NCBI GenBank assembly: GCA_047516145.1
Contig: JAKZVH010000359.1
Location: 1-41,277, forward strand
Direction: 5' to 3'
DNA: 41,277 bases
From: Gammaproteobacteria bacterium
GTDB taxonomy: Bacteria; Pseudomonadota; Gammaproteobacteria; Steroidobacterales; Rariloculaceae
Notes under the pieces: generated by a model
What the model saw: only the letters and a program-made list of their open reading frames with translations
What the model was told of the DNA's origin: nothing
The model's database searches: none
Program-made: the position numbers and the translations under genes
In this document: one piece after another, positions 1-41,277 of the stretch
How the letters are laid out: each line of letters begins with the position of its first letter
How positions within the stretch are numbered: the first letter of the stretch is position 1

Positions 1-63
1 CAAGGCCGATATCCAGGCAGTCAAGGCCGATATCCAGGCAGTCAAGGCCGACCTTCAGGTCGA
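1..63 (+). repeat. 21-bp in-frame tandem repeat: two perfect copies plus a degenerate third
   Basis: Bases 1-21 and 22-42 are identical (caaggccgatatccaggcagt). Bases 43-63 (caaggccgaccttcaggtcga) are a diverged copy, and another caaggccgacct unit starts at 76. Each unit encodes one KADxQxV heptad. Confidence 0.85.
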
Positions 64-178
64 GATACAGACGGTCAAGGCCGACCTGTTGAAATGGATG
101 GTGACCGCGATGACTGCCCAGACCGGAGTGATCCTGGGGCTGGCCGCGGGCCTGATCCGGCTATTCTGGCTACGCTGA
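2..178 (+). CDS. C-terminal end of a coiled-coil, tail-anchored protein (DUF1640-like). Partial: continues upstream of the window.
   Basis: Frame +2 is open from base 2 to the TGA at 176-178. It reads KADIQAV-KADIQAV-KADLQVEIQTV-KADLLKWMVTAMTAQTGVILGLAAGLIRLFWLR. These are heptad-like KAD repeats, then KWM and one hydrophobic helix, which is the architecture I recall for DUF1640 proteins. It is absent from the ORF track because there is no start codon in the window. Confidence 0.5.
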   Translation, partial: KADIQAVKADIQAVKADLQVEIQTVKADLLKWMVTAMTAQTGVILGLAAGLIRLFWLR

Positions 179-192
179 TCGGCGCGGGCTGA

Positions 193-1578
193 TTATCCGT
201 CGTCGACGATATCCTGAGCCGCTCGCTCACCCGACTCCATGGCGCCCTCCATGCCGCGGTTGGCCAGACTCAGGTGTTCGCCGCAGAACCGAATCAGACC
301 ATGCGCAGCGCCCATGGCGGCGGCGAAGCGGGTGATCTGTCGGGGGCGAAAATAGGCCCACGCCCCGCGGGCGCAAGGGTCGCTTCCCCAACTTTTTCGC
401 CCGATGAATTCCAGCTGACCGTGCGCGGCCGGGCGTGCTGCCTCGATCTCCTGGATCACCCGGGCGCCGGCTTCCCGAGGGGCCAGCGCGTCAAGTAGTG
501 CCGCGTTACGGCCCATTACCCAGGCCGAAAATCCGGTGACCTCCGACGGATCCTGGCCGTTGCGGACGGCGGCCATCATTCCCGCGGTACTGTCGGTGAA
601 CAGGCTGGGAGCGAATCCATCCGCTTCCCAGAACCGGGATTTATGGGCGAAGTAGAGTTGGGTCATGGGCTGCGCCGGCAGGTTCGCCACAGCCTCCCGC
701 TGTTCGCCACTCAAGGGTGGGTCGATGCCGATCCCTCGCAATACCCCGAAGGGCAGGGCGCATACTGCGTGAGCCGCCCGGTAGACGGTACCGTCGTCAC
801 AGCGCACCGTTACGCGACGCCTGTCATCCTCGATTCCCGTCACCACTCGGCGAAAGTGCACGGGCTGATCGAGTGCCGCGGCCATGGCCTCCGGGACTCG
901 CTGCACGCCGTTCTCCACGGTATATCCGGCAGCGCCCGCAATAGAGGCCGAACGGGACTTGGAAGAGGCCGCTTGCGCCTTCGAGAAAGCCGCCCGGAAA
1001 AGCATCAGTAGCGCCGATACTCCGCGCGCGTCTTCGCCGTAGCTGACGTTGATGCCGTAGCCGACCCGGATCGCCGCATCGCTGAGTCCGAGCCCCTTCA
1101 TCCATTCGTACATGGAGACATCGAGCCTGGCGTTGGCCGGGTCGAGCCAGTCCCGCGGACTCTCGAGGCGGTTTTCCCGAGCAGTCAACACTCGGCTGTA
1201 CCTCCAGGGCAGCAACGCCTTGTCCCTCGCCGGGAACGGATTCGCGGGATGATCGGCCCACTCCGACTGGCGGATGATGGCGCCGTCGAGTACCAGGTCC
1301 TGTTCGCGGAAGAATTCCAGCGCGCGCGTGATATCGACGAGACCGATACCGAACCGCGATGCCGCGGCGATGACCCGCCGGTAGCCTGCGCCGATGAAAG
1401 TCCCGCCGGCTTCCATTTGCCCGCCGAGTTGCCGCATGGATCGCACGCGCCCGCCGACGCGCTCCCGGGCTTCGATCACCTGGACGTCGACGCCGGCGTC
1501 CTGGAGGTGCAAGGCGGCGCTGAGGCCCGCGAGACCCGCGCCGATCACCACTGCTTCGCAGCGATGTACCGGCGTCAC
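193..1578 (-). CDS. FAD-dependent flavin amine oxidase-family oxidoreductase (monoamine-oxidase-like). It is the last gene of the heme chain and a candidate functional CgoX/HemY replacement.
   Basis: ORF 193..1938 was trimmed. The first ~120 residues are Arg/Gly/Pro junk overlapping hemH. The GTG at 1578-1576 overlaps the hemH TGA (GTGA). The dinucleotide-binding motif VVIGAGLAGLSAALHL..VIEARERVGGR and the C-terminal FCGEHLS..GMEGAMESGERAA are typical of the Pfam Amino_oxidase family. Confidence 0.8.
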   Translation of the reverse strand: MTPVHRCEAVVIGAGLAGLSAALHLQDAGVDVQVIEARERVGGRVRSMRQLGGQMEAGGTFIGAGYRRVIAAASRFGIGLVDITRALEFFREQDLVLDGAIIRQSEWADHPANPFPARDKALLPWRYSRVLTARENRLESPRDWLDPANARLDVSMYEWMKGLGLSDAAIRVGYGINVSYGEDARGVSALLMLFRAAFSKAQAASSKSRSASIAGAAGYTVENGVQRVPEAMAAALDQPVHFRRVVTGIEDDRRRVTVRCDDGTVYRAAHAVCALPFGVLRGIGIDPPLSGEQREAVANLPAQPMTQLYFAHKSRFWEADGFAPSLFTDSTAGMMAAVRNGQDPSEVTGFSAWVMGRNAALLDALAPREAGARVIQEIEAARPAAHGQLEFIGRKSWGSDPCARGAWAYFRPRQITRFAAAMGAAHGLIRFCGEHLSLANRGMEGAMESGERAAQDIVDDG

Positions 1579-2642
1579 GTCAACTCCGCACCGCAGAGCG
1601 CACCGGGTGGCTCGCCGGGTCGGCCGGAAAGGCAGCAATCGGCCGGGCAGACATCGTGGCTGGGCCCGCGCCCGCCCAAAGCCGGGCGGTCTGGGCCAGC
1701 CGTCATCCGCTCGACGATCAACTCCCGCACCATGCCCACGTAGGCGGGATGGGCGCCCACCGTACCCGCGCGCACCATGTCGAGGCCCAACTCGGCGGCC
1801 TTGTCCGCCGCTTCCACGTCCAGATCCAGGACGACCTCCATGTGATCGCAGACGAATCCGATGGGGGCGACCACGACATCCGTATGTCTCGCCCCGCGCG
1901 TGGCCTCCAGCGCTTCGCTGATGTCCGGCCCGAGCCACGGCTCACCGTAGGAAGCGTTTTGGCTCTGGTAGACCAAGATCCAGGCCCCGGCACCCGCCGC
2001 CTCGGCGGACAGCGCGCACGCTTCCCGCAGCTGGGCCCGGTAGTCGCAGCGTTCCGCCATGGACAGCGGCAGGCTGTGGGCTGTGAACAGCAAGGCCGGT
2101 GGCGCTCCACCGGCGGGCAGCCGCGCGAACGCCTCGCGCAGCCGGTCGCTCACGGCCGCGATGAAGCCGGGATGGTTGTAGCCGACCCGCAGCTTGTCGA
2201 TTTGCGGTGCGCCTTCAAGCCCCTGCACCGCGGTGTAGAGATCTTCGCGGTATTTCCGGCAACCGCTGTATGAACTGAACGTGCTGGTGACGTAGGCGAT
2301 GGCTCGGCGGATCCCGTCGGCGGCCATCCGTTCCAGCGTATCTCCGAGCAGGGGGTGCCAGTTGCGGTTACCCCAGTAGACTGGTATCCGCGGTCCGGCG
2401 GCAGCCAATTCGCCCTCAAGCGCCCCGACGAACTCCCGGGTGTGGGCGTTGATCGGGCTGACACCCCCAAAGCGATGGTAGCGCTGGGCGATGCGCGCCT
2501 TGACCGGCGGCGGCACACGCAGCCCCGCCAGCACGTTGTCGAGAAACGGCATGACGTCGTCCGTGCCCTCGGGGCCGCCGAAAGAGACTACCAGCACGGC
2601 GTCGTACTTCCGGGCTTCGTTGTCGTAGAGCTCAGCCGGCAT
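1575..2642 (-). CDS. hemH: Ferrochelatase. By context probably a coproporphyrin ferrochelatase (CpfC), with a Cys-rich C-terminal tail.
   Basis: N-terminal YDAVLVVSFGGPEG, plus FTAHSLP and PIGFVCDHMEV, are ferrochelatase hallmarks. The last 30 residues carry four Cys (VCPADCCLSGRPGEPPGALC) and there is an internal SGCRKYRE. This resembles [2Fe-2S]-type microbial ferrochelatases. Confidence 0.9.
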   Translation of the reverse strand: MPAELYDNEARKYDAVLVVSFGGPEGTDDVMPFLDNVLAGLRVPPPVKARIAQRYHRFGGVSPINAHTREFVGALEGELAAAGPRIPVYWGNRNWHPLLGDTLERMAADGIRRAIAYVTSTFSSYSGCRKYREDLYTAVQGLEGAPQIDKLRVGYNHPGFIAAVSDRLREAFARLPAGGAPPALLFTAHSLPLSMAERCDYRAQLREACALSAEAAGAGAWILVYQSQNASYGEPWLGPDISEALEATRGARHTDVVVAPIGFVCDHMEVVLDLDVEAADKAAELGLDMVRAGTVGAHPAYVGMVRELIVERMTAGPDRPALGGRGPSHDVCPADCCLSGRPGEPPGALCGAELT

Positions 2643-3366
2643 CGGCGATCCGGCTCTGCCACACTGTCCGTCCGACGAAGAACGGTCCCAGGCTGTCCAG
2701 AAACTGCGAAGTCTGCTCGGTCTTGCGCATCTCCTGCACCACCGCCGAGAGGGGGAACAGATTTGGACCCAGCAGCCCGATCACGAAGTCGTTGTCGTGC
2801 TTGTCCAGACCGTGGCAGGCCAGGCGGATATCCGCCGCGAGCCCGGCGGCGCCGTAGCGCCTGCCAATGGAGCCATGCTCGGCGAGAATCTGGCGCTGCT
2901 TGGCTTGCGGCAGCACGTAAAAGCTCTTGGAGCGCTGCAGCGGGTACCACACCGCCCAGGTATGGACCGGATTGAGAATCTTGGAGCGGGGCTTCTCGAA
3001 CAGCGTATCCTCCAGATCCGGCTCGTAACCGATGGTGTACGTGCGCCCGAGCATGTCGAATTCGCCCTTGTGGGTCATGTCCGCAAAGGGCGGACCGTTG
3101 AACGCATTCCGGAGTGCCTGGGCGAAGAACGCCGGATCCTCGGCCATCGCGATGACGCCAATGCCTGTGGGGTCATTGGCGTCAAGGTATAACGCCCCCT
3201 CGACTCCCGCTTCCTCGAGGGCCTGTCCCGCGGCAGCGACGTCGCCACAACCGTTGAACGCGGTGAATTTCATGAACAGCCGGCGGTTCAGCGAGATCGG
3301 CCGGCCTTCGCGCGTGCCTTTCTCGCTGAGATCCACCGACACCGGGTCTTGTCTTGATTGCGTCAC
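2632..3366 (-). CDS. hemQ: Chlorite dismutase-family protein, likely coproheme decarboxylase (HemQ/ChdC)
   Basis: 244 aa. WAVWYPLQRSKSFYVLP..RQILAEHGSIGRRY..PFFVGR aligns by eye with actinobacterial HemQ (YPFVRSYEWYLLP..MLADHGMAARGY..PFFTGR), including the proximal His. The gene sits between hemE and hemH. Its GTG start overlaps the hemE stop. Confidence 0.7.
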   Translation of the reverse strand: MTQSRQDPVSVDLSEKGTREGRPISLNRRLFMKFTAFNGCGDVAAAGQALEEAGVEGALYLDANDPTGIGVIAMAEDPAFFAQALRNAFNGPPFADMTHKGEFDMLGRTYTIGYEPDLEDTLFEKPRSKILNPVHTWAVWYPLQRSKSFYVLPQAKQRQILAEHGSIGRRYGAAGLAADIRLACHGLDKHDNDFVIGLLGPNLFPLSAVVQEMRKTEQTSQFLDSLGPFFVGRTVWQSRIADAG

Positions 3367-4385
3367 GTTGCTTGCTCCTCGTGCACGGCGTCGACCAGCG
3401 CGGTCACGCTTTCCAGCGGGGTACTCGGGAGAATGCCGTGGCCCAGATTCACGATATGGCCCTCGGGCTTCACCCGTTGTAACAGGTTCGCCGCCGCCGC
3501 CCGGGTCGGCACGGCGCCGCCCAACAGAATGGCGGGGTCGATATTGCCCTGCACCGCTCGGCCTGGATAGCGTGACTGCAGGGCCGCGATGTCCACTCGC
3601 CAGTCCACAGCCAGCACCTCGGCGGGCAGGCTCGCGTACGCCTCAAGCAGGTGCGGCGCGTTCTGCAGAAACATGATCCTCGGTACGCCGGCCTCACCGA
3701 CCGCATGGAGCAGTTTGGTCAGATGAGGCCGAATGAGCCGTTCCCAATCCGGTAGCGAGAGGACGCCCGCCCAGGAATCGAAGATCTGTACGGCGTCGGC
3801 GCCTGCCCGCGCCTGGCTGATCAGGTATGTTGCCATGGCATCGGCAAGTTTTCCGAGCAGGTTCTGAAGAACGTCCGGCTGTGCCGCCGCGAAGGCGCGC
3901 AACGTGGGGAAGTCCCTCACGCCGCGTCCCTCCACGAGGTAGGCGGCCAGGGTCCACGGTGCACCGCAGAATCCCAGCAACGCGGTTTCCTCGGGGAGCA
4001 CGGCGCGGGTCTGCCTGAGCGCGGCGACGACCTCGGGTCCGAGCCGGTCCGGGTCCGGCGGCGTCAGCGCGTCCACGCCCGCCTTGTCGCGAATCGGGTT
4101 CTCCACCACCGGGCCGGGGTCAAAGTCGAACTTCACGCCCAACGCCGGCAGCGGGCTCATGATGTCGGCGAATACGATGGCAGCGTCCAGAGGGAATCGC
4201 GCCAACGGCATCAGGGTCACTCTGGATGCAAGTTCGGCGGACTGTGCCACCGCCTTGAAGGGATAGGATCGGCGCAACTCGCGGTACTCGGGCAGGTAGC
4301 GCCCGGCCTGGCGCATGATCCAGAGCGGGCGCCGGTTGACGGCCTCGCCGCGAATCGCCTTCAGCAGCAGCCTTTCCCCGGTCAC
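3363..4385 (-). CDS. hemE: Uroporphyrinogen decarboxylase
   Basis: The URO-D signature PLWIMRQAGRYLPEYRELR lies near the N-terminus. Length is 340 aa. Confidence 0.95.
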   Translation of the reverse strand: MTGERLLLKAIRGEAVNRRPLWIMRQAGRYLPEYRELRRSYPFKAVAQSAELASRVTLMPLARFPLDAAIVFADIMSPLPALGVKFDFDPGPVVENPIRDKAGVDALTPPDPDRLGPEVVAALRQTRAVLPEETALLGFCGAPWTLAAYLVEGRGVRDFPTLRAFAAAQPDVLQNLLGKLADAMATYLISQARAGADAVQIFDSWAGVLSLPDWERLIRPHLTKLLHAVGEAGVPRIMFLQNAPHLLEAYASLPAEVLAVDWRVDIAALQSRYPGRAVQGNIDPAILLGGAVPTRAAAANLLQRVKPEGHIVNLGHGILPSTPLESVTALVDAVHEEQAT

Positions 4386-5101
4386 TGTACCCGCTCCGCT
4401 TCGCTGGTAAACCGGTAGCCGACGCCGCGCACGGTATGAAAGTGCTCGGGGGCCTCCGGGTTGCGCTCGAATCGCTTGCGCAGGCGCACGATGAAATTGT
4501 CAATCGTTCGAGTAGAGGGATACACCTCGTAACCCCACACTTTATCGAGGATGTCCTCTCGCGGGACGATGGCGCCATCGTGTTCCGCGAGCACCTTCAT
4601 GATCATGGCTTCCTTGTGGGTCAGCGAGTGCTCGATACCGTCCCATCCCAGGGCGTGATACGTCAGAAAATCGATCTCGTTACCGCTGAAATGCAGCGTG
4701 GACCTGGCCCGTGCATACCAGTGACTGCGGCGCAGGATGGCCGCGACCCGCAGCAACAACTCCTTGAGATGGAACGGTTTGGCCAGGTAGTCGTCGCCGC
4801 CGGCTTCAAGACCGCGAATGCGATCCTCGGGGCCTCCCTTCACCGTGAGGAACATCACCGGCGTGTGCATTGCGTTGCGGCGCAGTTCCTCGCACGTCTT
4901 CAGCCCATCCATTCTTGGCATCATCACGTCCAGAAGAATCAGGTCGAAGCGGCTTGCCAGCGCCTTGCGAAGGCCTTCGGCGCCGTCGTTGGCCACTTCC
5001 GCGGCGTAGCCTTCGGCTTCCAATATCTCGCGGATGCCGTCCGCCAGGTGAACCTCATCGTCGACCACCAGTATCCGGGCCGGATGGATCGCTGCGCTCA
5101 C
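4382..5101 (-). CDS. OmpR/PhoB-family response regulator
   Basis: Receiver domain: ILVVDDE..DLILLDVMMPRMDG..KP. C-terminal winged helix: TRTIDNFIVRLRKRF..TVRGVGYRF. The GTG start overlaps the kinase stop, and its own stop overlaps the hemE GTG start. Confidence 0.92.
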   Translation of the reverse strand: MSAAIHPARILVVDDEVHLADGIREILEAEGYAAEVANDGAEGLRKALASRFDLILLDVMMPRMDGLKTCEELRRNAMHTPVMFLTVKGGPEDRIRGLEAGGDDYLAKPFHLKELLLRVAAILRRSHWYARARSTLHFSGNEIDFLTYHALGWDGIEHSLTHKEAMIMKVLAEHDGAIVPREDILDKVWGYEVYPSTRTIDNFIVRLRKRFERNPEAPEHFHTVRGVGYRFTSEAERVQ

Positions 5102-6186
5102 CGCTGCGCTCCGGGGACCGGCCAGTCCACGGTGACCGTCGCGCCCGTGCCCGGCCCGTCGCTGGCAGCGCTGACCCGGGCTCCCGAGAGCTCCGCAAGA
5201 CCGCGAACGAGGTACAACCCCAGCCCGGTACCCTGTGTGGAACGGCGCATCTCGTCCCCGAGCCGATAGAATTTTTCGAAGATCATGGAGGCGTCCTCGG
5301 GCGCAAAGCCACTGCCGTCATCGCGCACCGTGATACGAACGAACCGGCCGGCCGGTTCAGCGCCTATCCACACGCTTTGACCCTGCCCGGAGACACAGGC
5401 CTTGACGGCGTTGTCGAGCAGGTTGCGCAGAACCGTTTCGATCGCGAAGGGGTCTGCATCCACCCGCAAATCGCCGCTAACGCTGACTTTGATGTCCACG
5501 CCGTGCCCGTGGGCCGCCTCCTGGTGATGGGCCAGGCTAGCCTCGATAACGCCGGCCAATTCGAGCGTACCCCGCTTCAATTCGATGCGGCCTTCCTCGA
5601 GCCGCGTGGTCTCCAGCAGGTTTTCCACCATCCGCAACAACCGCTCGCCATCCTCCAGCATCCGCTGGCCCAGGCGTTGCGTGTGCGGATCGTCGGTTCG
5701 TCTGATCAGGGATTCGGCCGCGAGCCTGATGCTGGCCAACGGGCTCTTCAATTCGTGCGAGACGGCGGCGAGAAAGTTCTGTTGCCGCTTTCTGAGCTGC
5801 GCATCGTGCCGGATCGTGCGCGTCAGCACGGTCATGCCGCCCAGCAGCACCAGCAGGAAGAATCCGCCTTCCCAGGTATAGCGATTGATGCGCGAATCGG
5901 CGTCGTCGGCGAGGGCCTGCAGGGACTCCGGCCGAACGGCCGCCGTGCCCCGATCCGCGTCGATCTCGATGTGGGGCAATAGCTCCGGCAGTTGGAGCGC
6001 CGCCTGCGCGAACGCCGCGGTGACTGCCAGCGCGTCGGCTTCATAGAGCGCCGCGATGCGATCCCGATTGTCCCGCGCCAGGCTGCGCTGATCGGCGACC
6101 CACCAGGCAGTCTGGGCCGTGGATATCGCCAGCAGGGCGAGAAAACCGAACTGCAGCGCCATGGTTGGATTGCGTTTCAGCGTCAT
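5098..6186 (-). CDS. Sensor histidine kinase with two TM helices and a ~95-aa extracytoplasmic loop; no HAMP or PAS domain recognised
   Basis: H-box FLAAVSHELKSPLASI, N-box LRNLLDNAVKA, and G-boxes DDGSGF and GTGLGLYLV are present. ORF 5098..6447 was trimmed to the ATG at 6186 (MTLKRNPTMALQFGFLALLAIS). The upstream part overlaps hemL, and this ATG forms an ATGA overlap with the hemL stop. Confidence 0.9.
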   Translation of the reverse strand: MTLKRNPTMALQFGFLALLAISTAQTAWWVADQRSLARDNRDRIAALYEADALAVTAAFAQAALQLPELLPHIEIDADRGTAAVRPESLQALADDADSRINRYTWEGGFFLLVLLGGMTVLTRTIRHDAQLRKRQQNFLAAVSHELKSPLASIRLAAESLIRRTDDPHTQRLGQRMLEDGERLLRMVENLLETTRLEEGRIELKRGTLELAGVIEASLAHHQEAAHGHGVDIKVSVSGDLRVDADPFAIETVLRNLLDNAVKACVSGQGQSVWIGAEPAGRFVRITVRDDGSGFAPEDASMIFEKFYRLGDEMRRSTQGTGLGLYLVRGLAELSGARVSAASDGPGTGATVTVDWPVPGAQR

Positions 6187-7538
6187 GACTCGCTCTCCAT
6201 CGATTCCTCGGTTGCCGGGTGGTCGGGTTGGTTTGCCCCGGCCACGGTTTCGAGCACTTCCCGCAGTGTCGTGGCGAAGCGGTCGATGTGCCCGGTATCG
6301 TGGGCCAGCGACAGGAATCCCACCTCGAACGCTGACGGCGCCAGCGCGATGCCGCGTTCCATAAGGCCGTGAAAAACCTGCCGGTAGATTTGTGCGCCCC
6401 GCGGGTGGACCGCCGCGGCGGACCGCGGCGCTTCGGTCGATCCCCACGCGATCCAGAAGATCGAGCCGATGCGCACCAGCGCGGCCGGGACCGAGGCGGC
6501 GCGCAGCACTTCGTCGAGGCGCTGCTCCAGGTATTTTCCGAGACGCTCCAGGGTCTGCCAGCCGTGGCGGCGCTGCAGATACTTGAGCGTCGTCAGCCCC
6601 GCCGTCATGGCCACCGGATTGCCGGACAAGGTGCCGGCCTGGTACACGCCTCCGGTGGGCGCCAGGTGCTGCATCGTCTCTCGCGGGCCGCCGAACGCGC
6701 CCACGGGCATGCCGCCCCCGATGACCTTGCCGAAGGTGACCAGGTCAGGCTGCACGTCGTAGTGGGCCGCCGCGCCCCCGGGTCCCAGCCGGAAACCCGA
6801 AATGACCTCGTCGAAGATCAAGAGTGCCCCGTGGCGCGTGCATCGCTCGCGCAGCAATTTCAGAAACTCCGGGCGTTGCAGGAGCAGGCCGTTATTCGCG
6901 GGTACGGGTTCGATGATGACCGCGGCGATGCGGTCGCCGTCGCGATCGAAGAGTGCTGCCACGGCGTCGTCGTCGTCGAGCGGCAGGACGCGGGTCAGCG
7001 CCGCATGCGGCTCCGGGATACCCAGCGACGACGGGGTGCCGAAGGTTGCCAGCCCGGAGCCCGCCGCCACCAGCAGGTCATCCACGTGGCCGTGATAGCA
7101 GCCGGAGAACTTGACGATGAGTTCGCGTTCTGTGGCGCCCCGGGCCAGGCGCACGGCACTCATCACGGCCTCGGTTCCGGAGGATACGAAGCGCACCTGC
7201 TCGATGCCGGGGTAGCAGGCCACCACGGTCTCGGCCAGCTCGATTTCCACTGCGGACGGCGCGCCGAAGGAGGTACCGCGGCCAACGGCGCCCTTAACGG
7301 CAGCCACGACCGATGGGTGGGCATGGCCCAGGATCAGCGGGCCCCACGACCCGACGAAGTCCAGGTAGCGATTGCCGTCCTCGTCGACGACTTCGGCGCC
7401 ACGGCCCTCGCGGATGACCTTCGGGGTTCCGCCCACGCCGCGAAACGCCCGCACGGGCGAACTCACGCCGCCGGGCAGGACCTCGAGCGCCCGGTCGAAC
7501 CATGCAATCGATCGCGGGTTCCCGCGGGCGGGGCTCAT
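6183..7538 (-). CDS. hemL: Glutamate-1-semialdehyde 2,1-aminomutase
   Basis: Class-III aminotransferase fold with SWGPLILGHAHP, FDEVISGFR and TFGKVIGGGMPVGAFGG (PLP-lysine region). Confidence 0.95.
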   Translation of the reverse strand: MSPARGNPRSIAWFDRALEVLPGGVSSPVRAFRGVGGTPKVIREGRGAEVVDEDGNRYLDFVGSWGPLILGHAHPSVVAAVKGAVGRGTSFGAPSAVEIELAETVVACYPGIEQVRFVSSGTEAVMSAVRLARGATERELIVKFSGCYHGHVDDLLVAAGSGLATFGTPSSLGIPEPHAALTRVLPLDDDDAVAALFDRDGDRIAAVIIEPVPANNGLLLQRPEFLKLLRERCTRHGALLIFDEVISGFRLGPGGAAAHYDVQPDLVTFGKVIGGGMPVGAFGGPRETMQHLAPTGGVYQAGTLSGNPVAMTAGLTTLKYLQRRHGWQTLERLGKYLEQRLDEVLRAASVPAALVRIGSIFWIAWGSTEAPRSAAAVHPRGAQIYRQVFHGLMERGIALAPSAFEVGFLSLAHDTGHIDRFATTLREVLETVAGANQPDHPATEESMESES

Positions 7539-8539
7539 AGCCAGCCCCCCTCGATTGCATCCCGCGCGTGATAGGTAATGATCTGATCGGCGCCGGCGCG
7601 GCGGATTGCCAACAGGTTCTCGCGAACCACCTGGGCTTCATCCAACCAGCCGTTGGCCGCCGCTGCCTTGACCGCGGCGTATTCGCCGGAGACATTGTAG
7701 GCGGCCAGCGGAAGCCGGCTGGCGCCGCGCACGGCCCGAATGACGTCGAGATAGGCGAGGGCGGGTTTCACCATGAGCATGTCCGCGCCCTCGCGCTCAT
7801 CAAGCTCCGCTTCGCGCAGCGCCTCGCGGACGTTGCGCGGGTCCATCTGGTAGCTGCGCCGATCCCCGAATGCCGGTGCGGAGTCCGCCGCGTCGCGAAA
7901 CGGCCCGTAGTAGGCGGAGGCGTACTTGACGGCGTAGGCGAGGAGCAGGACATTGTCGTGGCCGGCCGCATCGAGGGCGTCGCGGATGGCGGCGACGCGT
8001 CCGTCCATCATGTCCGAGGGTGCGACGACATCGGCGCCAGCCTCGGCGTGGCTCAATGCGGTCCGCACCAGCGGTACGAGGGAAGCGTCATTGACTACGT
8101 GGCTGTTGTCGACGATGCCACAGTGGCCATGATCGGTGTAGGCGCAGAGGCATACGTCGGTCATTACCACGAGATCGTCGCCGAATTCGGCCTTCAGCCG
8201 GCCGACCGCGCGTTGCACACTGCCGTCCGCGGCCCACGCCGCCTGACCGTCGGCCGTCTTGTGCCCGGCTTCGTCGGAATGGCCGAAGAGGAGAACCGAT
8301 CGAATTCCCAGATCCAGGTCGCCCGCCACGCGGCTGACCAGGTTGTCGAGACCGAGTTCGGCGATGCCCGGCAGCGACGGGATGGGTCGCTCGGCCCTTC
8401 GTGTTCCAAGCACGAAGTGGGGCACGATGAACTGTGACGGTGAGATCCACGTCTCCGCCGCCAGATCCCGGATGACCTGGTTCCGGCGCAGACGTCGCGG
8501 ACGTATGCGCTTGGGAGTGGTCACTCTCGTGTCGTTCAT
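7535..8539 (-). CDS. hemB: Porphobilinogen synthase (ALA dehydratase), Zn-type
   Basis: Cys-rich metal site DVCLCAYTDHGHCG, PSDMMDGRV, and the active-site Lys region MVKPALAYLD. Confidence 0.95.
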   Translation of the reverse strand: MNDTRVTTPKRIRPRRLRRNQVIRDLAAETWISPSQFIVPHFVLGTRRAERPIPSLPGIAELGLDNLVSRVAGDLDLGIRSVLLFGHSDEAGHKTADGQAAWAADGSVQRAVGRLKAEFGDDLVVMTDVCLCAYTDHGHCGIVDNSHVVNDASLVPLVRTALSHAEAGADVVAPSDMMDGRVAAIRDALDAAGHDNVLLLAYAVKYASAYYGPFRDAADSAPAFGDRRSYQMDPRNVREALREAELDEREGADMLMVKPALAYLDVIRAVRGASRLPLAAYNVSGEYAAVKAAAANGWLDEAQVVRENLLAIRRAGADQIITYHARDAIEGGWL

Positions 8540-9324
8540 TGCATGATCTCCAACAGCCCTTCCAGGCTGGGTTGCGGCGCCTCCGCGGTTACGGTCAAGC
8601 CGGCGGCCCGCGCCGCGCGGCTGGTGGAAGGGCCGATGCTAAGTATTTCCGCCGCCGTGTCGAATTCAATCCTGTTCATCAGGCCCGTCACGGCCGACGG
8701 GCTTGCCAGGAGGATTTTATCCGCACGGAGTTCCGAGAGCGCCTGTTTTCGGGTCGGCGGCGCCGTTGGCACCGTGCGGTAAACGTTGATGCGCAGGCAC
8801 ACGCCCCCGGCGCGCCCCAATGTTTCCTCCAGGATCGGCCCGGCATTCTCAGCGACCGCGATCAATATCCGGGGGGGCTTTTGCCGTGACCCCGATTCCG
8901 CGTCGAGGCGCGCCGCCAGCGCCTGGGCCAGGGATGCCGCGGTGCCATCGGGGGCCACCAGGTCCACCCGGCCGGGCAGCCCGCGGGCTGCGTCGGCTGT
9001 CGCGGGTCCGACCGCGGCGATCAGAAGATCCGGACGTCTTTCAGCGGCAGCGCGATCCGATTCCGACGCGGAAATCCACGCTCGGAGCGCGTCGGCACCG
9101 CGCCGGGACGTCAACACAAGCCAATCGGTCGCCGGCAGCGCTGCCGCCATTCGAGACCGGGCTGCCGGATCGCGAATGGGCTGGCATTCAATGCACGGCA
9201 TCATCAGCGGTACGGCGCCTGCATTCGCCAGCCGCGACGCCCAGGGCGCGCAGTCCTCGGCGGCTCGGGTGACCAGGACCCGTTGTCCAATGAGCCCGCT
9301 CACGGCGGCTTCAGCCCGATCCAT
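8536..9324 (-). CDS. hemD: Uroporphyrinogen-III synthase
   Basis: HEM4-like size (~255-262 aa), GQRVLVTR start of the fold, and the position between hemC and hemB. The longest ORF starts at 9324 (25-nt overlap with hemC). A GTG at 9303-9301 would give the same GTGA overlap seen at the other junctions and may be the real start. Confidence 0.8.
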   Translation of the reverse strand: MDRAEAAVSGLIGQRVLVTRAAEDCAPWASRLANAGAVPLMMPCIECQPIRDPAARSRMAAALPATDWLVLTSRRGADALRAWISASESDRAAAERRPDLLIAAVGPATADAARGLPGRVDLVAPDGTAASLAQALAARLDAESGSRQKPPRILIAVAENAGPILEETLGRAGGVCLRINVYRTVPTAPPTRKQALSELRADKILLASPSAVTGLMNRIEFDTAAEILSIGPSTSRAARAAGLTVTAEAPQPSLEGLLEIMQ

Positions 9325-10220
9325 GCGGACTCCACCAGCGCGTCGAGGTCGGTTTCGCGCGCCGTTGCCTCAACAACCCTGCCCTCATGCTCAAGCCAGG
9401 CGATGAGCCGATAGGTTCCGGCCGATGGTCGGTCCGCCGTGCACCAGGCGCCGAATGCCGTGTCGCAGCCGCCCTCCACCCGGGCCAGCAATGCGCGCTC
9501 GGCTTGAACCGCCTGGCGGGTGGCGTTGTCGTCAAGGGCTTCAAGCGCCGCCCGAATTCGGGTATCCGATCGTCGGCACTGGATCGCCAGCGCGCCCTGT
9601 GACGGCGCCGGCACAAAGTTCTCCGGAGACAAACGCCGGAGCACGAATTCATCGGTCACGGGATCGGCGACGCCGTCCAGCGGACTTTGTCGCAATCTCT
9701 CGATCCCCGCGGCGGCGAGCACCACACCGTCCAGATCGCCGCGCAAGCGGTTGATGCGCGTGGGCACATTACCGCGGATGGGTACCACCGCGACGTCCGG
9801 CCGCAGGTGCCTGATCCAGGCCTGGCGCCGCGCGGAGGCCGTGCCCACTTTGGCTCCGTCGACGATGGGCAGCCCGTGACTCGGTTCGGCTGCCGCCGCC
9901 TTGTTCGTCACGAGTACGTCTGCTGGATCAATCCGCGCGGGCACCGCCGCGATCGTCAGTTCCGGCGGTGAACCCGTGGGAAGATCCTTGTAGGAGTGCA
10001 CGGCGATGTCCACGTGTGCGTCGATCAGCGCTTGCTCGATCTCCCGCACGAAGACGCCGTGCGGTCCGATCGCGCTGAAGGATGTCGCGGGGGATCGGTC
10101 CCCGGCGGTCGTGATGATAGTGATCGACGTTTCGTGCCCGAGCCTGGCGAGTTCCCCGGCGATACCAGCGGTTTGCGTGCGCGCCAGATGCGATCCGCGC
10201 GTTCCCAGCCGGAGCTTCAT
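9300..10220 (-). CDS. hemC: Hydroxymethylbilane synthase (porphobilinogen deaminase)
   Basis: N-terminal KLRLGTRGSHLARTQT, with SYKDLP and IRGNVPTRI motifs. Confidence 0.95.
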   Translation of the reverse strand: MKLRLGTRGSHLARTQTAGIAGELARLGHETSITIITTAGDRSPATSFSAIGPHGVFVREIEQALIDAHVDIAVHSYKDLPTGSPPELTIAAVPARIDPADVLVTNKAAAAEPSHGLPIVDGAKVGTASARRQAWIRHLRPDVAVVPIRGNVPTRINRLRGDLDGVVLAAAGIERLRQSPLDGVADPVTDEFVLRRLSPENFVPAPSQGALAIQCRRSDTRIRAALEALDDNATRQAVQAERALLARVEGGCDTAFGAWCTADRPSAGTYRLIAWLEHEGRVVEATARETDLDALVESAWIGLKPP

Positions 10221-11629
10221 CGGTTTGCCCCCTGGACGCCGTCCGCGCCCTTCGCTGCGCCGGAGAGATCGTTGCGCCCCGTCCCGCGAACGGCATCGCG
10301 TCCGTGTGGGGCGCGGTCGAGCGCCCGGCGCAGTTCCTCGGCGAACTCCGCGTCGAGCCCCTGGAGAAAGGCGTCCAGCGATCCGTCGGGCCCGTGGTGC
10401 AGAAGGCCTCTCAGCCCCAGTGTCGGGATATGCGCGAAGCGCCGCGCCAGGACCTCGGCCCAGGTTTCGATGGCTTCCCGCTCGGCCTCTCCGAGTCCCT
10501 TCAAATCTTTCTTGAGCAATCGCCGCACACCTTCCCGGGCGGTATGCCGGTAGCGGTTCTGCAGAGCGCCGAACAGCGGGCCGTAGACTCGCTCTGCGAA
10601 CCGGTCCCGAAGCCGGGGCAATGCTTCGTCCACGAGTTCGCGCGCCTGGGCGGTTTCAAGTAGTCGCGCCGCGCGGTTGCCCTGGGCTACGCGGACGATC
10701 TCGTCCATGCCCATGCGATGCAGGCCGAGCTTCTCGCAGGCGCGGCTGTCGATATTCTCGGGGACGGCCATGTCGATCAGGACGGGTGCCTCACCGGAAG
10801 GCGTCTTCGCGGCAATCCGTTCGAGTACCGATTCCGTCAGCAGCGGTTCGGGCGCGCCGGCCGAGCTGAGCACGGCTTCCACGGCCGGGGGATCGCGCAG
10901 AAAGTCGGCCAGCGCCACAGCCTCGGCGGAGTATGCGTCCGCGGCAGCCCGGGCCTTGGCTACCGTTCGATTCACGAAGATCAGCGGCGTACCGGATTTC
11001 GCCAACGACCGCGCCGCCCTCTCCGTCATGGCCGAGACACCCACCAGGGCGACGGCGCCGGGGGTGCGCTTGAGCCGCTCGCGCAGCCGCGCCACGGCGA
11101 CCTCCGCCAAAGACACGCGCCCGTGCCCCAGGCGCGTCGCACCGCGCACCCGCGCCGCGATGATCAGGGTTTCGTCGAAGAGCAGTTCCAATCGCGGTCC
11201 GCTGAGCCCCAGGGCGATCGCGCGATCGCGGCAGTCGCGGACCTGACCGACGATTTCCACCTCGCCGACCGCGGCGGAATCCAGTCCGGCGGCGACCAGA
11301 AACAAGTGCTCGCAGGCCCCCTCGCCCTGCCACGCCTTGAGCGCGCGCTGGGCTTCGCCGGGGCCCGGTGCCTGGCCGGTGAGCAGTTCGTATGCCTGGG
11401 GCCGAAGGTCGGTGTGGCGACGGTCACCCGGAACCGCGTCCGGGGCCCGCGCGAAGATGAGTTCGACGCGGTTGCAGGTATCCAGGTAGGCGAGTTCCGA
11501 CAGACCGGCTTGGTGGGCGAAGTCCTGCAGGCGTCGGTCGCGCGCCGCCTTCGGCAAGGCGAAGCGAGCCAGGGCTTCGCTGCCGTCCTGGCGCCACGAA
11601 ATGCCGACGATGCCGAGTTCTTCCAACAC
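10217..11629 (-). CDS. hemA: Glutamyl-tRNA reductase
   Basis: Catalytic-Cys motif LDTCNRVELIF, a central Rossmann segment VALVGVSAMTERAA, and a C-terminal dimerisation helix region. The start is a GTG with no purine-rich SD upstream. Confidence 0.93.
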   Translation of the reverse strand: MLEELGIVGISWRQDGSEALARFALPKAARDRRLQDFAHQAGLSELAYLDTCNRVELIFARAPDAVPGDRRHTDLRPQAYELLTGQAPGPGEAQRALKAWQGEGACEHLFLVAAGLDSAAVGEVEIVGQVRDCRDRAIALGLSGPRLELLFDETLIIAARVRGATRLGHGRVSLAEVAVARLRERLKRTPGAVALVGVSAMTERAARSLAKSGTPLIFVNRTVAKARAAADAYSAEAVALADFLRDPPAVEAVLSSAGAPEPLLTESVLERIAAKTPSGEAPVLIDMAVPENIDSRACEKLGLHRMGMDEIVRVAQGNRAARLLETAQARELVDEALPRLRDRFAERVYGPLFGALQNRYRHTAREGVRRLLKKDLKGLGEAEREAIETWAEVLARRFAHIPTLGLRGLLHHGPDGSLDAFLQGLDAEFAEELRRALDRAPHGRDAVRGTGRNDLSGAAKGADGVQGANR

Positions 11630-11660
11630 GGGGGAAAGGGTAGGGATCGGTGGGGCGCGA

Positions 11661-11678
11661 TTGTCATCGGACTGTCAC
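11661..11678 (+). promoter_or_regulatory. Pho-box-like direct repeat (TTGTCAT-cgga-CTGTCAC, 11-bp period) in the hemA/MBL divergent region
   Basis: Read directly from the sequence. It lies 32-49 nt upstream of the hemA GTG. This architecture is typical of OmpR/PhoB-family binding sites. The function is inferred only. Confidence 0.3.
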
Positions 11679-11841
11679 AGCAGGTCGCTGCCGGACGATC
11701 CGCGCATGCAGTAGCCGGTCGGCGAGGCAAACGCGATCAACAGGGTCTACGCAGGTTTGTGCGGGCGCGGGCACGCGGTACACTGGGATACCGGGATCGA
11801 ACGCGGTTCCAGTCGACAAGTGCAACAAGAGAAGGGGACCG

Positions 11842-12705
11842 ATGAATAAACAGCTTATCGTAATGCTCGCGGGTACGCTGGCGCTGCCAGTGACGCAATC
11901 CGCCCTGGCCCAGGACGAACCGTTTCGAGAGATCGTCAACATCGCCGGCGATCTCTATCGGGCCACGAACAATGGCCACCACACCGCTTTTCTGGTGACG
12001 TCCGAGGGCATCATCCTCACCGATCCGATCGGGACCGACTTCGCGACCTGGCTCAAGGCGGAGCTGGAAGAGCGGTTCGGAGTGCCCGTGCGCTACGTGC
12101 TCTACAGCCACTACCATGATGACCACGCCTCGGGAGGAGCCGTTTTCGACGACACGGCCGAGTTCATCGGCCACGACAATATGCCCATTAACCTGGCACG
12201 GGAGGAGGGCAATGAAATCTTCGCCGAGGTCCGCCCGCCGGACCGCACGTATTCCGGCAGCACCAGCGTGACCCTCGGCGGCAAGACCGTGGAGATGATC
12301 TACGCGCTTCCGAGCCACAGCGATGACTCCTCGATCATCCGTTTCCCCGACGAGCGCACCATATTCGCGGTGGACTTTGTCAACGTCCGTCGCGTGCCGT
12401 TCCAAACGATGGGCGGGGGCGACATTGCCACCTGGATCGCGGCCAACCACCATCTCCAGTCGACGGTGGACTACGACATCGTCGCCCCGGGTCACGGGCC
12501 GATCGGGACCAAGGCGGACGTGGATGATTCGACCCGCTACCTGGAAGATCTGCTGGCGGCCGTGTCCGAAGCGGTGGACGCTGGAATGAGTCTGGAGGAG
12601 GCGCAGCAGAGCGTGCTCATGGAAGATTACAGCGATTACGCGCAATACGATGTCTGGCGGGCCATGAACGTGCAGGGCGTCTACGAGAGATTGACCGCGG
12701 AATAG
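11842..12705 (+). CDS. Secreted MBL-fold metallo-hydrolase
   Basis: ORF 11650..12705 was trimmed to the ATG at 11842, which is preceded by gaagggga. The signal peptide is MNKQLIVMLAGTLALPVTQSALA-QD. The HxHxDH motif is LYSHYHDDHASGG. Confidence 0.85.
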   Translation: MNKQLIVMLAGTLALPVTQSALAQDEPFREIVNIAGDLYRATNNGHHTAFLVTSEGIILTDPIGTDFATWLKAELEERFGVPVRYVLYSHYHDDHASGGAVFDDTAEFIGHDNMPINLAREEGNEIFAEVRPPDRTYSGSTSVTLGGKTVEMIYALPSHSDDSSIIRFPDERTIFAVDFVNVRRVPFQTMGGGDIATWIAANHHLQSTVDYDIVAPGHGPIGTKADVDDSTRYLEDLLAAVSEAVDAGMSLEEAQQSVLMEDYSDYAQYDVWRAMNVQGVYERLTAE

Positions 12706-12871
12706 CTGCTTCGGCAACTCCTGAAACACGCGCGGGGAAACAAATCGATATAACGAACCGATACCCGTCGAGACGCGCGTTTCCGGGGTATCTCGCCGCC
12801 AGTCCGGCCTTGATTCCGGCATGCTCCGCCGTCGCGCAGCTATGTCGCCTGAGTAAGCGGATCAGCCGCGA

Positions 12872-13279
12872 CTACGATTGGCCGGCATTGTTCTTTCGCC
12901 CACGGCCGAGGATGGCCACCACAACCCACACGGGCGCGCTCAGCACGACCGCGTAGATCGCGATCGCAATGGGTCCGAGCAGGCCGGCGATCTGAGTCGC
13001 CGCGACCGTGATCGCCCCGAGCGCCGCCATGGCCAGCCACGAAACCCGAGGGTAGCCGTGCCGCCACAGCCGCCGGCACGCAAACGCCAGCGGCATCCCG
13101 CAGGGCGCAACGACAATCAACGATGTCGACGCGGCAAGCAGCGACAGCCATCCCATGGGGGTCGCCAGTTGCTCGGAAACGCGCACGACCGATGTCAGTA
13201 TGACGCCGGCAGGCAGCCAGACCAGCGAACCGATCAGGAAGGCGTGGCGTGAGTGGACCAGTTCGTTCAATCGGGACAT
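12872..13279 (-). CDS. Small integral membrane protein (about 4 TM helices), unknown function
   Basis: 135 aa and strongly hydrophobic, with helix-like segments (FLIGSLVWLPAGVILTSVV, WLSLLAASTSLIVVAP, WLAMAALGAITVAATQIAGLL, IAIAIYAVVLSAPVWVVVAIL). The overlapping frame 12840..13286 translates to Arg/Ala junk. Confidence 0.5.
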   Translation of the reverse strand: MSRLNELVHSRHAFLIGSLVWLPAGVILTSVVRVSEQLATPMGWLSLLAASTSLIVVAPCGMPLAFACRRLWRHGYPRVSWLAMAALGAITVAATQIAGLLGPIAIAIYAVVLSAPVWVVVAILGRGRKNNAGQS

Positions 13280-13480
13280 GACTCAACCTGCCTGTTTCTT
13301 CGTTCCCATGTGATGCATCATCGCAGCGTCCGCGTACACATGACCCATCACTCCGTATGCCTTGCGGATAGAGGCCAACATTGGTGTCCGAGTTCCACCG
13401 CGGTCACCCGTCGAGTGAAATATTTACGGTTAATATTGTCTGAATCGGTGATGTTCGCGATCCAGGCAAGGTACTGACCC

Positions 13481-14347
13481 ATGCGCATCTCGTCAATTGA
13501 AGGCAATCGCCAGTGGCTGGACGGCGGCGCGATGTTCGGCAACGCGCCGCGGGCGCTGTGGGCCCGATGGATGGAGCCGGACGAGCACAACCGCATTGAA
13601 TTGGCGTGCCGCGCGATCCTGGCCGAGGACGTGGAGGGCAAGCGAGTCCTGTTCGAAACCGGCATCGGCCATTTCTTCGAGCCGCGGCTTCGGACCCAGT
13701 ACGGCGTCTTTGAGGACGAGCATGTGCTGCTGCGTTCGCTGGAAGCGCGCGGCATTTCCCATGAGGACATCGACGCCGTGGTGCTCAGCCATCTGCACTT
13801 CGAGCATGCCGGGGGTCTACTGACGTCGTACTCGTCAGGTGAAGCGTTGCGGCTGCTCTTTCCCAACGCCCGCTACCTGGTGAGCGTCGACGCCTGGGCG
13901 CGCGCCAGGAATCCACATCCACGGGACCGGGCTTCGTTCATCCCGGAGCTCACGTCGTTGCTCGAATCGAGCGGCCGGCTGGAGCTTGTTGAGGGAGCGC
14001 ATTCGCCAAACCTGGGGATGGCGGTCCGGTTCGAGTTCAGTCACGGGCATACCCCGGGGCTGATGCTTGCGGAGATCGGCGGCGACGGAGGCGTGGTATT
14101 TTGCACGGACCCGATTCCCGCCCGGCCCTGGGTCCACCTCCCCATCGCCATGGGCTACGACCGCTACCCGGAGCAACTCGTCGACGAGAAGCGGGCATTC
14201 CTTGCGGACAAGCTGGCCCGCGGCGTGCGGCTGTTCTTTACTCACGATACCGAATGCGCGATGGCCCGGCCGGTACTGGACCAGCGCGGCCGCTTCACCA
14301 CCGCCGATGAGCGGCGATCGGTCGACGGGTTGGTTGTGGCCGCTTGA
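13481..14347 (+). CDS. Cytoplasmic MBL-fold metallo-hydrolase with a variant HxHxEH motif
   Basis: [13 protein letters not shown], with later SHGHTPG and FTHD motifs. No signal peptide. Confidence 0.8.
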
Positions 14348-14471
14348 CCGCGCAACCGTCATGCTCGCCGGGACCTCGGATGGCCTTGACGGGCCGCGGC
14401 GCGGACCCGGCTCGCAGGAATCGACAACGGCGGGAGTACTGCCGGCAGTTCCCGACTCGCGGGGCGGTCGC

Positions 14472-14714
14472 CTACCCCGCCTTCCGGATCTCCTCCCGGA
14501 CGACGCGGCGCAGAGTCGCTTCCAGTTCGTCGTTGGCCAGGTAGTCGCGGAGCGCCTGATTGATGGCGGTCTGGTAGCCGCGGCCAGCGTCGCTCGCCCG
14601 CGCGCGGAAGGCGGCAACGATGTCGCGGTCCAGCAGGATGGTGATCCGGGTCTTGCCGGGCTGCTTCAGCGCCGGGCCTCTGACGGCGTCGGTCAGGTTA
14701 TATTCCTTTCGCAT
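14472..14714 (-). CDS. brnA: BrnA-family type II antitoxin (RHH/CopG-like)
   Basis: 80 aa. The segment KTRITILLDRDIVAAFRARA..GYQTAINQALRDYL is the BrnA pattern. It overlaps the upstream toxin gene by 17 nt. Confidence 0.85.
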   Translation of the reverse strand: MRKEYNLTDAVRGPALKQPGKTRITILLDRDIVAAFRARASDAGRGYQTAINQALRDYLANDELEATLRRVVREEIRKAG

Positions 14715-14970
14715 AGATATCTTTCTCCTTTCGGGTGGCGGGGCGCGCGGAGATCAGTCTGACGTTTTTTTCGCGATAGGCGTAGACGACCGCGACGATC
14801 CTTCCGAGGGCGTCGGCGTCCACGGTCACGAAACGCTCTTCGCCGCGGGCGTCGGAATCCTCGCGCGTCAGGCCTGAGGGGTCGCTGAGGGCAAGCTCGG
14901 CGTCTTCGAAGGCAACGCCGTGCTTGGCGAGGTTCGCGCGTGCCTTGAGCGGATCCCAGTTCGTTTCCAC
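14698..14970 (-). CDS. brnT: BrnT-family type II toxin (DUF497 ribonuclease toxin)
   Basis: 90 aa. WDPLKARANLAKHGVAFEDA..DPSGLTRED..EERF..VVYAYREKNVRLISARPATRKE is the BrnT fold signature. The start is a GTG. Confidence 0.85.
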   Translation of the reverse strand: METNWDPLKARANLAKHGVAFEDAELALSDPSGLTREDSDARGEERFVTVDADALGRIVAVVYAYREKNVRLISARPATRKEKDIYAKGI

Positions 14971-14975
14971 GGCGA

Positions 14976-15021
14976 ATTATATGTATGAACGTATGTATGT
15001 TGTCAACGGCGTTGTCGACAA
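14976..15021 (-). promoter_or_regulatory. Near-consensus sigma70-type promoter plus TTGTC[A/G]AC repeats upstream of brnT
   Basis: The minus strand reads TTGACA (15006-15001), then a spacer, then TATAAT (14981-14976), then TCGCC, then GTG (14970). TTGTCAAC (15000-15007) and TTGTCGAC (15012-19) are direct repeats. TTGTCGACAA (15012-15021) is a perfect palindrome. The element sits in an AT-rich island within otherwise GC-rich DNA. Confidence 0.5.
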
Positions 15022-15206
15022 ACGAGATGCCGGCCTGATCAGGTGATCGACGCCGGTGGAACCGGGGCCTTCGGACGACGCTTGAGCGGCTGCCGGTGAT
15101 GGCCGTGGACAGTATGCGCGATCAATGGGCGCGGGACGGGCGGGGCTGGTTCACCACGACCGACAACCGCTTATCCGTGGATGAACTCGTTCTGGATGCC
15201 TGACCG

Positions 15207-16232
15207 CTACACCGCGTCTTCCAACGCTCCCCACTGGGCGCGGATGCTCTCGGCCAGGCAGAGCTGGCCCGCGGCGCGAACGTGATTGTGCTCCGAGGCG
15301 CTACCAAAGCGGGTCGGATCCCAGCCGAAGTAGCTCTCTCGCAGGGCATCGCCCGCAAATCGCGAGGCGAGTTCCAGCGTGATGCTAAGTGCCGCCGCCG
15401 GCAGCGCCCGCCACTCGTCCCCGGACAACAGATCCCGGGCCTCGCGCGCGTACCCGCCAACCGCGGCGCGAAACAGCGGCACGGAAAAACTCGTCTCGCG
15501 CGTATCTTCCCCCCGAGGGTTGCACCACGAGCGCAAGGCATCGCCCAGTTCAAGGATTACCGGCATGGCTCCCACCGTATCCAGGTCGACCAGGCAGACG
15601 GCATCGTCGGTCACGGCATCGAAGATGAAATTGGAGATCTTCGGGTCGCCGTGAACGATCCGCTCGCCGGTCAGCGGCAGTTCCGGCAGCTCGGCGGCCA
15701 ATTCCAGGATCCGTTCGCCAACGGGCTCGACCTCGTCGAACCGGGGATGATGACGATGCGATGCCAACACGCGTCTCAGTTCCGCCAGATGCGCCGCGGT
15801 GTCGTGCACGCCCAGGCGCGGATTGGAGAAGGTGTGATCCAGATCGCTCACCGCCCGGTGGAATCGTGCCAGCAACGCGCCGGCTTCGCGGGCCTGACGG
15901 GTGTTTTCGAGAGCATCTCTGGAGATGCCAGGCACGAACGTCAGAACTCGCCAAACCTCGCCGTCGTGCACCAGCGCCGCTTCGCCCGTGGGCGTCGGCA
16001 TGAGCCGCGGCGTGGGCAGACCCTTTTCACCAAGATGCTTCGTGATCGCATCGATGTCGTCGTTGATGGTCACCGGGAACATGGGGTTGACACGCTGCAG
16101 AACGAAGCTCTTCCCGGCCGGCGTATCGACCCGCCAACTGGCGTTGATCAGTCCGGACTCAAGCGCGGTCAGTGTTCCGCCGGCGAGTCCGAACATTTCC
16201 AGCACCGCGGTGGACTTGGCCGAACGATTCAT
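15207..16232 (-). CDS. APH/choline-kinase-fold phosphotransferase (homoserine-kinase type II-like)
   Basis: Catalytic loop IVHGDPKISNFIF and metal-binding CLVDLDTVG. ORF 15207..16379 was trimmed to the ATG at 16232 (MNRSAKSTAVLEMFGL). It lies 64 nt downstream of cobQ on the same strand. Confidence 0.75.
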   Translation of the reverse strand: MNRSAKSTAVLEMFGLAGGTLTALESGLINASWRVDTPAGKSFVLQRVNPMFPVTINDDIDAITKHLGEKGLPTPRLMPTPTGEAALVHDGEVWRVLTFVPGISRDALENTRQAREAGALLARFHRAVSDLDHTFSNPRLGVHDTAAHLAELRRVLASHRHHPRFDEVEPVGERILELAAELPELPLTGERIVHGDPKISNFIFDAVTDDAVCLVDLDTVGAMPVILELGDALRSWCNPRGEDTRETSFSVPLFRAAVGGYAREARDLLSGDEWRALPAAALSITLELASRFAGDALRESYFGWDPTRFGSASEHNHVRAAGQLCLAESIRAQWGALEDAV

Positions 16233-16296
16233 GTGTTCCTGAGTAGCGTTCCACGATTGGCCGAGAACCGGGGCATTGTATCGCGGTGCCGCCTGC

Positions 16297-17868
16297 TCAT
16301 GACGCGGCCTTCCGCAGCACCATTGGCCGCGCCGCACAAGCAAGGAGCGCATCGACATCGACTGCTTTCTCAACGCCATCGGCCAGTTTGTCGAGGGCCG
16401 TTTCGACGGCAGCGGTATAGTTCAGACCCGAACTGCCACCGGCTCCGGCCCGCCGCAGCCAGGTCCGGCGAAACTCGTCGTTGGCGAAGACGCCGTGCAA
16501 GTAGCTGCCTTCGATCAGCCCATCGGCGGAGCTTGCCCCGTCCGCCGCGCCTTCCAGATCGAATAATGGCCGGACACGGTCTTCGCCAGTGGTCCCGCCC
16601 ACGTGTATTTCGTAACCGGCCACCGGCAGCCCGGTGCGCACGCAGAGTCCTCGAACTGGACGCACGGTCTTGGACCCGGCCATCTCCGTGTGCACGTCAA
16701 GCAGGCCAAGTCCCTGCGCCTGGCCCGCCCGGCCATCGGCGCCACTCGCGTCGTTGATGCTGCGTCCGAGCAATTGGAAACCGCCGCAGAGCCCCAGCAC
16801 CCGTCCGCCCGCCCTTGCGTGGGAGAGAATATCGTGGTCCCAGCCCTGAGCCCGCAGAAACGCCAGATCGCCCAGCGTGGACTTGGTGCCGAACAGGATC
16901 ACGACATCGGCGTCGCGCGGCAGGGGGCGCCCGGGAGGCACCCAGCGAAAGTCGACCCCGGGTTCCAGCCGCAACGGATCGGCATCGTCGAAGTTGGCCA
17001 TCCGGGACAGCATGGGCGCCACGATCTTTAGCCGGAACCGTTCATCGGGTTTCTTCGTTCGGGCGTCGAGGCGACCGCCGTCGAGCACCACGGCATCCTC
17101 GGCGGGCAGGGCCGCGGCGCAGGCCAGCCAGGGAACGACGCCGAAGCAGGGCCAGCCGGTGCGCGACTCGATGGCGGTGACGCCCGCGTCAAACAATTTC
17201 GGGTCGCCGCGAAACTTGTTGACGACGAATCCCCGGATCAGTGCCGCGTCTTCCGCCGCCAGAACGACTTTCGTGCCGACCAGGCTGGCGATGACGCCGC
17301 CCTTGTCGATATCCCCCACCAGGCAGACGGGGACGCCGGCCTGCCGAGCGAATCCCATATTGGCGATGTCGCCCGCTCGCAGGTTGATTTCCGCCGGGCT
17401 GCCGGCTCCTTCCACGATGATGAGTTCATAGGCGTCGACGAGGCGCCCAAAGCTCTGTAGAACAGCGCCCATGCGCGCATCGCGCCGAGCCATGTAGTCC
17501 GTGGCGCTCATGCTGTCGACAACCTTGCCCCGCACGACCACCTGCGCCCGACGGTCGGACTCCGGTTTGAGCAATACCGGGTTGAAGTCCACTTCCGGTG
17601 CGAGCCCGGCCGCCTGGGCCTGCAGTGCCTGGGCGCGCCCGATCTCGCCGCCCGCGCAGGCAGCCGCATTGTTGGACATGTTCTGCGGCTTGAATGGCGC
17701 AACCGCCACGCCCCGACGGCGGGCGATGCGGCACAGCGCGGCGGCGATGAGCGACTTGCCGACATCGGAGCCGGTGCCTTGCACCATGAGCGCCCTTGCC
17801 GCATGTCTCACCCGCGATCGTCGCAAGGGCGCCGGCGGCCAAGTGCTGTCTGCCGGTGCCATACTCAT
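16297..17868 (-). CDS. cobQ: Cobyric acid synthase
   Basis: N-terminal MVQGTGSDVGKS, with a glutamine amidotransferase domain (GLCGGFQLLG nucleophile Cys, GYEIHVG). The ATG at 17868 forms an ATGA overlap with the btuD stop. An internal ATG at 17787 (MVQGTGS) is an alternative start. Confidence 0.92.
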   Translation of the reverse strand: MSMAPADSTWPPAPLRRSRVRHAARALMVQGTGSDVGKSLIAAALCRIARRRGVAVAPFKPQNMSNNAAACAGGEIGRAQALQAQAAGLAPEVDFNPVLLKPESDRRAQVVVRGKVVDSMSATDYMARRDARMGAVLQSFGRLVDAYELIIVEGAGSPAEINLRAGDIANMGFARQAGVPVCLVGDIDKGGVIASLVGTKVVLAAEDAALIRGFVVNKFRGDPKLFDAGVTAIESRTGWPCFGVVPWLACAAALPAEDAVVLDGGRLDARTKKPDERFRLKIVAPMLSRMANFDDADPLRLEPGVDFRWVPPGRPLPRDADVVILFGTKSTLGDLAFLRAQGWDHDILSHARAGGRVLGLCGGFQLLGRSINDASGADGRAGQAQGLGLLDVHTEMAGSKTVRPVRGLCVRTGLPVAGYEIHVGGTTGEDRVRPLFDLEGAADGASSADGLIEGSYLHGVFANDEFRRTWLRRAGAGGSSGLNYTAAVETALDKLADGVEKAVDVDALLACAARPMVLRKAAS

Positions 17869-18671
17869 ATCGGACCTTCGATTTCGACATGATCGCCATC
17901 GACGCGGCCGCGCACTCCGTATATCTCCGCAAGTCGAGCCGCACTCAGTGTCGTGGCGGGCGATCCGTCGGCGACGATTCGCCCACCCTTCATCCAGATG
18001 AATCGGTTTGCGTAACGCCTGGCGAGCACGACGTCATGGAGCACCACCAGGGCGCCGCCGCCCTGACCGACGAAGGTCTTGATCAGGTCCATGACCCGAA
18101 ACTGGTGGTATGGATCCAGCTCCGCCACCGGCTCATCGGCTATCAGCAGCGGCGCTTCGGCAGCGAACGCGCGGGCGCAGTGCACGCGCGCCAACTCGCC
18201 TCCCGACAGTGTTGCGGTCGAACGTTTGGCCAGTGAATCGAGGTCGCACGAAGCCAACGCACGATCAACGGCCTGGCGGTCGCTGCCGCGCAGTCGCCCG
18301 AGCGCCGCACCGTGGGCGAAGCGGCCAAGCGCCACCACGTCGCGAACCGGATTCGGCCAGGCGAGGGGCCGATTCTGAGGCAGGTAGGCCAGCTGCCGCG
18401 CCCGCCGGCGCGGCGTCATCTCGGCCGTGTCTTGCCCATCGATGCGCGCCCGGCCGGACGTGCGCGGCACCAGTCCAATGGCGCCCCTGAGCAGGCTTGT
18501 CTTGCCGGCTCCGTTGGGCCCCAGCAAGGCGACCAACTCGCCAGCCTGCAGGCCGAACGAGGCGGCTTCGACCAGGACAGCTTCGCCTGCCTTGACGGTC
18601 AGGCCGGTCACCTGAAGCCCGCCGGCGTGACCGCACTGATTCATTCCCCCGTGCCCCTCAGTCATGAACAC
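17865..18671 (-). CDS. btuD: ABC transporter ATP-binding protein, cobalamin/iron-chelate type
   Basis: Walker A GPNGAGKTS, signature LSGGELARV, Walker B LLIADEP. The start is uncertain within 18644-18671. Confidence 0.85.
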   Translation of the reverse strand: MFMTEGHGGMNQCGHAGGLQVTGLTVKAGEAVLVEAASFGLQAGELVALLGPNGAGKTSLLRGAIGLVPRTSGRARIDGQDTAEMTPRRRARQLAYLPQNRPLAWPNPVRDVVALGRFAHGAALGRLRGSDRQAVDRALASCDLDSLAKRSTATLSGGELARVHCARAFAAEAPLLIADEPVAELDPYHQFRVMDLIKTFVGQGGGALVVLHDVVLARRYANRFIWMKGGRIVADGSPATTLSAARLAEIYGVRGRVDGDHVEIEGPI

Positions 18672-19662
18672 TGCGCCTTTGCATGGCGATCCAGATGAAA
18701 GCAGGCGCTCCGATCAATGCCGCCACGACGCCAAGTTTGAGTTCGCTGACCGTGGGCATCAGCCGTACACCGATGTCAGCCAGCACCAGAATCAGGCCCG
18801 CCAACAAGGCGGATGGCAACAGGGACCGCGCCGGATCATGATTCACCATGGGGCGAACGATGTGCGGCGCCACGATGCCGACAAAGCCGATGATTCCCGC
18901 CAGGGCAACCGCGGCGCCGGTGGCCAGTCCCGTGCCCAACACGACCATCAGCCGTTGTCGCCACAGGCTCAGGCCAACTCCGCTGGCCGCTTCTTCGCCC
19001 AGTGTCAACGCCGAGAGTCCGCGCCGCGCGGCGAACAAGACAGTGAGACCGGCGATCAGGAAGGGCGCGGCGAACGCCAGGTCCGGGAAACTTCGATTGG
19101 CCACAGAGCCGAGCATCCAGTTGACCATATCCGCCAGCGTGAACGGGTTGGGTGCCAGGTTCATCATCAGGGTCATTGCCGCCCCGGCGAAACTCGACAG
19201 GCCCACACCGATGAGAATGAGCGTCACCGCCGAAGCCGTCCGCAGCGCCGCAAGGGCGATCAACCCGGTCCCCGCGAGCGCACCGACGATTGCCGCCGTC
19301 GGCATCGCCCAGGCGCTCAGCGCGGCGTAGCCGTAGTACAGCGCTCCGGTAGCGCCCAGGGAAGCCATCGCGGAGACGCCGAGAACGCCCGGCTCGGCGA
19401 GCGGGTTCCTGAGCAGCCCCTGCAGCGCGGCGCCGCTCGTGCCGAGCGCGGCGCCCACTGCAAACGCGGCCAGCGCCCTGGGCAGCCGGATATTCACGAC
19501 GACCAGTTGATCGCCGGGGTCGCCACGACCGATCAGCGCCGCCAGCACCCGATCGATCTCCATCGGCGTCGACCCGAGCAGACAAGCGGCGAACAGCGCC
19601 GCCACACAGGCCAGCGCCAAGCCGGCCGATCCTTGCAGTCCCGTTACGCGATCGGCGGTCAT
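18658..19662 (-). CDS. btuC: FecCD-family ABC permease, cobalamin/iron-chelate type
   Basis: Polytopic FecCD-type sequence (RLPRALAAFAVGAALGTSGAALQGLLRNPLAEPGVLGVS..). ORF 18658..19911 was trimmed to the ATG at 19662, which forms an ATGA overlap with the btuF stop. Confidence 0.88.
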   Translation of the reverse strand: MTADRVTGLQGSAGLALACVAALFAACLLGSTPMEIDRVLAALIGRGDPGDQLVVVNIRLPRALAAFAVGAALGTSGAALQGLLRNPLAEPGVLGVSAMASLGATGALYYGYAALSAWAMPTAAIVGALAGTGLIALAALRTASAVTLILIGVGLSSFAGAAMTLMMNLAPNPFTLADMVNWMLGSVANRSFPDLAFAAPFLIAGLTVLFAARRGLSALTLGEEAASGVGLSLWRQRLMVVLGTGLATGAAVALAGIIGFVGIVAPHIVRPMVNHDPARSLLPSALLAGLILVLADIGVRLMPTVSELKLGVVAALIGAPAFIWIAMQRRSVHD

Positions 19663-20519
19663 TCGGTGTCGCCGTTCGGCGCCGCAGCCGCACCGCGGGC
19701 GAGCGCCTCCACCGCATCCATGAGAAACCAGGCCCCGCAGGCGGTCCAGGCACCCTCGATCGGGACCACGGCACCGCCGTCCAGTTGGGCGCGGGCCACG
19801 GGATGCCGCATTGGACTCCATGCATGCAAATGGTTGGACCGATTTTCGAAGAACGCCGGAACCACCAGATCGGGCTGTTCGTAGGCGAGCCGCTCCAGTG
19901 GAATGGGCCACCAGCCCGGCCGCTTCTGGAAGTTGTCCAATCCCGCTGCGGTGAGCATTTCATGGATCAGCGATCCGGGCCCCGAAGTCACCCCACCGGG
20001 GGTCATGTAAAGCGCATTCGCACCGGGCGCCTGGACGCGCAGCGCCGCCAGGCGACTTTGCATCTCAGCGGCGGCGGTCCGGCCCGCGGCGGCGGATCCG
20101 AGTGCGCGGGCGGTCTCCCTGACCGCCTGCATCGCCGCTTCGATGTCATCGGCCCAGCCGACGTTGAGTACGGGCACGCCGGCTCTCTCGAACAACAGGG
20201 CTGCCTGAGGCCCGCCGCCGTAGGAACGCACCACGAGGTCGGGTTTGAGGACGATGACATCCTCGACCACCGGGCGGACGGTGGGTAGCCCGACCGCGTG
20301 GTCGCGCATGTAGGAGAACTCGCGTCCCGCATCCGGCGACACCGCCGCGATGCGGTCCCGCTCCACAAACTTGAGCACGTACTGATCGGCGCAGAAGTCG
20401 AGGCTGACGATCCGTTGTGGCGGCCGGCCACCGGCGTCCGGCTCACCGAGGTCCATGCTGCAGCCGCCGAGCGCCGTCGCCAATGCAATTGCCAGGCCCG
20501 CTCCGGCTGGCCCGATCAT
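19659..20519 (-). CDS. btuF: Periplasmic substrate-binding lipoprotein of the BtuF/FecB (Peripla_BP_2) type
   Basis: Lipobox ATALGGC, the RIVSLDFCADQYVL start of the fold, and a position between the receptor and the permease. Confidence 0.8.
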   Translation of the reverse strand: MIGPAGAGLAIALATALGGCSMDLGEPDAGGRPPQRIVSLDFCADQYVLKFVERDRIAAVSPDAGREFSYMRDHAVGLPTVRPVVEDVIVLKPDLVVRSYGGGPQAALLFERAGVPVLNVGWADDIEAAMQAVRETARALGSAAAGRTAAAEMQSRLAALRVQAPGANALYMTPGGVTSGPGSLIHEMLTAAGLDNFQKRPGWWPIPLERLAYEQPDLVVPAFFENRSNHLHAWSPMRHPVARAQLDGGAVVPIEGAWTACGAWFLMDAVEALARGAAAAPNGDTE

Positions 20520-20564
20520 CCGGGAGATTTTCCGGTTAGGCCGGCCATCCGATCGGTATTCGCG

Positions 20565-22412
20565 CTAGAAACGCCACCGGGCACCCACCGAGCCGGAGCG
20601 CCCCGGCGTGCCGTAGCCCAGGACTTGCTGATAATGGGCGTCGAGCAGGTTTTCGACGCGCCCATAGACTTCGGAGTTGTCCGCCAGCTCGTACCGGGCG
20701 TTGACGTCGAGGCGGGTCCAATCGTTCAGCTCGATCCCGCCCCGATCGATTTCCCGGCCGTTGTAACGCACCAGGGCAGTCCCGGAGAACGGGCCCGCCG
20801 GATCGAAACTGAGCGCCAGGTCGCCGGAATGCCTGGGCATGCGCAGTAGCGGCGTACCGTTCGCCTCCGTCGCCTTGATGTAGGCATAGTCCGCGGACAT
20901 TGCGAGCGACCCGGTGAGGTCCCACCGGGTCGAGACCTCGATGCCCTCGGATTCCACTTCCGCGATGTTTTCGTAGCCGCCCACGCTGAACGAGAAGTCG
21001 ATCAGGTCCTTCGTATCCTGCTGGAACCAGGTCATGCTGACCCGATCGCGTCCGTTGGTTGACCGCCACTCGGCGCCGATGTCGATACCCACCGAATGCT
21101 CCGGCTGAAGCCCCTCGTTGGGCGCCGCCGCGCCGCAACAGAAAAAGGTCGTCTGGGAGATCGTCGGCGCCTTGAACCCCTGTCCCCAACTGCCGCGCAT
21201 CGTCACGCGGGGGGAGACCTGCCAGGCCGCGGCAACCCGGGCCGTGGTCTCGGAACCGAAGCGGTCATGGTCATCGGAGCGCACGCCGCCCGTGAGCGTC
21301 AGCGCCTCGACGGGCCTCACTTCGTAGAGTGCGAACAGGCCGTTGAGCGCGCTGTGGTTCACGTTGGCGGTCGACTCCTCCCGCTCCGCGCCAATGGCCA
21401 GGGTGTTGCGCGCATCGATGGCCAGGGTGCCCTGGTAGCGGAAAAGGGTGCGCTCGCCTGCGGCGCTATGGCTTGGCGATCCGTCACTGAAATTGCGCCT
21501 GTCGATGGTCGAATGGCCGACCAACAGGAGATTGTCCAGCCGCCCGTCGAGCAGGGGTGCCGTCAGTGAAAGATGAGCCGACAGTTCCTCCGTCTCGTTC
21601 ACTTCGTCACCATCGGCCACGCTGCCCTGCGCGCCGAACAGGAAACTGTCGAATTCGGTCTGAGCGTCGGTGCGCAGCACGCTGCCGTCAATGCGCACGC
21701 CGGCAGGGAGGTTCAGACCGCCCTGGGCGGACACGGTGAGCGAATCGAACCCGTCGTCCTCCGTATTGCCGTTGCGCTCGTCGGCCCGGGATATGCCGTC
21801 TGTGCTCAGTTGCGTTGCAGCGAGACGGAAGTCCCCGGTGGAACCGGAGTTGCTGATCGAAGCCCCACCACGAAACGTGCCGAACGAGCCCGTCTGCCCG
21901 AAGAGATCGCCGCTAAAGCCGTCGCCGGGGCGCTTGGTAATGATGGAGACCACACCGCCGATGGCATCCGTGCCCCACAGCGTCGACTGCGGACCGCTCA
22001 GGATTTCGATCCGCTCGATGTTCTCGGTGTCCAGGCGGGCGAAGTTGAAGCCGCCGCCCGGCGACGACGCATCGTTCACCGACACCCCGTCGATCAAGAC
22101 CAGCGTCTGGCCGCTGGAGGCGCCGCGAATGCGTACGGTGGCGGCACCGCCGAATGCACCGTTTTGGTTGATGGTCACACCCGGCGTGTTGGCGATGGCA
22201 TCCAGGGCATGAGTGAACCCAAGGGCTTCGATTTCCTCGGCGTCGATGACCCGGACCGTCGAGCCAGTCTCCGCGGTGGTCTGTTCGATCCGGGTTCCGG
22301 TAACCACAATGGTATCGATTTCCGATTCTTCCCCGCCGCTTGTCGATTGAGCGGCGGCGGTTGACGAAACGGCCAGGAAGGCCAACCCGATAGTACAGGG
22401 TGAGCGTAGCAT
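20565..22412 (-). CDS. btuB: TonB-dependent vitamin B12 receptor
   Basis: Signal peptide MLRSPCTIGLAFLAVSSTAAA-Q, TonB box DTIVVTGTR, plug and barrel motifs, and a C-terminal ..GARWRF. It lies directly downstream of a cobalamin riboswitch. ORF 20565..22673 was trimmed to the ATG at 22412, which is preceded by GGGAGGGG. Confidence 0.9.
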   Translation of the reverse strand: MLRSPCTIGLAFLAVSSTAAAQSTSGGEESEIDTIVVTGTRIEQTTAETGSTVRVIDAEEIEALGFTHALDAIANTPGVTINQNGAFGGAATVRIRGASSGQTLVLIDGVSVNDASSPGGGFNFARLDTENIERIEILSGPQSTLWGTDAIGGVVSIITKRPGDGFSGDLFGQTGSFGTFRGGASISNSGSTGDFRLAATQLSTDGISRADERNGNTEDDGFDSLTVSAQGGLNLPAGVRIDGSVLRTDAQTEFDSFLFGAQGSVADGDEVNETEELSAHLSLTAPLLDGRLDNLLLVGHSTIDRRNFSDGSPSHSAAGERTLFRYQGTLAIDARNTLAIGAEREESTANVNHSALNGLFALYEVRPVEALTLTGGVRSDDHDRFGSETTARVAAAWQVSPRVTMRGSWGQGFKAPTISQTTFFCCGAAAPNEGLQPEHSVGIDIGAEWRSTNGRDRVSMTWFQQDTKDLIDFSFSVGGYENIAEVESEGIEVSTRWDLTGSLAMSADYAYIKATEANGTPLLRMPRHSGDLALSFDPAGPFSGTALVRYNGREIDRGGIELNDWTRLDVNARYELADNSEVYGRVENLLDAHYQQVLGYGTPGRSGSVGARWRF

Positions 22413-22589
22413 TGATCCCCTCCCGCACCCCTTGGGGTGCACTGTAATGACAACTCCGATCCCGCCAACCGCGACGGGCGCGGCGCTTCGTTTCATGTCG
22501 TTACAAGGAAGAAGGGGCACTTGGCCCGCAAATGCGGGCGCGGCGCTCTTTCCCGTTCGCGGACAATGTGCCCGGCCCACGAACGAACG

Positions 22590-22740
22590 ACGCGATGGCA
22601 GGTCTCCTGACTCGCCGATCAGTGCTCTTTGGCCGCCTTCCCGGAGATTTCTCCAGTGGCCTGTTGGCCGCAAGCTCCCGGCTTACAGTTGCGGGTACAG
22701 CCTCGGAATTCCACCGAGTTCCCTTTTAGCCGTCTCAAGC
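22590..22740 (-). promoter_or_regulatory. Cobalamin (B12) riboswitch, Rfam Cobalamin class
   Basis: The minus strand reads AAAAGGGAACUCGGUGGAAUUCCGAGGCUGUACCCGCAACUGUAAGC .. GCCACUGG .. GGGAAGGC .. AGUCAGGAGACCUGCC (B12 box ending at about 22597). All canonical conserved blocks are present and in the correct order. Confidence 0.92.
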
Positions 22741-22787
22741 CCTCACATCGGTGAGATGCGCGAACCCGGACAGCACCATCTACGGCT

Positions 22788-22817
22788 ATTGTCGTAATTT
22801 CGTCCGGGGGATGTCAA
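22788..22817 (-). promoter_or_regulatory. Candidate promoter for the riboswitch-btuB transcript
   Basis: The minus strand has TTGACA (22817-22812) and GACAAT (22793-22788) with an 18-nt spacer, about 45 nt upstream of the riboswitch core. Confidence 0.35.
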
Positions 22818-22876
22818 ATGGCCCGGGTATTTCACTCTTATGCCGGCGCGGGTGCGAGCGAACGGCACTCGCGAGG

Positions 22877-23479
22877 TCAGTAGTCGATCCCGCGTACGGC
22901 CTTGATGCCTGCGTCGAAGGGGTGCTTGACCGGGCGCATTTCGCTGACGAGATCGGCGTACTCGCAAATGCCCGGTTTCGCGTTGCGCCCCGTGAGGATG
23001 ACGCTGGTGCGCGCCGAACGGGCTTCCAGGCCCTCGATTACGGCCGCTTCGGACAGATAGTCGTATCGCAATGCAATATTGATTTCATCGAGCACGACCA
23101 GGTCGTAGTCGCCGCTTTCGAGCATTTCCCGTGCCTTTTTGAATGCCGCCCCCGCGGTGGCCGTATCGCGGTCGATATCCTGTGTGTCCCAGGTGAATCC
23201 CTCGCCCATCGTGTGCCAGTCGATCTGACCGTCGAACTTTGCGAAGAACTGCCGCTCGCCGGTCTTCCACTTGCCCTTGATGAATTGCACCACGCCCACG
23301 CTCTGATCCCAGCCGAGCGCCCGGACAATCACGCCGAAGGCCGAACTCGATTTGCCCTTGCCGTCGCCGGTATAAACCAGGACCAGGCCCCGGCCCGGCC
23401 CGGATGCCTCGGCGACCCGCTTGCGGTGGGTGGCCTGCTGGATCTTCATTTTCTCAGCGTGTGCGTGGGCGTCAGTCAT
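22877..23479 (-). CDS. cobO: Cob(I)yrinic acid a,c-diamide adenosyltransferase
   Basis: P-loop LVYTGDGKGKSSSAFG, with VVQFIKG, DLVVLDEINIAL and LTGRNA. ORF 22877..23743 was trimmed to the ATG at 23479 (MTDAHAHAEKMK). Confidence 0.9.
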   Translation of the reverse strand: MTDAHAHAEKMKIQQATHRKRVAEASGPGRGLVLVYTGDGKGKSSSAFGVIVRALGWDQSVGVVQFIKGKWKTGERQFFAKFDGQIDWHTMGEGFTWDTQDIDRDTATAGAAFKKAREMLESGDYDLVVLDEINIALRYDYLSEAAVIEGLEARSARTSVILTGRNAKPGICEYADLVSEMRPVKHPFDAGIKAVRGIDY

Positions 23480-23567
23480 GGTCCGGATGTGGTGCGCGCC
23501 GCAGATTGATCGTGAAATATAGCATCCGTTGTTAAACTTCAGTGCAGAACACACTTCCCAGCAGGCG

Positions 23568-24806
23568 ATGAAAAAATACAGCACACCGATCCTCGCCGGA
23601 TTGTTGACCACCGGGCTGGGCTGGACCCACGCCCTGGCGCAATTGCCGCCCGTGCCGGTGCCCGCGGAAAACCCGATCACCGAGCCCAAGCGCGTGCTTG
23701 GCAAGATCCTCTTCTGGGACGAGCAGCTTTCCAGCGATGACACGCAGGCGTGCGGGACGTGTCATCGCCCCGCGGCCGGTGGTGCGGACCCCCGGTTCGG
23801 CCGTCATCGGGGTACCGACAAAGGCACCATCGACGATGTGTGGGGCTCGCCCGGCGTGGTGTTCATGAACGAGGCAGGCGAGCCGGTGGAGCATCCGGAT
23901 TTCGGCTTCGAGCCCCAGGTGACGCAGCGCATCGCGCCCTCGAACTTCGGCGCGCTGTGGGCGGATGAGGTCTTCTGGGACGGTCGGGCAGGATCGCGGT
24001 TCCTGGATCCGCTGACGGGGGAGGTCGCCATCGCCGCGGGCGGCGCGCTGGAGAATCAGGCCCTGAACTCGTTGTCGAATCCCGCCGAAATGACGCATCC
24101 CGGTCGCACCTGGGACGATCTCACCGAAAAACTCCGCCGCGTGCGGCCGCTTGCGCTGGCGTCCGATCTTCCGCCGGACGTGGCCGGCGCCCTGGCCGAG
24201 AACCCGGTCTATCCGGCGCTCTTCGATGCGGCATTCGAAGGGCCGGAAATCACGCCGGTGCGCATCGCCTTCGCCATCGCCGCGTACCAGCGAACCTTGG
24301 TCGCCGACCGGACGCCGTGGGATCGCTACATGGCCGGCGACGAGACCGCGCTTTCGCAGCCGGCGGTATTCGGATGGCAGGTGTTCCAGCGGTTGCGTTG
24401 CGTGAACTGCCATGAGCCGCCGCTATTCACCAACAACGATTTCCTGAACATTGGGCTGCGGCTCATGCGCTATGACTCCGGCCGCGAGGGCGTCACCCGG
24501 GATCCCGAAGACGGCGGCGAGATGAAGGTGCCGAGCCTGCGCAACGTCGGCTTGCGCACACGCCTCATGCACACCGGCGAATTCGGCCGCTTGAGCGAGG
24601 CGATCACTTTCTACAACATGGGCCTGGCGCTACCGGGCCTGGACGAAATCCCCGGGGTGGGTACCTACGTGTTCGACCTCACCGGCTATGACAGCTACGA
24701 TCTGGACGCCTTCCTGAAGTCGGCGCTGACCGATCCCCGGGTCGCCGCGGAGACCTATCCCTTTGATCGGCCGACGCTCGGAAGCGAGACAGGCGCATCC
24801 GATTGA
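23568..24806 (+). CDS. Di-heme cytochrome c peroxidase family protein (CCP/MauG-like)
   Basis: Signal peptide MKKYSTPILAGLLTTGLGWTHALA and two heme c motifs, CGTCH and CVNCH, with spacing typical of CCP. ORF 23529 was trimmed to the ATG at 23568. Confidence 0.85.
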   Translation: MKKYSTPILAGLLTTGLGWTHALAQLPPVPVPAENPITEPKRVLGKILFWDEQLSSDDTQACGTCHRPAAGGADPRFGRHRGTDKGTIDDVWGSPGVVFMNEAGEPVEHPDFGFEPQVTQRIAPSNFGALWADEVFWDGRAGSRFLDPLTGEVAIAAGGALENQALNSLSNPAEMTHPGRTWDDLTEKLRRVRPLALASDLPPDVAGALAENPVYPALFDAAFEGPEITPVRIAFAIAAYQRTLVADRTPWDRYMAGDETALSQPAVFGWQVFQRLRCVNCHEPPLFTNNDFLNIGLRLMRYDSGREGVTRDPEDGGEMKVPSLRNVGLRTRLMHTGEFGRLSEAITFYNMGLALPGLDEIPGVGTYVFDLTGYDSYDLDAFLKSALTDPRVAAETYPFDRPTLGSETGASD

Positions 24807-24862
24807 CAGCCGTGGCCGGACTCCGGCCGCAGATGCCTGCCCGGGTCAGACGACCTCACGCG

Positions 24863-26308
24863 TCAAAAAATGCCCGGCGCCGCCGGTCCCATCGGCAGAA
24901 CCGAGCCGTTGACCTCGATCACGCCGTTGTCGTAGGACCCTCGGAATCGATATCCCGATCCGGTTTCCTCAAGTATGCCCTGGCTCACCAGCCCGATCAG
25001 GGCCCCGCGAGCCTGAGCTTCCTCTGCGGGACTGAGTTGCCCCACGGCAGTATCCTCGCCCACGCCGCCGGCCGTAGCCGGGGTGGCAGTCCTGGCTAGA
25101 ACAACTCGAACGGCAATCCACTGGGCAAGATCGCGGTCCACGTCCAGTTCCGCGTCCACCGAGATCAGGCGGGGCCAGAGGCTCGAATTCAGCAGGGTGA
25201 ACTGCGATTGCGCCGGCAGCATCTCGTTATCGAAGCGGATGTTGACCGTGGTGTTGGAAGCCCCACCGTTCAGGTTGAAGCTGATGGGGCCGTACGTCAG
25301 CTCCGGCTCCGCCTCGATGAGTCGATAGACCAACCGCTCAACCTCGAGTACCAACGCCTCCGGGTCGAGAGTCACCGGATCGGCTCCCAGGAACCCCATG
25401 GCAAATTCCTGGTAGTCAATCAGTGCGTCCAGACTCAAGTTCCGCGCGGACATGTCGAATCTGGCGTCGGTGACGTTCATTCCCCCCACACTCAATGAAT
25501 CCGCAAACATTGCCGAGCTACCGTCGATTCGGTCACCGGCTTCATTCAATTCGGATTGGCCGCTCAGGCCAATATGGTCGGCGGCAATGGCTACGCCGCT
25601 GCCCGTAGCCGTGCCTTGCACTCGCCCGACCGAAAGATCCGTGGAGCCCGTCCACACGAACGGCGCGATTCGGGTCAAATCCACGGCGATGGCCAGATCC
25701 TCGGCCGTGAACGCCGTGTCCGCGGCCGCCAATTCGATCCGGTCCACGCGAGTCTCGCCGACCTGGCGCTGCCGCGCCGTGTTGAACGTGCCCTGACCGA
25801 CTATGCCCGATGAGCTGAAGGTCACTGCCGGCATCGCCACCGCCATCGGCGGCAATGTCCACCGCAACGAAGTCTCGCTTGAGAACCCGATTCGAGCGCG
25901 CACTTCGCCGGGTTCATCCATTCCGAGCCCGGCGAGCAGCGTGTCGAGCCCCGGGGTCCGCGGGTCCACGCGAAGCACCGCATCGGCCACACCGATGCCA
26001 ACGCCTCCGTCGGCAAACACGGGTCCGTGGGTGATGTCTACCGTCACGTCGATCGATTGGTCGAGCAGGCCCCGGTCGAATGGATCGACCGGGAGCGCGT
26101 CGAAGATTTCGCCGGGCGCCACAGCGAGCGTCGCGTGACTGCTTCTCCAGCCGCGCCGGTAGTCGGTGACCGCGAGTCGTATAAGCGTTTCGTCGCCAAG
26201 GGTTGTGGCCAGCGCCGTGATGCGACTCTGCGCCAGCACGCCGAGAAGCGCGGGGGATCCACCGGCAACGAGGGCGAGCAGGATTACGGCGGCAGCGGTT
26301 TTCTTCAT
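24863..26308 (-). CDS. YdgA-like (DUF945) envelope protein
   Basis: 481 aa with an N-terminal signal/anchor (MKKTAAAVILLALVAGG). The early ..YRRGWRSSHATL.. and the C-terminal ..YDNGVIEVNGSVLP.. resemble E. coli YdgA (YHRGVFSS.. and YANGQITLNGQKMS). AGGA lies 8 nt upstream of the ATG. Confidence 0.5.
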   Translation of the reverse strand: MKKTAAAVILLALVAGGSPALLGVLAQSRITALATTLGDETLIRLAVTDYRRGWRSSHATLAVAPGEIFDALPVDPFDRGLLDQSIDVTVDITHGPVFADGGVGIGVADAVLRVDPRTPGLDTLLAGLGMDEPGEVRARIGFSSETSLRWTLPPMAVAMPAVTFSSSGIVGQGTFNTARQRQVGETRVDRIELAAADTAFTAEDLAIAVDLTRIAPFVWTGSTDLSVGRVQGTATGSGVAIAADHIGLSGQSELNEAGDRIDGSSAMFADSLSVGGMNVTDARFDMSARNLSLDALIDYQEFAMGFLGADPVTLDPEALVLEVERLVYRLIEAEPELTYGPISFNLNGGASNTTVNIRFDNEMLPAQSQFTLLNSSLWPRLISVDAELDVDRDLAQWIAVRVVLARTATPATAGGVGEDTAVGQLSPAEEAQARGALIGLVSQGILEETGSGYRFRGSYDNGVIEVNGSVLPMGPAAPGIF

Positions 26309-26450
26309 GGCCGGATCCTGGATTCGGCGCCTGAACGTCTTCGCGACGATACTCGGTTAGCGATGCGGCCTTGCGGCTGACTGCATCCATTCCATGGGAC
26401 TTGCCGACGCCCTGAAAGTTCAGCTTTCGACCGGCGGAGCGGAAGACCGG

Positions 26451-28520
26451 TCAGAACAGCCATTTGGCGCCTACGCGAACCGTGCGCGGCTCGGTGGCTC
26501 GGCTCATCCGGCAATTCACGGTGGCGCAGTCGATATCCTCGGAAGTCAGGCCCGGAGGATCGAAACCCTCCACGTAGGCTTCGTACAAGTAAACGATGTC
26601 CTTGCCGTCGTTGTCCAGGAGATTGAACAGTTCCGCGTAGAGCGTGACGGAACCGAGCCGGTAGGATCCGCGGAGGTTGACCGTGGTGCTCGACCCGGCA
26701 CGGTGCTCGTTGTCGGGCGTCAGGGCGTAGGGGCCCAGGTAGCGAACCCGCAGCGCCGCTTCCCAGTTGTCCCTGACGGCGGAAAAGCCGATCTGGCTGG
26801 CATTCTCAAGCGACCCCTCGATGTGCCGGCCGTCCGGATTATCCACGTAGTGGGCCTGGTTATCGGTGAACACGGCATCGATCCCGAGCCAGGCCAGGGG
26901 CTTCCAGAACATCGTCAACTCGTATCCTTCCCGGTTCGATCCGCCCCGGGGTTCCACGGAGTTGGAATCGCCGACAAAGATGAGTTCGCTGTCCAGGTCG
27001 AGCCACCGGTAGGTGGTGGTCAACTTGATGTCGCCGAACTCGAACCGGGCACCGGCCTCGTAGCCCGTGCCCGGGGCCAGCCCTTGCAGCGGGTCCAGGT
27101 GGTTGACGACCCCGCGCGCGTCGTTGGAATGGAATCCACGCCCCCAACTCGCGTAAAGCTCAACGTGGTTGGACGCCGCGTAGGCGAGACCGGCGCTGGG
27201 CGAGACCAGACTGTCGCTGGCACTGCCCGCAAAGCTGGTCGGGTTGATCGCGTCGGCATCGAAGTCGTCGTTGTCGGCGCGCAACCCGGCGAGCAATCGC
27301 AGGTCCGGCGTGGGTAGCCAGGTCCCTTCCGCGTACAGGCCGAGGGACGTTTCCTTGACGGTGTTGTTGCTGATGTTGGCGATGAATTGCCCGGATTCGT
27401 TCTCGTCCAGCCCCACCGGGCCGATGTCGTCATGGCGAAATTCCGCGCCCACATCGAAACCCAGGTCGTACCGGTCGATCAGGGTGCGGTTGAAGCGCCC
27501 GCCCGCGGTCACTCGACGGTCGAACTGGTTAATCTGCGCATCGTAGGTCGGGTTCGACTGCATGTGCCAGTCGTAGAACTGAAGGTAAGCTGACGCGTCC
27601 CATTCGACGGCGGTCAGCTGCGTGCCGGCAATCCACCGGCGGGTGTTGCCGGCGGCGGTTGGATCCAGCGAACAGTACGCGTCGGGGCAGACCGAACTGC
27701 CGATGGTTCGTTCCGGAACCTGCTCGGTCGGATGCCAGTCTCCCTCGTAACCGGACAGGGTGAAGGAAACCGAGCCGAAGTCGGTGGGCTTGAGGTATTT
27801 CCCCTAAACCGAGACGTGTTTCAGGTCCTCGTCCCGCTGCCATGGGCCACCGCAGGTCTTGAATTCTCCGACGGTGGTCAGGGCGCCGTCGCCGATCCCG
27901 GTGGTCGAGCCCGCCGCAAGCCGGCCCCAATTGTTCTCCCCGCTCTCAAGCGAGAGAAAATTGCTATCCAGCCGGTCGATGGTGCGGATGAACGAAGCCG
28001 CCGCCATGGAGAAATCCCCGACATCGGCGCGGTAGGGCCCCTTGCCGTAATCGATTCGGTCGACGATCTCGGGCAGAAGCCCGTTCACATCCAGATAGCC
28101 CTGGCCGTGGCCATGGGAGCGCAGGTTCCACGGCACCCCGTCGATGTACGTGGTGAAGTCGGTGCCGTGATCCAGGTTGAACCCGCGCAGGAAATACTGG
28201 TTGGCCTTGCCGCTGCCGGAGTGCTGCACCGCGACCATCCCGGGGACCGCCTCCAGCAGTTCCGCCACGCGCAGCAGGGGGCGCACCAGGAGATCGGCGC
28301 CGCCCACGGAGCCTTCGCTGGCGGCCCGGGCGGATCCGACCGGTTCGGTGTTGCGGCCGAATACGATAACCTCTTCCATCGCGCCTGCGCCGCTGGTGAC
28401 CGTCTGCGCGCCTCCCGTCCCGGTGACCAGCATTGCCGGGAGACACGCAATCAGCGTCGTCACCGCGATCGGATCGGCGGCAGAAGTAGAGCATCGGCGA
28501 GCGATGCGGTCTCGATCCAT
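26451..28520 (-). pseudogene. TonB-dependent receptor interrupted by one in-frame TAG (27806-27804)
   Basis: ORFs 27804..28520 and 26451..27563 are in the same frame. The first carries the plug (EEVIVFGRN, NQYFLRGFNLDHGTD, GHGQGYLDVN). The second carries the barrel and ends ..VRVGAKWLF. My manual translation of 27803-27564 shows no further stop (GKYLKPTDFGSVSFTLSGYEGDWHPTEQ..YLQFYDWHMQSN), so a single TAG separates the two halves. Confidence 0.75.
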
Positions 28521-28609
28521 GGCAGCGGATTCCTCATGGGCGGCGGGCAGGCCTCCCCGCCGGAGCGATTCAGGGTGAGGGTTCCACCCGGGATTTGTAA
28601 GTTCAGGAA

Positions 28610-28639
28610 GGTTCGTTAACTGTTAACGGAACCGTTAAC
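28610..28639 (-). promoter_or_regulatory. Triple GTTAAC motif / imperfect 11-bp-arm dyad upstream of the TonB receptor gene
   Basis: GTTAAC occurs at 28615-20, 28622-27 and 28634-39. CGTTAACTGTTAACG (28614-28628) is a perfect palindrome. It extends to GGTTCGTTAAC-T-GTTAACGGAACC with one bulged base. The element lies 90-120 nt upstream of the ATG at 28520. Confidence 0.4.
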
Positions 28640-28641
28640 CG

Positions 28642-28658
28642 GCGCCCGCGGCGGGCGC
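28642..28658 (-). terminator. GC-rich hairpin immediately after the stop of the 132-aa gene
   Basis: GCGCCCGC-G-GCGGGCGC forms perfect 8-nt arms beginning 4 nt after the stop codon (28665-28663). There is no clear U-tract, so terminator activity is uncertain. Confidence 0.3.
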
Positions 28659-28662
28659 GAAG

Positions 28663-29061
28663 TCACTGCCGGGTGCGAAATATCTCGCGGGTTGGATCGC
28701 GCTCGCGCACCACCATGCCATCTTCGCGAACGGCTTCGACAAAGCGCAGGTTTCTCTCCCGGTAGCCCACGCGCCCGGTCAGTTGAATTTCCATGCCTTC
28801 CTGCAACCATTCGAGTTCAAAGCCCTGGCGCTGGAGCGCGATCAGGGCAAGGAGTTCCACCAGCCATTCCTCGGTGTCGCCGGCTTCGTTTTCGACCTGC
28901 AGAACGAAGGTGCAATGCGGATTCACCCAGCGTAGATCCGTGATCGTGCCGTCGAGCACGATTTCTTCCCGGGAAAAATTCAGCGCCACCGAATGGTGTG
29001 CCTGCAGCGTGACCGGCACGCAAGAAACAAGTCCAATCAGTAGCAGTCGAAGTATCGTCAT
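28663..29061 (-). CDS. Small secreted protein, DUF6152-like, with predicted mature N-terminus HHS
   Basis: Signal peptide MTILRLLLIGLVSCVPVTLQA followed by HHSVALNF..G.I..L.WVNPH. It is a paralog of 34008..34448. The DUF6152 name is from memory and has not been searched. Confidence 0.7.
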   Translation of the reverse strand: MTILRLLLIGLVSCVPVTLQAHHSVALNFSREEIVLDGTITDLRWVNPHCTFVLQVENEAGDTEEWLVELLALIALQRQGFELEWLQEGMEIQLTGRVGYRERNLRFVEAVREDGMVVRERDPTREIFRTRQ

Positions 29062-29071
29062 TGTCGGTGCC

Positions 29072-29761
29072 CTATCCCTGCTGCTCCGGAGGGTCGGGAA
29101 TGCAACCGTAGACGGTGAATGCGAAGTCCGACCTCAAGTAGCGATTCGTCGATTCGAGCGGGGCCGCGAGGGTGATGGGATCGACATAGCGGATTTCCAC
29201 TACCAGTCGATCCTGTTCATCCCTGTGGATGCGCTCGATGCTGCGCAACGCTTCGGATTGGGGGAAATAGCGCAGCAACGTGGTGATATAGCCCGGCGCG
29301 TAGCCGAGCGTTTCGATGACCAGGGCATCGACGTCGTACCAGCCGATGGAATGCCCCATCGTCGGCATGGGCTCGCCGTCAAGATTGACCGTGCTGGGTT
29401 CGGGCTGCGGCGGGTGACCGCGCTGATCGAGGTGGACCGTTCGCGTCAGGTCGAACATCTCGTAGCGGATGACCACTCGGTCCTCGAACTGGCTGATCTC
29501 CACCGTTGTATCGGGTTCGTCCCACGCCCTGCCGAGACCGGATGGCACGCAAAAGTAGCTGGGATCGTCAGTCGACGGGTTGTATGCGTCGGTACGGCGT
29601 TGTCCTTCCTCGGTGTATCGGGGCTCGGAGTATTGCCGGAACAGGGAGGGGTCGATGCCCCACACACCCTCCAGATCGGGCTCGGCGACCGCCGCGCACC
29701 ACGGAACGAGCCATCCGCCAATCAGGAAACCAACGATGTGTCTGAAGCGATTTCTTGCCAT
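29072..29761 (-). CDS. Secreted protein of unknown function
   Basis: ORF 29072..29821 was trimmed to the ATG at 29761. The signal peptide is MARNRFRHIVGFLIGGWLVPWCAAVA. Conserved-looking blocks include EGVWG, DDPSYFCVPSGLGR and GHSIGWYDVDALVIETLG. It ends 10 nt upstream of the DUF6152-like gene. Confidence 0.65.
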   Translation of the reverse strand: MARNRFRHIVGFLIGGWLVPWCAAVAEPDLEGVWGIDPSLFRQYSEPRYTEEGQRRTDAYNPSTDDPSYFCVPSGLGRAWDEPDTTVEISQFEDRVVIRYEMFDLTRTVHLDQRGHPPQPEPSTVNLDGEPMPTMGHSIGWYDVDALVIETLGYAPGYITTLLRYFPQSEALRSIERIHRDEQDRLVVEIRYVDPITLAAPLESTNRYLRSDFAFTVYGCIPDPPEQQG

Positions 29762-29795
29762 GGTGCTGCGCCAGCGCTTCGCCATTATATTCGGA

Positions 29796-30641
29796 CTACG
29801 GAGTGGCGGGGACGTTTTCATGAATTCTGGAACTCAGCGGGAACCCGGGGCTATCCAGCTCCCGTACGTTCACGACGACTGGCAGAGTAAAGGGATCGCC
29901 GAGGCGAGCGGGCAGCAACGACGTAACCCAGATACGGCCGACGCCCCTGGCCGACGCCGTCAACGTCCTGCCGTCGCGTTCGAAGGCCGCCATGTCCACG
30001 AAACCTTGCGGGCCTTCGAGTTCGAGCCGCAGCGGCGCCCGTTCCACCAATTCGCCCGAGGCATTGTAGGCTCGGACGGTGAGTTCAGCCAGATCGAACG
30101 ACTCACCCACCCTGAGTTCCACGACCGTGGGCTCGATCTCAAGCCGATTGACCCGCATCCCCAGGCTTGCGCCCAGGGCGGGTTGAGCGCCGAAGGTCAA
30201 TTCGATGCCGCTGTCGTCGCGGCGCGTGGAGAACGCGTCGTGCAGGGGCGCCTTGAACACGGGGGTCGGCGCCCGGGACGCGCGGCGCTGCGGGATCACC
30301 CGACCGCCGGGTCCGATCGCCCAGGGCTCGTCGGGATCGAGTCGAGGGTTGCGGGGATCGATCGCGACGATGGCGACGATGGGATCGAAACCCGGCGGAA
30401 ACACCGGCGTCGTGTCCGCGTCGATTTCCGGATCGTCACTTGCCGCGATCTCCGGGTCGATTGCGCTGTGCGGATCGGGCAGCTCCACCGACTGAGCTGC
30501 CGCCGGCCCGGCCAGGCACCACCACAGCACCGCCAACCCCGCGGCTCCCGGAATCGGCAGCGATTTTCGCCTGGGACTCACAGGCGGCTCCATGGTGGAC
30601 GGCGCACGCGATACAGTCATGGGATTATTCCGCACCCTCAC
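29796..30641 (-). CDS. Secreted protein of unknown function, with an Asp/Pro-rich linker and a possible Ig-like C-terminal domain
   Basis: Signal peptide ..RRKSLPIPGAAGLAVLWWCLAGPAAA-QS. The true start is probably the ATG at 30593 or 30620 rather than 30641, which overlaps the mscS-family gene. The C-terminal LEIEPTVVELRVGESFDLAELTVRAYNASGELV resembles Big_2-type strands. Confidence 0.6.
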   Translation of the reverse strand: MRVRNNPMTVSRAPSTMEPPVSPRRKSLPIPGAAGLAVLWWCLAGPAAAQSVELPDPHSAIDPEIAASDDPEIDADTTPVFPPGFDPIVAIVAIDPRNPRLDPDEPWAIGPGGRVIPQRRASRAPTPVFKAPLHDAFSTRRDDSGIELTFGAQPALGASLGMRVNRLEIEPTVVELRVGESFDLAELTVRAYNASGELVERAPLRLELEGPQGFVDMAAFERDGRTLTASARGVGRIWVTSLLPARLGDPFTLPVVVNVRELDSPGFPLSSRIHENVPATP

Positions 30642-31944
30642 CCGATAGTTCTCGCCGCGACGGATCCATGATGAGCTGGCGATGGGGATACGGAATCTGG
30701 ATCCCGTGTTCCTTGAACGCGTCCCACAGCGCCAGCAATACCTTGCCCCGGATGTTGGTCAGCCCGCTTTGCGGATCGCTGATCCAGAAGCGCAGCTTGA
30801 AGTCCAGCGACGAATCCCCGAATCCCGTGAGCCAGCAAACAGGGGCTCGATAGCTGGTAGCCACTCGACCCACGCTCGCGGTCGCCTCGATGGCGATGCG
30901 GGCAACTTCGTGGGGGTCGGAGTTGTAGGCGACCCCGAAGGGAACATCGAGCCGGACGAATTTATCGGAGAACGACCAGTTGATCACTTGGGTGGTGATG
31001 AAGTCCTCGTTGGGTATGAGGAATTCGCGGCCGTCACGCGTGACCACGGAGACGAAGCGGGCACGAAGCTCCCGTATCCAACCGAACGTCTCGCCGAGCG
31101 TGACGGTATCGCCTGGCTTGATCGACTGGTCCATGAGGATGATGATCCCGGAGATGAAATTGGAGACGACCTTCTGCAATCCAAAACCGATGCCGACGCC
31201 GACGGCGCCGGAGAGCACGGTGAACGCGGTGAGGTCGATTCCGAGGCCGGACAGCGCCACCATGGCGGCGATCACGATCAACGTGATCCGCATGATCTTG
31301 CCGATCAGGACACGCAGCGACGGCGTCAGATCCTCGATACTCTGGATGCGCCGGTCGAGGAAATTCCCGACCGTCAGCGACAGCCAAAGCAGCACGCCCA
31401 GCAGGAAGACCGCCTGCACCACGCTCAGGAGCGAAAGGCGGAACGAACCGAGGGTGAAGCCGGCGCCGTCCAGCAATGCGGATACGTCGTCCGCCATCCC
31501 GAGTACTGCCGCGGCGACATACAACCAGGCAATGAGGGCGAACGCGCGGCCGATCGCGCGACTGCGGATCACGTGGGAGACAACCGTGATCACCAGCCAC
31601 GCCGCCGCCAGCAACATGGCGCTGTAGACCAGGTAGTTGCTCGCGGGCCACTGTGCGGCGGTCGTCCCCAGGTAGGCGCCGGCCAGGAGGGTTACGAAGA
31701 ACAACCACTCGAGCCGATTCAGGAACCCGTTCACCAGCCGCAGCACGCCCGGCACGCCCGGCATGCCCTTGAGGTCGCCGGCCCACGCCACGAGCCGCGG
31801 TTCGACCCGCCAAGACAGCACCAGCGCCGGCAGGAACAGGACGGTGATCATCGCGAGCTGGATGAGGACCGCAGGGCTGCCGACAAGGCCCCACGCGCGC
31901 AGGCCGTAGTCGGCGAGAGTGGAAATGATCTGCTCCCAGTTCAT
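30625..31944 (-). CDS. Mechanosensitive ion channel (MscS family)
   Basis: Multiple N-terminal TM helices, then the MscS core GLQKVVSNFISGIIILMDQSIKPGDTV..GWIRELRARFVSVVTRDGREFLIPN. Confidence 0.88.
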   Translation of the reverse strand: MNWEQIISTLADYGLRAWGLVGSPAVLIQLAMITVLFLPALVLSWRVEPRLVAWAGDLKGMPGVPGVLRLVNGFLNRLEWLFFVTLLAGAYLGTTAAQWPASNYLVYSAMLLAAAWLVITVVSHVIRSRAIGRAFALIAWLYVAAAVLGMADDVSALLDGAGFTLGSFRLSLLSVVQAVFLLGVLLWLSLTVGNFLDRRIQSIEDLTPSLRVLIGKIMRITLIVIAAMVALSGLGIDLTAFTVLSGAVGVGIGFGLQKVVSNFISGIIILMDQSIKPGDTVTLGETFGWIRELRARFVSVVTRDGREFLIPNEDFITTQVINWSFSDKFVRLDVPFGVAYNSDPHEVARIAIEATASVGRVATSYRAPVCWLTGFGDSSLDFKLRFWISDPQSGLTNIRGKVLLALWDAFKEHGIQIPYPHRQLIMDPSRRELSGEGAE

Positions 31945-31954
31945 GGCTTACCCG

Positions 31955-33322
31955 TTACAGCAGCAGCACTGCGGCCAGTCCCAGAAAAACGTAGAACCCC
32001 ACCATATCCGTGACCGATGTCAAGAGCGCGCTCGAGGCCACGGCGGGGTCGAAACCGAGTCGCTGGAGCACCACGGGCAGCACGCTTCCGGTGAGCCCGG
32101 CCGCGAGGAAATTGATGCCCGTGGCGAGGGCGATGACGCCGCCGAGTGCCGGGCTCGAGAACCACACCCACGCCACGCCGCCGATCAGAATGGCGAAGAG
32201 CAACCCGTTGATGCCGCTCACCAGAAGCTCCTTGCGGATCGCACGCACGGCATTCACTGGCGTCAGCTCCTTTACCGCGATGGCGCGCACGGCGACGGTG
32301 AGCGCCTGAATACCCGCCGTCCCGCCCATGGTCGCAACGATGGGCATGAGGATGGCCAGCGCCACCAGTTCCTCGATCGTGCCGGCGAATACGCTGATGA
32401 CCCCCGCGGTGGCGATGGCGGCGACGAGGTGGATCATCAGCCAGATAAATCGGGAACGCGTCGTATCCATGATCGCCTGGAAGAGATTGTCTTCCGAACC
32501 GACGCCGGCGAGTGCCATGATGTCCTCTTCGTGCTCCTCGTGAATGACGTCGACCACGTCGTCGACGGTGATCGCGCCCAGAAGCCGCCCCTCCGCGTCG
32601 ACCACCGGCGCGGAAATCAGGTCTCGCTGCCGGAACAGGAAGGCCACTTCTTCCTGGTCCATGTCGGCGGGAATGATTCGCAGATCCGCGCGCGCGATCG
32701 CGGTGAGCGCAACGCCACGGGGAGTTCGCAGAACCCGGCTCAGCGGGATCGTGCCGATGGGACGACAGGTTTGGTCGATCAGGAACAGATCGAAAAAGTC
32801 AGCCGGCAGATCCTCCCCGTCACGCAGGTAGTCGATGGCCTGGCCGACGTTCCAGTTGTCCGGCAGCGCCACCACCTGGCGCTGCATGAGCCGCCCGGCG
32901 CTATCCTCGGGGAAGGCCAGCCCTTCCTGGATCCGTGTGCGGCGGATTTGGGGCAGCACATCCAGAAAGGCCTGCTGCGCGTCCGCATCGAGCGCCTCGA
33001 CGATCTCGACCGCATCGTCGGTCGGCATGGACGCCACCGCTTCGGCCGCTTGGGCCAGCCCGAGTTGCCGGATCACGCGTTCGGCCACGGCATCGCCGAG
33101 TTCCGCAAGAATTCGGGGATCGAACGGCTCGCGCAGCGTGTCCACCAGACTTTCCCGCTCCACCCGGGACACCCGTTCCAGCAAGTCGGCGCTGTCGGAC
33201 GGGTGCAGCGACTGCACCAGTTGTCCGGCCGTCTCCAACTCGCCGGCCCGCAGCGCCTCGATGACTTCGGCGACCGAGGCCGCCGGGAGCGCACCCTTAT
33301 CGTCGTTGCGGTCAAATTTCAT
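31955..33322 (-). CDS. mgtE: Magnesium transporter MgtE
   Basis: MgtE N-domain, CBS pair (..ISAPVVDAEGRLLGAITVDDVVDVIHEEHEEDI) and a C-terminal five-TM channel domain. The start was chosen at the ATG at 33322. The longer ORF from 33370 would overlap the divergent gene. Confidence 0.9.
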   Translation of the reverse strand: MKFDRNDDKGALPAASVAEVIEALRAGELETAGQLVQSLHPSDSADLLERVSRVERESLVDTLREPFDPRILAELGDAVAERVIRQLGLAQAAEAVASMPTDDAVEIVEALDADAQQAFLDVLPQIRRTRIQEGLAFPEDSAGRLMQRQVVALPDNWNVGQAIDYLRDGEDLPADFFDLFLIDQTCRPIGTIPLSRVLRTPRGVALTAIARADLRIIPADMDQEEVAFLFRQRDLISAPVVDAEGRLLGAITVDDVVDVIHEEHEEDIMALAGVGSEDNLFQAIMDTTRSRFIWLMIHLVAAIATAGVISVFAGTIEELVALAILMPIVATMGGTAGIQALTVAVRAIAVKELTPVNAVRAIRKELLVSGINGLLFAILIGGVAWVWFSSPALGGVIALATGINFLAAGLTGSVLPVVLQRLGFDPAVASSALLTSVTDMVGFYVFLGLAAVLLL

Positions 33323-33359
33323 ACTGGGACTATAATGCGGTTCGACTGTCGCTGATACG

Positions 33360-33890
33360 GTGACCGACATGAGAAATATGATCCCGGCCCTGTTCCTGGC
33401 AGGCTCGTTCTCGCTCTGTGGTGCGGTGCTTGCGCAGGACTCCCCGGCCGGCGACGAGACGGACCCGGATGAGGTTGTCGAGGCGGACTATTCGCTCGAT
33501 CGCGAGGGCGAGCGGTGCATCAATACCAGGGCGATCCGTGACACGGACATTGTCGATGAACGCACCATCCTTTTCGAGATGCGTGGCGGCGTCCACTACG
33601 TCAATTACCTGCGCCACGACTGCCGGAGTCTGCTGCGCGAGGAGCGCTTTTCGTACCGGATCACCGGAGGACGCCTGTGCTCGGTGGATACGATCCGCGT
33701 GCTCGAAGATTTCGGGGGATTCATCCAGGAGGGCATGTCCTGCGGACTGGGATCCTTTTACCCCATCACCGAGGAGGAAGCCGAGATTCTCGCCCTCGAG
33801 CCCGAGGAGCGCCGTGGCCGACCGCAGTTCCGGGTGGTGAATCCCAATGCAGGCGAGGTGGATGAAGAGGCGGACGAGCGCGCCGAATAA
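33360..33890 (+). CDS. Small secreted Cys-containing protein, DUF6491-like
   Basis: Signal peptide (MTD)MRNMIPALFLAGSFSLCGAVLA-QD. The pattern C-INTRAIRDTDIVDERTILF..G..Y.N.L...C..L....RFSY....GRLC..D.I matches my recollection of DUF6491. It has an acidic C-terminal tail. The start may be the ATG at 33369. Confidence 0.6.
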   Translation: MTDMRNMIPALFLAGSFSLCGAVLAQDSPAGDETDPDEVVEADYSLDREGERCINTRAIRDTDIVDERTILFEMRGGVHYVNYLRHDCRSLLREERFSYRITGGRLCSVDTIRVLEDFGGFIQEGMSCGLGSFYPITEEEAEILALEPEERRGRPQFRVVNPNAGEVDEEADERAE

Positions 33891-34007
33891 TCTCGGGAAA
33901 ACTTCAGAAAAATATAGCTCAGCGGTATTTCGCCGAAACGGCGGCGATGCAAGAATTGAATCGTACCGAAACGACCTACTGGCAGAATCGCTACCGGGGA
34001 GCCAACG

Positions 34008-34448
34008 ATGAGACATTCGATCGCGACACTATCCGCCGTAACGCTGTCCTTGCAGGTCGCTACGGCACAAGCCCATCACTCCTGGTCCGTGGACTACGAT
34101 ACGCGCAGCTCCATCGTGGTGGAAGGCGTCGTGTCGGAGTACCTGGGTCGCCGGCCCCATCCCTCCATGACCCTTGAAGTGCAGGGCGAGGATGGCACCG
34201 TCGAGCAATGGACCGCCGAATGGAACGGCAGCTTCATTGACGCCTCCGGGCAGTCGTACCAACCGGACGTGTTCGGTCCCGGCGAGACGATCGCCATCAC
34301 CGGACAGCCGCATCGCAACGAAGGCACGAATTTCGTTCGCATTCGATCCGTGGTACGCGAGGCAGACGGCGCAACGTTCGAAAGCCGCCGCCGCGGCGAT
34401 GGCCGCGCCGACGGCCGCGGCAACGATCGGAACCGCCGGAGGCGATAG
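34008..34448 (+). CDS. Small secreted protein, DUF6152-like paralog, with predicted mature N-terminus HHS and an Arg/Gly/Asp-rich tail
   Basis: Signal peptide MRHSIATLSAVTLSLQVATAQA followed by HHSWSVDY..IVVEGVV..PH..EQW. It is alignable by eye with 28663..29061. The C-terminus is RRRGDGRADGRGNDRNRRRR. Confidence 0.7.
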   Translation: MRHSIATLSAVTLSLQVATAQAHHSWSVDYDTRSSIVVEGVVSEYLGRRPHPSMTLEVQGEDGTVEQWTAEWNGSFIDASGQSYQPDVFGPGETIAITGQPHRNEGTNFVRIRSVVREADGATFESRRRGDGRADGRGNDRNRRRR

Positions 34449-34468
34449 CGGTCCGGGAACGCGACCGC

Positions 34469-35482
34469 TCACTCGTCGCCGGAGTCGAGGATCTCCGCCA
34501 CCTCCACCGCCCGGCCTTCCCTGGCAGACCTCACGCCGGCGCGGATCACGGCCAGGGATTCGGTGGCTCGCCGGGCGCCCACCTCGGGCGTGGCCTCGCC
34601 GCGAACGCAGGCGGCGAACTCCTCCAGCTCCTCTACCAGCGTGTCGTTCTTCTCGCAGGGAACGGGTGTGCTTCGGGTACTTCCGCGGCGCAAATGCCGC
34701 AGGCCGCCGAACAGGTCGAAGTAGGCGCTGGCTTCCTTGCCGTAGACGTTCACCATGTAGTACTCCGATGCGGAGGCATAGCTGGCCGTCAGGTTCGAGA
34801 CGGCGCCGCTGTCGTGCTCCAGGATCAGGTTCGCGATATCCGGGTTGTCGCCGGGGAGTACGAGCCGTGCCGTCGTGGCCGAGACGCGCCGCACGGCGCC
34901 GAGGAGCATTTCCAGCACGTCCGTGTAGTGGATCCCGATTTGCAGCATCACGCCACCGGGCATGCCCGCGGACTGATACCTCCACGAACCGGTATCGATC
35001 TTCCCGAGCCGATCCCGGCTGATATTCGCTTCGGCCTGGACCAGACGGCCGAATCGCCCGGCCTCGATCTCGCGCTTGATCCAGCGGAAATGACTTTCGC
35101 GCCGGCGTTGGTAGCCCACCGACAGCACGATTCCGCTGGTCTCCGCGATCCTGGCAATGGCTTTGCCGTCGGCGACGGTGTTGGCGATGGGTTTGTCGAG
35201 AAAAACGTGCTTGCCGGCGGCGGCCGCCAGAGCCACGGTTTCCAGGTGCACGGAATTCGGCGTGGTGTTGACGATTCCCCGGATTGAGTCATCGGCGAGA
35301 ATCGCTTCGTAGCTGGCCGCTGGCCTGCAGCCGTACTTTCGCGCGAACGCGGCGCGCTTGTCCCCGGATCGCGTATAGCAGGCGGCGATCTCGATATCCC
35401 GGGTTCGGCCGGCGGCATCGGCGAGCACGTCCGACCACCACCCCATGCCGAGGGACGCGACACGTACAGGTTCCGCGCTCAT
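34469..35482 (-). CDS. Gfo/Idh/MocA-family NAD(P)-dependent oxidoreductase
   Basis: N-terminal Rossmann segment VRVASLGMGWWSDVLA, then HVFLDKPIA and the typical C-terminal alpha/beta domain. 337 aa. Confidence 0.85.
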   Translation of the reverse strand: MSAEPVRVASLGMGWWSDVLADAAGRTRDIEIAACYTRSGDKRAAFARKYGCRPAASYEAILADDSIRGIVNTTPNSVHLETVALAAAAGKHVFLDKPIANTVADGKAIARIAETSGIVLSVGYQRRRESHFRWIKREIEAGRFGRLVQAEANISRDRLGKIDTGSWRYQSAGMPGGVMLQIGIHYTDVLEMLLGAVRRVSATTARLVLPGDNPDIANLILEHDSGAVSNLTASYASASEYYMVNVYGKEASAYFDLFGGLRHLRRGSTRSTPVPCEKNDTLVEELEEFAACVRGEATPEVGARRATESLAVIRAGVRSAREGRAVEVAEILDSGDE

Positions 35483-35498
35483 TCTTCCTTTCCTTGCG

Positions 35499-36995
35499 TC
35501 AAGACCGGGTCCGCCGGAGCGAACTGACGACGGACCAGATCACCGACACCGCCGAGAGCGCCAGGAAGAGCGCGCTGTACGGCGAGGTGAAGAACACCGA
35601 GACGTCGCCCTGGGACCCGGTCAACGAGATCCGCAGATTCTCCTCCAGTTGCCGGCCGAGCACCAGCGCGAGCAGCAGCGGTACGACCGGCATGTCCAGC
35701 CATTTCATGGTGATCCCCAACAACCCGAATCCGAACATGACATAGACATCGAAGATTGAATTGCGCAAGGAGTAGGCGCCCACGACACACAGGATGGCGA
35801 CGGCGGGCATGAGGATCGCGCGCGGCGCGGCGACGACCTTTACCAGCAGTTTCAGGCCCGCCAGCGCAATGATCAGGTTGAAGACGTTGGCCCAGAAGAA
35901 CGAGAACATCAATCCGTACGCAAAGTCCGCCCGCTCGAGGAACAGCAGCGGCCCGGGCGCCATTCCGTGGGCGAGCAGGGCGCCGATCAGGATGGCGGTG
36001 ACGGGGTCGCCGGGAATTCCCAGCGTCATCATGGGAATCAGGGCGCCGCCGGTGACCGCGTTGTTCGCCGACTCGGGCGCCGCAATGCCCTCTACCGCGC
36101 CGCGACCGAAGGTATCGGTCTGGCGCACGGCCTTCCGGGCGTAGTCGTAACTGATGAACGCCGCAATGGGCCCGCCCACGCCCGGAAGGATACCGAGAAA
36201 CGTGCCCACCGCCGAGCCGATGCCGACGGGCAGGCGGATTCGCCGCAAATCCGCCGCCGAGGGCAGCAGGTTCCCGAAGCGGACAATCGGTGCCCGCGGG
36301 GCGGCTCCCCCGGAGTCGGTTTGGCGCAGGTTCTCGATCAATTGGGGGATGGCGAAGAGGCCGATGAGCGCGGTGAGAAAATGCACGCCGGATAACAGAT
36401 TTGTCTCGCCGAAGGTGAAGCGCGCCGTGCCCATGACCGGGTCCTGGCCGATGGTGACGATGGCCAGACCGATGACCGCCGACAGCAGACCCTTGACCCA
36501 GGATCGGGACGCGAAGGAGCAGATGATGGTGAGACCCAGAAACACCAGGCTGAACAGGTCCGCAGAGCGGAACCCCAGGGCCAGATCGGCCAGGCTGGGC
36601 GCAATCAGAAACAGACACACCGCGCTGAAGAGCCCCCCGCAAAAGCTCGCCAGTACCGCGATGCCGAGCGCCCTTCCCGCCTCGCCGCGAACGACCAGCG
36701 GATAGCCGTCCAGCGCGGTTGCCGCCGCCGACGGCGTGCCGGGAATGTTCAGCAGGATGGCCGAAAAGCTGCCTCCCAGCATCCCGCCGACATAGAGGCC
36801 GAGAAAGAGCCCGATGGACACGTTGGCGTCGAGCACGAAGGTCAGCGGCAGCACGATGATGAGCGCTGCGGAAATTGTCATTCCCGGAATCATCCCGGCA
36901 ATGATGCCCAGCAGGCATCCCAGTGCCGTGGCTGCCAGGCCCGCCGGCTGAATCGCCTGCGCGAAACCCTGTAGCACGTCGCCGCTCACCACCAC
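35499..36995 (-). CDS. tctA: Tripartite tricarboxylate transporter permease, large subunit
   Basis: 498 aa and polytopic. The TctA-type blocks GMIPGMT, LLNIPGTP, ILPGVGGPIAAFISY and MTLGIPGD are present. Confidence 0.9.
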   Translation of the reverse strand: MVVSGDVLQGFAQAIQPAGLAATALGCLLGIIAGMIPGMTISAALIIVLPLTFVLDANVSIGLFLGLYVGGMLGGSFSAILLNIPGTPSAAATALDGYPLVVRGEAGRALGIAVLASFCGGLFSAVCLFLIAPSLADLALGFRSADLFSLVFLGLTIICSFASRSWVKGLLSAVIGLAIVTIGQDPVMGTARFTFGETNLLSGVHFLTALIGLFAIPQLIENLRQTDSGGAAPRAPIVRFGNLLPSAADLRRIRLPVGIGSAVGTFLGILPGVGGPIAAFISYDYARKAVRQTDTFGRGAVEGIAAPESANNAVTGGALIPMMTLGIPGDPVTAILIGALLAHGMAPGPLLFLERADFAYGLMFSFFWANVFNLIIALAGLKLLVKVVAAPRAILMPAVAILCVVGAYSLRNSIFDVYVMFGFGLLGITMKWLDMPVVPLLLALVLGRQLEENLRISLTGSQGDVSVFFTSPYSALFLALSAVSVIWSVVSSLRRTRS

Positions 36996-37438
36996 GAACC
37001 TCCGGGAAGGAGAATCCGAAACCCGGCGGTGAACACCAGGAACAACGCCACCGGAACGGCAATCGCGGTCAGGACGATGACCGGGGTTCTGCGTTCACCG
37101 TAAAGCACCATGAGCTCACCGAAGAACGGCACGCCGGCGACGGCGAATCCGGCGTAGGGGAGCACCGCGAGAAAGGCGGCGAACCCGCCCAGCGCGAGCC
37201 AGCCGCGCGGCGGCATGCGGTAGCCGTCGGTCGTGCGGCGTTGGCCGCGAAGCGTCAGGAATCCGCGCAGCGCGAGCGTCGCGGACAAGCCGAGCAGCCC
37301 GATGACAATAAGAGTTGGAAAGAACGCCGGACCCGGCGTGTCGGGCAGGCTCCGGTCCGGCAGCATCGTGATGGCCCAGGCGTATCCCGCGCCCACGGCC
37401 AGGAGAACGGCGCCGGCGAGCAGGTTGCGATTGCCCAC
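36986..37438 (-). CDS. tctB: Tripartite tricarboxylate transporter small subunit
   Basis: Only the C-terminal ~150 aa of ORF 36986..38383 are hydrophobic and TctB-like (NLLAGAVLLAVGAGYAW..FFPTLIVIGLLGL..). The GTG at 37438 is preceded by TAGGAG, which spans the tctC stop. The rest of that ORF overlaps tctC. Confidence 0.75.
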   Translation of the reverse strand: MGNRNLLAGAVLLAVGAGYAWAITMLPDRSLPDTPGPAFFPTLIVIGLLGLSATLALRGFLTLRGQRRTTDGYRMPPRGWLALGGFAAFLAVLPYAGFAVAGVPFFGELMVLYGERRTPVIVLTAIAVPVALFLVFTAGFRILLPGGSWW

Positions 37439-37449
37439 GGCGCAGGCTC

Positions 37450-38442
37450 CTAGCGGATTCCCGCGCCCGAACTCCCCATGATCGCCTTGACCTTGGCGTC
37501 TTCCCGGGACAGCAGCGCTGCGAACGCTTCGCCGGACATCGGCGCAACGGTCAGACCCAGGTCGCCGGCCAGTTCCTGGAACGCATCCGAGGCTGCCGCT
37601 TCGGCCATGGCGGCCGCGAGCCTCGCCTGGATCTCGGCGGGTGTGTCGGTGGGGACCGAGAGGCCGCGAAAGAGATCGAACTCGACGTCGAATCCAAGCT
37701 CCGTGGCCGTGAGCACGTCCGGGATAACCGCGTTGCGCTGCGCGCCAAGGCTCGCGAGCAGCCTCAGCCGGCCCGCCCGCGCCAGGTTCAGGGCACCGGT
37801 GAGCGGTGCAACCATCGCATCCGCCTCGCCGCTCAACACGGTGGCGTTTCGCCTGCGGGTACCGATGGGCAGGTGCACCGCCTCGCAATCCATGGCTTGA
37901 ACGAGCGCCAACGCAGCCAGGTGCGTCGTGCTGCCGGTACCGGAGTTGGCTATTTTCACCGGACCGGCGCGCTCGGCGCAGTCGCCGGCCAGGGACTCGA
38001 AGTTGCTCCAGGGCGCGTTCGCGGCCACCGCGAACACCAGCGGCTGGTGCTCCACGCGGCCGATGTGGTCCAGGGCATCGTAGCCGAAGGAGACGTTGCC
38101 CAGGTTGGTGAGGGTGAGGATCGAAGTGGACGTCCACATCACCGTGTAGCCGTCCGGGTCGGCCTCGTTGACGTAGCTGTAGGCAAGTGCGCCGCCGGCG
38201 CCGGGCCGGTTGACGGGCGCCACGGTCACGCCGAGGATCGCGCCCATCTCGTCGGCGAGCAGGCGGCCCTCGATGTCGGCGCTGCCGCCGGCATCGAAGG
38301 GAATCACGAATTCGATGGTTCGCTGCGGATACTGCGCGAGGACCCCTGGAGCACACAGCCCCAGCAGTAGCGTTAGCCCGCATCCCTCACCGATCTTCGT
38401 CGCGAGGGCGCGGAGGCGCCGCGGTGACGGGGCGTACGCCAT
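37450..38442 (-). CDS. tctC: Tripartite tricarboxylate transporter substrate-binding protein (Bug/TctC family)
   Basis: Signal peptide ..GLTLLLGLCAPGVLA-QYPQRTIEFVIPFDAGGSADIEGR, NRPGAGG, and GTGSTTHLAA. ORF 37450..38544 was trimmed to the ATG at 38442. Confidence 0.88.
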   Translation of the reverse strand: MAYAPSPRRLRALATKIGEGCGLTLLLGLCAPGVLAQYPQRTIEFVIPFDAGGSADIEGRLLADEMGAILGVTVAPVNRPGAGGALAYSYVNEADPDGYTVMWTSTSILTLTNLGNVSFGYDALDHIGRVEHQPLVFAVAANAPWSNFESLAGDCAERAGPVKIANSGTGSTTHLAALALVQAMDCEAVHLPIGTRRRNATVLSGEADAMVAPLTGALNLARAGRLRLLASLGAQRNAVIPDVLTATELGFDVEFDLFRGLSVPTDTPAEIQARLAAAMAEAAASDAFQELAGDLGLTVAPMSGEAFAALLSREDAKVKAIMGSSGAGIR

Positions 38443-38458
38443 CAGGGCAAACCCCTCG

Positions 38459-38908
38459 CTAACCCGGCGGCCGGGCAGCGCCGATGGCGTCGAGCGCCAC
38501 TTCGGCAATGCGCTGGTCTTCTTCCCAGGTCGCGCCGGCAACACCGATTGCGCCCACGCATTCGCCGTCCACCATGACGGGAATCCCGCCTTCCATGGCT
38601 GTCCAACGCCCGGGTCCCGCCGCCAGAGTCAGACCCACCGCGTGCAGAAGGTCCAGATGCTGTCCCTCGGCCCCACGGGTTGTCGTCGGCCGCCGGTTGG
38701 ACGCGGCGCAGGCCGCCTTGGTGAGAGAGGAGTGCACGGTATGGAATCGTCCGCCGTCCATCCGCTCCAGTACCAGCAGGTGACCGCCGGAATCCACGAT
38801 CGCGATCGTCACCGCAAACCCCAGGGCACTGGCCTCGGCGGTGGCCGCCGCCATCATCGTCTTCGCGCCCTGCGTGGTCAGACGCTTGCTGGGGGCGAGC
38901 GAGGTCAT
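38459..38908 (-). CDS. GlcG/HbpS-like (DUF336) heme-binding-type protein
   Basis: 149 aa. AVTIAIVDSGGHLLVLERMDG.., GGIPVMVDGECVGAIGVAG and EEDQRIAE are typical of the GlcG family. Confidence 0.8.
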   Translation of the reverse strand: MTSLAPSKRLTTQGAKTMMAAATAEASALGFAVTIAIVDSGGHLLVLERMDGGRFHTVHSSLTKAACAASNRRPTTTRGAEGQHLDLLHAVGLTLAAGPGRWTAMEGGIPVMVDGECVGAIGVAGATWEEDQRIAEVALDAIGAARPPG

Positions 38909-39702
38909 GACGTTGCCAGGTTCACCCCGCGAATGATGTAGCCCCCGGAGCGCTCGTCCAGTTCCAGTTCCATCTGGCCGCGGTCGCGGGCCTCCTCGAG
39001 CAGGCGGCTGAACGAATCGAAACCGTAGTAGCTTTCGCTGAAGCCGGGACTGCGGCGCTTCAGGGCCTGCTTGACCATGGAGCCCCAGAGTTTTCCCTCG
39101 TCGCCGCGCTCCGCATGGAGGGCCTCCGCCGTTTCAAGCGTGAGGTCGATGCCCTCCTGCATGCGATCCTTGGTCGGGGTCTTTTTCTTTCGGGTCGAGG
39201 TCGCGCTCGACGTCCGGCGCTGTTCCTTTTCGCGAATGAGATCGTCGTAGTAGATAAACTCGTCGCAGGTGTTGATCAGGAGATCCGACGTCGAGTTCTT
39301 CACGCCCACACCGATCGCGGTCTTGGCATTCTCGCGCAACTTGCTGACCAGCGGCGAAAAGTCGGAATCGCCGCTGATGATGACGAAGGTGTTGACATGG
39401 GACTTGGTGTAGCAAAGGTCGAGCGCATCGACCACCATGCGGATATCGGCCGAGTTCTTGCCGGATTGGCGCAGGTGCGGGATGTCGATGAGTTCGAAAT
39501 TGGCCTCGTGCATCACGACCTTGAAATCCTTGTAGCGGTTCCAGTCGCAGTAGGCTTTCTTGACGACGATACTGCCCTTGACCAGGAGGCGCTCAAGGAC
39601 CCTGTTGATGTCGAACTTCGCGTAGCGGGCATCTCGAACCCCAAGGGCGATATTCTCGAAATCGCAGAACAGGGCGAGGTTGTTGTCGACCGGATTGACC
39701 AT
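38905..39702 (-). CDS. NYN-domain (LabA-like) protein with a C-terminal OST-HTH/LOTUS domain
   Basis: NYN core: LALFCDFENI.., KAYCDW, SGKNSADIRMVVDA, FVIISGDSDFSPLV. A basic linker follows, then a LOTUS-like segment WGSMVKQALKRRSPGFSESYYGFDSFSRLLEEA. Its stop overlaps the GlcG ATG (ATGA at 38905-38908). Confidence 0.88.
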   Translation of the reverse strand: MVNPVDNNLALFCDFENIALGVRDARYAKFDINRVLERLLVKGSIVVKKAYCDWNRYKDFKVVMHEANFELIDIPHLRQSGKNSADIRMVVDALDLCYTKSHVNTFVIISGDSDFSPLVSKLRENAKTAIGVGVKNSTSDLLINTCDEFIYYDDLIREKEQRRTSSATSTRKKKTPTKDRMQEGIDLTLETAEALHAERGDEGKLWGSMVKQALKRRSPGFSESYYGFDSFSRLLEEARDRGQMELELDERSGGYIIRGVNLATS

Positions 39703-39766
39703 GGCATTATTGGGCTGAAGCCCGTTCCAGGAGGGTTCCAGGCTCGGATTCTACCTGTGTGGCGCG

Positions 39767-39790
39767 AAAATCTCCCGGATTTGCCGGGTG
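39767..39790 (-). terminator. Weak intrinsic-terminator-like hairpin downstream of the sco gene
   Basis: The minus strand reads CCCGG-CAAAT-CCGGG-AGA-TTTT. The stem is only 5 bp, so confidence is low. Confidence 0.3.
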
Positions 39791-39820
39791 GGTGGAACCC
39801 GGATCGGCGACGGATCCAGG

Positions 39821-40402
39821 TCAGATGATCTCCCGAATCCTCTCGGCCATGCCCGCGGTGTCCGCCGAGCCCGGCAGAAAATCGACGATCCGGCTGAACG
39901 GGTCAAGGATGTAGACCATGGTGGAGTGCGTGATCTGGTATTTGCCCCTTCGATCGTCCGGAAGGTCTTCCAGCAGGGTCTTGAAGGAGTCGGCAGCCCC
40001 TTCGAGCGCCGCGCGCGAACCGGTCAACCCGACAAAGCGTTCGTCGAAGAATCCCAGAAACTCCGCCACCTTTTCCGGCGAATCCCGCTCGGGGTCCACG
40101 GAAATGAATACCGGCGTGATGCGCGAGCCGTGGCCGGTTCGATCGAGTTCCGCCATCACCAGGCTCAGTTTCGTCATCTGCGCCGGGCAGATGTCATGGC
40201 AACTGGTGAAACCGAAGAACACCATCAGATGCCGGCCGCCCAACTGGTCCTGGGTAACGATCCGCCCGGTGTGATCGGTCAGCCGGAATTGCACCCGGGA
40301 GTCATCGTCGTAGCGCCAGACGGTCAAGGCGAACGACGCGACAATTGCCCCGAGAATGACAAGGAAAAGAAATGCCGTTTTCGTGGCGGGAGATGCGTTC
40401 AC
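39821..40402 (-). CDS. SCO1/SenC-family copper chaperone (thioredoxin fold)
   Basis: N-terminal TM anchor, the CxxxC motif FGFTSCHDICP, and a downstream His in QITHST. Confidence 0.9.
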   Translation of the reverse strand: MNASPATKTAFLFLVILGAIVASFALTVWRYDDDSRVQFRLTDHTGRIVTQDQLGGRHLMVFFGFTSCHDICPAQMTKLSLVMAELDRTGHGSRITPVFISVDPERDSPEKVAEFLGFFDERFVGLTGSRAALEGAADSFKTLLEDLPDDRRGKYQITHSTMVYILDPFSRIVDFLPGSADTAGMAERIREII

Positions 40403-40450
40403 GTCGGTTCCTGGGTCATGGGCCGGGTTGTATCGGGGACCGCCTTGTCG

Positions 40451-41272
40451 CTAGCGATGGGATGAGGATGAAATGCGGGCGTGCGCACCGGCCTTGGCTT
40501 GAGCCGAGCGGCGACCGCCCGTGGCGTACCAATAGCCGAGCCCCATCAGGACGCTGCCGCCGATGATGTTGCCGACGGTGACCCAGAGCAGGTTGTGCGC
40601 CATGCCGGCGACGCTGATGGTGTCCGGGTGATCGCCCAGGAGCGAGATCGACAGCAACGTCATGTTGGCGACGCTGTGTTCGAAACCGCTCGCGATAAAG
40701 GCAAACAGGCACCAGAAAATGACGATCGCCTTGGTGGCATCGCTGTCGGTCCGCGCGGCCATCCAGAGCGCCAGGCACACCAGCCAATTGCAAAGCGTGG
40801 CCCGTGCGATCAGCGCGGGAATGGAAGAATTCATCTTGCTCGCCGCGATGTCGTAGAGCAGTTGAGACCCGTCGGCCAACATGACGCCACCGCCGCCGGC
40901 AGCGAACAGCAGCGCCAGCCCGACGGAACCGATCAGGTTGAAGACCCATGACGCGGCCCAGACTCTGCCGAGATCCCCCAACGTGGTTTGACCCTTGAGG
41001 CAGCCGAACACCATGTACATGGTGTGTCCGGTGAAGAGTTCCGAACCGGCAAAGACCACCAGCGTCAGGGCGATGCCGAAGGAAACGCCCATGACGAGCT
41101 TCTGCCACGCCGGATCGAGCGTGCCGCCCACGGAGAAAATCAGGATGATGCCGATGCCCACGTAGGCGCCGGCCATGAGCGATCCGACGAAGAAAGCCAG
41201 CGGAGACTCGGACAGCATCGCGGCCTTTTCCCGTGCCAGATTTCCGAAGTGGTCAATCGTGTTCTGGTACAT
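40451..41272 (-). CDS. Formate/nitrite transporter (FNT) family channel
   Basis: FNT signatures FAGSELFTGH and ASGFEHSVANM. 273 aa with six TM-like segments. Confidence 0.9.
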   Translation of the reverse strand: MYQNTIDHFGNLAREKAAMLSESPLAFFVGSLMAGAYVGIGIILIFSVGGTLDPAWQKLVMGVSFGIALTLVVFAGSELFTGHTMYMVFGCLKGQTTLGDLGRVWAASWVFNLIGSVGLALLFAAGGGGVMLADGSQLLYDIAASKMNSSIPALIARATLCNWLVCLALWMAARTDSDATKAIVIFWCLFAFIASGFEHSVANMTLLSISLLGDHPDTISVAGMAHNLLWVTVGNIIGGSVLMGLGYWYATGGRRSAQAKAGAHARISSSSHR

Positions 41273-41277
41273 GCGCG

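Follow-up and report, generated by a model that had tools for sequence, protein, structure and literature searches.

The window analyzed here (the whole stretch of 41,277 nucleotides) carries eleven minus-strand genes between positions 193 and 11629 without any intergenic DNA, their junctions being nine 4-nt overlaps (ATGA or GTGA) and one 11-nt overlap (Table 1). An earlier note on this DNA had listed these genes, their order and their gapless overlapping junctions, and all of this is correct by sequence and by the NCBIfam/Pfam identities; the latter confirmed ten of the genes, and the eleventh is, as had been said, a PF01593 flavin amine oxidase. The match of HemA to TIGR01035 (E 3e-51) is under the cut-off of the model, and the gene is single copy in the relatives. 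The structure matches of HemQ are to ChdC/HemQ only, and its residues W140-Y141-P142 and E163-H164, invariant in 23 sequences, correspond in the alignment to VYP and AEHG of the C. diphtheriae ChdC; we take them to include the catalytic Tyr and the proximal His. HemH ends in a Cys-rich tail (CPADCCLSGRPGEPPGALCG). Beyond hemA, the region 11630..11841 gave no match in Rfam, and a gene for a secreted protein of metallo-beta-lactamase fold (Lactamase_B domain) begins on the plus strand at 11842.

Table 1. Features of the heme locus, in window coordinates.
Feature	Position	Strand	Remarks
hemA (gtrR), glutamyl-tRNA reductase	10217..11629	-	GTG start; GlutR_N, Shikimate_DH, GlutR_dimer domains
hemC, hydroxymethylbilane synthase	9300..10220	-	ATGA overlap with hemA; TIGR00212 246.8 bits (cut-off 164)
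hemD, uroporphyrinogen-III synthase	8536..9303	-	GTG at 9303, GTGA overlap; PF02602 141 bits
hemB, porphobilinogen synthase	7535..8539	-	ATGA overlap; NF006762 461 bits (cut-off 297)
hemL, glutamate-1-semialdehyde 2,1-aminomutase	6183..7538	-	ATGA overlap; NF000818 570.8 bits (cut-off 398)
Sensor histidine kinase, 362 aa	5098..6186	-	ATGA overlap with hemL; HisKA + HATPase_c
OmpR/PhoB-family response regulator	4382..5101	-	GTGA overlap with kinase; Response_reg + Trans_reg_C
hemE, uroporphyrinogen decarboxylase	3363..4385	-	GTGA overlap; TIGR01464 365.8 bits (cut-off 302.95)
hemQ/chdC-like coproheme decarboxylase, divergent subfamily	2632..3366	-	GTGA overlap; PF06778 59.4 bits (cut-off 25)
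hemH/cpfC ferrochelatase	1575..2642	-	11-nt overlap with hemQ; TIGR00109 133.7 bits (cut-off 124.6)
Monoamine-oxidase-type FAD flavoprotein, in the CgoX/HemY slot	193..1578	-	GTGA overlap with hemH; PF01593 202 bits
Divergent promoter region, hemA / secreted metallo-beta-lactamase-fold gene	11630..11841		Sole non-coding stretch
Direct repeat GTGACAgtccgATGACA, GTGACA-N5-RTGACA, 11-bp register	11662..11678	-	Putative operator, over the -35 position
-10-like hexamer TACCCT	11637..11642	-	19 nt past the repeat, 7 nt ahead of the hemA GTG

Read on the minus strand, ATGA is found at 10217-10220, 8536-8539, 7535-7538 and 6183-6186 and GTGA at 9300-9303, 5098-5101, 4382-4385, 3363-3366 and 1575-1578, so that each of the nine 4-nt overlaps claimed before matches exactly; the hemQ/hemH junction alone differs, by the 11 nt also given for it (hemQ stop 2632-2634, hemH ATG 2642-2640). 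If the real start codons lay further downstream the overlaps would vanish, but comparison with homologues placed them where they were annotated. The N-termini align from residue 1 in 14 relatives, in which the start codon alternates between ATG, GTG and TTG at a fixed position with the overlap retained, leaving little doubt that the annotated starts are the true ones. For hemD, the GTG at 9303 that the earlier note had offered as an option is the homologous start, and in more distant genomes its equivalent, at +10, is the sole start available. An in-frame ATG, an alternative start for hemD, is present at 9324.

Of the 1311 same-strand junctions in the 3.0-Mb draft genome of this uncultured gammaproteobacterium, 179 (13.7%) offer a 4-nt overlap start; this background derives from a crude home-made gene call. 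The heme chain has eight consecutive 4-nt junctions, or ten if any short overlap is counted, and the next longest run of 4-nt junctions in the genome is of four. At the ten internal starts the Shine-Dalgarno duplex has a mean dG of -6.8 (background -3.4 +/- 2.4), and values of -6 or lower are found at seven of them versus 13.6% of background positions; hemA has no Shine-Dalgarno (dG +0.3). Stop/start overlaps lead to coordinated, not equal, synthesis and coupling does not therefore imply fixed stoichiometry. The "fixed-stoichiometry co-expression" that had been proposed for the chain is not supported, given that seven of the ten genes after hemA also come with a Shine-Dalgarno and that the cell would hardly need nine enzymes and a kinase-regulator pair in 1:1 amounts. 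Within the chain neither promoter-like nor terminator-like sites are in excess (1 vs. 1.4 and 6 vs. 7.3 expected, respectively), the single promoter-like site being at 8663-8636.

Closed genomes have the same eleven-gene order, and so do about 50 species of a single gammaproteobacterial family. The synteny search suggested earlier thus bore out the gene order, but the overlaps are kept only partly outside the close relatives of the window, to which the near-gapless state is limited; other species and genera keep 2-6 of the ten. The -4 overlap is preserved at kinase>regulator in 42/46 species, at hemA>hemC in 33/37, at hemD>hemB in 29/36 and at hemB>hemL in 29/40, and at hemL>kinase, regulator>hemE and hemH>oxidase in 19/44, 19/48 and 19/43, respectively. 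The variable junction is hemQ>hemH, with -4 in only 5/47 species and gaps of up to 827 nt, and both here and at hemE>hemQ the gaps exceed 100 nt in some species. The junction classifier favours a -4 start wherever one occurs no more than 15 nt from the homologous position. As the gapless state is not conserved throughout the family, strict coupling is dispensable. The overlaps are real, yet the mechanism behind them is an ordinary one, seen here in an extreme form.

In the 3.0-Mb genome the GTGACA-N5-RTGACA repeat matches once, upstream of hemA, against 0.37 matches expected. It appears at hemA in 5/5 closed relatives, once per genome (one relative has an extra copy), and upstream of hemA in 32/32 genomes of the family, belonging to nine genera; TAcCCT or TAACCT follows in the relatives at an equal distance. 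The repeat and the two-component system occur together in 34 loci, and the repeat is missing from three cluster variants without the two-component system. Direct repeats with an 11-bp geometry are typical of OmpR/PhoB regulators, and this one is likely the operator of the regulator of that type encoded in the operon, whose recognition-helix region (YPSTRTIDNFIVRLRK) is nearly invariant in 52 orthologues. No NCBIfam regulator or kinase model scored above its cut-off for either two-component protein. The histidine kinase has two transmembrane helices and no HAMP or PAS domain, and in 43 of 44 species it begins with ATG. Across 44 orthologues the transmembrane helices and the DHp are highly conserved and the extracytoplasmic loop (residues 31-105) poorly so, a combination suggestive of a membrane-borne signal, for which our guesses would be the load of heme or porphyrin or the redox state. 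The -10-like hexamer lies so close to the hemA GTG that the mRNA is probably leaderless or has a very short leader.

HemQ is present in 6/6 genomes of the family and in 0/75 elsewhere in the order (it is missing from 23/23 other families sampled), HemF in 0/4 vs. 50/57 and HemJ in 0/4 vs. 39/57. Five closed genomes of the genus contain no HemF, HemN, HemJ, HemG or CgoN and no canonical HemY over the cut-off. The pathway is therefore coproporphyrin-dependent (CPD) and not PPD, i.e., of the "Gram-positive" coproporphyrin type, in which HemQ/ChdC and ferrochelatase act downstream of coproporphyrinogen oxidation (PMC10991733). The arrangement had been called unusual, and a whole-pathway cluster is indeed uncommon for a proteobacterium, the other families of the order having scattered heme genes and the HemF/HemJ route, but it is not unique: about 50 species share the gene order, and Anaerolineae have a complete nine-gene coproporphyrin cluster with canonical HemY.

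The gene at the end of the chain is more obscure. As a canonical HemY/CgoX it was rejected (TIGR00562 34.5 bits vs. a cut-off of 97.85); profile and fold match amine oxidases only, the closest structures being without exception monoamine, amino-acid or putrescine oxidases. The "complete glutamyl-tRNA-to-heme set" of the earlier note was thus too strong a wording: since the last gene would code for a putative non-orthologous enzyme, completeness is reached by elimination. The orthologues (at least 54% identity) are linked to heme clusters without exception, form one clade (100*) and are present in 39/42 high-quality genomes of the family, while many proteobacteria have homologues at 38-48% identity that are not near heme genes. 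Opposite residue 296 of MAO-B (presumably the conserved flavin-N5 lysine) the orthologues carry an invariant Gln, and they lack the position that would correspond to Tyr435 (which we assume to be one residue of the aromatic cage); the wider family, including members unlinked to heme genes, has the same departures from MAO-B. We consider this flavoprotein a candidate non-orthologous coproporphyrinogen III oxidase, assigned by elimination.

As to the origin of the cluster, RpoC places the host in Gammaproteobacteria, and the HemB+HemL tree rejects a clade with genes of the same order (delta lnL 197.6, p-AU 2.6e-6), the sister being a MAG labelled Acidobacteriota. Common descent with the order is not rejected by HemB alone (p-AU 0.255). 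The nearest HemQ sequences outside the family are from Chloroflexota, Acidobacteriota and Planctomycetota, and the GC3 of the cluster differs from the genome mean by less than one SD. The rejection of common descent by the HemB+HemL tree points to horizontal acquisition.

These observations taken together suggest, with a probability that we put at roughly 0.7, that 193-11841 is one self-contained CPD operon leading from glutamyl-tRNA to heme b, self-regulated, translationally coupled and horizontally acquired. Transcription would start from a single promoter just upstream of hemA, with the direct repeat occupying its -35 region and most likely bound by the mid-operon regulator, so that the operon would control itself. 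The hemA message, with no leader or a very short one, would be translated without a Shine-Dalgarno. The ten downstream genes each start within the 3' end of the preceding one, most with a Shine-Dalgarno inside the coding sequence ahead of them, so that terminating ribosomes can re-initiate on the next gene; this would be classical translational coupling, giving a coordinated and not an equal output. The terminal flavoprotein would convert coproporphyrinogen to coproporphyrin. The cluster would have been taken up horizontally by the ancestor of the family, displacing the protoporphyrin route (HemF, HemJ) of the rest of the order.

Several alternatives have to be weighed against this operon. The overlaps might be a neutral by-product of compaction in a GC-rich genome with many TGA stops, the genes being initiated independently, each at its own Shine-Dalgarno, and nothing being special beyond the operon. 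The Shine-Dalgarno at seven internal starts, the frequency of overlaps genome-wide (13.7% of same-strand junctions) and the variable number of -4 junctions (2-9 of 10) in species that share the gene order would all fit, but hemA>C, hemD>B, hemB>L and kinase>regulator keep -4 in 72-91% of the species despite start-codon turnover and the run is twice any other in the genome; we consider this explanation possible, though less likely than coupling. We find it unlikely that the chain is made of several transcription units, with internal promoters (e.g., before hemE or hemH) defining early, regulatory and late modules, because 193-11629 lacks any non-coding DNA in the window, promoter-like sites are at chance level and the putative operator is found before hemA only. 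What speaks for such units is the site at 8663-8636, the widening of hemQ>hemH and hemE>hemQ in relatives (with a toxin-antitoxin pair there in one genome) and the separation of late from early genes in the variant clusters L209, L123, L154 and L244. There is little to recommend the idea that the two-component system is a passenger with other targets and that a different factor binds the repeat: on the 10.5-kb contig of locus L034 the repeat is present and hemL and hemE have no such system between them, but the 11-bp register, the usual restriction of the repeat to the heme operon and its joint presence or absence with the two genes all argue for the pairing.

The most serious of these doubts, which we consider a real possibility though below even odds, is that the terminal flavoprotein does something other than oxidise coproporphyrinogen, being an amine oxidase passenger or a mere source of H2O2 for HemQ, with the oxidation spontaneous or carried out by an unrecognised enzyme elsewhere and the encoded pathway incomplete. 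Along these lines, it resembles in sequence profile and in predicted fold nothing but monoamine, putrescine and L-amino-acid oxidases, it has homologues distant from heme genes, and coproporphyrinogen auto-oxidises in air (PMC10965808). Against a passenger stand the single, always cluster-linked clade of orthologues, the presence in nearly all high-quality genomes of the family with overlap coupling to hemH, the invariant Gln and the missing Tyr435 equivalent, and the absence from the five closed genomes of every known porphyrinogen oxidase class, all of which were looked for. Very improbable, finally, is a coproporphyrin route ancestral in the order, inherited vertically in the family and lost in all others; the HemB-only AU test and the unremarkable GC3 agree with it, but it needs loss in all 23 other sampled families together with gain of HemF/HemJ there, is at odds with the HemB+HemL tree and leaves a HemQ with its nearest relatives in other phyla next to a plainly gammaproteobacterial RpoC.

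For the self-contained CPD operon that we favour, a close known system is that of Bacillus subtilis (hemAXCDBL, hemEHY and an unlinked hemQ), with the same nine enzymatic steps and the same early order hemA-C-D-B-L; its coproporphyrin-dependent pathway is that of Bacillota and Actinomycetota. The genes described here differ in forming a single chain and in belonging to a diderm gammaproteobacterium. The chain has no hemX, its hemL and hemE are separated by a two-component system, its late genes run E-Q-H-oxidase, and the oxidase is of monoamine-oxidase type rather than HemY. The terminal flavoprotein shares with CgoX/HemY the broad FAD family PF01593 and adjoins hemH as hemY does in B. subtilis, but it fails the HemY model and belongs by sequence and fold to the MAO/LAAO branch. 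It is also unrelated to CgoN (DUF1444), the known coproporphyrinogen III oxidase besides CgoX/HemY (PMC10965808).

Anaerolineae/Caldilineaceae MAGs, from a diderm-type phylum, encode the pathway, wholly or for the most part, on a single strand (all nine genes verified in L258; 6-8 within the stretch examined in L260, L262, L268 and L270), a HemQ of the same divergent subfamily (52-57% identity) and several 4-nt overlaps. Their order (hemA-C-D-B-Q-E-H-Y-L) is unlike that of the gammaproteobacterial chain, they have neither two-component system nor GTGACA repeat, and L258 has a canonical HemY (TIGR00562 276.8 bits) and overlaps at only 3/8 junctions. Two-component control of hemA and other heme genes in a coproporphyrin-pathway organism is found in HrrSA/ChrSA of Corynebacterium (PMC10991733). 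These are encoded outside the biosynthetic operon and repress hemA, and their likeness to the pair in the chain is one of role. The putative operator resembles the pho-box of PhoB (OmpR family, class II activation), an 11-bp direct repeat in place of the -35 element adjoining a -10-like hexamer, but the half-site here is GTGACA and there is one site per genome, with no regulon. The stop/start overlaps (ATGA, TGATG) are arranged as in other bacterial operons, E. coli trp for example, where termination-reinitiation is likewise presumed; the extent alone differs, the ten successive overlaps spanning 11.4 kb and making up the longest run of this genome.

The heme gene chain withstood close inspection. 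Its eleven open reading frames, which fill the minus strand between 193 and 11629, were identified by NCBIfam and Pfam models, and on reading the minus-strand sequence we found every ATGA and GTGA tetranucleotide that the earlier note had listed at its junctions, as well as the 11-nt overlap of hemQ and hemH. Intergenic DNA is absent from all ten junctions. The overlaps would vanish if the true start codons lay downstream, a possibility that the earlier note had itself raised. We mapped each protein onto the homologous region of 14 genomes belonging to its genus or family; alignment at the N-termini starts with residue 1, and ATG, GTG and TTG interchange at one aligned start position with the overlap retained, so that downstream starts can be rejected. 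In the window, the downstream start overlaps the upstream stop at the homologous start codon in 10/10 junctions. For hemD this is the GTG at 9303, distant genomes having no upstream alternative at all, and for the kinase and the terminal flavoprotein the starts of the longest ORF (6447 and 1938, respectively) have no support. The observation of eleven genes with overlapping junctions is confirmed, and its interpretation is supported in part.

Features of the window, with the number of species in which each gene of the chain has a -4 overlap with the gene that follows it
Feature	Position	Strand	Assignment	-4 overlap with next gene
Small convergent gene	1-178	+		
Terminal flavoprotein	193-1578	-	PF01593 flavin amine oxidase (NCBIfam/Pfam)	
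hemH	1575-2642	-	Ferrochelatase (NCBIfam/Pfam)	19/43
hemQ	2632-3366	-	HemQ, Chlor_dismutase family (NCBIfam/Pfam)	5/47
hemE	3363-4385	-	NCBIfam/Pfam	27/51
Regulator	4382-5101	-	REC/Trans_reg_C (NCBIfam/Pfam)	19/48
Kinase	5098-6186	-	HisKA/HATPase_c (NCBIfam/Pfam)	42/46
hemL	6183-7538	-	NCBIfam/Pfam	19/44
hemB	7535-8539	-	NCBIfam/Pfam	29/40
hemD	8536-9303 or 8536-9324	-	NCBIfam/Pfam	29/36
hemC	9300-10220	-	NCBIfam/Pfam	22/38
hemA	10217-11629	-	NCBIfam/Pfam	33/37
Non-coding region	11630-11841			
Direct repeat	11662-11678			
First metallo-beta-lactamase-fold gene	11842-12705	+		
Second metallo-beta-lactamase-fold gene	13481-14347	+		
CobQ-like and APH-fold gene pair	15207-18033	-	GATase_3 + CbiA, then phosphotransferase	

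The common strand, the lack of gaps and internal terminators that do not exceed chance all fit a single operon, which would be read as one transcript; the promoter and terminator scan itself gave counts at chance level and is uninformative either way. An artifact of chimeric assembly was also considered as the source of this gene order and rejected, since closed single-contig genomes show the same order, in which the kinase and regulator again separate hemL from hemE. The run of overlaps was compared with a background for which we called genes in the draft genome (3.0 Mb) by a home-made codon score (2429 ORFs, 1311 same-strand neighbour pairs). A start giving a 4-nt overlap is available at 13.7% of these 1311 junctions. 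The heme chain has eight consecutive 4-nt junctions, or ten counting any short overlap, and no other 4-nt run in the genome exceeds four. Shine-Dalgarno-like sequences precede the internal starts from inside the upstream gene. Their mean anti-SD duplex energy is -6.8 kcal/mol, random positions of this DNA giving -3.4 +/- 2.4, and 7/10 internal starts are at or below -6 kcal/mol; by the same measure hemA has no Shine-Dalgarno at all. Coupling through stop/start overlaps is a textbook mechanism, and judged by its junctions the chain appears to be an extreme yet mechanistically ordinary case of translational coupling. Its lesser importance lies in showing how far such ordinary coupling can reach.

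About 50 species-level MAGs share this gene order, their labels being Gammaproteobacteria or Candidatus Rariloculaceae. The overlaps are near-complete in the window and its close relatives, where 8-9 of the ten junctions have a -4 overlap, against 2-6 in other genera. Gaps of more than 100 nt occur in other genera at the hemE-hemQ and hemQ-hemH junctions. The gene order is a trait of the family and the fully gapless chain that of one sub-clade, and, to judge from the relatives, the overlap chain is for the most part dispensable. The hemQ-hemH junction is also the sole place where the chain tolerates insertions: in a genome of the same genus (G011, L016:10506-11109) an 827-nt insert carries an apparent toxin-antitoxin pair of type II, in which the antitoxin (81 aa, Phd/YefM-like) precedes a PIN-like ORF. 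In two family members with small genomes (G079 and G110, genus g18, ca. 1.2 Mb) hemA is very divergent (33-34% identity) and the terminal flavoprotein has no orthologue at E<=1e-100, HemQ being present in G079; these genomes may reveal the fate of the operon under genome reduction.

The sole non-coding DNA is a short region between hemA and the divergent gene of a secreted metallo-beta-lactamase-fold protein (true start 11842). It contains the direct repeat GTGACAgtccgATGACA, 33-49 nt upstream of the hemA GTG, followed after 19 nt by the hexamer TACCCT, whose end is 7 nt from the start codon. The pattern GTGACA-N5-RTGACA has a single match in the draft genome (0.37 expected); the five closed relatives carry it at hemA, one per genome, with a second copy elsewhere in one of them. 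It is found upstream of hemA in 32/32 genomes of the family, covering nine genera, in several of which it is more distant from hemA and precedes a leader of 25-45 nt that has a Shine-Dalgarno. An Rfam scan of 1-13500 detected neither riboswitch nor leader RNA. The kinase (HisKA+HATPase_c) and the regulator (REC+winged helix) are encoded as a pair, overlap-coupled in nearly all species examined. The recognition-helix region of the regulator is nearly invariant among 52 orthologues. In the kinase, which has no HAMP or PAS domain, both membrane helices are strongly conserved and the outer loop of 75 residues is poorly conserved; a large protein search with it returned only close orthologues under generic names ("PhoR", "HAMP domain-containing histidine kinase") and gave no clue to its function. 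The regulator probably binds the repeat at the -35 position and so controls its own operon, and the signal of the kinase would be perceived in the membrane.

The repeat is kept in two cluster variants with the two-component system beside hemA and is absent from three variants without it. Of two MAGs labelled Candidatus Azotimanducaceae, one (L154) has the arrangement hemA-kinase-regulator-hemE-Q-H-flavoprotein with the repeat present, and the other (L123) matches it except that no kinase was detected. Two labelled Alphaproteobacteria (L244 and L271) have hemC-D-B-E-Q-H-flavoprotein with neither two-component system nor repeat. These four variants are useful natural controls for the link between regulator and operator. 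A Daejeonella sp. MAG of the Bacteroidota (L040:6086-15073) contains hemA, a hemC-hemD fusion, hemB, hemL, kinase, regulator, a TPR protein and hemE. Starting at the second membrane helix, the kinases are 32% identical, and the regulators have the recognition-helix motif STRTIDNFI in common; therefore another phylum has a homologous two-component system in the same place between hemL and hemE. The sequence before hemA there is only a degenerate TTTACA-N5-GTGACA.

As for the flanks, the first metallo-beta-lactamase-fold gene, with a good Shine-Dalgarno and a signal-peptide-like N terminus, has the 212-bp control region in common with the operon, and a second gene of this fold follows. Beyond them, a CobQ-like cobyric acid synthase and an APH-fold phosphotransferase form a further tetrapyrrole-related pair near the heme genes. 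At the other end, a small convergent gene, encoding tandem KADIQAV-type heptads and a hydrophobic C-terminal helix, ends ca. 15 nt from the flavoprotein stop, without a terminator-like hairpin in between.

HemQ and the ferrochelatase point to the coproporphyrin-dependent (CPD) route of heme synthesis. HemQ (also ChdC) matches PF06778 with 59.4 bits (cut-off 25), and its structure matches are ChdC/HemQ only. It is below the cut-off of the NCBIfam HemQ models and belongs to a divergent subfamily also present in Chloroflexota, Vicinamibacterales and Planctomycetota. Its invariant WYP and EH correspond, in the alignment to the ChdC of C. diphtheriae, to the stretches VYP and AEHG, which we take to be the sites of the catalytic Tyr and proximal His. 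The ferrochelatase (CpfC) scores 133.7 bits with TIGR00109 (cut-off 124.6), a match from which specificity for coproporphyrin or protoporphyrin is not readable. In a sample of the GTDB order, three markers divide Rariloculaceae cleanly from the rest: HemQ (PF06778) was found in 6/6 genomes of the family and 0/75 of 23 other families, and HemF (PF01218) and HemJ (PF03653), both present in most other families, in 0/4 against 50/57 and 0/4 against 39/57, respectively. Every known class of porphyrinogen oxidase was sought in five closed genomes of the genus and none was found, neither HemF, HemN, HemJ, HemG (Flavodoxin_5) and CgoN (DUF1444; PMC10965808) nor any match to the HemY model over its cut-off.

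What fills the CgoX/HemY slot is a flavoprotein of monoamine-oxidase (MAO) type that is neither a canonical CgoX/HemY nor a CgoN: it scores 34.5 bits with TIGR00562, whose cut-off is 97.85, and the match is confined to the FAD-binding N terminus. With a profile of 15 sequences, the best 60 PDB matches were all amine oxidases (MAO-B at 1e-49). An AlphaFold model (pLDDT 84, pTM 0.86) retrieved only MAO, putrescine-oxidase and LAAO folds among its best 50 (TM 0.74-0.80); this predicted fold confirms the MAO branch, within which the substrate is not assignable from the fold. Other observations link the protein to heme synthesis. Orthologues with at least 54% identity always lie within the heme cluster, homologues with at most 48%, from other Gamma- and Alphaproteobacteria, never do, and the cluster-linked sequences form one clade (support 100) represented in 39/42 high-quality genomes of the family. 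The invariant Gln307 aligns with MAO-B position 296 and Trp407 with position 398, and position 435 is without counterpart. We take K296 of MAO-B to be the conserved lysine at flavin N5, and Y398 and Y435 to be its aromatic cage of two residues; the set of catalytic residues that we assume to be typical of MAO/LAAO is not found in the flavoprotein in this alignment. Linked and unlinked homologues differ at positions 406 (A/G against D), 309 (Y against H) and 410 (F against W). We considered whether the Gln in place of Lys and the missing counterpart of Tyr435 prove a changed function; this pattern is partly common to linked and unlinked homologues and therefore is no such proof. The earlier note had called the pathway complete. 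This is a reasonable inference from elimination and synteny, but the last gene is no recognisable CgoX. As one conserved flavoprotein, overlap-coupled to the ferrochelatase, the protein would be a strong candidate for the missing oxidase.

The affinities of the cluster and of its host differ. The RpoC of the same MAG has its best matches (82-91% identity) in Gammaproteobacteria only. HemB shares 60-65% identity with MAGs that are labelled Acidobacteriota or Holophagae, against 46-54% with genomes of the same order, and in the HemB tree the family groups with the former, apart from the clade of its order (support 100). Vertical inheritance within the order would predict a common clade, and by HemB alone such a clade is not rejected (AU test, p 0.255). 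With the HemB+HemL concatenate (760 columns, 52 rows) it is rejected (delta lnL 197.6, p-AU 2.6e-6), for a constraint chosen when the identity values and the first tree were already known. In the concatenate tree the sister is a MAG labelled Acidobacteriota (L034, support 97), followed by a group containing Holophagae (support 96). No compositional sign of transfer was detected, cluster GC3 being within one SD of the genome mean, as expected because the acquisition would be old and family-wide. Our reading is that the cluster was probably acquired horizontally, replacing the protoporphyrin branch, and that the oxidase was probably recruited separately, from a proteobacterial family. The sister locus (L034:3773-10382, JASFRZ010000146) has a GTGACA-N5-GTGACA repeat and TACCCT before hemA, as in the family; hemE directly follows hemL with no two-component system between them, a different ferrochelatase-like gene lies upstream, and this bin may carry an incorrect phylum label.

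On the most far-reaching reading, the terminal flavoprotein may be a coproporphyrinogen III oxidase of a class not described before, which a gammaproteobacterium would have recruited a single time, from an amine-oxidase-like family of proteobacteria, as a foreign CPD cluster was installed in it, and the embedded kinase-regulator pair with the single GTGACA-N5-RTGACA operator may act as a dedicated switch of heme biosynthesis. We give this combined reading a probability of about 0.45, slightly short of even odds. A whole family of environmental Gammaproteobacteria appears to have swapped heme routes, with the entire pathway, its own sensor and a putative operator forming one portable unit of 11.6 kb. 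For pathway evolution this would be a clean natural case of replacement through operon transfer, for synthetic biology a compact, self-regulated heme cassette, and the cluster itself singles out a candidate for the missing oxidase. A transferred, self-regulated CPD operon with a candidate new oxidase is more interesting biology than the overlap chain.

According to the usual teaching, heme synthesis is protoporphyrin-dependent in Gram-negatives and coproporphyrin-dependent in Gram-positives, and heme genes are scattered. Among diderms, Planctomycetota and Acidobacteria are the only groups in which ChdC was reported for most genomes (PMC10991733). Two-component systems that act on hemA are known in Corynebacterium, HrrSA and ChrSA (PMC10991733), but, unlike the pair described here, neither is encoded inside a biosynthetic operon. 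An Anaerolineae MAG (JAHDWJ010000037, L258:3749-13670) has a complete nine-gene CPD cluster on one strand, hemA-C-D-B-Q-E-H-Y-L, and four similar clusters (L260, L262, L268 and L270) include 6-8 of the nine genes within the fetched stretch; therefore clustering of the whole pathway is not unique to the lineage of the window. The Anaerolineae cluster differs in its canonical HemY (TIGR00562, 276.8 bits) and in having three 4-nt overlaps. The lineage is set apart by its gammaproteobacterial host, by an embedded two-component system with a putative operator, by the MAO-type enzyme that occupies the HemY slot and by how far the overlaps extend.

Follow-up and report, generated by a model that had tools for sequence, protein, structure and literature searches.

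The enzymes of heme synthesis that have been reported appear to cover all known heme makers according to a 2026 review, in which only CgoX and CgoN are given for the oxidation of coproporphyrinogen III (PMC13564367). The pockets of CgoX are reported to be large and positively charged (PMC10144233). CgoN (YtpQ of Priestia megaterium), likewise a flavoprotein, oxidises coproporphyrinogen III independently of oxygen (PMC10965808; PMC13564367). It is described as structurally unique and as mainly restricted to Bacillaceae. Reviews regard Proteobacteria as mainly protoporphyrin-dependent and name Deltaproteobacteria as the exception (PMC10740692). The isofunctional protoporphyrinogen oxidases HemG, HemJ and HemY set a precedent, in that non-orthologous enzymes have replaced one another repeatedly at the step of porphyrinogen oxidation. 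Genomes that contain all heme enzymes save a recognisable oxidase also have a precedent, and Thermus thermophilus, Thermomicrobium roseum and Opitutus terrae are reported as such cases (PMC4231631). Literature searches for a CgoX resembling monoamine oxidase (MAO), for a gammaproteobacterial coproporphyrin pathway and for heme synthesis in Rariloculaceae returned nothing relevant.

The window analysed here, a stretch of 41,277 nucleotides from a gammaproteobacterium of the Rariloculaceae (contig JAKZVH010000359.1), contains an operon of 11 overlapping genes, with overlaps of 4-25 nt. The genes are arranged in the order of hemA-hemC-hemD-hemB-hemL, a histidine kinase gene, a response regulator gene, hemE, a ChdC-like gene, a CpfC-type hemH and, at the end, a flavoprotein gene (Table 1). 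Clear family matches are obtained for hemC, hemB, hemL and hemE. The initial annotation, in which every step of the coproporphyrin-dependent route except the oxidation of coproporphyrinogen was assigned to this gene chain, agrees with the Pfam and NCBIfam matches, because the remaining steps are encoded by hemA, hemC, hemD, hemB, hemL, hemE, hemH and the gene of the chlorite dismutase (Cld) family. It also described the flavoprotein gene as the only extra gene of the operon. This description does not hold, because the genes for a two-component system are present as well. The response regulator gene is located between hemL and hemE in 41 of 41 orthologous loci, and the distance between hemL and hemE is constant at 1.7-1.9 kb in nearly all orthologous loci. 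No further terminal heme enzyme is encoded by the other large ORFs in the window or in the 10 kb past its end. A 505-residue radical-SAM protein encoded downstream was considered as HemN and rejected; it is of the B12-binding type and gives a weak HpnJ/BchE-like match.

Table 1. Positions of the heme operon genes and of the hemH-flavoprotein junction in the window
Feature	Position	Strand	Remarks
hemA, glutamyl-tRNA reductase	10217..11629	-	First operon gene; TIGR01035 174.6 bits, just below cutoff; Pfam GlutR_N and Shikimate_DH
hemC, hydroxymethylbilane synthase	9300..10220	-	TIGR00212 246.8 bits
hemD, uroporphyrinogen-III synthase	8536..9324	-	Weak NCBIfam match, 65.7 bits; Pfam HEM4
hemB, porphobilinogen synthase	7535..8539	-	NF006762 461 bits
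hemL, glutamate-1-semialdehyde aminomutase	6183..7538	-	NF000818 570.8 bits
Sensor histidine kinase, 362 aa	5098..6186	-	HisKA and HATPase_c domains; embedded in operon
OmpR-type response regulator	4382..5101	-	NCBIfam and Pfam matches; embedded in operon
hemE, uroporphyrinogen decarboxylase	3363..4385	-	TIGR01464 365.8 bits, cutoff 303
Chlorite-dismutase-family protein, 244 aa	2632..3366	-	Probable divergent coproheme decarboxylase (ChdC/HemQ); PF06778
hemH, coproporphyrin-type ferrochelatase (CpfC-like), 355 aa	1575..2642	-	Best PDB match is CpfC
Translational-coupling junction	1575..1587	-	GGAG (Shine-Dalgarno) 1587-1584, GTG 1578-1576, hemH TGA 1577-1575
MAO-like FAD flavoprotein, 461 aa	193..1578	-	Last operon gene; proposed substitute for CgoX/HemY as coproporphyrinogen III oxidase

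The flavoprotein gene ends with a TAA codon at 195-193. Its GTG start codon overlaps the stop codon of hemH, as initially annotated: the two codons share the four nucleotides GTGA, and the Shine-Dalgarno sequence of the flavoprotein gene lies just upstream. The start codon is confirmed by the orthologues, because they begin at the same MT..HR.E.VVIGAG sequence. The match to the Pfam profile Amino_oxidase (PF01593) covers the protein at full length (residues 16-457, 203 bits, E 1.3e-59), and more than 2000 homologues are found in a database search, indicating that the gene is real. The FAD Rossmann motif is present at the N-terminus (VVIGAGLAGL...IEARERVGGR; NAD_binding_8, 42 bits). The protein begins 12 residues ahead of GxGxxG and has no twin-arginine signal. 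The two motifs that had been quoted for it, VVIGAGLAGLSAALHLQDAGVDVQVIEARERVGGR and FCGEHLSLANRGMEGAMESGERAA, are both found in the translation. Its AlphaFold2 model has a pLDDT of 88.7.

The flavoprotein resembles CgoX/HemY, such as that of Bacillus subtilis, in its FAD Rossmann fold with GxGxxG and E..R.GG(R/K) and in being soluble and signal-less. Its score with the HemY profile TIGR00562, 34.5 bits, is far below the cutoff of 97.85, and the match covers residues 7-59 only; NF008845 gives 35.9 bits against a cutoff of 560. The C-terminus, NRGMEGAMESGERAA, does not contain the HemY motif G-(V/I)-G-(I/L)-(P/A)-(D/Q)-C. No protoporphyrinogen oxidase is present among the 60 PDB sequence matches or the 50 fold matches listed for the flavoprotein. 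Its best PDB sequence matches are instead MAO, putrescine oxidase and L-amino-acid oxidase (LAAO), at 83-109 bits. The best 50 Foldseek matches of its model are all MAO, putrescine oxidase, LAAO, cyclohexylamine oxidase or hydroxynicotine oxidase with TM-scores of 0.72-0.77, the best being putrescine oxidase and MAO at about 0.75. These results bear out the proposal that the flavoprotein belongs to the MAO/LAAO branch and is not a canonical HemY. When the flavoprotein family is aligned with HemY by hhalign, 277 columns are aligned at 20% identity with a probability of 98.4%, and by this alignment HemY and MAO are members of one FAD superfamily. Hydride abstraction beside nitrogen would thus be a chemistry that is already performed by the fold. 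The flavoprotein presumably catalyses the reaction of CgoX/HemY.

The flavoprotein was also compared with flavin amine oxidases (human MAO-A/B, Rhodococcus putrescine oxidase 2YG3, Thermoanaerobacterales MAO 8P84 and snake-venom LAAO). In addition to the full-length PF01593 match, it retains the PFP entrance-loop motif and has Trp407 at the position of MAO-B Tyr398. However, MAO-B K296, which forms the Lys-water-flavin N5 arrangement, is replaced by Gln307, and this glutamine is invariant in 38 orthologues of the flavoprotein. The lysine near flavin N5 is the residue that we take to define the amine oxidase family. The aromatic cage (MAO-B Y398/Y435) is likewise incomplete, because Trp407 provides its first residue, but the second is deleted (NRG-MEGA versus SGYMEGA). 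Furthermore, the flavoprotein lacks the cysteine for covalent FAD, and its gene is located in a heme operon. CgoN would share its pathway step with the flavoprotein as proposed here, and the CgoN/YtpQ family is absent from the Pfam and NCBIfam matches of the flavoprotein.

The product of hemH, the gene immediately upstream, gives its best PDB match with 'Coproporphyrin III ferrochelatase' (28wn_A, 229 bits). It scores about 120 bits against CpfCs of Firmicutes and 82 bits against human PpfC. Phe21 in VVSFGGP occupies the proximal position, where phenylalanine or tyrosine is the criterion for CpfC, and phenylalanine at this position is the state of actinobacterial CpfC (PMC10427985). Judged from these residues and scores, this HemH is of the CpfC type, since it resembles coproporphyrin ferrochelatases more than those that act on protoporphyrin. 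Its C-terminal tail is rich in cysteine (C-x3-CC-x12-C), and this feature is kept in the orthologues.

The Cld-like protein gives 59 bits with PF06778 (cutoff 25), but only about 45 bits with the NCBIfam HemQ models. Its PDB sequence matches are Thermus TT1485 and the ChdCs of Corynebacterium, Listeria and Geobacillus. The proximal histidine is located in ILAEHG, and this residue, His164, is invariant. An aspartate is aligned at the distal position, where the absence of arginine is the criterion for ChdC. At the site of the catalytic tyrosine (Y145 of Staphylococcus aureus, Y147 of Listeria monocytogenes), tyrosine is present in the protein of the window and at most loci, and glutamine, glutamate or alanine is present in many family members. 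This variation and the low HemQ scores make the assignment to ChdC less than clear-cut. The best folds are nearly all ChdC/HemQ, ranking above true chlorite dismutases, but they lend only weak support, because the model is poor (pLDDT 64), and poorest in the heme-binding half. Relatives of the protein are located in hem operons of other phyla. These results suggest that the Cld-like protein is probably a divergent coproheme decarboxylase (ChdC/HemQ). HemG, HemJ and HemY of the protoporphyrin-dependent pathway act on protoporphyrinogen IX, whereas the operon of the window contains a ChdC-like gene and a CpfC-type hemH, a combination that points to coproporphyrinogen III as the substrate of the flavoprotein. 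The Cld-like protein is called 'chlorite dismutase family protein' in databases.

Relatives of the Cld-like protein with 41-50% identity, from Chloroflexota and others, are encoded in hem operons that contain a canonical HemY, and these operons serve as an outgroup. The gene order is chdC-hemE-hemH-hemY in three of them (L161, L166 and L169), with HemY directly after hemH, and hemY is located elsewhere in the hem cluster in three others (L163, L167 and L168). TIGR00562 gives 189.5 bits with the HemY of L161 and 300 bits with that of L163. The six outgroup HemY proteins give 57-380 bits against each other, whereas the flavoprotein gives 21-37 bits against them. The terminal motif G(V/I)G(I/L)(P/A)(D/Q)C is present in the five full-length outgroup HemY proteins and in the C-terminal fragment of L167. 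No canonical HemY is detected with five canonical HemY queries in the 94 ingroup loci, which amount to 898 kb; when these queries and one AhbD query are searched against the 898 kb, only the Rossmann N-terminus of the flavoprotein is matched, at 41.6 bits or less. Because the flavoprotein takes the exact slot of the coproporphyrinogen oxidase in these related operons, it is probably a novel enzyme for this step that was recruited independently.

The same slot bears on a different role in the heme pathway, in which the flavoprotein would not be a porphyrinogen oxidase, but an accessory enzyme that supplies H2O2 for ChdC or oxidises another molecule of heme homeostasis, with CgoX or CgoN being encoded elsewhere in the genome. 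ChdC does use H2O2, which is normally made by CgoX (PMC10144233), and much of the amine oxidase scaffold, including the PFP motif and Trp407, is kept in the flavoprotein. Nevertheless, we regard this role as unlikely. The flavoprotein occupies exactly the position of canonical HemY in the outgroup operons, HemY is missing from all 94 ingroup loci, and a redundant second oxidase that is coupled to hemH in 83 of 83 loci is less parsimonious. The lack of the N5-proximal lysine and of one aromatic-cage residue, both of which are typical of amine oxidases, also argues against it.

The 83 loci are those orthologous loci for which upstream sequence is available, and consist of 12 genomes (56-79% identity) and 71 metagenome contigs (48-69% identity). 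hemH is located immediately upstream of the flavoprotein gene in all of them (48-79% identity), and the two genes overlap or are separated by 20 nt or less in 11 of 11 genome loci. The flavoprotein gene clusters with hemE, hemH and chdC, which is the criterion for the HemY family, in 83 of 83 loci. No conserved partner is detected downstream of the flavoprotein gene across the orthologous loci, and no gene of amine catabolism is detected among the neighbouring ORFs.

The closest relatives without hem neighbours are paralogues, about 88 proteins with 36-48% identity to the flavoprotein. These Tat-exported proteobacterial 'NRGMEGAMES' flavoproteins (L012-L079) occur in the same bacterial groups as the hem-linked flavoprotein and have in common with it the C-terminus FCGEH...NRGMEGAMESGE. 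However, they carry twin-arginine signals, are often encoded as tandem pairs, and deviate at the positions R91, R103, R129, G175, F410 and L436 of the hem-linked clade. A Tat-like signal is present in 76 of 90 paralogues, but in only 3 of 80 hem-linked genes, and these three are read-through artefacts. Neighbour-joining places the hem-linked proteins in a monophyletic group with only moderate support (20 of 30 bootstraps) and a short stem branch. The residues conserved specifically in this clade include Arg91, Arg103 and Arg129. The neighbours of the paralogue genes (porin, DUF1015, DUF1838, methylmalonyl-CoA mutase and dehydrogenases) are uninformative as a clue to function.

These results also bear on the possibility that the flavoprotein is an unrelated amine or amino acid oxidase that merely travels along as the terminal gene of the operon, as would be suggested by its closest matches in sequence and in fold, namely MAO, putrescine oxidase and LAAO, and by the names given to it in databases ('flavin monoamine oxidase family protein' or 'monoamine oxidase'). 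This is improbable, because adjacency to hemH is kept in 83 loci, even where identity falls to 48% and where GC contents differ widely, the start codon overlaps the hemH stop codon, the nearest relatives without hem neighbours form a separate Tat-exported group, and genes of amine catabolism are absent nearby. Of the two origins offered by the initial annotation, a recruited porphyrinogen oxidase is therefore supported over a hitch-hiker by the invariant hemH junction, by a clade of its own without Tat signals, and by the outgroup HemY, which in three cases lies in the same slot. Vertical divergence of a fast-evolving HemY/CgoX orthologue, without recruitment from another branch, would agree with the common superfamily (277 columns aligned at a probability of 98.4%) and the common operon slot, but is highly improbable, because the flavoprotein shares 36-48% identity with the MAO-like paralogues that are exported by Tat, but only about 20% with HemY, has the NRGMEGAMES C-terminus of these paralogues and not GVGIPDC of HemY, is matched by TIGR00562 at residues 7-59 only, and has MAO and putrescine oxidase, not protoporphyrinogen oxidase, as its PDB neighbours.

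We therefore favour, with a probability of about 0.7, the reading that the flavoprotein is a putative in-situ non-orthologous replacement of CgoX, which would complete a coproporphyrin-dependent heme pathway in Gammaproteobacteria. A cytoplasmic FAD enzyme of the MAO structural class would have taken over the role of coproporphyrinogen III oxidase (CgoX/HemY) in Candidatus Rariloculales, Candidatus Azotimanducaceae and their relatives. [quoted passage not shown] In the history that we propose, hemY would have been lost from an ancestral operon of the chdC-hemE-hemH-hemY type, and one copy of a periplasmic flavoprotein that is exported by Tat may have shed its signal peptide and settled after hemH, to which it would have become translationally coupled. 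That coproporphyrinogen III is the substrate, that O2 is used and that the replacement ran in this direction are inferences. In a bolder variant, the flavoprotein might not reduce O2 but pass its electrons to a different acceptor, as some relatives of the fold do. We also lean towards the fuller proposal that three coproporphyrinogen III oxidases have evolved independently, namely CgoX/HemY, CgoN and, putatively, the flavoprotein, which would have been recruited with loss of the signal from the Tat-exported periplasmic MAO-like family, and that the flavoprotein completes the coproporphyrin-dependent heme route of an operon that is controlled by its own two-component system in a large and widespread clade of uncultured Gammaproteobacteria.

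If the flavoprotein is a coproporphyrinogen III oxidase, porphyrinogen oxidation has one more non-orthologous solution, and a full coproporphyrin-dependent pathway is present in Gammaproteobacteria of marine, sediment and soil metagenomes. It would also be a clean natural case of an amine oxidase scaffold turned to a tetrapyrrole substrate. The annotations of the flavoprotein and Cld-like genes would have to be corrected; because both genes are named only as members of the monoamine oxidase and chlorite dismutase families, automated reconstruction would call the terminal heme steps missing.

Database records name at least two gammaproteobacterial orders for the hem-linked loci, and the GC content of these loci ranges from that of AT-rich Tara Oceans contigs up to 66%. 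Complete chromosomes with the operon include OZ242031.1, OZ244860.1, OZ241971.1, OZ241346.1 and OZ241908.1. The gene after the flavoprotein gene in the window is convergent. About half of the loci have cysH after the flavoprotein gene; the remaining downstream clusters are artefacts of overlapping frames.

The flavoprotein gene lies exactly at the coordinates of the initial annotation, and the claimed overlap of its start with the hemH stop is present, the TGA at 1577-1575 forming GTGA with the GTG start codon. GGAG is located 5 nt 5' of this codon. A longer in-frame start given by the ORF finder, which extends the frame to 1938, is rejected as non-coding, because the orthologues share the start MT..HR.E.VVIGAG. 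Eleven minus-strand genes have end overlaps of 4-25 nt, and the flavoprotein gene closes this chain; a small convergent gene is located 3' of it in the window. The overall observation of the initial annotation is confirmed; its pathway accounting is correct for the heme genes, but misses the two-component system within the gene chain. A cysH-like gene (PAPS/APS reductase, assigned by motifs only) is located on the same strand 3' of the flavoprotein gene at ~31 of 60 orthologous loci, such as L093.

Features of the window, with strand
Feature	Position	Strand	Remarks
Flavoprotein ORF, 461 codons	GTG 1578-1576, TAA 195-193	-	sequence
HemH C-terminus	1575-1700	-	four-Cys motif
Cld-like gene	2632-3366	-	chlorite-dismutase family
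Histidine kinase and OmpR-type response regulator	4382-6186	-	between hemL and hemE; 4-nt overlaps with neighbors
Gene order: hemA, hemC, hemD, hemB, hemL, histidine kinase, OmpR-type response regulator, hemE, chlorite-dismutase-family gene, hemH, flavoprotein		-	
Periplasmic binding protein, FecCD permease, ABC ATPase, CobQ-like amidotransferase	16297-20519		after TonB-dependent receptor
TonB-dependent receptor	20565-22673		downstream of cobalamin riboswitch
Cobalamin riboswitch	22580-22759	-	Rfam RF00174, 117.6 bits; upstream of TonB-dependent receptor
Di-heme cytochrome c peroxidase	23529-24806	+	CCP_MauG, 121 bits; near B12 uptake cluster

The neighbors of the flavoprotein gene probably define a coproporphyrin-dependent pathway. 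HemH matches a deposited coproporphyrin III ferrochelatase structure with 229 bits, Cys-rich tail included, as compared with ~120 bits for Firmicute CpfCs and 82 bits for human protoporphyrin ferrochelatase. Its proximal position is occupied by Phe, which is the actinobacterial CpfC state (PMC10427985). The four-Cys motif at its C-terminus, C-x3-CC-x12-C (DVCPADCCLSGRPGEPPGALCG), is kept in the orthologues and is similar to the [2Fe-2S] tails found in certain ferrochelatases of actinobacteria; in HemH of locus L010 the last Cys is replaced by Gly. The Cld-like protein passes Pfam PF06778 with 59 bits, and its PDB sequence matches are a Thermus HemQ-like protein and the ChdCs of Corynebacterium, Listeria and Geobacillus; the proximal His is kept, and a distal Arg is absent. 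Its structure model is weak (pLDDT 64), yet ranks ChdC structures above true chlorite dismutases. Alignments A2 and A3 of this family show conservation of the proximal His and of the Tyr in WYPL. In contrast, the position aligned with the catalytic Tyr of characterized ChdCs is Tyr in the window, while many relatives have Gln, Glu or Ala there, suggesting either that another residue carries the radical or that some members have another function. Because of this variation, the Cld-like protein is only a probable member of ChdC. The Cld-like domain is joined to ferrochelatase in the database proteins P0298 (681 aa) and P0360 (452 aa), which may represent genuine fusions or overlapping genes annotated as one, and to aldo/keto reductase in P0246 (628 aa) and P0270 (591 aa).

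The Cld-like protein belongs to a small family (606 representatives after clustering at 50%), whose members with 41-50% identity to the window protein are from Chloroflexota and other lineages. When seven of these are surveyed as outgroups, six are encoded in hem operons with an Amino_oxidase gene, and the seventh (L165) is encoded alone, with hem neighbors absent. The gene order at L161, L166 and L169 is chdC, hemE, hemH, oxidase, such that the oxidase occupies the position of the flavoprotein in the window. The two outgroup oxidases tested against the HemY model TIGR00562 score 189.5 bits (L161) and 300 bits (L163). The six outgroup oxidases match one another with 57-380 bits but the flavoprotein with only 21-37 bits, and G(V/I)G(I/L)(P/A)(D/Q)C ends the full-length ones and the C-terminal L167 fragment. 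These features identify the outgroup operon oxidases as canonical HemY. In contrast, when 898 kb of the ingroup loci are searched with five HemY sequences and one AhbD sequence, the sole matches are to the Rossmann part of the MAO-like protein. This pattern is the one expected of non-orthologous displacement inside a conserved operon. The L163 operon of Chloroflexota also encodes an AhbD-type heme b synthase (495-1643; TIGR04545, 457 bits, just below the cutoff of 500) beside the ChdC-like protein, so that the last step could proceed with or without oxygen.

Synteny, paralogues and the HemY slot of the outgroups provide strong comparative support for a recruited porphyrinogen oxidase, as initially proposed. 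The most economical reading, with a probability of about 0.7, is that the flavoprotein acts between HemE and CpfC-type HemH, in such a way that coproporphyrinogen III produced by HemE would be oxidized to coproporphyrin III, which HemH would then use. By analogy, we infer O2 to be the electron acceptor. The main rival, in which the flavoprotein has an accessory heme-linked role and the true oxidase is encoded elsewhere, is unlikely.

Scans of genome and metagenome collections yield 79 and 80 loci with flavoprotein relatives, respectively. All 12 genome relatives with at least 56% identity and upstream sequence are directly 3' of hemH, in the order hemE, cld-like, hemH, flavoprotein; the hemH-adjoining genome loci are from Candidatus Rariloculaceae, Candidatus Azotimanducaceae and unclassified Gammaproteobacteria. 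At 11 of 11 loci, hemH and the flavoprotein gene either overlap or are separated by ≤20 nt. Likewise, hemH is immediately 5' of the flavoprotein gene at all metagenome loci with upstream sequence (71/71), and two AT-rich Tara Oceans contigs, with merely 48% identity, retain both the adjoining hemH and the clade-specific residues. A pure hitch-hiker in the operon fits the data poorly, and this reading is quite improbable. The response regulator is located between hemL and hemE at 41 of 41 orthologous loci, and the kinase/regulator pair is absent from the outgroup hem operons having canonical HemY. The N-terminal ~130 residues of the histidine kinase match no Pfam domain.

The flavoprotein, named 'flavin monoamine oxidase family protein' or 'monoamine oxidase' in databases, is covered end to end by Pfam Amino_oxidase (203 bits). 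The HemY models TIGR00562 and NF008845 match only its first ~55 residues, containing the Rossmann motif, with 34.5 bits (cutoff 97.85) and 35.9 bits (cutoff 560) respectively. Its top PDB sequence match is bacterial MAO 8P84 (109 bits); human MAO-B, MAO-A, L-amino-acid oxidases and putrescine oxidase are also among the best, and protoporphyrinogen oxidase is absent among the 60 matches listed. The AlphaFold2 model, built with an alignment of 38 orthologues, is confident (pLDDT 88.7), and its best 50 Foldseek matches are the same enzymes (TM ~0.75). The HemY scores below cutoff and the amine oxidase matches agree with the initial assignment to the MAO/LAAO branch, rather than to canonical HemY. 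HemY is distant kin (profile-profile probability 98.4%, 20% identity, 277 columns), and a merely fast-evolving HemY orthologue, which fits the data poorly, is very improbable. The sequence of the flavoprotein also departs from those of working amine oxidases. At the position of the Lys in contact with flavin N5 (MAO-B K296), the flavoprotein clade has an invariant Gln307; the residue corresponding to MAO-B Y435, one of the two aromatic-cage residues, is deleted, and the covalent-FAD Cys is replaced by Ala.

Hem genes are absent near ~88 relatives with 36-48% identity, which are frequently in tandem pairs and have neighbors unrelated to heme. By a strict pattern, twin-arginine signal peptides are detected in 76 of 90 paralogues and in 3 of 80 hem-linked proteins, these three being upstream read-through artefacts. 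The hem-linked proteins, in which the Tat signals typical of the paralogues are missing, are therefore predicted to reside in the cytoplasm, unlike the rest of this periplasmic family. They form one clade in a neighbor-joining tree with moderate support (20/30 bootstraps), and have in common conserved residues missing in the paralogues, including three arginines, which would fit a four-propionate substrate. Loci L012-L079 (e.g. L054 8001-10782 and L025 7863-9353) represent a large Tat-exported MAO-like family with the C-terminus FCGEH..NRGMEGAMESGE; this family is found in MAGs of Gamma- and Alphaproteobacteria, with uninformative neighborhoods.

HemY and MAO alike abstract a hydride from the carbon beside a nitrogen, and because they also have a common fold, coproporphyrinogen oxidation by a MAO-like flavoprotein is chemically plausible. 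The flavoprotein clade is a candidate new family for a known pathway step. According to a 2026 review (PMC13564367), this step is performed by CgoX and CgoN only, and the enzyme set is apparently complete. Proteobacteria except Deltaproteobacteria are mainly protoporphyrin-dependent according to a 2023 CgoX/PgoX phylogenetic study (PMC10740692), flavin-dependent porphyrinogen oxidases have three independent origins according to the CgoN paper (PMC10965808), and an older survey reports free-living bacteria having all heme enzymes but a recognizable oxidase (PMC4231631). Full-text searches yielded neither an account of a MAO-like CgoX nor one of the present operon.

The riboswitch, receptor and transporter genes look like a B12 uptake/salvage operon adjoining the heme operon. 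Locus L080, which reaches past window position 1, contains an IS605 OrfB/TnpB-type gene, with a Cas12f-like TNB domain, as well as a gene for a DDE transposase (15980-17374 and 20627-21386), both within 10 kb downstream of the heme operon.

Follow-up and report, generated by a model that had tools for sequence, protein, structure and literature searches.

A putative HemKR-type two-component system encoded within the heme biosynthesis operon of Candidatus Rariloculaceae-type Gammaproteobacteria

The window, that is, the whole stretch of 41,277 nucleotides that was analyzed, carries an 11-gene operon on its minus strand, which was read directly from the open reading frames as hemA-hemC-hemD-hemB-hemL-HK-RR-hemE-hemQ-like-hemH-oxidase, with HK standing for a sensor histidine kinase and RR for a response regulator; all features given below are located on this strand. 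The operon opens at the GTG start codon of hemA (10217..11629), which encodes glutamyl-tRNA reductase (TIGR01035, E 3.2e-51) and is syntenic in all loci. It continues with hemC for porphobilinogen deaminase (9300..10220; Pfam Porphobil_deam, E 7.5e-64), hemD for uroporphyrinogen-III synthase (8536..9324; Pfam HEM4, E 3.3e-41), hemB for ALA dehydratase (7535..8539; Pfam ALAD, E 1.9e-136), and hemL for glutamate-1-semialdehyde aminomutase (6183..7538; Pfam Aminotran_3, E 3.4e-74), the top matches of which in a plasmid collection are named hemL. The HemK-like HK of 362 amino acids (5098..6186) and the HemR-like RR of 239 amino acids, a member of the OmpR/PhoB family (4382..5101), come next, followed by hemE for uroporphyrinogen decarboxylase (3363..4385; Pfam URO-D, E 9.2e-108). 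The location of the pair between hemL and hemE, as proposed in an earlier note on this DNA, is confirmed by the ORF coordinates and by the Pfam matches of the pair and its neighbours. The overlaps described there, ATGA between hemL and HK, GTGA between HK and RR, and GTGA between RR and hemE, are likewise all present; coupling on both sides is, however, not special to the pair, since every one of the ten operon junctions overlaps, with 4 nt shared at eight of them and 25 nt and 11 nt at the remaining two. Gaps of 10-120 nt are frequent at the HK/RR and RR/hemE junctions of relatives, so that tight coupling characterizes this genome but not the system as such.

Downstream of hemE, a divergent HemQ/ChdC-like protein with a chlorite-dismutase fold is encoded (2632..3366). 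The Pfam domain Chlor_dismutase is matched by its C-terminal half only (E 4.9e-16), and coproheme decarboxylases of the PDB match at an E value of about 1e-6. The operon is completed by hemH for ferrochelatase (1575..2642; Pfam Ferrochelatase, E 8.6e-74) and by a gene for a flavin amine-oxidase family protein (193..1578; Pfam Amino_oxidase, E 2.7e-59), whose GTG start at 1578 overlaps the hemH stop codon (GTGA). This oxidase is syntenic across the family and finds its best PDB matches, both in sequence and in fold, among monoamine and putrescine oxidases. No canonical HemY, HemF, HemN, or HemJ was found, and the flavoprotein encoded by the last gene is a candidate for a non-canonical coproporphyrinogen oxidase.

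In the Pfam search, HisKA (residues 135-199) and HATPase_c (residues 245-357) are the only domains of the HK, with no match to HAMP or PAS. Two transmembrane helices, TM1 at about residues 10-31 and TM2 at about residues 105-126, are indicated by hydropathy and by the AlphaFold model (pLDDT 82.5), which contains long helices from residues 7 to 59 and from residues 86 to 163. A kinase with two transmembrane helices and devoid of HAMP and PAS domains, as had been described from the sequence, is borne out by these three lines of analysis, while the extracytoplasmic loop, previously put at about 95 amino acids, is corrected to about 73 amino acids (residues 33-105) by hydropathy and the model. In the latter, this periplasmic segment is confidently predicted as a helical hairpin topped by a small beta cap, and TM2 is continuous with the DHp helix bearing the phospho-accepting His144. 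The N, G1, F, and G2 boxes are all complete. The HK is a complete HisKA kinase whose sole input module consists of the two transmembrane helices and the 73-amino acid periplasmic hairpin.

The individual parts of the HK are conserved to different degrees among the orthologues. Highest values (0.84-0.88) are reached in TM2, the juxtamembrane segment, and the linker, and the lowest (0.52-0.60) in the loop. Most genera retain the periplasmic segment in full; two genera, which keep the operon and the DNA box upstream of hemA (see below), lack its central 33 residues. In the motif H144-E-L-K-S148, Ser148 is nearly invariant within the family, being replaced by Thr in one genus.

The RR is a canonical OmpR/PhoB-type regulator, composed of Response_reg and Trans_reg_C domains (Pfam), with Asp58 located within the sequence LLDVMMP. 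The PDB matches of its DNA-binding domain include 3T72; no HemR structure is found among the PDB matches. The 120 matches listed from protein searches with the HK and with a Bacteroidia RR were all close relatives. In a search of 50%-identity representatives with the RR, the top matches looked up were unnamed metagenomic proteins or belonged to Planctomycetota, Thermoanaerobaculaceae, or Myxococcota. No NCBIfam equivalog reaches its cut-off for the RR; among the NCBIfam models, the HK comes closest to PnpS, PhoR, and MtrB and the RR to MtrA and PhoB. Several identities were considered and rejected on these scores, namely PhoR (TIGR02966, 138.3 bits versus a cut-off of 334.2), PhoB (TIGR02154, 166.2 versus 296.2; NF053854, 180.2 versus 270), MtrB (136.8 versus 450), and MtrA (181.7 versus 300), as well as a CreBC or heavy-metal system, for which the NCBIfam scores are far under the cut-offs. 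With scores this far below the cut-offs, orthology of the pair to PhoR/PhoB is ruled out. In the databases, orthologues are listed under the names "PhoR", "PhoP", and "SenX3".

Upstream of hemA, 32 nt from its GTG start, the direct repeat TGACAgtccgaTGACA (TGACA-N6-TGACA) is located at 11662..11677. This element, referred to as the hem-box, occurs as a single exact copy in the 41-kb window and is identical to the published target of Leptospira HemR, the comparison being one of sequence presence (PMC11426443). The two halves of the repeat are set in an 11-bp register, as for OmpR/PhoB dimers arranged head to tail. The box is exact in front of hemA in all 17 family loci inspected, in the same place and orientation; among 28 further loci it is exact in 26 and has one mismatch in the remaining two, always on the hemA strand. 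The sequence flanking it has diverged among loci from about 65% GC to AT-rich, and an exact 10-base match would arise by chance within a 300-nt upstream region with a probability of about 3e-4 per genome. The distance from the box to the hemA start is 32-33 nt in 13 of 18 loci. A putative -10 hexamer, TACCCT (11637..11642), lies 19 nt 3' of the box and 7 nt before the hemA start, and a reading of the related loci reveals a TAnnnT hexamer 19-20 nt past the box in most of them. A consensus promoter and terminator scan gave nothing informative for the operon and reported nothing at TACCCT. The hemA GTG is not preceded by a Shine-Dalgarno-like purine run, and hemA would be leaderless, or nearly so, if the putative promoter were used. 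The hem leader matched no RNA element in Rfam.

The earlier note had called the regulon unknown, which can now be narrowed, as in five complete or near-complete genomes of the genus the box upstream of hemA is the sole conserved exact hem-box. The 3.0-Mb assembly contains three exact hem-boxes versus 2.35 expected, and the other exact boxes in this assembly and in the five congeners are no commoner than those of a reversed-pattern control. None of them is shared between genomes, and they are found within ORFs or next to unrelated genes (pirin, GntR, DUF3500). Likewise, a hem-box was not found at further genes of heme or iron metabolism, those for heme oxygenase or of the ExbBD type included.

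A full-length HK orthologue is present in 23 of the 24 genomes of the family and was found nowhere else in the order. The order hemA-C-D-B-L-HK-RR-E-Q-H-oxidase is maintained in 20 of 20 loci from nine genera, including that of a 1.2-Mb genome in which the HK is just 33% identical. In a species-representative collection, all 36 loci with a full-length HK orthologue have it inside hem operons; HK-RR is placed between hemL and hemE in 32 of these and in the arrangement hemA-HK-RR-hemE in the other four. The full-length HK orthologues found are those of Candidatus Rariloculaceae-type Gammaproteobacteria. Flanking by hemL and hemE, which the earlier note had proposed to check, is seen in the 20 syntenic loci and in the 32, and not in the four with hemA on one side; every full-length orthologue found resides in a hem operon and none in an unrelated context. 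Outside of the family, hemL-HK-RR pairs of Bacteroidota are reciprocal best hits of the present pair, with E values of 2e-68 for the RR (versus 6e-41 for the next match) and of 7e-34 for the HK (versus 5e-22). The signature QQ.NFL..[ST]HELKSP is common to this HK and those of Bacteroidota, whose motif HELKSP also includes Ser at the position of Ser148. In Bacteroidota the pair stays linked to hemL even with the rest of the operon located elsewhere; in one Bacteroidia genome with such a pair, hemA lies on a different contig and is preceded by an exact box at a distance of about 50 nt.

The earlier note had seen no precedent for a heme-related two-component system inside a biosynthetic operon. 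Such a precedent does exist, since the genes for HemKR of Leptospira (Hklep/Rrlep) occupy the position between hemL and hemE and are transcribed together with both; this layout was described for L. interrogans in 2008, and Bdellovibrio was mentioned there likewise (PMC2266917). Leptospira hemK and hemR mutants require hemin or ALA (PMC2266917). Phosphorylated HemR binds TGACA-N6-TGACA at hemA and activates the hemA operon, the same box mediates repression at hmuO, and ALA is an inducing signal, triggering the phosphatase activity of HemK (PMC11426443). HemKR also contributes to the adaptation to iron starvation (PMC11426443), while the phosphorylation of HemR is changed by ALA and not by iron, and an HK with a replaced loop still complemented the mutant (PMC2266917, PMC11426443).

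The Leptospira system (LB014/LB015 of L. interrogans; HemK/HemR of L. biflexa) consists of the same type of TM1-loop-TM2-only HisKA kinase and OmpR/PhoB-type RR as described here (PMC2266917, PMC11426443), with the same position between hemL and hemE and the same TGACA-N6-TGACA before hemA. There are also differences. The host belongs to the Gammaproteobacteria (Candidatus Rariloculaceae-type) instead of the Spirochaetota; the periplasmic segment is larger (about 73 amino acids), whereas the first 80 residues of the Leptospira kinase hold both transmembrane helices and the loop; the phospho-accepting residue is His144 versus H98; and four residues past it, Ser148 takes the place of Thr102. In the HemKR system, a conserved Thr or Asn at this position, Thr102 in HemK, is needed for the ALA-triggered phosphatase activity, and the switch to this activity may therefore work differently in the present HK. 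The last operon genes here are hemQ-like, hemH, and the monoamine-oxidase-like gene, instead of hemN, hemY, and hemH, and the Leptospira regulon includes hmuO and exbB1/exbD1, while no boxes were found at such genes here. No Leptospira replicon was among the hemL or hemA matches listed from the plasmid collection. Because Leptospira has the same layout, and because its published target sits before hemA here, the pair, judged by where its genes lie, by its architecture, and by the DNA motif in common, is probably a new member, from the Gammaproteobacteria, of the known HemKR-type heme-feedback system.

The PhoR/PhoB system of E. coli with its pho boxes likewise employs an OmpR/PhoB-family RR on tandem 11-bp repeats which overlap or replace the -35 element. 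PhoB activates via region 4 of sigma, and PhoB at pho boxes is the likely mechanistic model for activation at the hem-box, although the present HK lacks a PAS domain and both box sequence and regulon differ. The Gram-positive HssRS, ChrSA, and HrrSA are also two-component systems with short, membrane-embedded sensors that respond to heme. They control heme export and detoxification (hrtBA) and heme oxygenase and are not known to be encoded within a biosynthetic operon (PMC11426443, refs 21-22); no hrtBA-like genes adjoin the pair here, and none of the 25 NCBIfam matches listed for the HK or RR is named for any of the three systems. In the early heme operon hemAXCDBL of Bacillus subtilis, a regulatory membrane protein, HemX, is encoded as well. 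Its effect on HemA levels is post-translational, HemX being neither a kinase nor a transcription factor, and a HemX-like gene is absent from the present operon.

[quoted passage not shown] The earlier idea of an autoregulatory loop gains support from the placement of all orthologues found in hem operons and from the conserved repeat just upstream of hemA, and the best reading of the sequence would be that of an autoregulatory activator of its own operon. Dimers of the phosphorylated RR would bind the hem-box, centred at about -40 from a predicted transcription start at or near the hemA start codon, and would activate all 11 genes as PhoB does at a pho box; with hemK and hemR presumably part of the same transcript, positive autoregulation would therefore result. 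The signal, by analogy, would be ALA or a tetrapyrrole. As in Leptospira, the build-up of ALA or a downstream tetrapyrrole would shift the HK to its phosphatase mode and the operon would be turned off. Sensing would probably occur at the membrane/juxtamembrane region and not at the periplasmic loop, because conservation within the HK peaks in TM2, the juxtamembrane segment, and the linker and because two genera do without 33 loop residues.

The same components could also act with opposite sign, the phosphorylated RR occupying the -35 region and repressing the operon, with kinase activity rising upon an excess of heme or porphyrin. The proximal half-site (a/gTGACA) is a near-consensus -35 hexamer, so that occlusion would be conceivable, and in Leptospira the same box does mediate repression, at hmuO (PMC11426443). 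At the hemA operon, however, phosphorylated HemR of Leptospira is an activator, and the hemK and hemR mutants are auxotrophs for heme or ALA (PMC11426443, PMC2266917); moreover, the 19-20 nt between box and TAnnnT are long for a -35/-10 pair and would rather fit a class II activator site near -40. Negative autoregulation is, thus, considered distinctly unlikely. A signal other than ALA or a tetrapyrrole, such as iron, oxygen/redox, or envelope state perceived by the periplasmic hairpin, alternatives of the kind that the earlier note had offered, would be suggested by the confident modelling of the hairpin, by its full length in most genera, and by the part of Leptospira HemKR in iron-starvation adaptation (PMC11426443). 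Yet no part of the HK is less conserved than the loop, which can lose 33 residues with operon and box retained, and the Leptospira findings of HemR phosphorylation responding to ALA but not iron and of complementation by a loop-replaced HK (PMC2266917, PMC11426443) point in the same direction, making this input a rather weak contender.

That the pair is a sensor system of general purpose for envelope, phosphate, metal, or redox state (PhoR/PhoB-, MtrB/MtrA-, or CopS/CopR-like) which has come to lie in the hem operon by chance and regulates other genes, the TGACA repeat being no more than the promoter of hemA, is deemed highly improbable. The top NCBIfam matches (PnpS/PhoR/MtrB; MtrA/PhoB) and the database names "PhoR", "PhoP", and "SenX3" would agree with it, but the scores are far below the equivalog cut-offs and at least 36 orthologous pairs are all inside hem operons. 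Furthermore, the repeat is the exact, experimentally defined OmpR-family site of a regulator that is itself encoded in a hem operon (PMC11426443), a second conserved box is missing from the five complete genomes, and the Bacteroidota pair remains with hemL when the operon is split.

Beyond the HemKR-type reading, a more far-reaching and tentative one, which we regard as somewhat doubtful as a whole, would be as follows. The operon may represent a self-contained heme module that unites all enzymes with a dedicated sensor and regulator and one cis site; such modules may have spread among Leptospira, Bdellovibrio, Bacteroidota, and this gammaproteobacterial family by lateral transfer. Within it, two departures from the Leptospira model would be conceivable. 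The HK may sense a membrane-partitioned porphyrin via its ultra-conserved TM2 and juxtamembrane segment instead of a periplasmic ligand. In the terminal steps, the monoamine-oxidase-like flavoprotein may serve as a coproporphyrinogen oxidase of a kind not recognized before, acting alongside the very divergent HemQ. If true, a coproporphyrin-type route would operate in a proteobacterium without HemY, HemF, HemN, HemJ, and CgoN.

Summarizing, no new kind of system is revealed by the present locus. Experimental study of HemKR has so far been confined to Leptospira, and the fixation of the arrangement across an uncultured gammaproteobacterial family, with related pairs in Bacteroidota, suggests that HemKR is widespread and not a peculiarity of spirochaetes. 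In present annotation, such pairs are mislabelled as PhoR/PhoP-like. Natural variants in the family, with deletions in the loop, Ser instead of Thr at the phosphatase position, and a regulon confined to one operon, could be useful for locating the signal-sensing site. From this distribution it is suggested that HemKR may match heme synthesis to precursor levels in many bacteria.

The two-component pair lies in a series of 11 head-to-tail ORFs on the minus strand (193-11629), named from Pfam and NCBIfam matches. These are hemA (10217-11629), hemC (9300-10220), hemD (8536-9324), hemB (7535-8539), hemL (6183-7538), the histidine kinase (HK) gene (5098-6186), the gene of the OmpR/PhoB-type response regulator (RR; 4382-5101), hemE (3363-4385), a gene for a HemQ-like protein of the chlorite-dismutase fold (2632-3366), hemH (1575-2642), and a flavin amine oxidase gene (193-1578). 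ORF coordinates and Pfam matches place the pair between hemL and hemE, as the earlier note had it, and the overlaps described there, ATGA between hemL and HK and GTGA at both the HK/RR and the RR/hemE junction, were verified in the sequence. Since all junctions of the operon overlap, tight coupling characterizes this genome's whole operon rather than the pair; in relatives, gaps are frequent at the junctions around HK and RR. The source is a 3.0-Mb metagenome-assembled genome, 77% complete, whose relatives carry the label Candidatus Rariloculaceae, Gammaproteobacteria.

The notion that heme two-component systems are not encoded inside the biosynthetic operon has to be abandoned, because the Leptospira interrogans pair hklep/rrlep (LB014/LB015, now HemK/HemR) has been known since 2008 to reside between hemL and hemE, in the arrangement hemACDBL-[HK-RR]-ENYH (Louvel et al. 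2008, PMC2266917). That pair is transcribed together with hemL and hemE, L. biflexa mutants of it require hemin or ALA, and the same hem linkage was noted in Bdellovibrio (PMC2266917). Judged by gene position, architecture, and a DNA motif rather than by a tree, the pair of the window is a further system of this known HemKR kind, from an uncultured gammaproteobacterial family. The motif is the hem-box, the direct repeat TGACA-N6-TGACA published as the target of Leptospira HemR (PMC11426443).

Within the family, 23 of the 24 other genomes (nine genera) have a full-length kinase orthologue, and none does among 16 genomes sampled from 16 other families of the order, which gave generic catalytic-core matches only. 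The order hemA-C-D-B-L-HK-RR-E-Q-H-oxidase, Q being the HemQ-like gene, is identical in all 20 loci fetched around family orthologues and extends to a 1.2-Mb genome whose kinase shares 33% identity. In a species-representative collection, all loci with a full-length orthologue (36/36) sit within hem operons; thus none occupies the unrelated contexts that the earlier note had named as evidence against its reading. Its question whether such pairs are always flanked by hemL and hemE received a less uniform answer, as in four of these loci (L044, L051, L056, L059) HK-RR-hemE-hemQ-hemH-oxidase comes straight after hemA, and hemCDBL are located elsewhere.

The oxidase gene follows hemE-hemQ-hemH in those family loci that reach so far. 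Its product is not of the HemY type. In the PDB it matches putrescine, monoamine, and L-amino-acid oxidases best, both by sequence and by predicted fold (TM-scores of 0.73-0.78 against putrescine/monoamine oxidases); no protoporphyrinogen oxidase is among the best 50. In five (near-)complete family genomes, HemF, HemJ, HemN, and DUF1444/CgoN were not found, and HemY gave no match above cut-off. The protein is a candidate for a non-canonical coproporphyrinogen oxidase or, alternatively, for an oxidase of an amine such as ALA. The HemQ/ChdC-like protein is very divergent, with a Chlor_dismutase match on its C-terminal half only (Pfam, E 4.9e-16), 38-45 bits against NCBIfam HemQ models with cut-offs of 235-253, and E values of about 1e-6 against coproheme decarboxylases in the PDB. 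A HemQ-type terminal step would be unusual for Proteobacteria, which are reported to be largely without such enzymes (PMC5095920). Taken together, the amine-oxidase-like last gene, the missing enzymes, and the divergent HemQ mean that the terminal heme steps of the family merit separate attention.

Two metallo-beta-lactamase-fold proteins are encoded on the plus strand (11842-12705 and 13481-14347). The former, whose N-terminus resembles a signal peptide by eye, is encoded by a gene transcribed divergently from hemA, so that the 212-bp intergenic region with the hem-box is common to both genes. The region 16297-22759 (minus strand), some 5 kb away from the heme operon, resembles an operon for B12 uptake and salvage. 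Its cobalamin riboswitch (Rfam RF00174, 117.6 bits, 22580-22759, minus strand) is followed by genes for a TonB-dependent receptor, a FecCD-type permease, an ABC ATPase, and a CobQ-like cobyric acid synthase. For the receptor ORF, the TTG at 22673 that is listed as the start overlaps the riboswitch and is therefore probably too far upstream.

The kinase comprises 362 residues, and Pfam recognizes HisKA and HATPase_c alone, in agreement with the reported lack of HAMP and PAS domains. In the hydropathy profile TM1 spans about 10-31 and TM2 about 105-126, by which the outside segment, previously put at ~95 residues, is corrected to 73. An AlphaFold model (28 orthologues as input; mean pLDDT 82.5) contains a helix at 7-59, a short beta-hairpin cap, and one continuous helix at 86-163 that runs from the periplasm through TM2 directly into the DHp helix with His144, leaving no space for a HAMP domain. 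The best conserved segments, by family-wide majority-residue frequency, are the juxtamembrane region (0.84), TM2 (0.88), and the linker (0.88); values are lower in the catalytic domain (0.65) and the periplasmic segment (0.52-0.60), and 33 loop residues are absent in two genera. Together with the loop deletions, this pattern suggests that the signal is sensed in or near the membrane, which agrees with the finding that the Leptospira kinase loop is replaceable without losing complementation (PMC2266917). Ser148 occupies the position of Thr102 of Leptospira HemK, which is turned to phosphatase mode by ALA and needs T102 for this phosphatase activity (Imelio et al., PMC11426443). The regulator is canonical, with Asp58 present; neither protein reaches an NCBIfam equivalog cut-off.

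The sole exact hem-box of the window, TGACAgtccgaTGACA (11662-11677), is located on the hemA strand (minus), 32 nt ahead of the GTG start of hemA. The whole assembly contains three exact matches versus 2.35 expected. Each of the 17 other family loci with the hemA start in view has an exact box before hemA, whereas the sequence on either side has drifted from GC-rich to AT-rich. The box is exact in 26 of 28 loci of the species-representative collection, the other two having one mismatch, and the variant-order loci retain it 5' of hemA (exact in three, one mismatch in L051). In the genus, each of five (near-)complete genomes holds 2-5 exact boxes, versus 0-3 for a reversed control, and the box at hemA is the only one common to all five, the others being found in ORFs or beside unrelated genes. 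This predicts a regulon that consists of the operon itself, and exact-box searches of the window assembly and these five genomes gave no sign of hmuO or exbBD as targets.

The nearest regulators outside the family share 44-57% identity (representatives at 50% clustering); those named come from Planctomycetota, Thermoanaerobaculaceae, and Myxococcota. Three-gene hemL-HK-RR operons with no other hem genes adjoining occur in a Bacteroidia MAG (L069, 3980-6990) and in Phaeodactylibacter (L135, 6650-9684). These Bacteroidota proteins and the window pair are reciprocal best hits (regulators, E about 2e-68 versus about 1e-40 for the next hit; kinases, 7e-34 versus 5e-22), and the kinases have the TM1 'WW' and QQ.NFL..[ST]HELKSP motifs in common. 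In the Bacteroidia genome, hemA lies on a contig other than that of hemL-HK-RR and has an exact hem-box ~50 nt upstream, so that the link between regulator clade and box does not depend on operon position.

A TAnnnT hexamer is found 19-20 nt after the hem-box; in the window it is the putative -10 element TACCCT (11637-11642, minus strand), 7 nt before the hemA start codon. Box and start codon are a constant 32-33 nt apart in 13 of 18 loci (the window and the L013-L032 set), and no Shine-Dalgarno run was seen before the hemA start. These features suggest a leaderless or near-leaderless hemA mRNA beginning at the GTG. With this spacing, the box centre would lie near -40 and the transcript would start at or near the start codon, a geometry of class II activators, like that of PhoB at pho boxes. 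Since the proximal half-site is similar to a -35 element, it is also possible that the bound regulator represses the operon by occlusion. Under activation, the phosphorylated regulator would turn on all 11 genes of the operon, its own included, and accumulation of ALA or a tetrapyrrole would, by analogy with HemK, flip the kinase to phosphatase mode. Synteny and the conserved hem-box thus make the autoregulatory heme loop put forward in the earlier note likely for this operon, albeit not unprecedented in view of Leptospira HemKR.

Follow-up and report, generated by a model that had tools for sequence, protein, structure and literature searches.

In its passages on DUF-named families, PMC12537917 describes four exported families that bind metal via an N-terminal histidine, with nickel documented for DUF4198 and DUF6702, and reports DUF4198 adjoining TonB receptors. 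The DUF4198, DUF6702 and anglerase proteins of these passages share with DUF6152 (PF19649) a conserved histidine right after the signal peptide (at a predicted cleavage site in DUF6152), a further histidine within the domain, and a periplasmic or secreted location; DUF6152 itself does not appear in the 12 such passages covered out of 24. The same layout, with a signal peptide followed at once by histidine and a further histidine beyond, is found in the histidine-brace copper proteins, such as the LPMOs, CopC and YcnI (PMC10952591). In contrast to these N-terminal-histidine metal proteins, which are beta-sandwiches, the DUF6152 domain is modelled as an OB barrel; it also conserves two consecutive histidines and has a calycin-like barrel as its partner, and its metal site is predicted here from sequence. 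DUF6152 is a family without described function and is not named in the literature searched, while publications naming the Rariloculaceae, from which the present genome comes, held nothing relevant in title or abstract. The partner barrel is not modelled in Pfam, so proteins in which the two domains are fused are annotated over just a third of their length.

The partner, a 229-aa exported protein, is best compared with the calycins (FABP/CRABP, lipocalins, avidins and nitrophorins), in which an antiparallel beta-barrel follows short helices, as it does in the model of this protein. It differs from them in having no sequence match to a calycin Pfam model or PDB chain, in a conserved cysteine pair, C71 and C220, predicted to form a disulphide, and in being always partnered with DUF6152; it is also larger than the FABPs, at ~200 residues. 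ZinT (YodA) is likewise periplasmic and lipocalin-like and binds metal, with a His-rich N-terminus on a single chain; here, by contrast, a distinct OB domain carries the histidines and none is conserved in the barrel. ZinT was not among the best 50 Foldseek matches of the 229-aa model. The Bug/TctC proteins form a large lineage-specific periplasmic binding family, a genome carrying from tens to hundreds of exported, diverged copies scattered among varied catabolic genes. The module formed by DUF6152 and the barrel resembles them in this, but is unrelated to them in fold, has no identified cognate membrane transporter, and carries a conserved candidate metal site.

The gene row on the minus strand

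The window, a stretch of 41,277 nucleotides, carries on its minus strand the order mgtE, mscS, a 281-aa gene, the 229-aa gene, DUF6152, a spacer, a TonB-dependent receptor, and DUF945. A reading made from the sequence only had set out this eight-gene arrangement, and all eight genes were located where it had placed them, using ORFs and Pfam; the spacings and protein motifs that it gave also held. The divalent-cation transporter gene mgtE (31955-33370; Pfam MgtE 9e-29, 100.7 bits, with MgtE_N and CBS) is followed, 10 nt past its stop, by the start of mscS, encoding an MscS-family mechanosensitive channel (30625-31944; MS_channel_1st, 2nd at 66.8 bits, and 3rd). The ORF of the 281-aa secreted protein (29796-30641) has a GTG start that overlaps the end of mscS by 17 nt; starting instead from an internal ATG at 30590 would make the signal peptide cleaner and leave 34 nt between the two genes. 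A further 34-nt gap leads to the 229-aa gene (29072-29761), an ORF without a Pfam model, whose longest form encodes 249 aa and in which the motifs EGVWG, DDPSYFCVPSGLGR and GHSIGWYDVDALVIETLG were all found. The gene for the 132-aa DUF6152 protein with the HHS motif (28663-29061; PF19649 7.5e-16) starts after a 10-nt gap.

Four nucleotides beyond the DUF6152 stop lies a perfect 7-bp GC hairpin read from the minus-strand sequence (GCGCCCG-CCG-CGGGCGC, 28642-28658), which has no trailing T-run and was not called by the terminator scan. It falls within a spacer of 142 nt that also holds the receptor's conserved upstream element (28592-28639, minus strand), recognised by comparison of the spacer with those of relatives. 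The receptor (26451-28520, minus strand) matches Plug (PF07715, 4e-13) and then the 22-strand barrel domain (PF00593, 2.3e-30), and is followed by the YdgA-like DUF945 gene (24863-26308; PF06097 1e-51, 176.9 bits). Transcribed divergently from mgtE is a gene for a 176-aa four-Cys protein (33360-33890), single-copy in the genome, and downstream of it on the plus strand lies a second DUF6152 paralog of 146 aa (34008-34448; PF19649 2.5e-13), which has no adjoining barrel partner. Rfam gave no match within 24000-35000, and promoter and terminator scans returned signals at no more than chance level. The short gaps and the lack of predicted terminators allow co-transcription from mgtE to DUF6152, through which these genes may be functionally linked locally; as for mgtE and mscS, they are common ion-homeostasis genes that adjoin the pair in this genus and are probably transcribed together with it there.

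Modelled folds and conserved residues of the two exported proteins

Both DUF6152 proteins of the window score well above the gathering cut-off of 27, at 58.5 bits (28663-29061) and 50.3 bits (34008-34448), and carry the family's His-His together with its Asn-Pro-His position. Cleavage is predicted between LQA and HHS in the 132-aa protein, with NPH further on, and between AQA and HHS in the 146-aa protein, where the later motif reads RPH, giving a predicted mature N-terminus of His-His-Ser. Over 105 paralogs H22, H23 and H49 (the histidine of NPH) are conserved at 98, 97 and 99%; within the NPH motif the figures are 92% for N, 99% for P and 99% for H. Of 101 paralogs, 96 have A, G or S at -1, in agreement with the signal-peptidase -3/-1 rule, and the predicted cleavage lies a median of 24 aa from the first Met. 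A model of a fused 347-aa relative (pLDDT 85, pTM 0.80) gives the DUF6152 domain an OB fold, for which Foldseek returned the OB folds of SSB, PriB and the anticodon-binding domain of LysRS; the His-His tip (residues 21-30) is modelled unreliably, at a mean pLDDT of 48. At the level of sequence DUF6152 would fit the histidine-brace pattern, its cleavage site being predicted and its tip poorly modelled. The immunoglobulin- or cupredoxin-like beta-sandwich of histidine-brace proteins, in which the N-terminal amine and two imidazoles hold copper, is not the fold of the OB model.

None of the three secreted proteins had been assigned to a characterised family in the sequence-only reading, and this was borne out: the 281-aa and 229-aa proteins lack a Pfam or NCBIfam match, and the function of DUF6152 is undescribed. 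Searches of Pfam and NCBIfam with E up to 10 gave nothing usable for the 281-aa, 229-aa and 176-aa proteins, and profile searches of PDB sequences with their families gave no significant match, the best E for the barrel profile being 1.7. Likewise, 23 members of the barrel family had no Pfam match at E<=5. The 229-aa protein has 120 homologues, including ~347-aa fusions with DUF6152, and the barrel family comprises 14,104 clusters at 50% identity (E<=1e-3). Its AF2 model (pLDDT 84, pTM 0.80) found CRABP2, FABP and NanoLuc barrels as its best PDB matches in Foldseek (E 8e-4; TM 0.39 on the query, 0.60 on the target); CRABP2 and myelin P2 made up the top nine, ahead of NanoLuc, FABP1, nitrophorin and avidin. 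The profile and structure check on this protein thus yielded a fold match by Foldseek without a sequence match to a known family, and the model suggests an FABP/lipocalin-like calycin barrel, with a likeness that is modest at a TM of 0.39 on the query.

Within the genome's own barrel alignment (98 rows), W34, C71, R107, G136, S138, E176, R177, D194 and C220 are each present in 78-95 rows. Calycins are marked by a first-strand tryptophan packed against a late conserved arginine or lysine; W34, found in 78 of the 98 rows, and R177, in 79, are candidates for these two positions. No conserved histidine is present in this alignment, position 137 being H, Y or D among paralogs.

The pair as one functional unit in a probable mosaic row

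Nine syntenic relatives (L001-L009) are the only loci that share the mscS and mgtE synteny, and even among these the row varies. The receptor is intact in L003, L007 and L008, reduced to fragments in L001, and absent from L002, L004, L005, L006 and L009, and the trio of 281-aa, 229-aa and DUF6152 genes is kept in relatives without it. DUF945 is present in five of the nine, at varying positions; mgtE is truncated in L007; and orthologues of the second DUF6152 are retained in L001, L003 and L005-L008 and also, at a greater distance, in L077. L010-L026, L077 and L080 yielded no mgtE, and none was called in L027-L036. Beyond the near relatives, mgtE, mscS, the 281-aa gene and DUF945 were not found beside the pair, and in ten other lineages the orthologous pair, whose orthologue group is old and well conserved, sits in ten different gene contexts, none of them including a flanking receptor.

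In the 281-aa protein the N-terminal half is acidic and rich in proline, while the C-terminal half is conserved; none of its 65 homologues has a precomputed Pfam domain. An Ig-like domain had been suggested for it, but only Big_3 was matched, at E 0.015-0.14 and 12.9-16 bits against a cut-off of 21.2, and no PDB sequence matched. Its gene is single-copy in this genome and restricted to this lineage. In L077 it lies between the orthologue of the second DUF6152 and a MauG-like gene, and in L080 DUF945 comes directly after it; mscS, mgtE and the pair adjoin it at neither locus. The 281-aa protein is a separate, lineage-restricted protein.

The receptor reading frame has one stop in 690 codons, as had been noticed earlier, a TAG at 27804-27806 in the minus-strand context GTT TAG GGG. 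Orthologues in L003, L007 and L008, which are 81-83% identical, alike have W in this column, a conserved tryptophan position (TGG to TAG). The upstream element, consisting of three GTTAAC repeats followed by AACCTTCCTGAACTTACAAATC, is the single well-conserved block in the otherwise divergent spacers of the window and these three loci; in L001, with its decayed receptor, the element can no longer be recognised. The receptor is probably a recent pseudogene: a separately controlled gene, lately inactivated, and not a partner of the module.

The 229-aa and DUF6152 genes behave differently from the rest of the row. They adjoin in 19 of 26 related loci from other genomes, kept adjacent in either order or fused, and 1,494 fused proteins were found (E<=1e-5), the ~347-aa fusions having DUF6152 N-terminal and the barrel C-terminal. 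They form a true functional pair: one unit of two separately exported proteins, which probably work as one periplasmic protein. In this genome (a fragmented 3.0-Mb MAG, 77% complete), 104 DUF6152 and 97 barrel matches were found, with about 80 fused or adjacent modules, comprising 56 fusions, 13 pairs ordered DUF6152-then-barrel, and 11 in reverse. The more alike two modules are in one domain, the more alike they tend to be in the other (Mantel r = 0.59, reached in 0 of 999 permutations), and on the paralog tree a minimum of 12 changes between the fused and the split form is needed. All 18 sampled genomes of the window's bacterial family carry 42 to over 112 copies, as opposed to a copy in just two of 120 other families of the class. 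With 104 DUF6152 matches here and up to ~255 first-look candidates in relatives, the module is one of the largest gene families of the lineage.

No conserved third partner was found: 95 module-flanking genes of this genome hit 127 Pfam families, none of them more than three times, and the flanks of the orthologous pair differ in all ten other lineages. A link with the neighbouring MauG/MbnH-like haem enzyme was rejected, just two copies of it being present in the genome. Genome-wide, modules do lie near TonB-dependent receptors and sulfatases above random placement: against a null of simple random placement, in this fragmented MAG and for two families chosen from leads, receptors lay within 3 kb of a module in 10 of 24 cases (4.4 expected, P about 0.007) and sulfatases within 1 kb in 7 of 20 (2.3 expected, P about 0.007). 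As both are some two to three times commoner near modules than chance, a role for the module in handling imported substrates is possible.

The patchy presence of the receptor, its tryptophan-to-TAG change, its own upstream element, the separability of the 281-aa gene, the ten different flanks of the pair, and the diversity of flanking families together argue that the row is a genus-level mosaic and not one system, with the pair alone as the functional unit, a metal- or ligand-binding module; this we consider the probable account, though with some reserve. Conserved co-occurrence, which had been put forward as a check on the neighbourhood, was accordingly found for the pair and not for the trio with its receptor, across the nine syntenic loci and the ten other lineages.

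Possible roles of the pair and the state of the receptor

An uptake or processing system dedicated to this receptor, its substrate being captured or modified by the three secreted proteins, was the original proposal for the row. It draws on the shared direction and tight spacing of the genes, on the genome-wide excess of receptors near modules, and on two further loci, L029, where a receptor directly follows a fusion gene, and L027, in which the second gene downstream of a fusion is a receptor-like one of 1,296 aa. The trio is, however, kept where the receptor is missing (five of nine relatives) or fragmentary (L001); the window receptor has a nonsense codon, and the element in its 142-nt spacer is seen only where a receptor exists; the 281-aa gene stands apart from the pair in L077 and L080; no receptor accompanies the orthologous pair in the ten other lineages; and some 80 modules face 24 receptors. 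Such a dedicated system is very unlikely, and the proposal was not sustained. Even less credence is given to a divalent-metal homeostasis operon, in which DUF6152 and the barrel would be periplasmic metal chaperones or buffers serving MgtE (Mg, Co, Ni), with the divergent DUF6152 and four-Cys protein in the same regulon. The spacing of mgtE, mscS, the 281-aa gene and the pair (at most 34 nt) would suit this, as would DUF6152 genes on both sides of mgtE in L001, L003, L005, L006 and L008, and a His-His N-terminus typical of the metal binders treated in passages of PMC12537917. Against it, the synteny is confined to L001-L009, with mgtE not found in the other loci examined, and a chaperone for one transporter leaves unexplained both ~100 diversified paralogs and the sulfatases, peptidases and amidohydrolases that neighbour modules elsewhere; so many copies per genome fit poorly with a simple metal-chaperone role.

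The fold matches to FABP, CRABP and lipocalin-type carriers, the invariant Arg/Glu/Asp/Ser set of a barrel that has no conserved histidine, and a paralog number typical of substrate-binding families would all accord with a metal-free periplasmic binding or carrier family for hydrophobic or amphipathic compounds, its histidines being structural or in contact with the partner. Structure alone is nevertheless hard-pressed to explain three histidines conserved at 97-99%, two of them placed exactly at the predicted cleavage site, and exported families already known to conserve their first histidine, as far as they are covered in those passages of PMC12537917, bind metals. A metal-free carrier is thus unlikely, if somewhat less so than either system built on the neighbours of the pair.

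Returning to the pair as a metal- or ligand-binding module, its function and metal binding may be sketched from sequence and structural models. Cleavage of the signal peptide would free the His-His N-terminus on the OB domain, and His-His together with the near-invariant histidine of Asn-Pro-His could hold a transition-metal ion. The barrel may hold a small organic ligand, with R107, S138, E176 and D194 as a fixed polar set, and the variable rest of its sequence would tune each paralog to a different compound. The family would probably bind or process compounds already inside the periplasm, which would explain why receptors and sulfatases occur near modules above chance. More speculatively, and on balance unlikely, the module could be a periplasmic metalloprotein of a new class, perhaps with enzyme activity, whose His-His/His centre on an OB fold acts on a small molecule held by the barrel; its 100-250 substrate-specific copies per genome in the window's bacterial family would then form a major unseen route for imported organic matter, for example sulfated compounds. 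Should the tip bind metal and the barrel bind substrates, a family unnamed in the literature searched, with a barrel domain lacking a database model, would be a major unknown in the use of organic matter by these marine and sponge-associated bacteria, and would also offer a new protein scaffold in which the metal site is based on an N-terminal histidine.

For the annotation of the window, the comparison removes a false lead, in that the receptor is a decaying neighbour. Recoding of its TAG was considered and rejected: TAG normally ends five of eight barrel genes, and no tRNA-CUA is present among 38 tRNAs. TAG thus serves as a regular stop in this genome, and the apparent internal stops that had been listed are natural gene ends; in a screen of the whole genome for in-frame stops, antisense frames drowned out any signal. 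A second receptor, on contig C312, likewise has a TAG at a conserved tryptophan.

A two-part family centred on DUF6152

The DUF6152 protein encoded at 28663–29061 on the minus strand (DUF6152a; PF19649, 7.5e-16) and the 229-aa exported protein encoded directly before it (29072–29761, minus strand; 10-nt gap) belong to a two-part periplasmic family that is very large and unstudied. Among 120 homologues of the 229-aa protein, about 20 are proteins of roughly 347 aa carrying PF19649; alignment places DUF6152 at the N-terminus of these fusions and the 229-aa domain, hereafter the barrel, at the C-terminus, and a search with one fusion as query retrieved 1,494 proteins at E<=1e-5. The closest relative of DUF6152a lies directly after the 229-aa gene in 19 of 26 loci from other genomes (L001–L009, L012–L020 and L022), many of the 26 having extra, distant pairs in either gene order. 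The window's own genome, the Rariloculaceae MAG G000, encodes 56 fusions, with DUF6152 first in every one, and adjacent pairs in the order DUF6152-then-barrel (13) or reversed (11), together with unpartnered genes for DUF6152 (24) and for the barrel (16).

Across 80 modules of G000 (DUF6152 plus barrel, fused or adjacent), pairwise identities of the two domains were correlated, with a Mantel r of 0.59 that was reached by none of 999 permutations, and the tree of the concatenated domains contained at least 12 changes between fused and split forms (mean 22.6 with shuffled labels). Taken together, the fusions, the adjacency, the Mantel correlation and the tree changes indicate that DUF6152 and the barrel duplicate and evolve jointly. 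They form one unit, in which covalent joining is interchangeable.

The family is an extreme lineage-specific expansion. G000 (3.0 Mb, 77% complete) has 104 DUF6152 and 97 barrel-domain matches. Each of the 18 genomes sampled from its family (G001–G018) has from 42 to at least 112 matches, and first-look candidates number up to 255. Of 12 further families of the order in that sample, 11 gave zero matches. A survey of one genome from each of 120 further families of the class yielded a single copy in each of two genomes. At E<=1e-3 the barrel domain alone accounts for 14,104 representative clusters, and DUF6152 was named in no paper of the library searched. On a marine (Tara) contig, L029:5059-14585, an array spanning 5 kb contains three fusions and two unpaired copies each of the DUF6152 and barrel genes, and a further fusion lies directly upstream of a TonB-dependent receptor.

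Predicted folds and a proposed function

In profile searches, the 229-aa protein, like the 281-aa product of the preceding ORF (29796–30641, minus strand), had no Pfam or NCBIfam match, and neither domain of the pair had a significant PDB sequence match. The predicted structure of the 229-aa protein (pLDDT 84, pTM 0.80) gave, as its best PDB matches in Foldseek, the barrels of CRABP2, myelin P2, FABP1, NanoLuc, nitrophorin and avidin, which are of the calycin class; the best match had E 8e-4 and TM-scores of 0.39 (query) and 0.60 (target). In the model of a natural fusion (pLDDT 85, pTM 0.80), Foldseek likened the DUF6152 part to the OB folds of SSB, PriB and the LysRS anticodon-binding domain, and the remainder, as for the 229-aa model, to FABP/CRABP.

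Among 105 DUF6152 paralogs of G000 (median identity ~29%), conservation reaches 98 and 97% at the two N-terminal histidines, 92, 99 and 99% at the residues of an Asn-Pro-His motif, and 95% at one Trp. A, G or S precedes His-His in 96 of 101 cases, the residue at −3 is small or aliphatic, and the first Met lies a median of 24 residues away, features that make His-His very likely the mature N-terminus; the fusion model is poor at this tip (mean pLDDT 48, residues 21–30). The barrel's conserved set, from 98 alignment rows of G000, comprises W34, C71, R107, G136, S138, G140, E176, R177, D194 and C220, of which C71 and C220 are probably disulphide-bonded to each other. The GHS motif of the window protein has a His that varies among barrel paralogs, being H, Y or D.

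A first His conserved right after the signal peptide marks exported metal-binding proteins, such as the histidine-brace copper proteins (PMC10952591). Four exported families with a metal-binding first His have recently been described, and Ni binding is on record for two of them, DUF4198 and DUF6702; DUF6152 is not named in the passages retrieved from that paper (PMC12537917). By analogy with these exported metal binders, we propose a metal site on the OB domain. In the function we infer, the OB domain would hold a transition-metal ion through His1, His2 and the NPH histidine. A small organic ligand would sit in the barrel, where the fixed polar residues would recognise a chemical group shared by the ligands of different paralogs and the variable remaining residues would give each paralog a different specificity.

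Genomic neighbours of the pair

Positions of ORFs and Pfam matches bore out the eight genes named on the minus strand by the sequence-only reading. The row begins with mgtE (31955–33370, a Pfam profile match) and an MscS-family channel (30625–31944) that starts 10 nt past the mgtE stop; the 281-aa ORF follows, then, after a 34-nt gap, the pair. A 142-nt spacer separates DUF6152a from a TonB-dependent receptor (26451–28520), beyond which lies a DUF945 gene (24863–26308; 1e-51). A second copy, DUF6152b (34008–34448, plus strand), is downstream of the gene for a 176-aa protein, which is single-copy in G000 and divergent from mgtE.

Co-transcription of mgtE through DUF6152a is likely here, the gaps being short and a terminator scan having predicted none in this stretch. 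This arrangement is local: the mgtE-mscS-281-aa-pair layout is confined to L001–L009, from MAGs close to G000, in which the 229-aa protein is 76–85% identical (L007 has a truncated mgtE, and the L002 sequence is cut at the 281-aa gene). The orthologous pair recurs in ten other loci (L012–L020 and L022, Arenicellaceae MAGs included) at 55–72% identity, versus ~27% between paralogs, with ten different flanking gene sets that include CstA, amidohydrolase, M20 and M24 peptidases, metallo-beta-lactamase, DnaE, tannase, SnoaL, PrpD and an AMP-binding enzyme. The 281-aa gene, single-copy in G000, lies between the DUF6152b orthologue and a MauG-like gene in L077 and is followed directly by DUF945 in L080, with no mscS, mgtE or pair adjoining it in either locus. 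A MauG/MbnH-like di-haem peroxidase gene (23529–24806, plus strand) is found nearby in eight of the nine close relatives (L002–L009) and in L077, the genes separating it from the 281-aa gene coming and going among relatives; as a general module partner this enzyme was dropped, the family having just two copies in G000.

Receptors within 3 kb of a module number 10 of 24 in G000, against 4.4 expected (P ~0.007), and sulfatases within 1 kb 7 of 20, against 2.3 expected (P ~0.007), under a crude random-placement null on a fragmented assembly in which the 3-kb surroundings of modules cover only ~16% of the genome. The 95 module-flanking genes of G000 match 127 Pfam families, each at most three times, Sulfatase and GST_N_2 being commonest with three members each. 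At the genome level modules are weakly linked to import, and the proximity fits a family handling compounds that arrive in the periplasm, not one-to-one partnership with a receptor. The three secreted proteins and the receptor had been read as one candidate uptake or processing system; that reading finds only partial support, the 229-aa/DUF6152 pair being a true unit to which mgtE, mscS, the 281-aa gene, the receptor and DUF945 do not belong.

The receptor, its spacer and its stop codon

Of the nine close relatives, three have an intact receptor (L003, L007 and L008), L001 has fragments of it and five lack it; in these five the pair is followed immediately by DUF945 or the MauG-like gene. The spacer upstream of the window's receptor has one well-conserved part, a block with three copies of GTTAAC and then AACCTTCCTGAACTTACAAATC (28592–28639), shared by the window, L003, L007 and L008 and confined to receptor-bearing loci. 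Its retention solely where the receptor occurs indicates that the receptor has its own control region, the block being a candidate operator and promoter for a regulator; we take its GAAC-containing part to resemble an ECF-sigma -35 region.

The receptor's single in-frame TAG (27804–27806) occupies a column where the three intact orthologues, 81–83% identical, all have Trp. In L001 (11191-11954) the same receptor survives, eroded, as three short fragments; in the window copy, the damage is a point mutation. A second G000 receptor, on the minus strand of contig C312 (peptide VRWVSPGDSSLR*LVGASYFDF), likewise carries an in-frame TAG in place of a conserved Trp, which is kept in two paralogs (C21 and C390) and one foreign homologue (L026), and a third, on C370, is frameshifted. 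Such TAGs might be read through by recoding; this is contradicted by the use of TAG as a normal gene end (five of eight G000 barrel genes inspected) and by the lack of a CUA-anticodon tRNA among the 38 tRNAs of G000, so that the receptor TAGs are nonsense mutations. With the C370 frameshift, they suggest ongoing receptor loss in the lineage. On the minus strand of C94, a putative membrane protein resembling sodium:solute symporters (peptide GAGVVLLGAL*WRRATTLAAW) apparently continues past an in-frame TAG.
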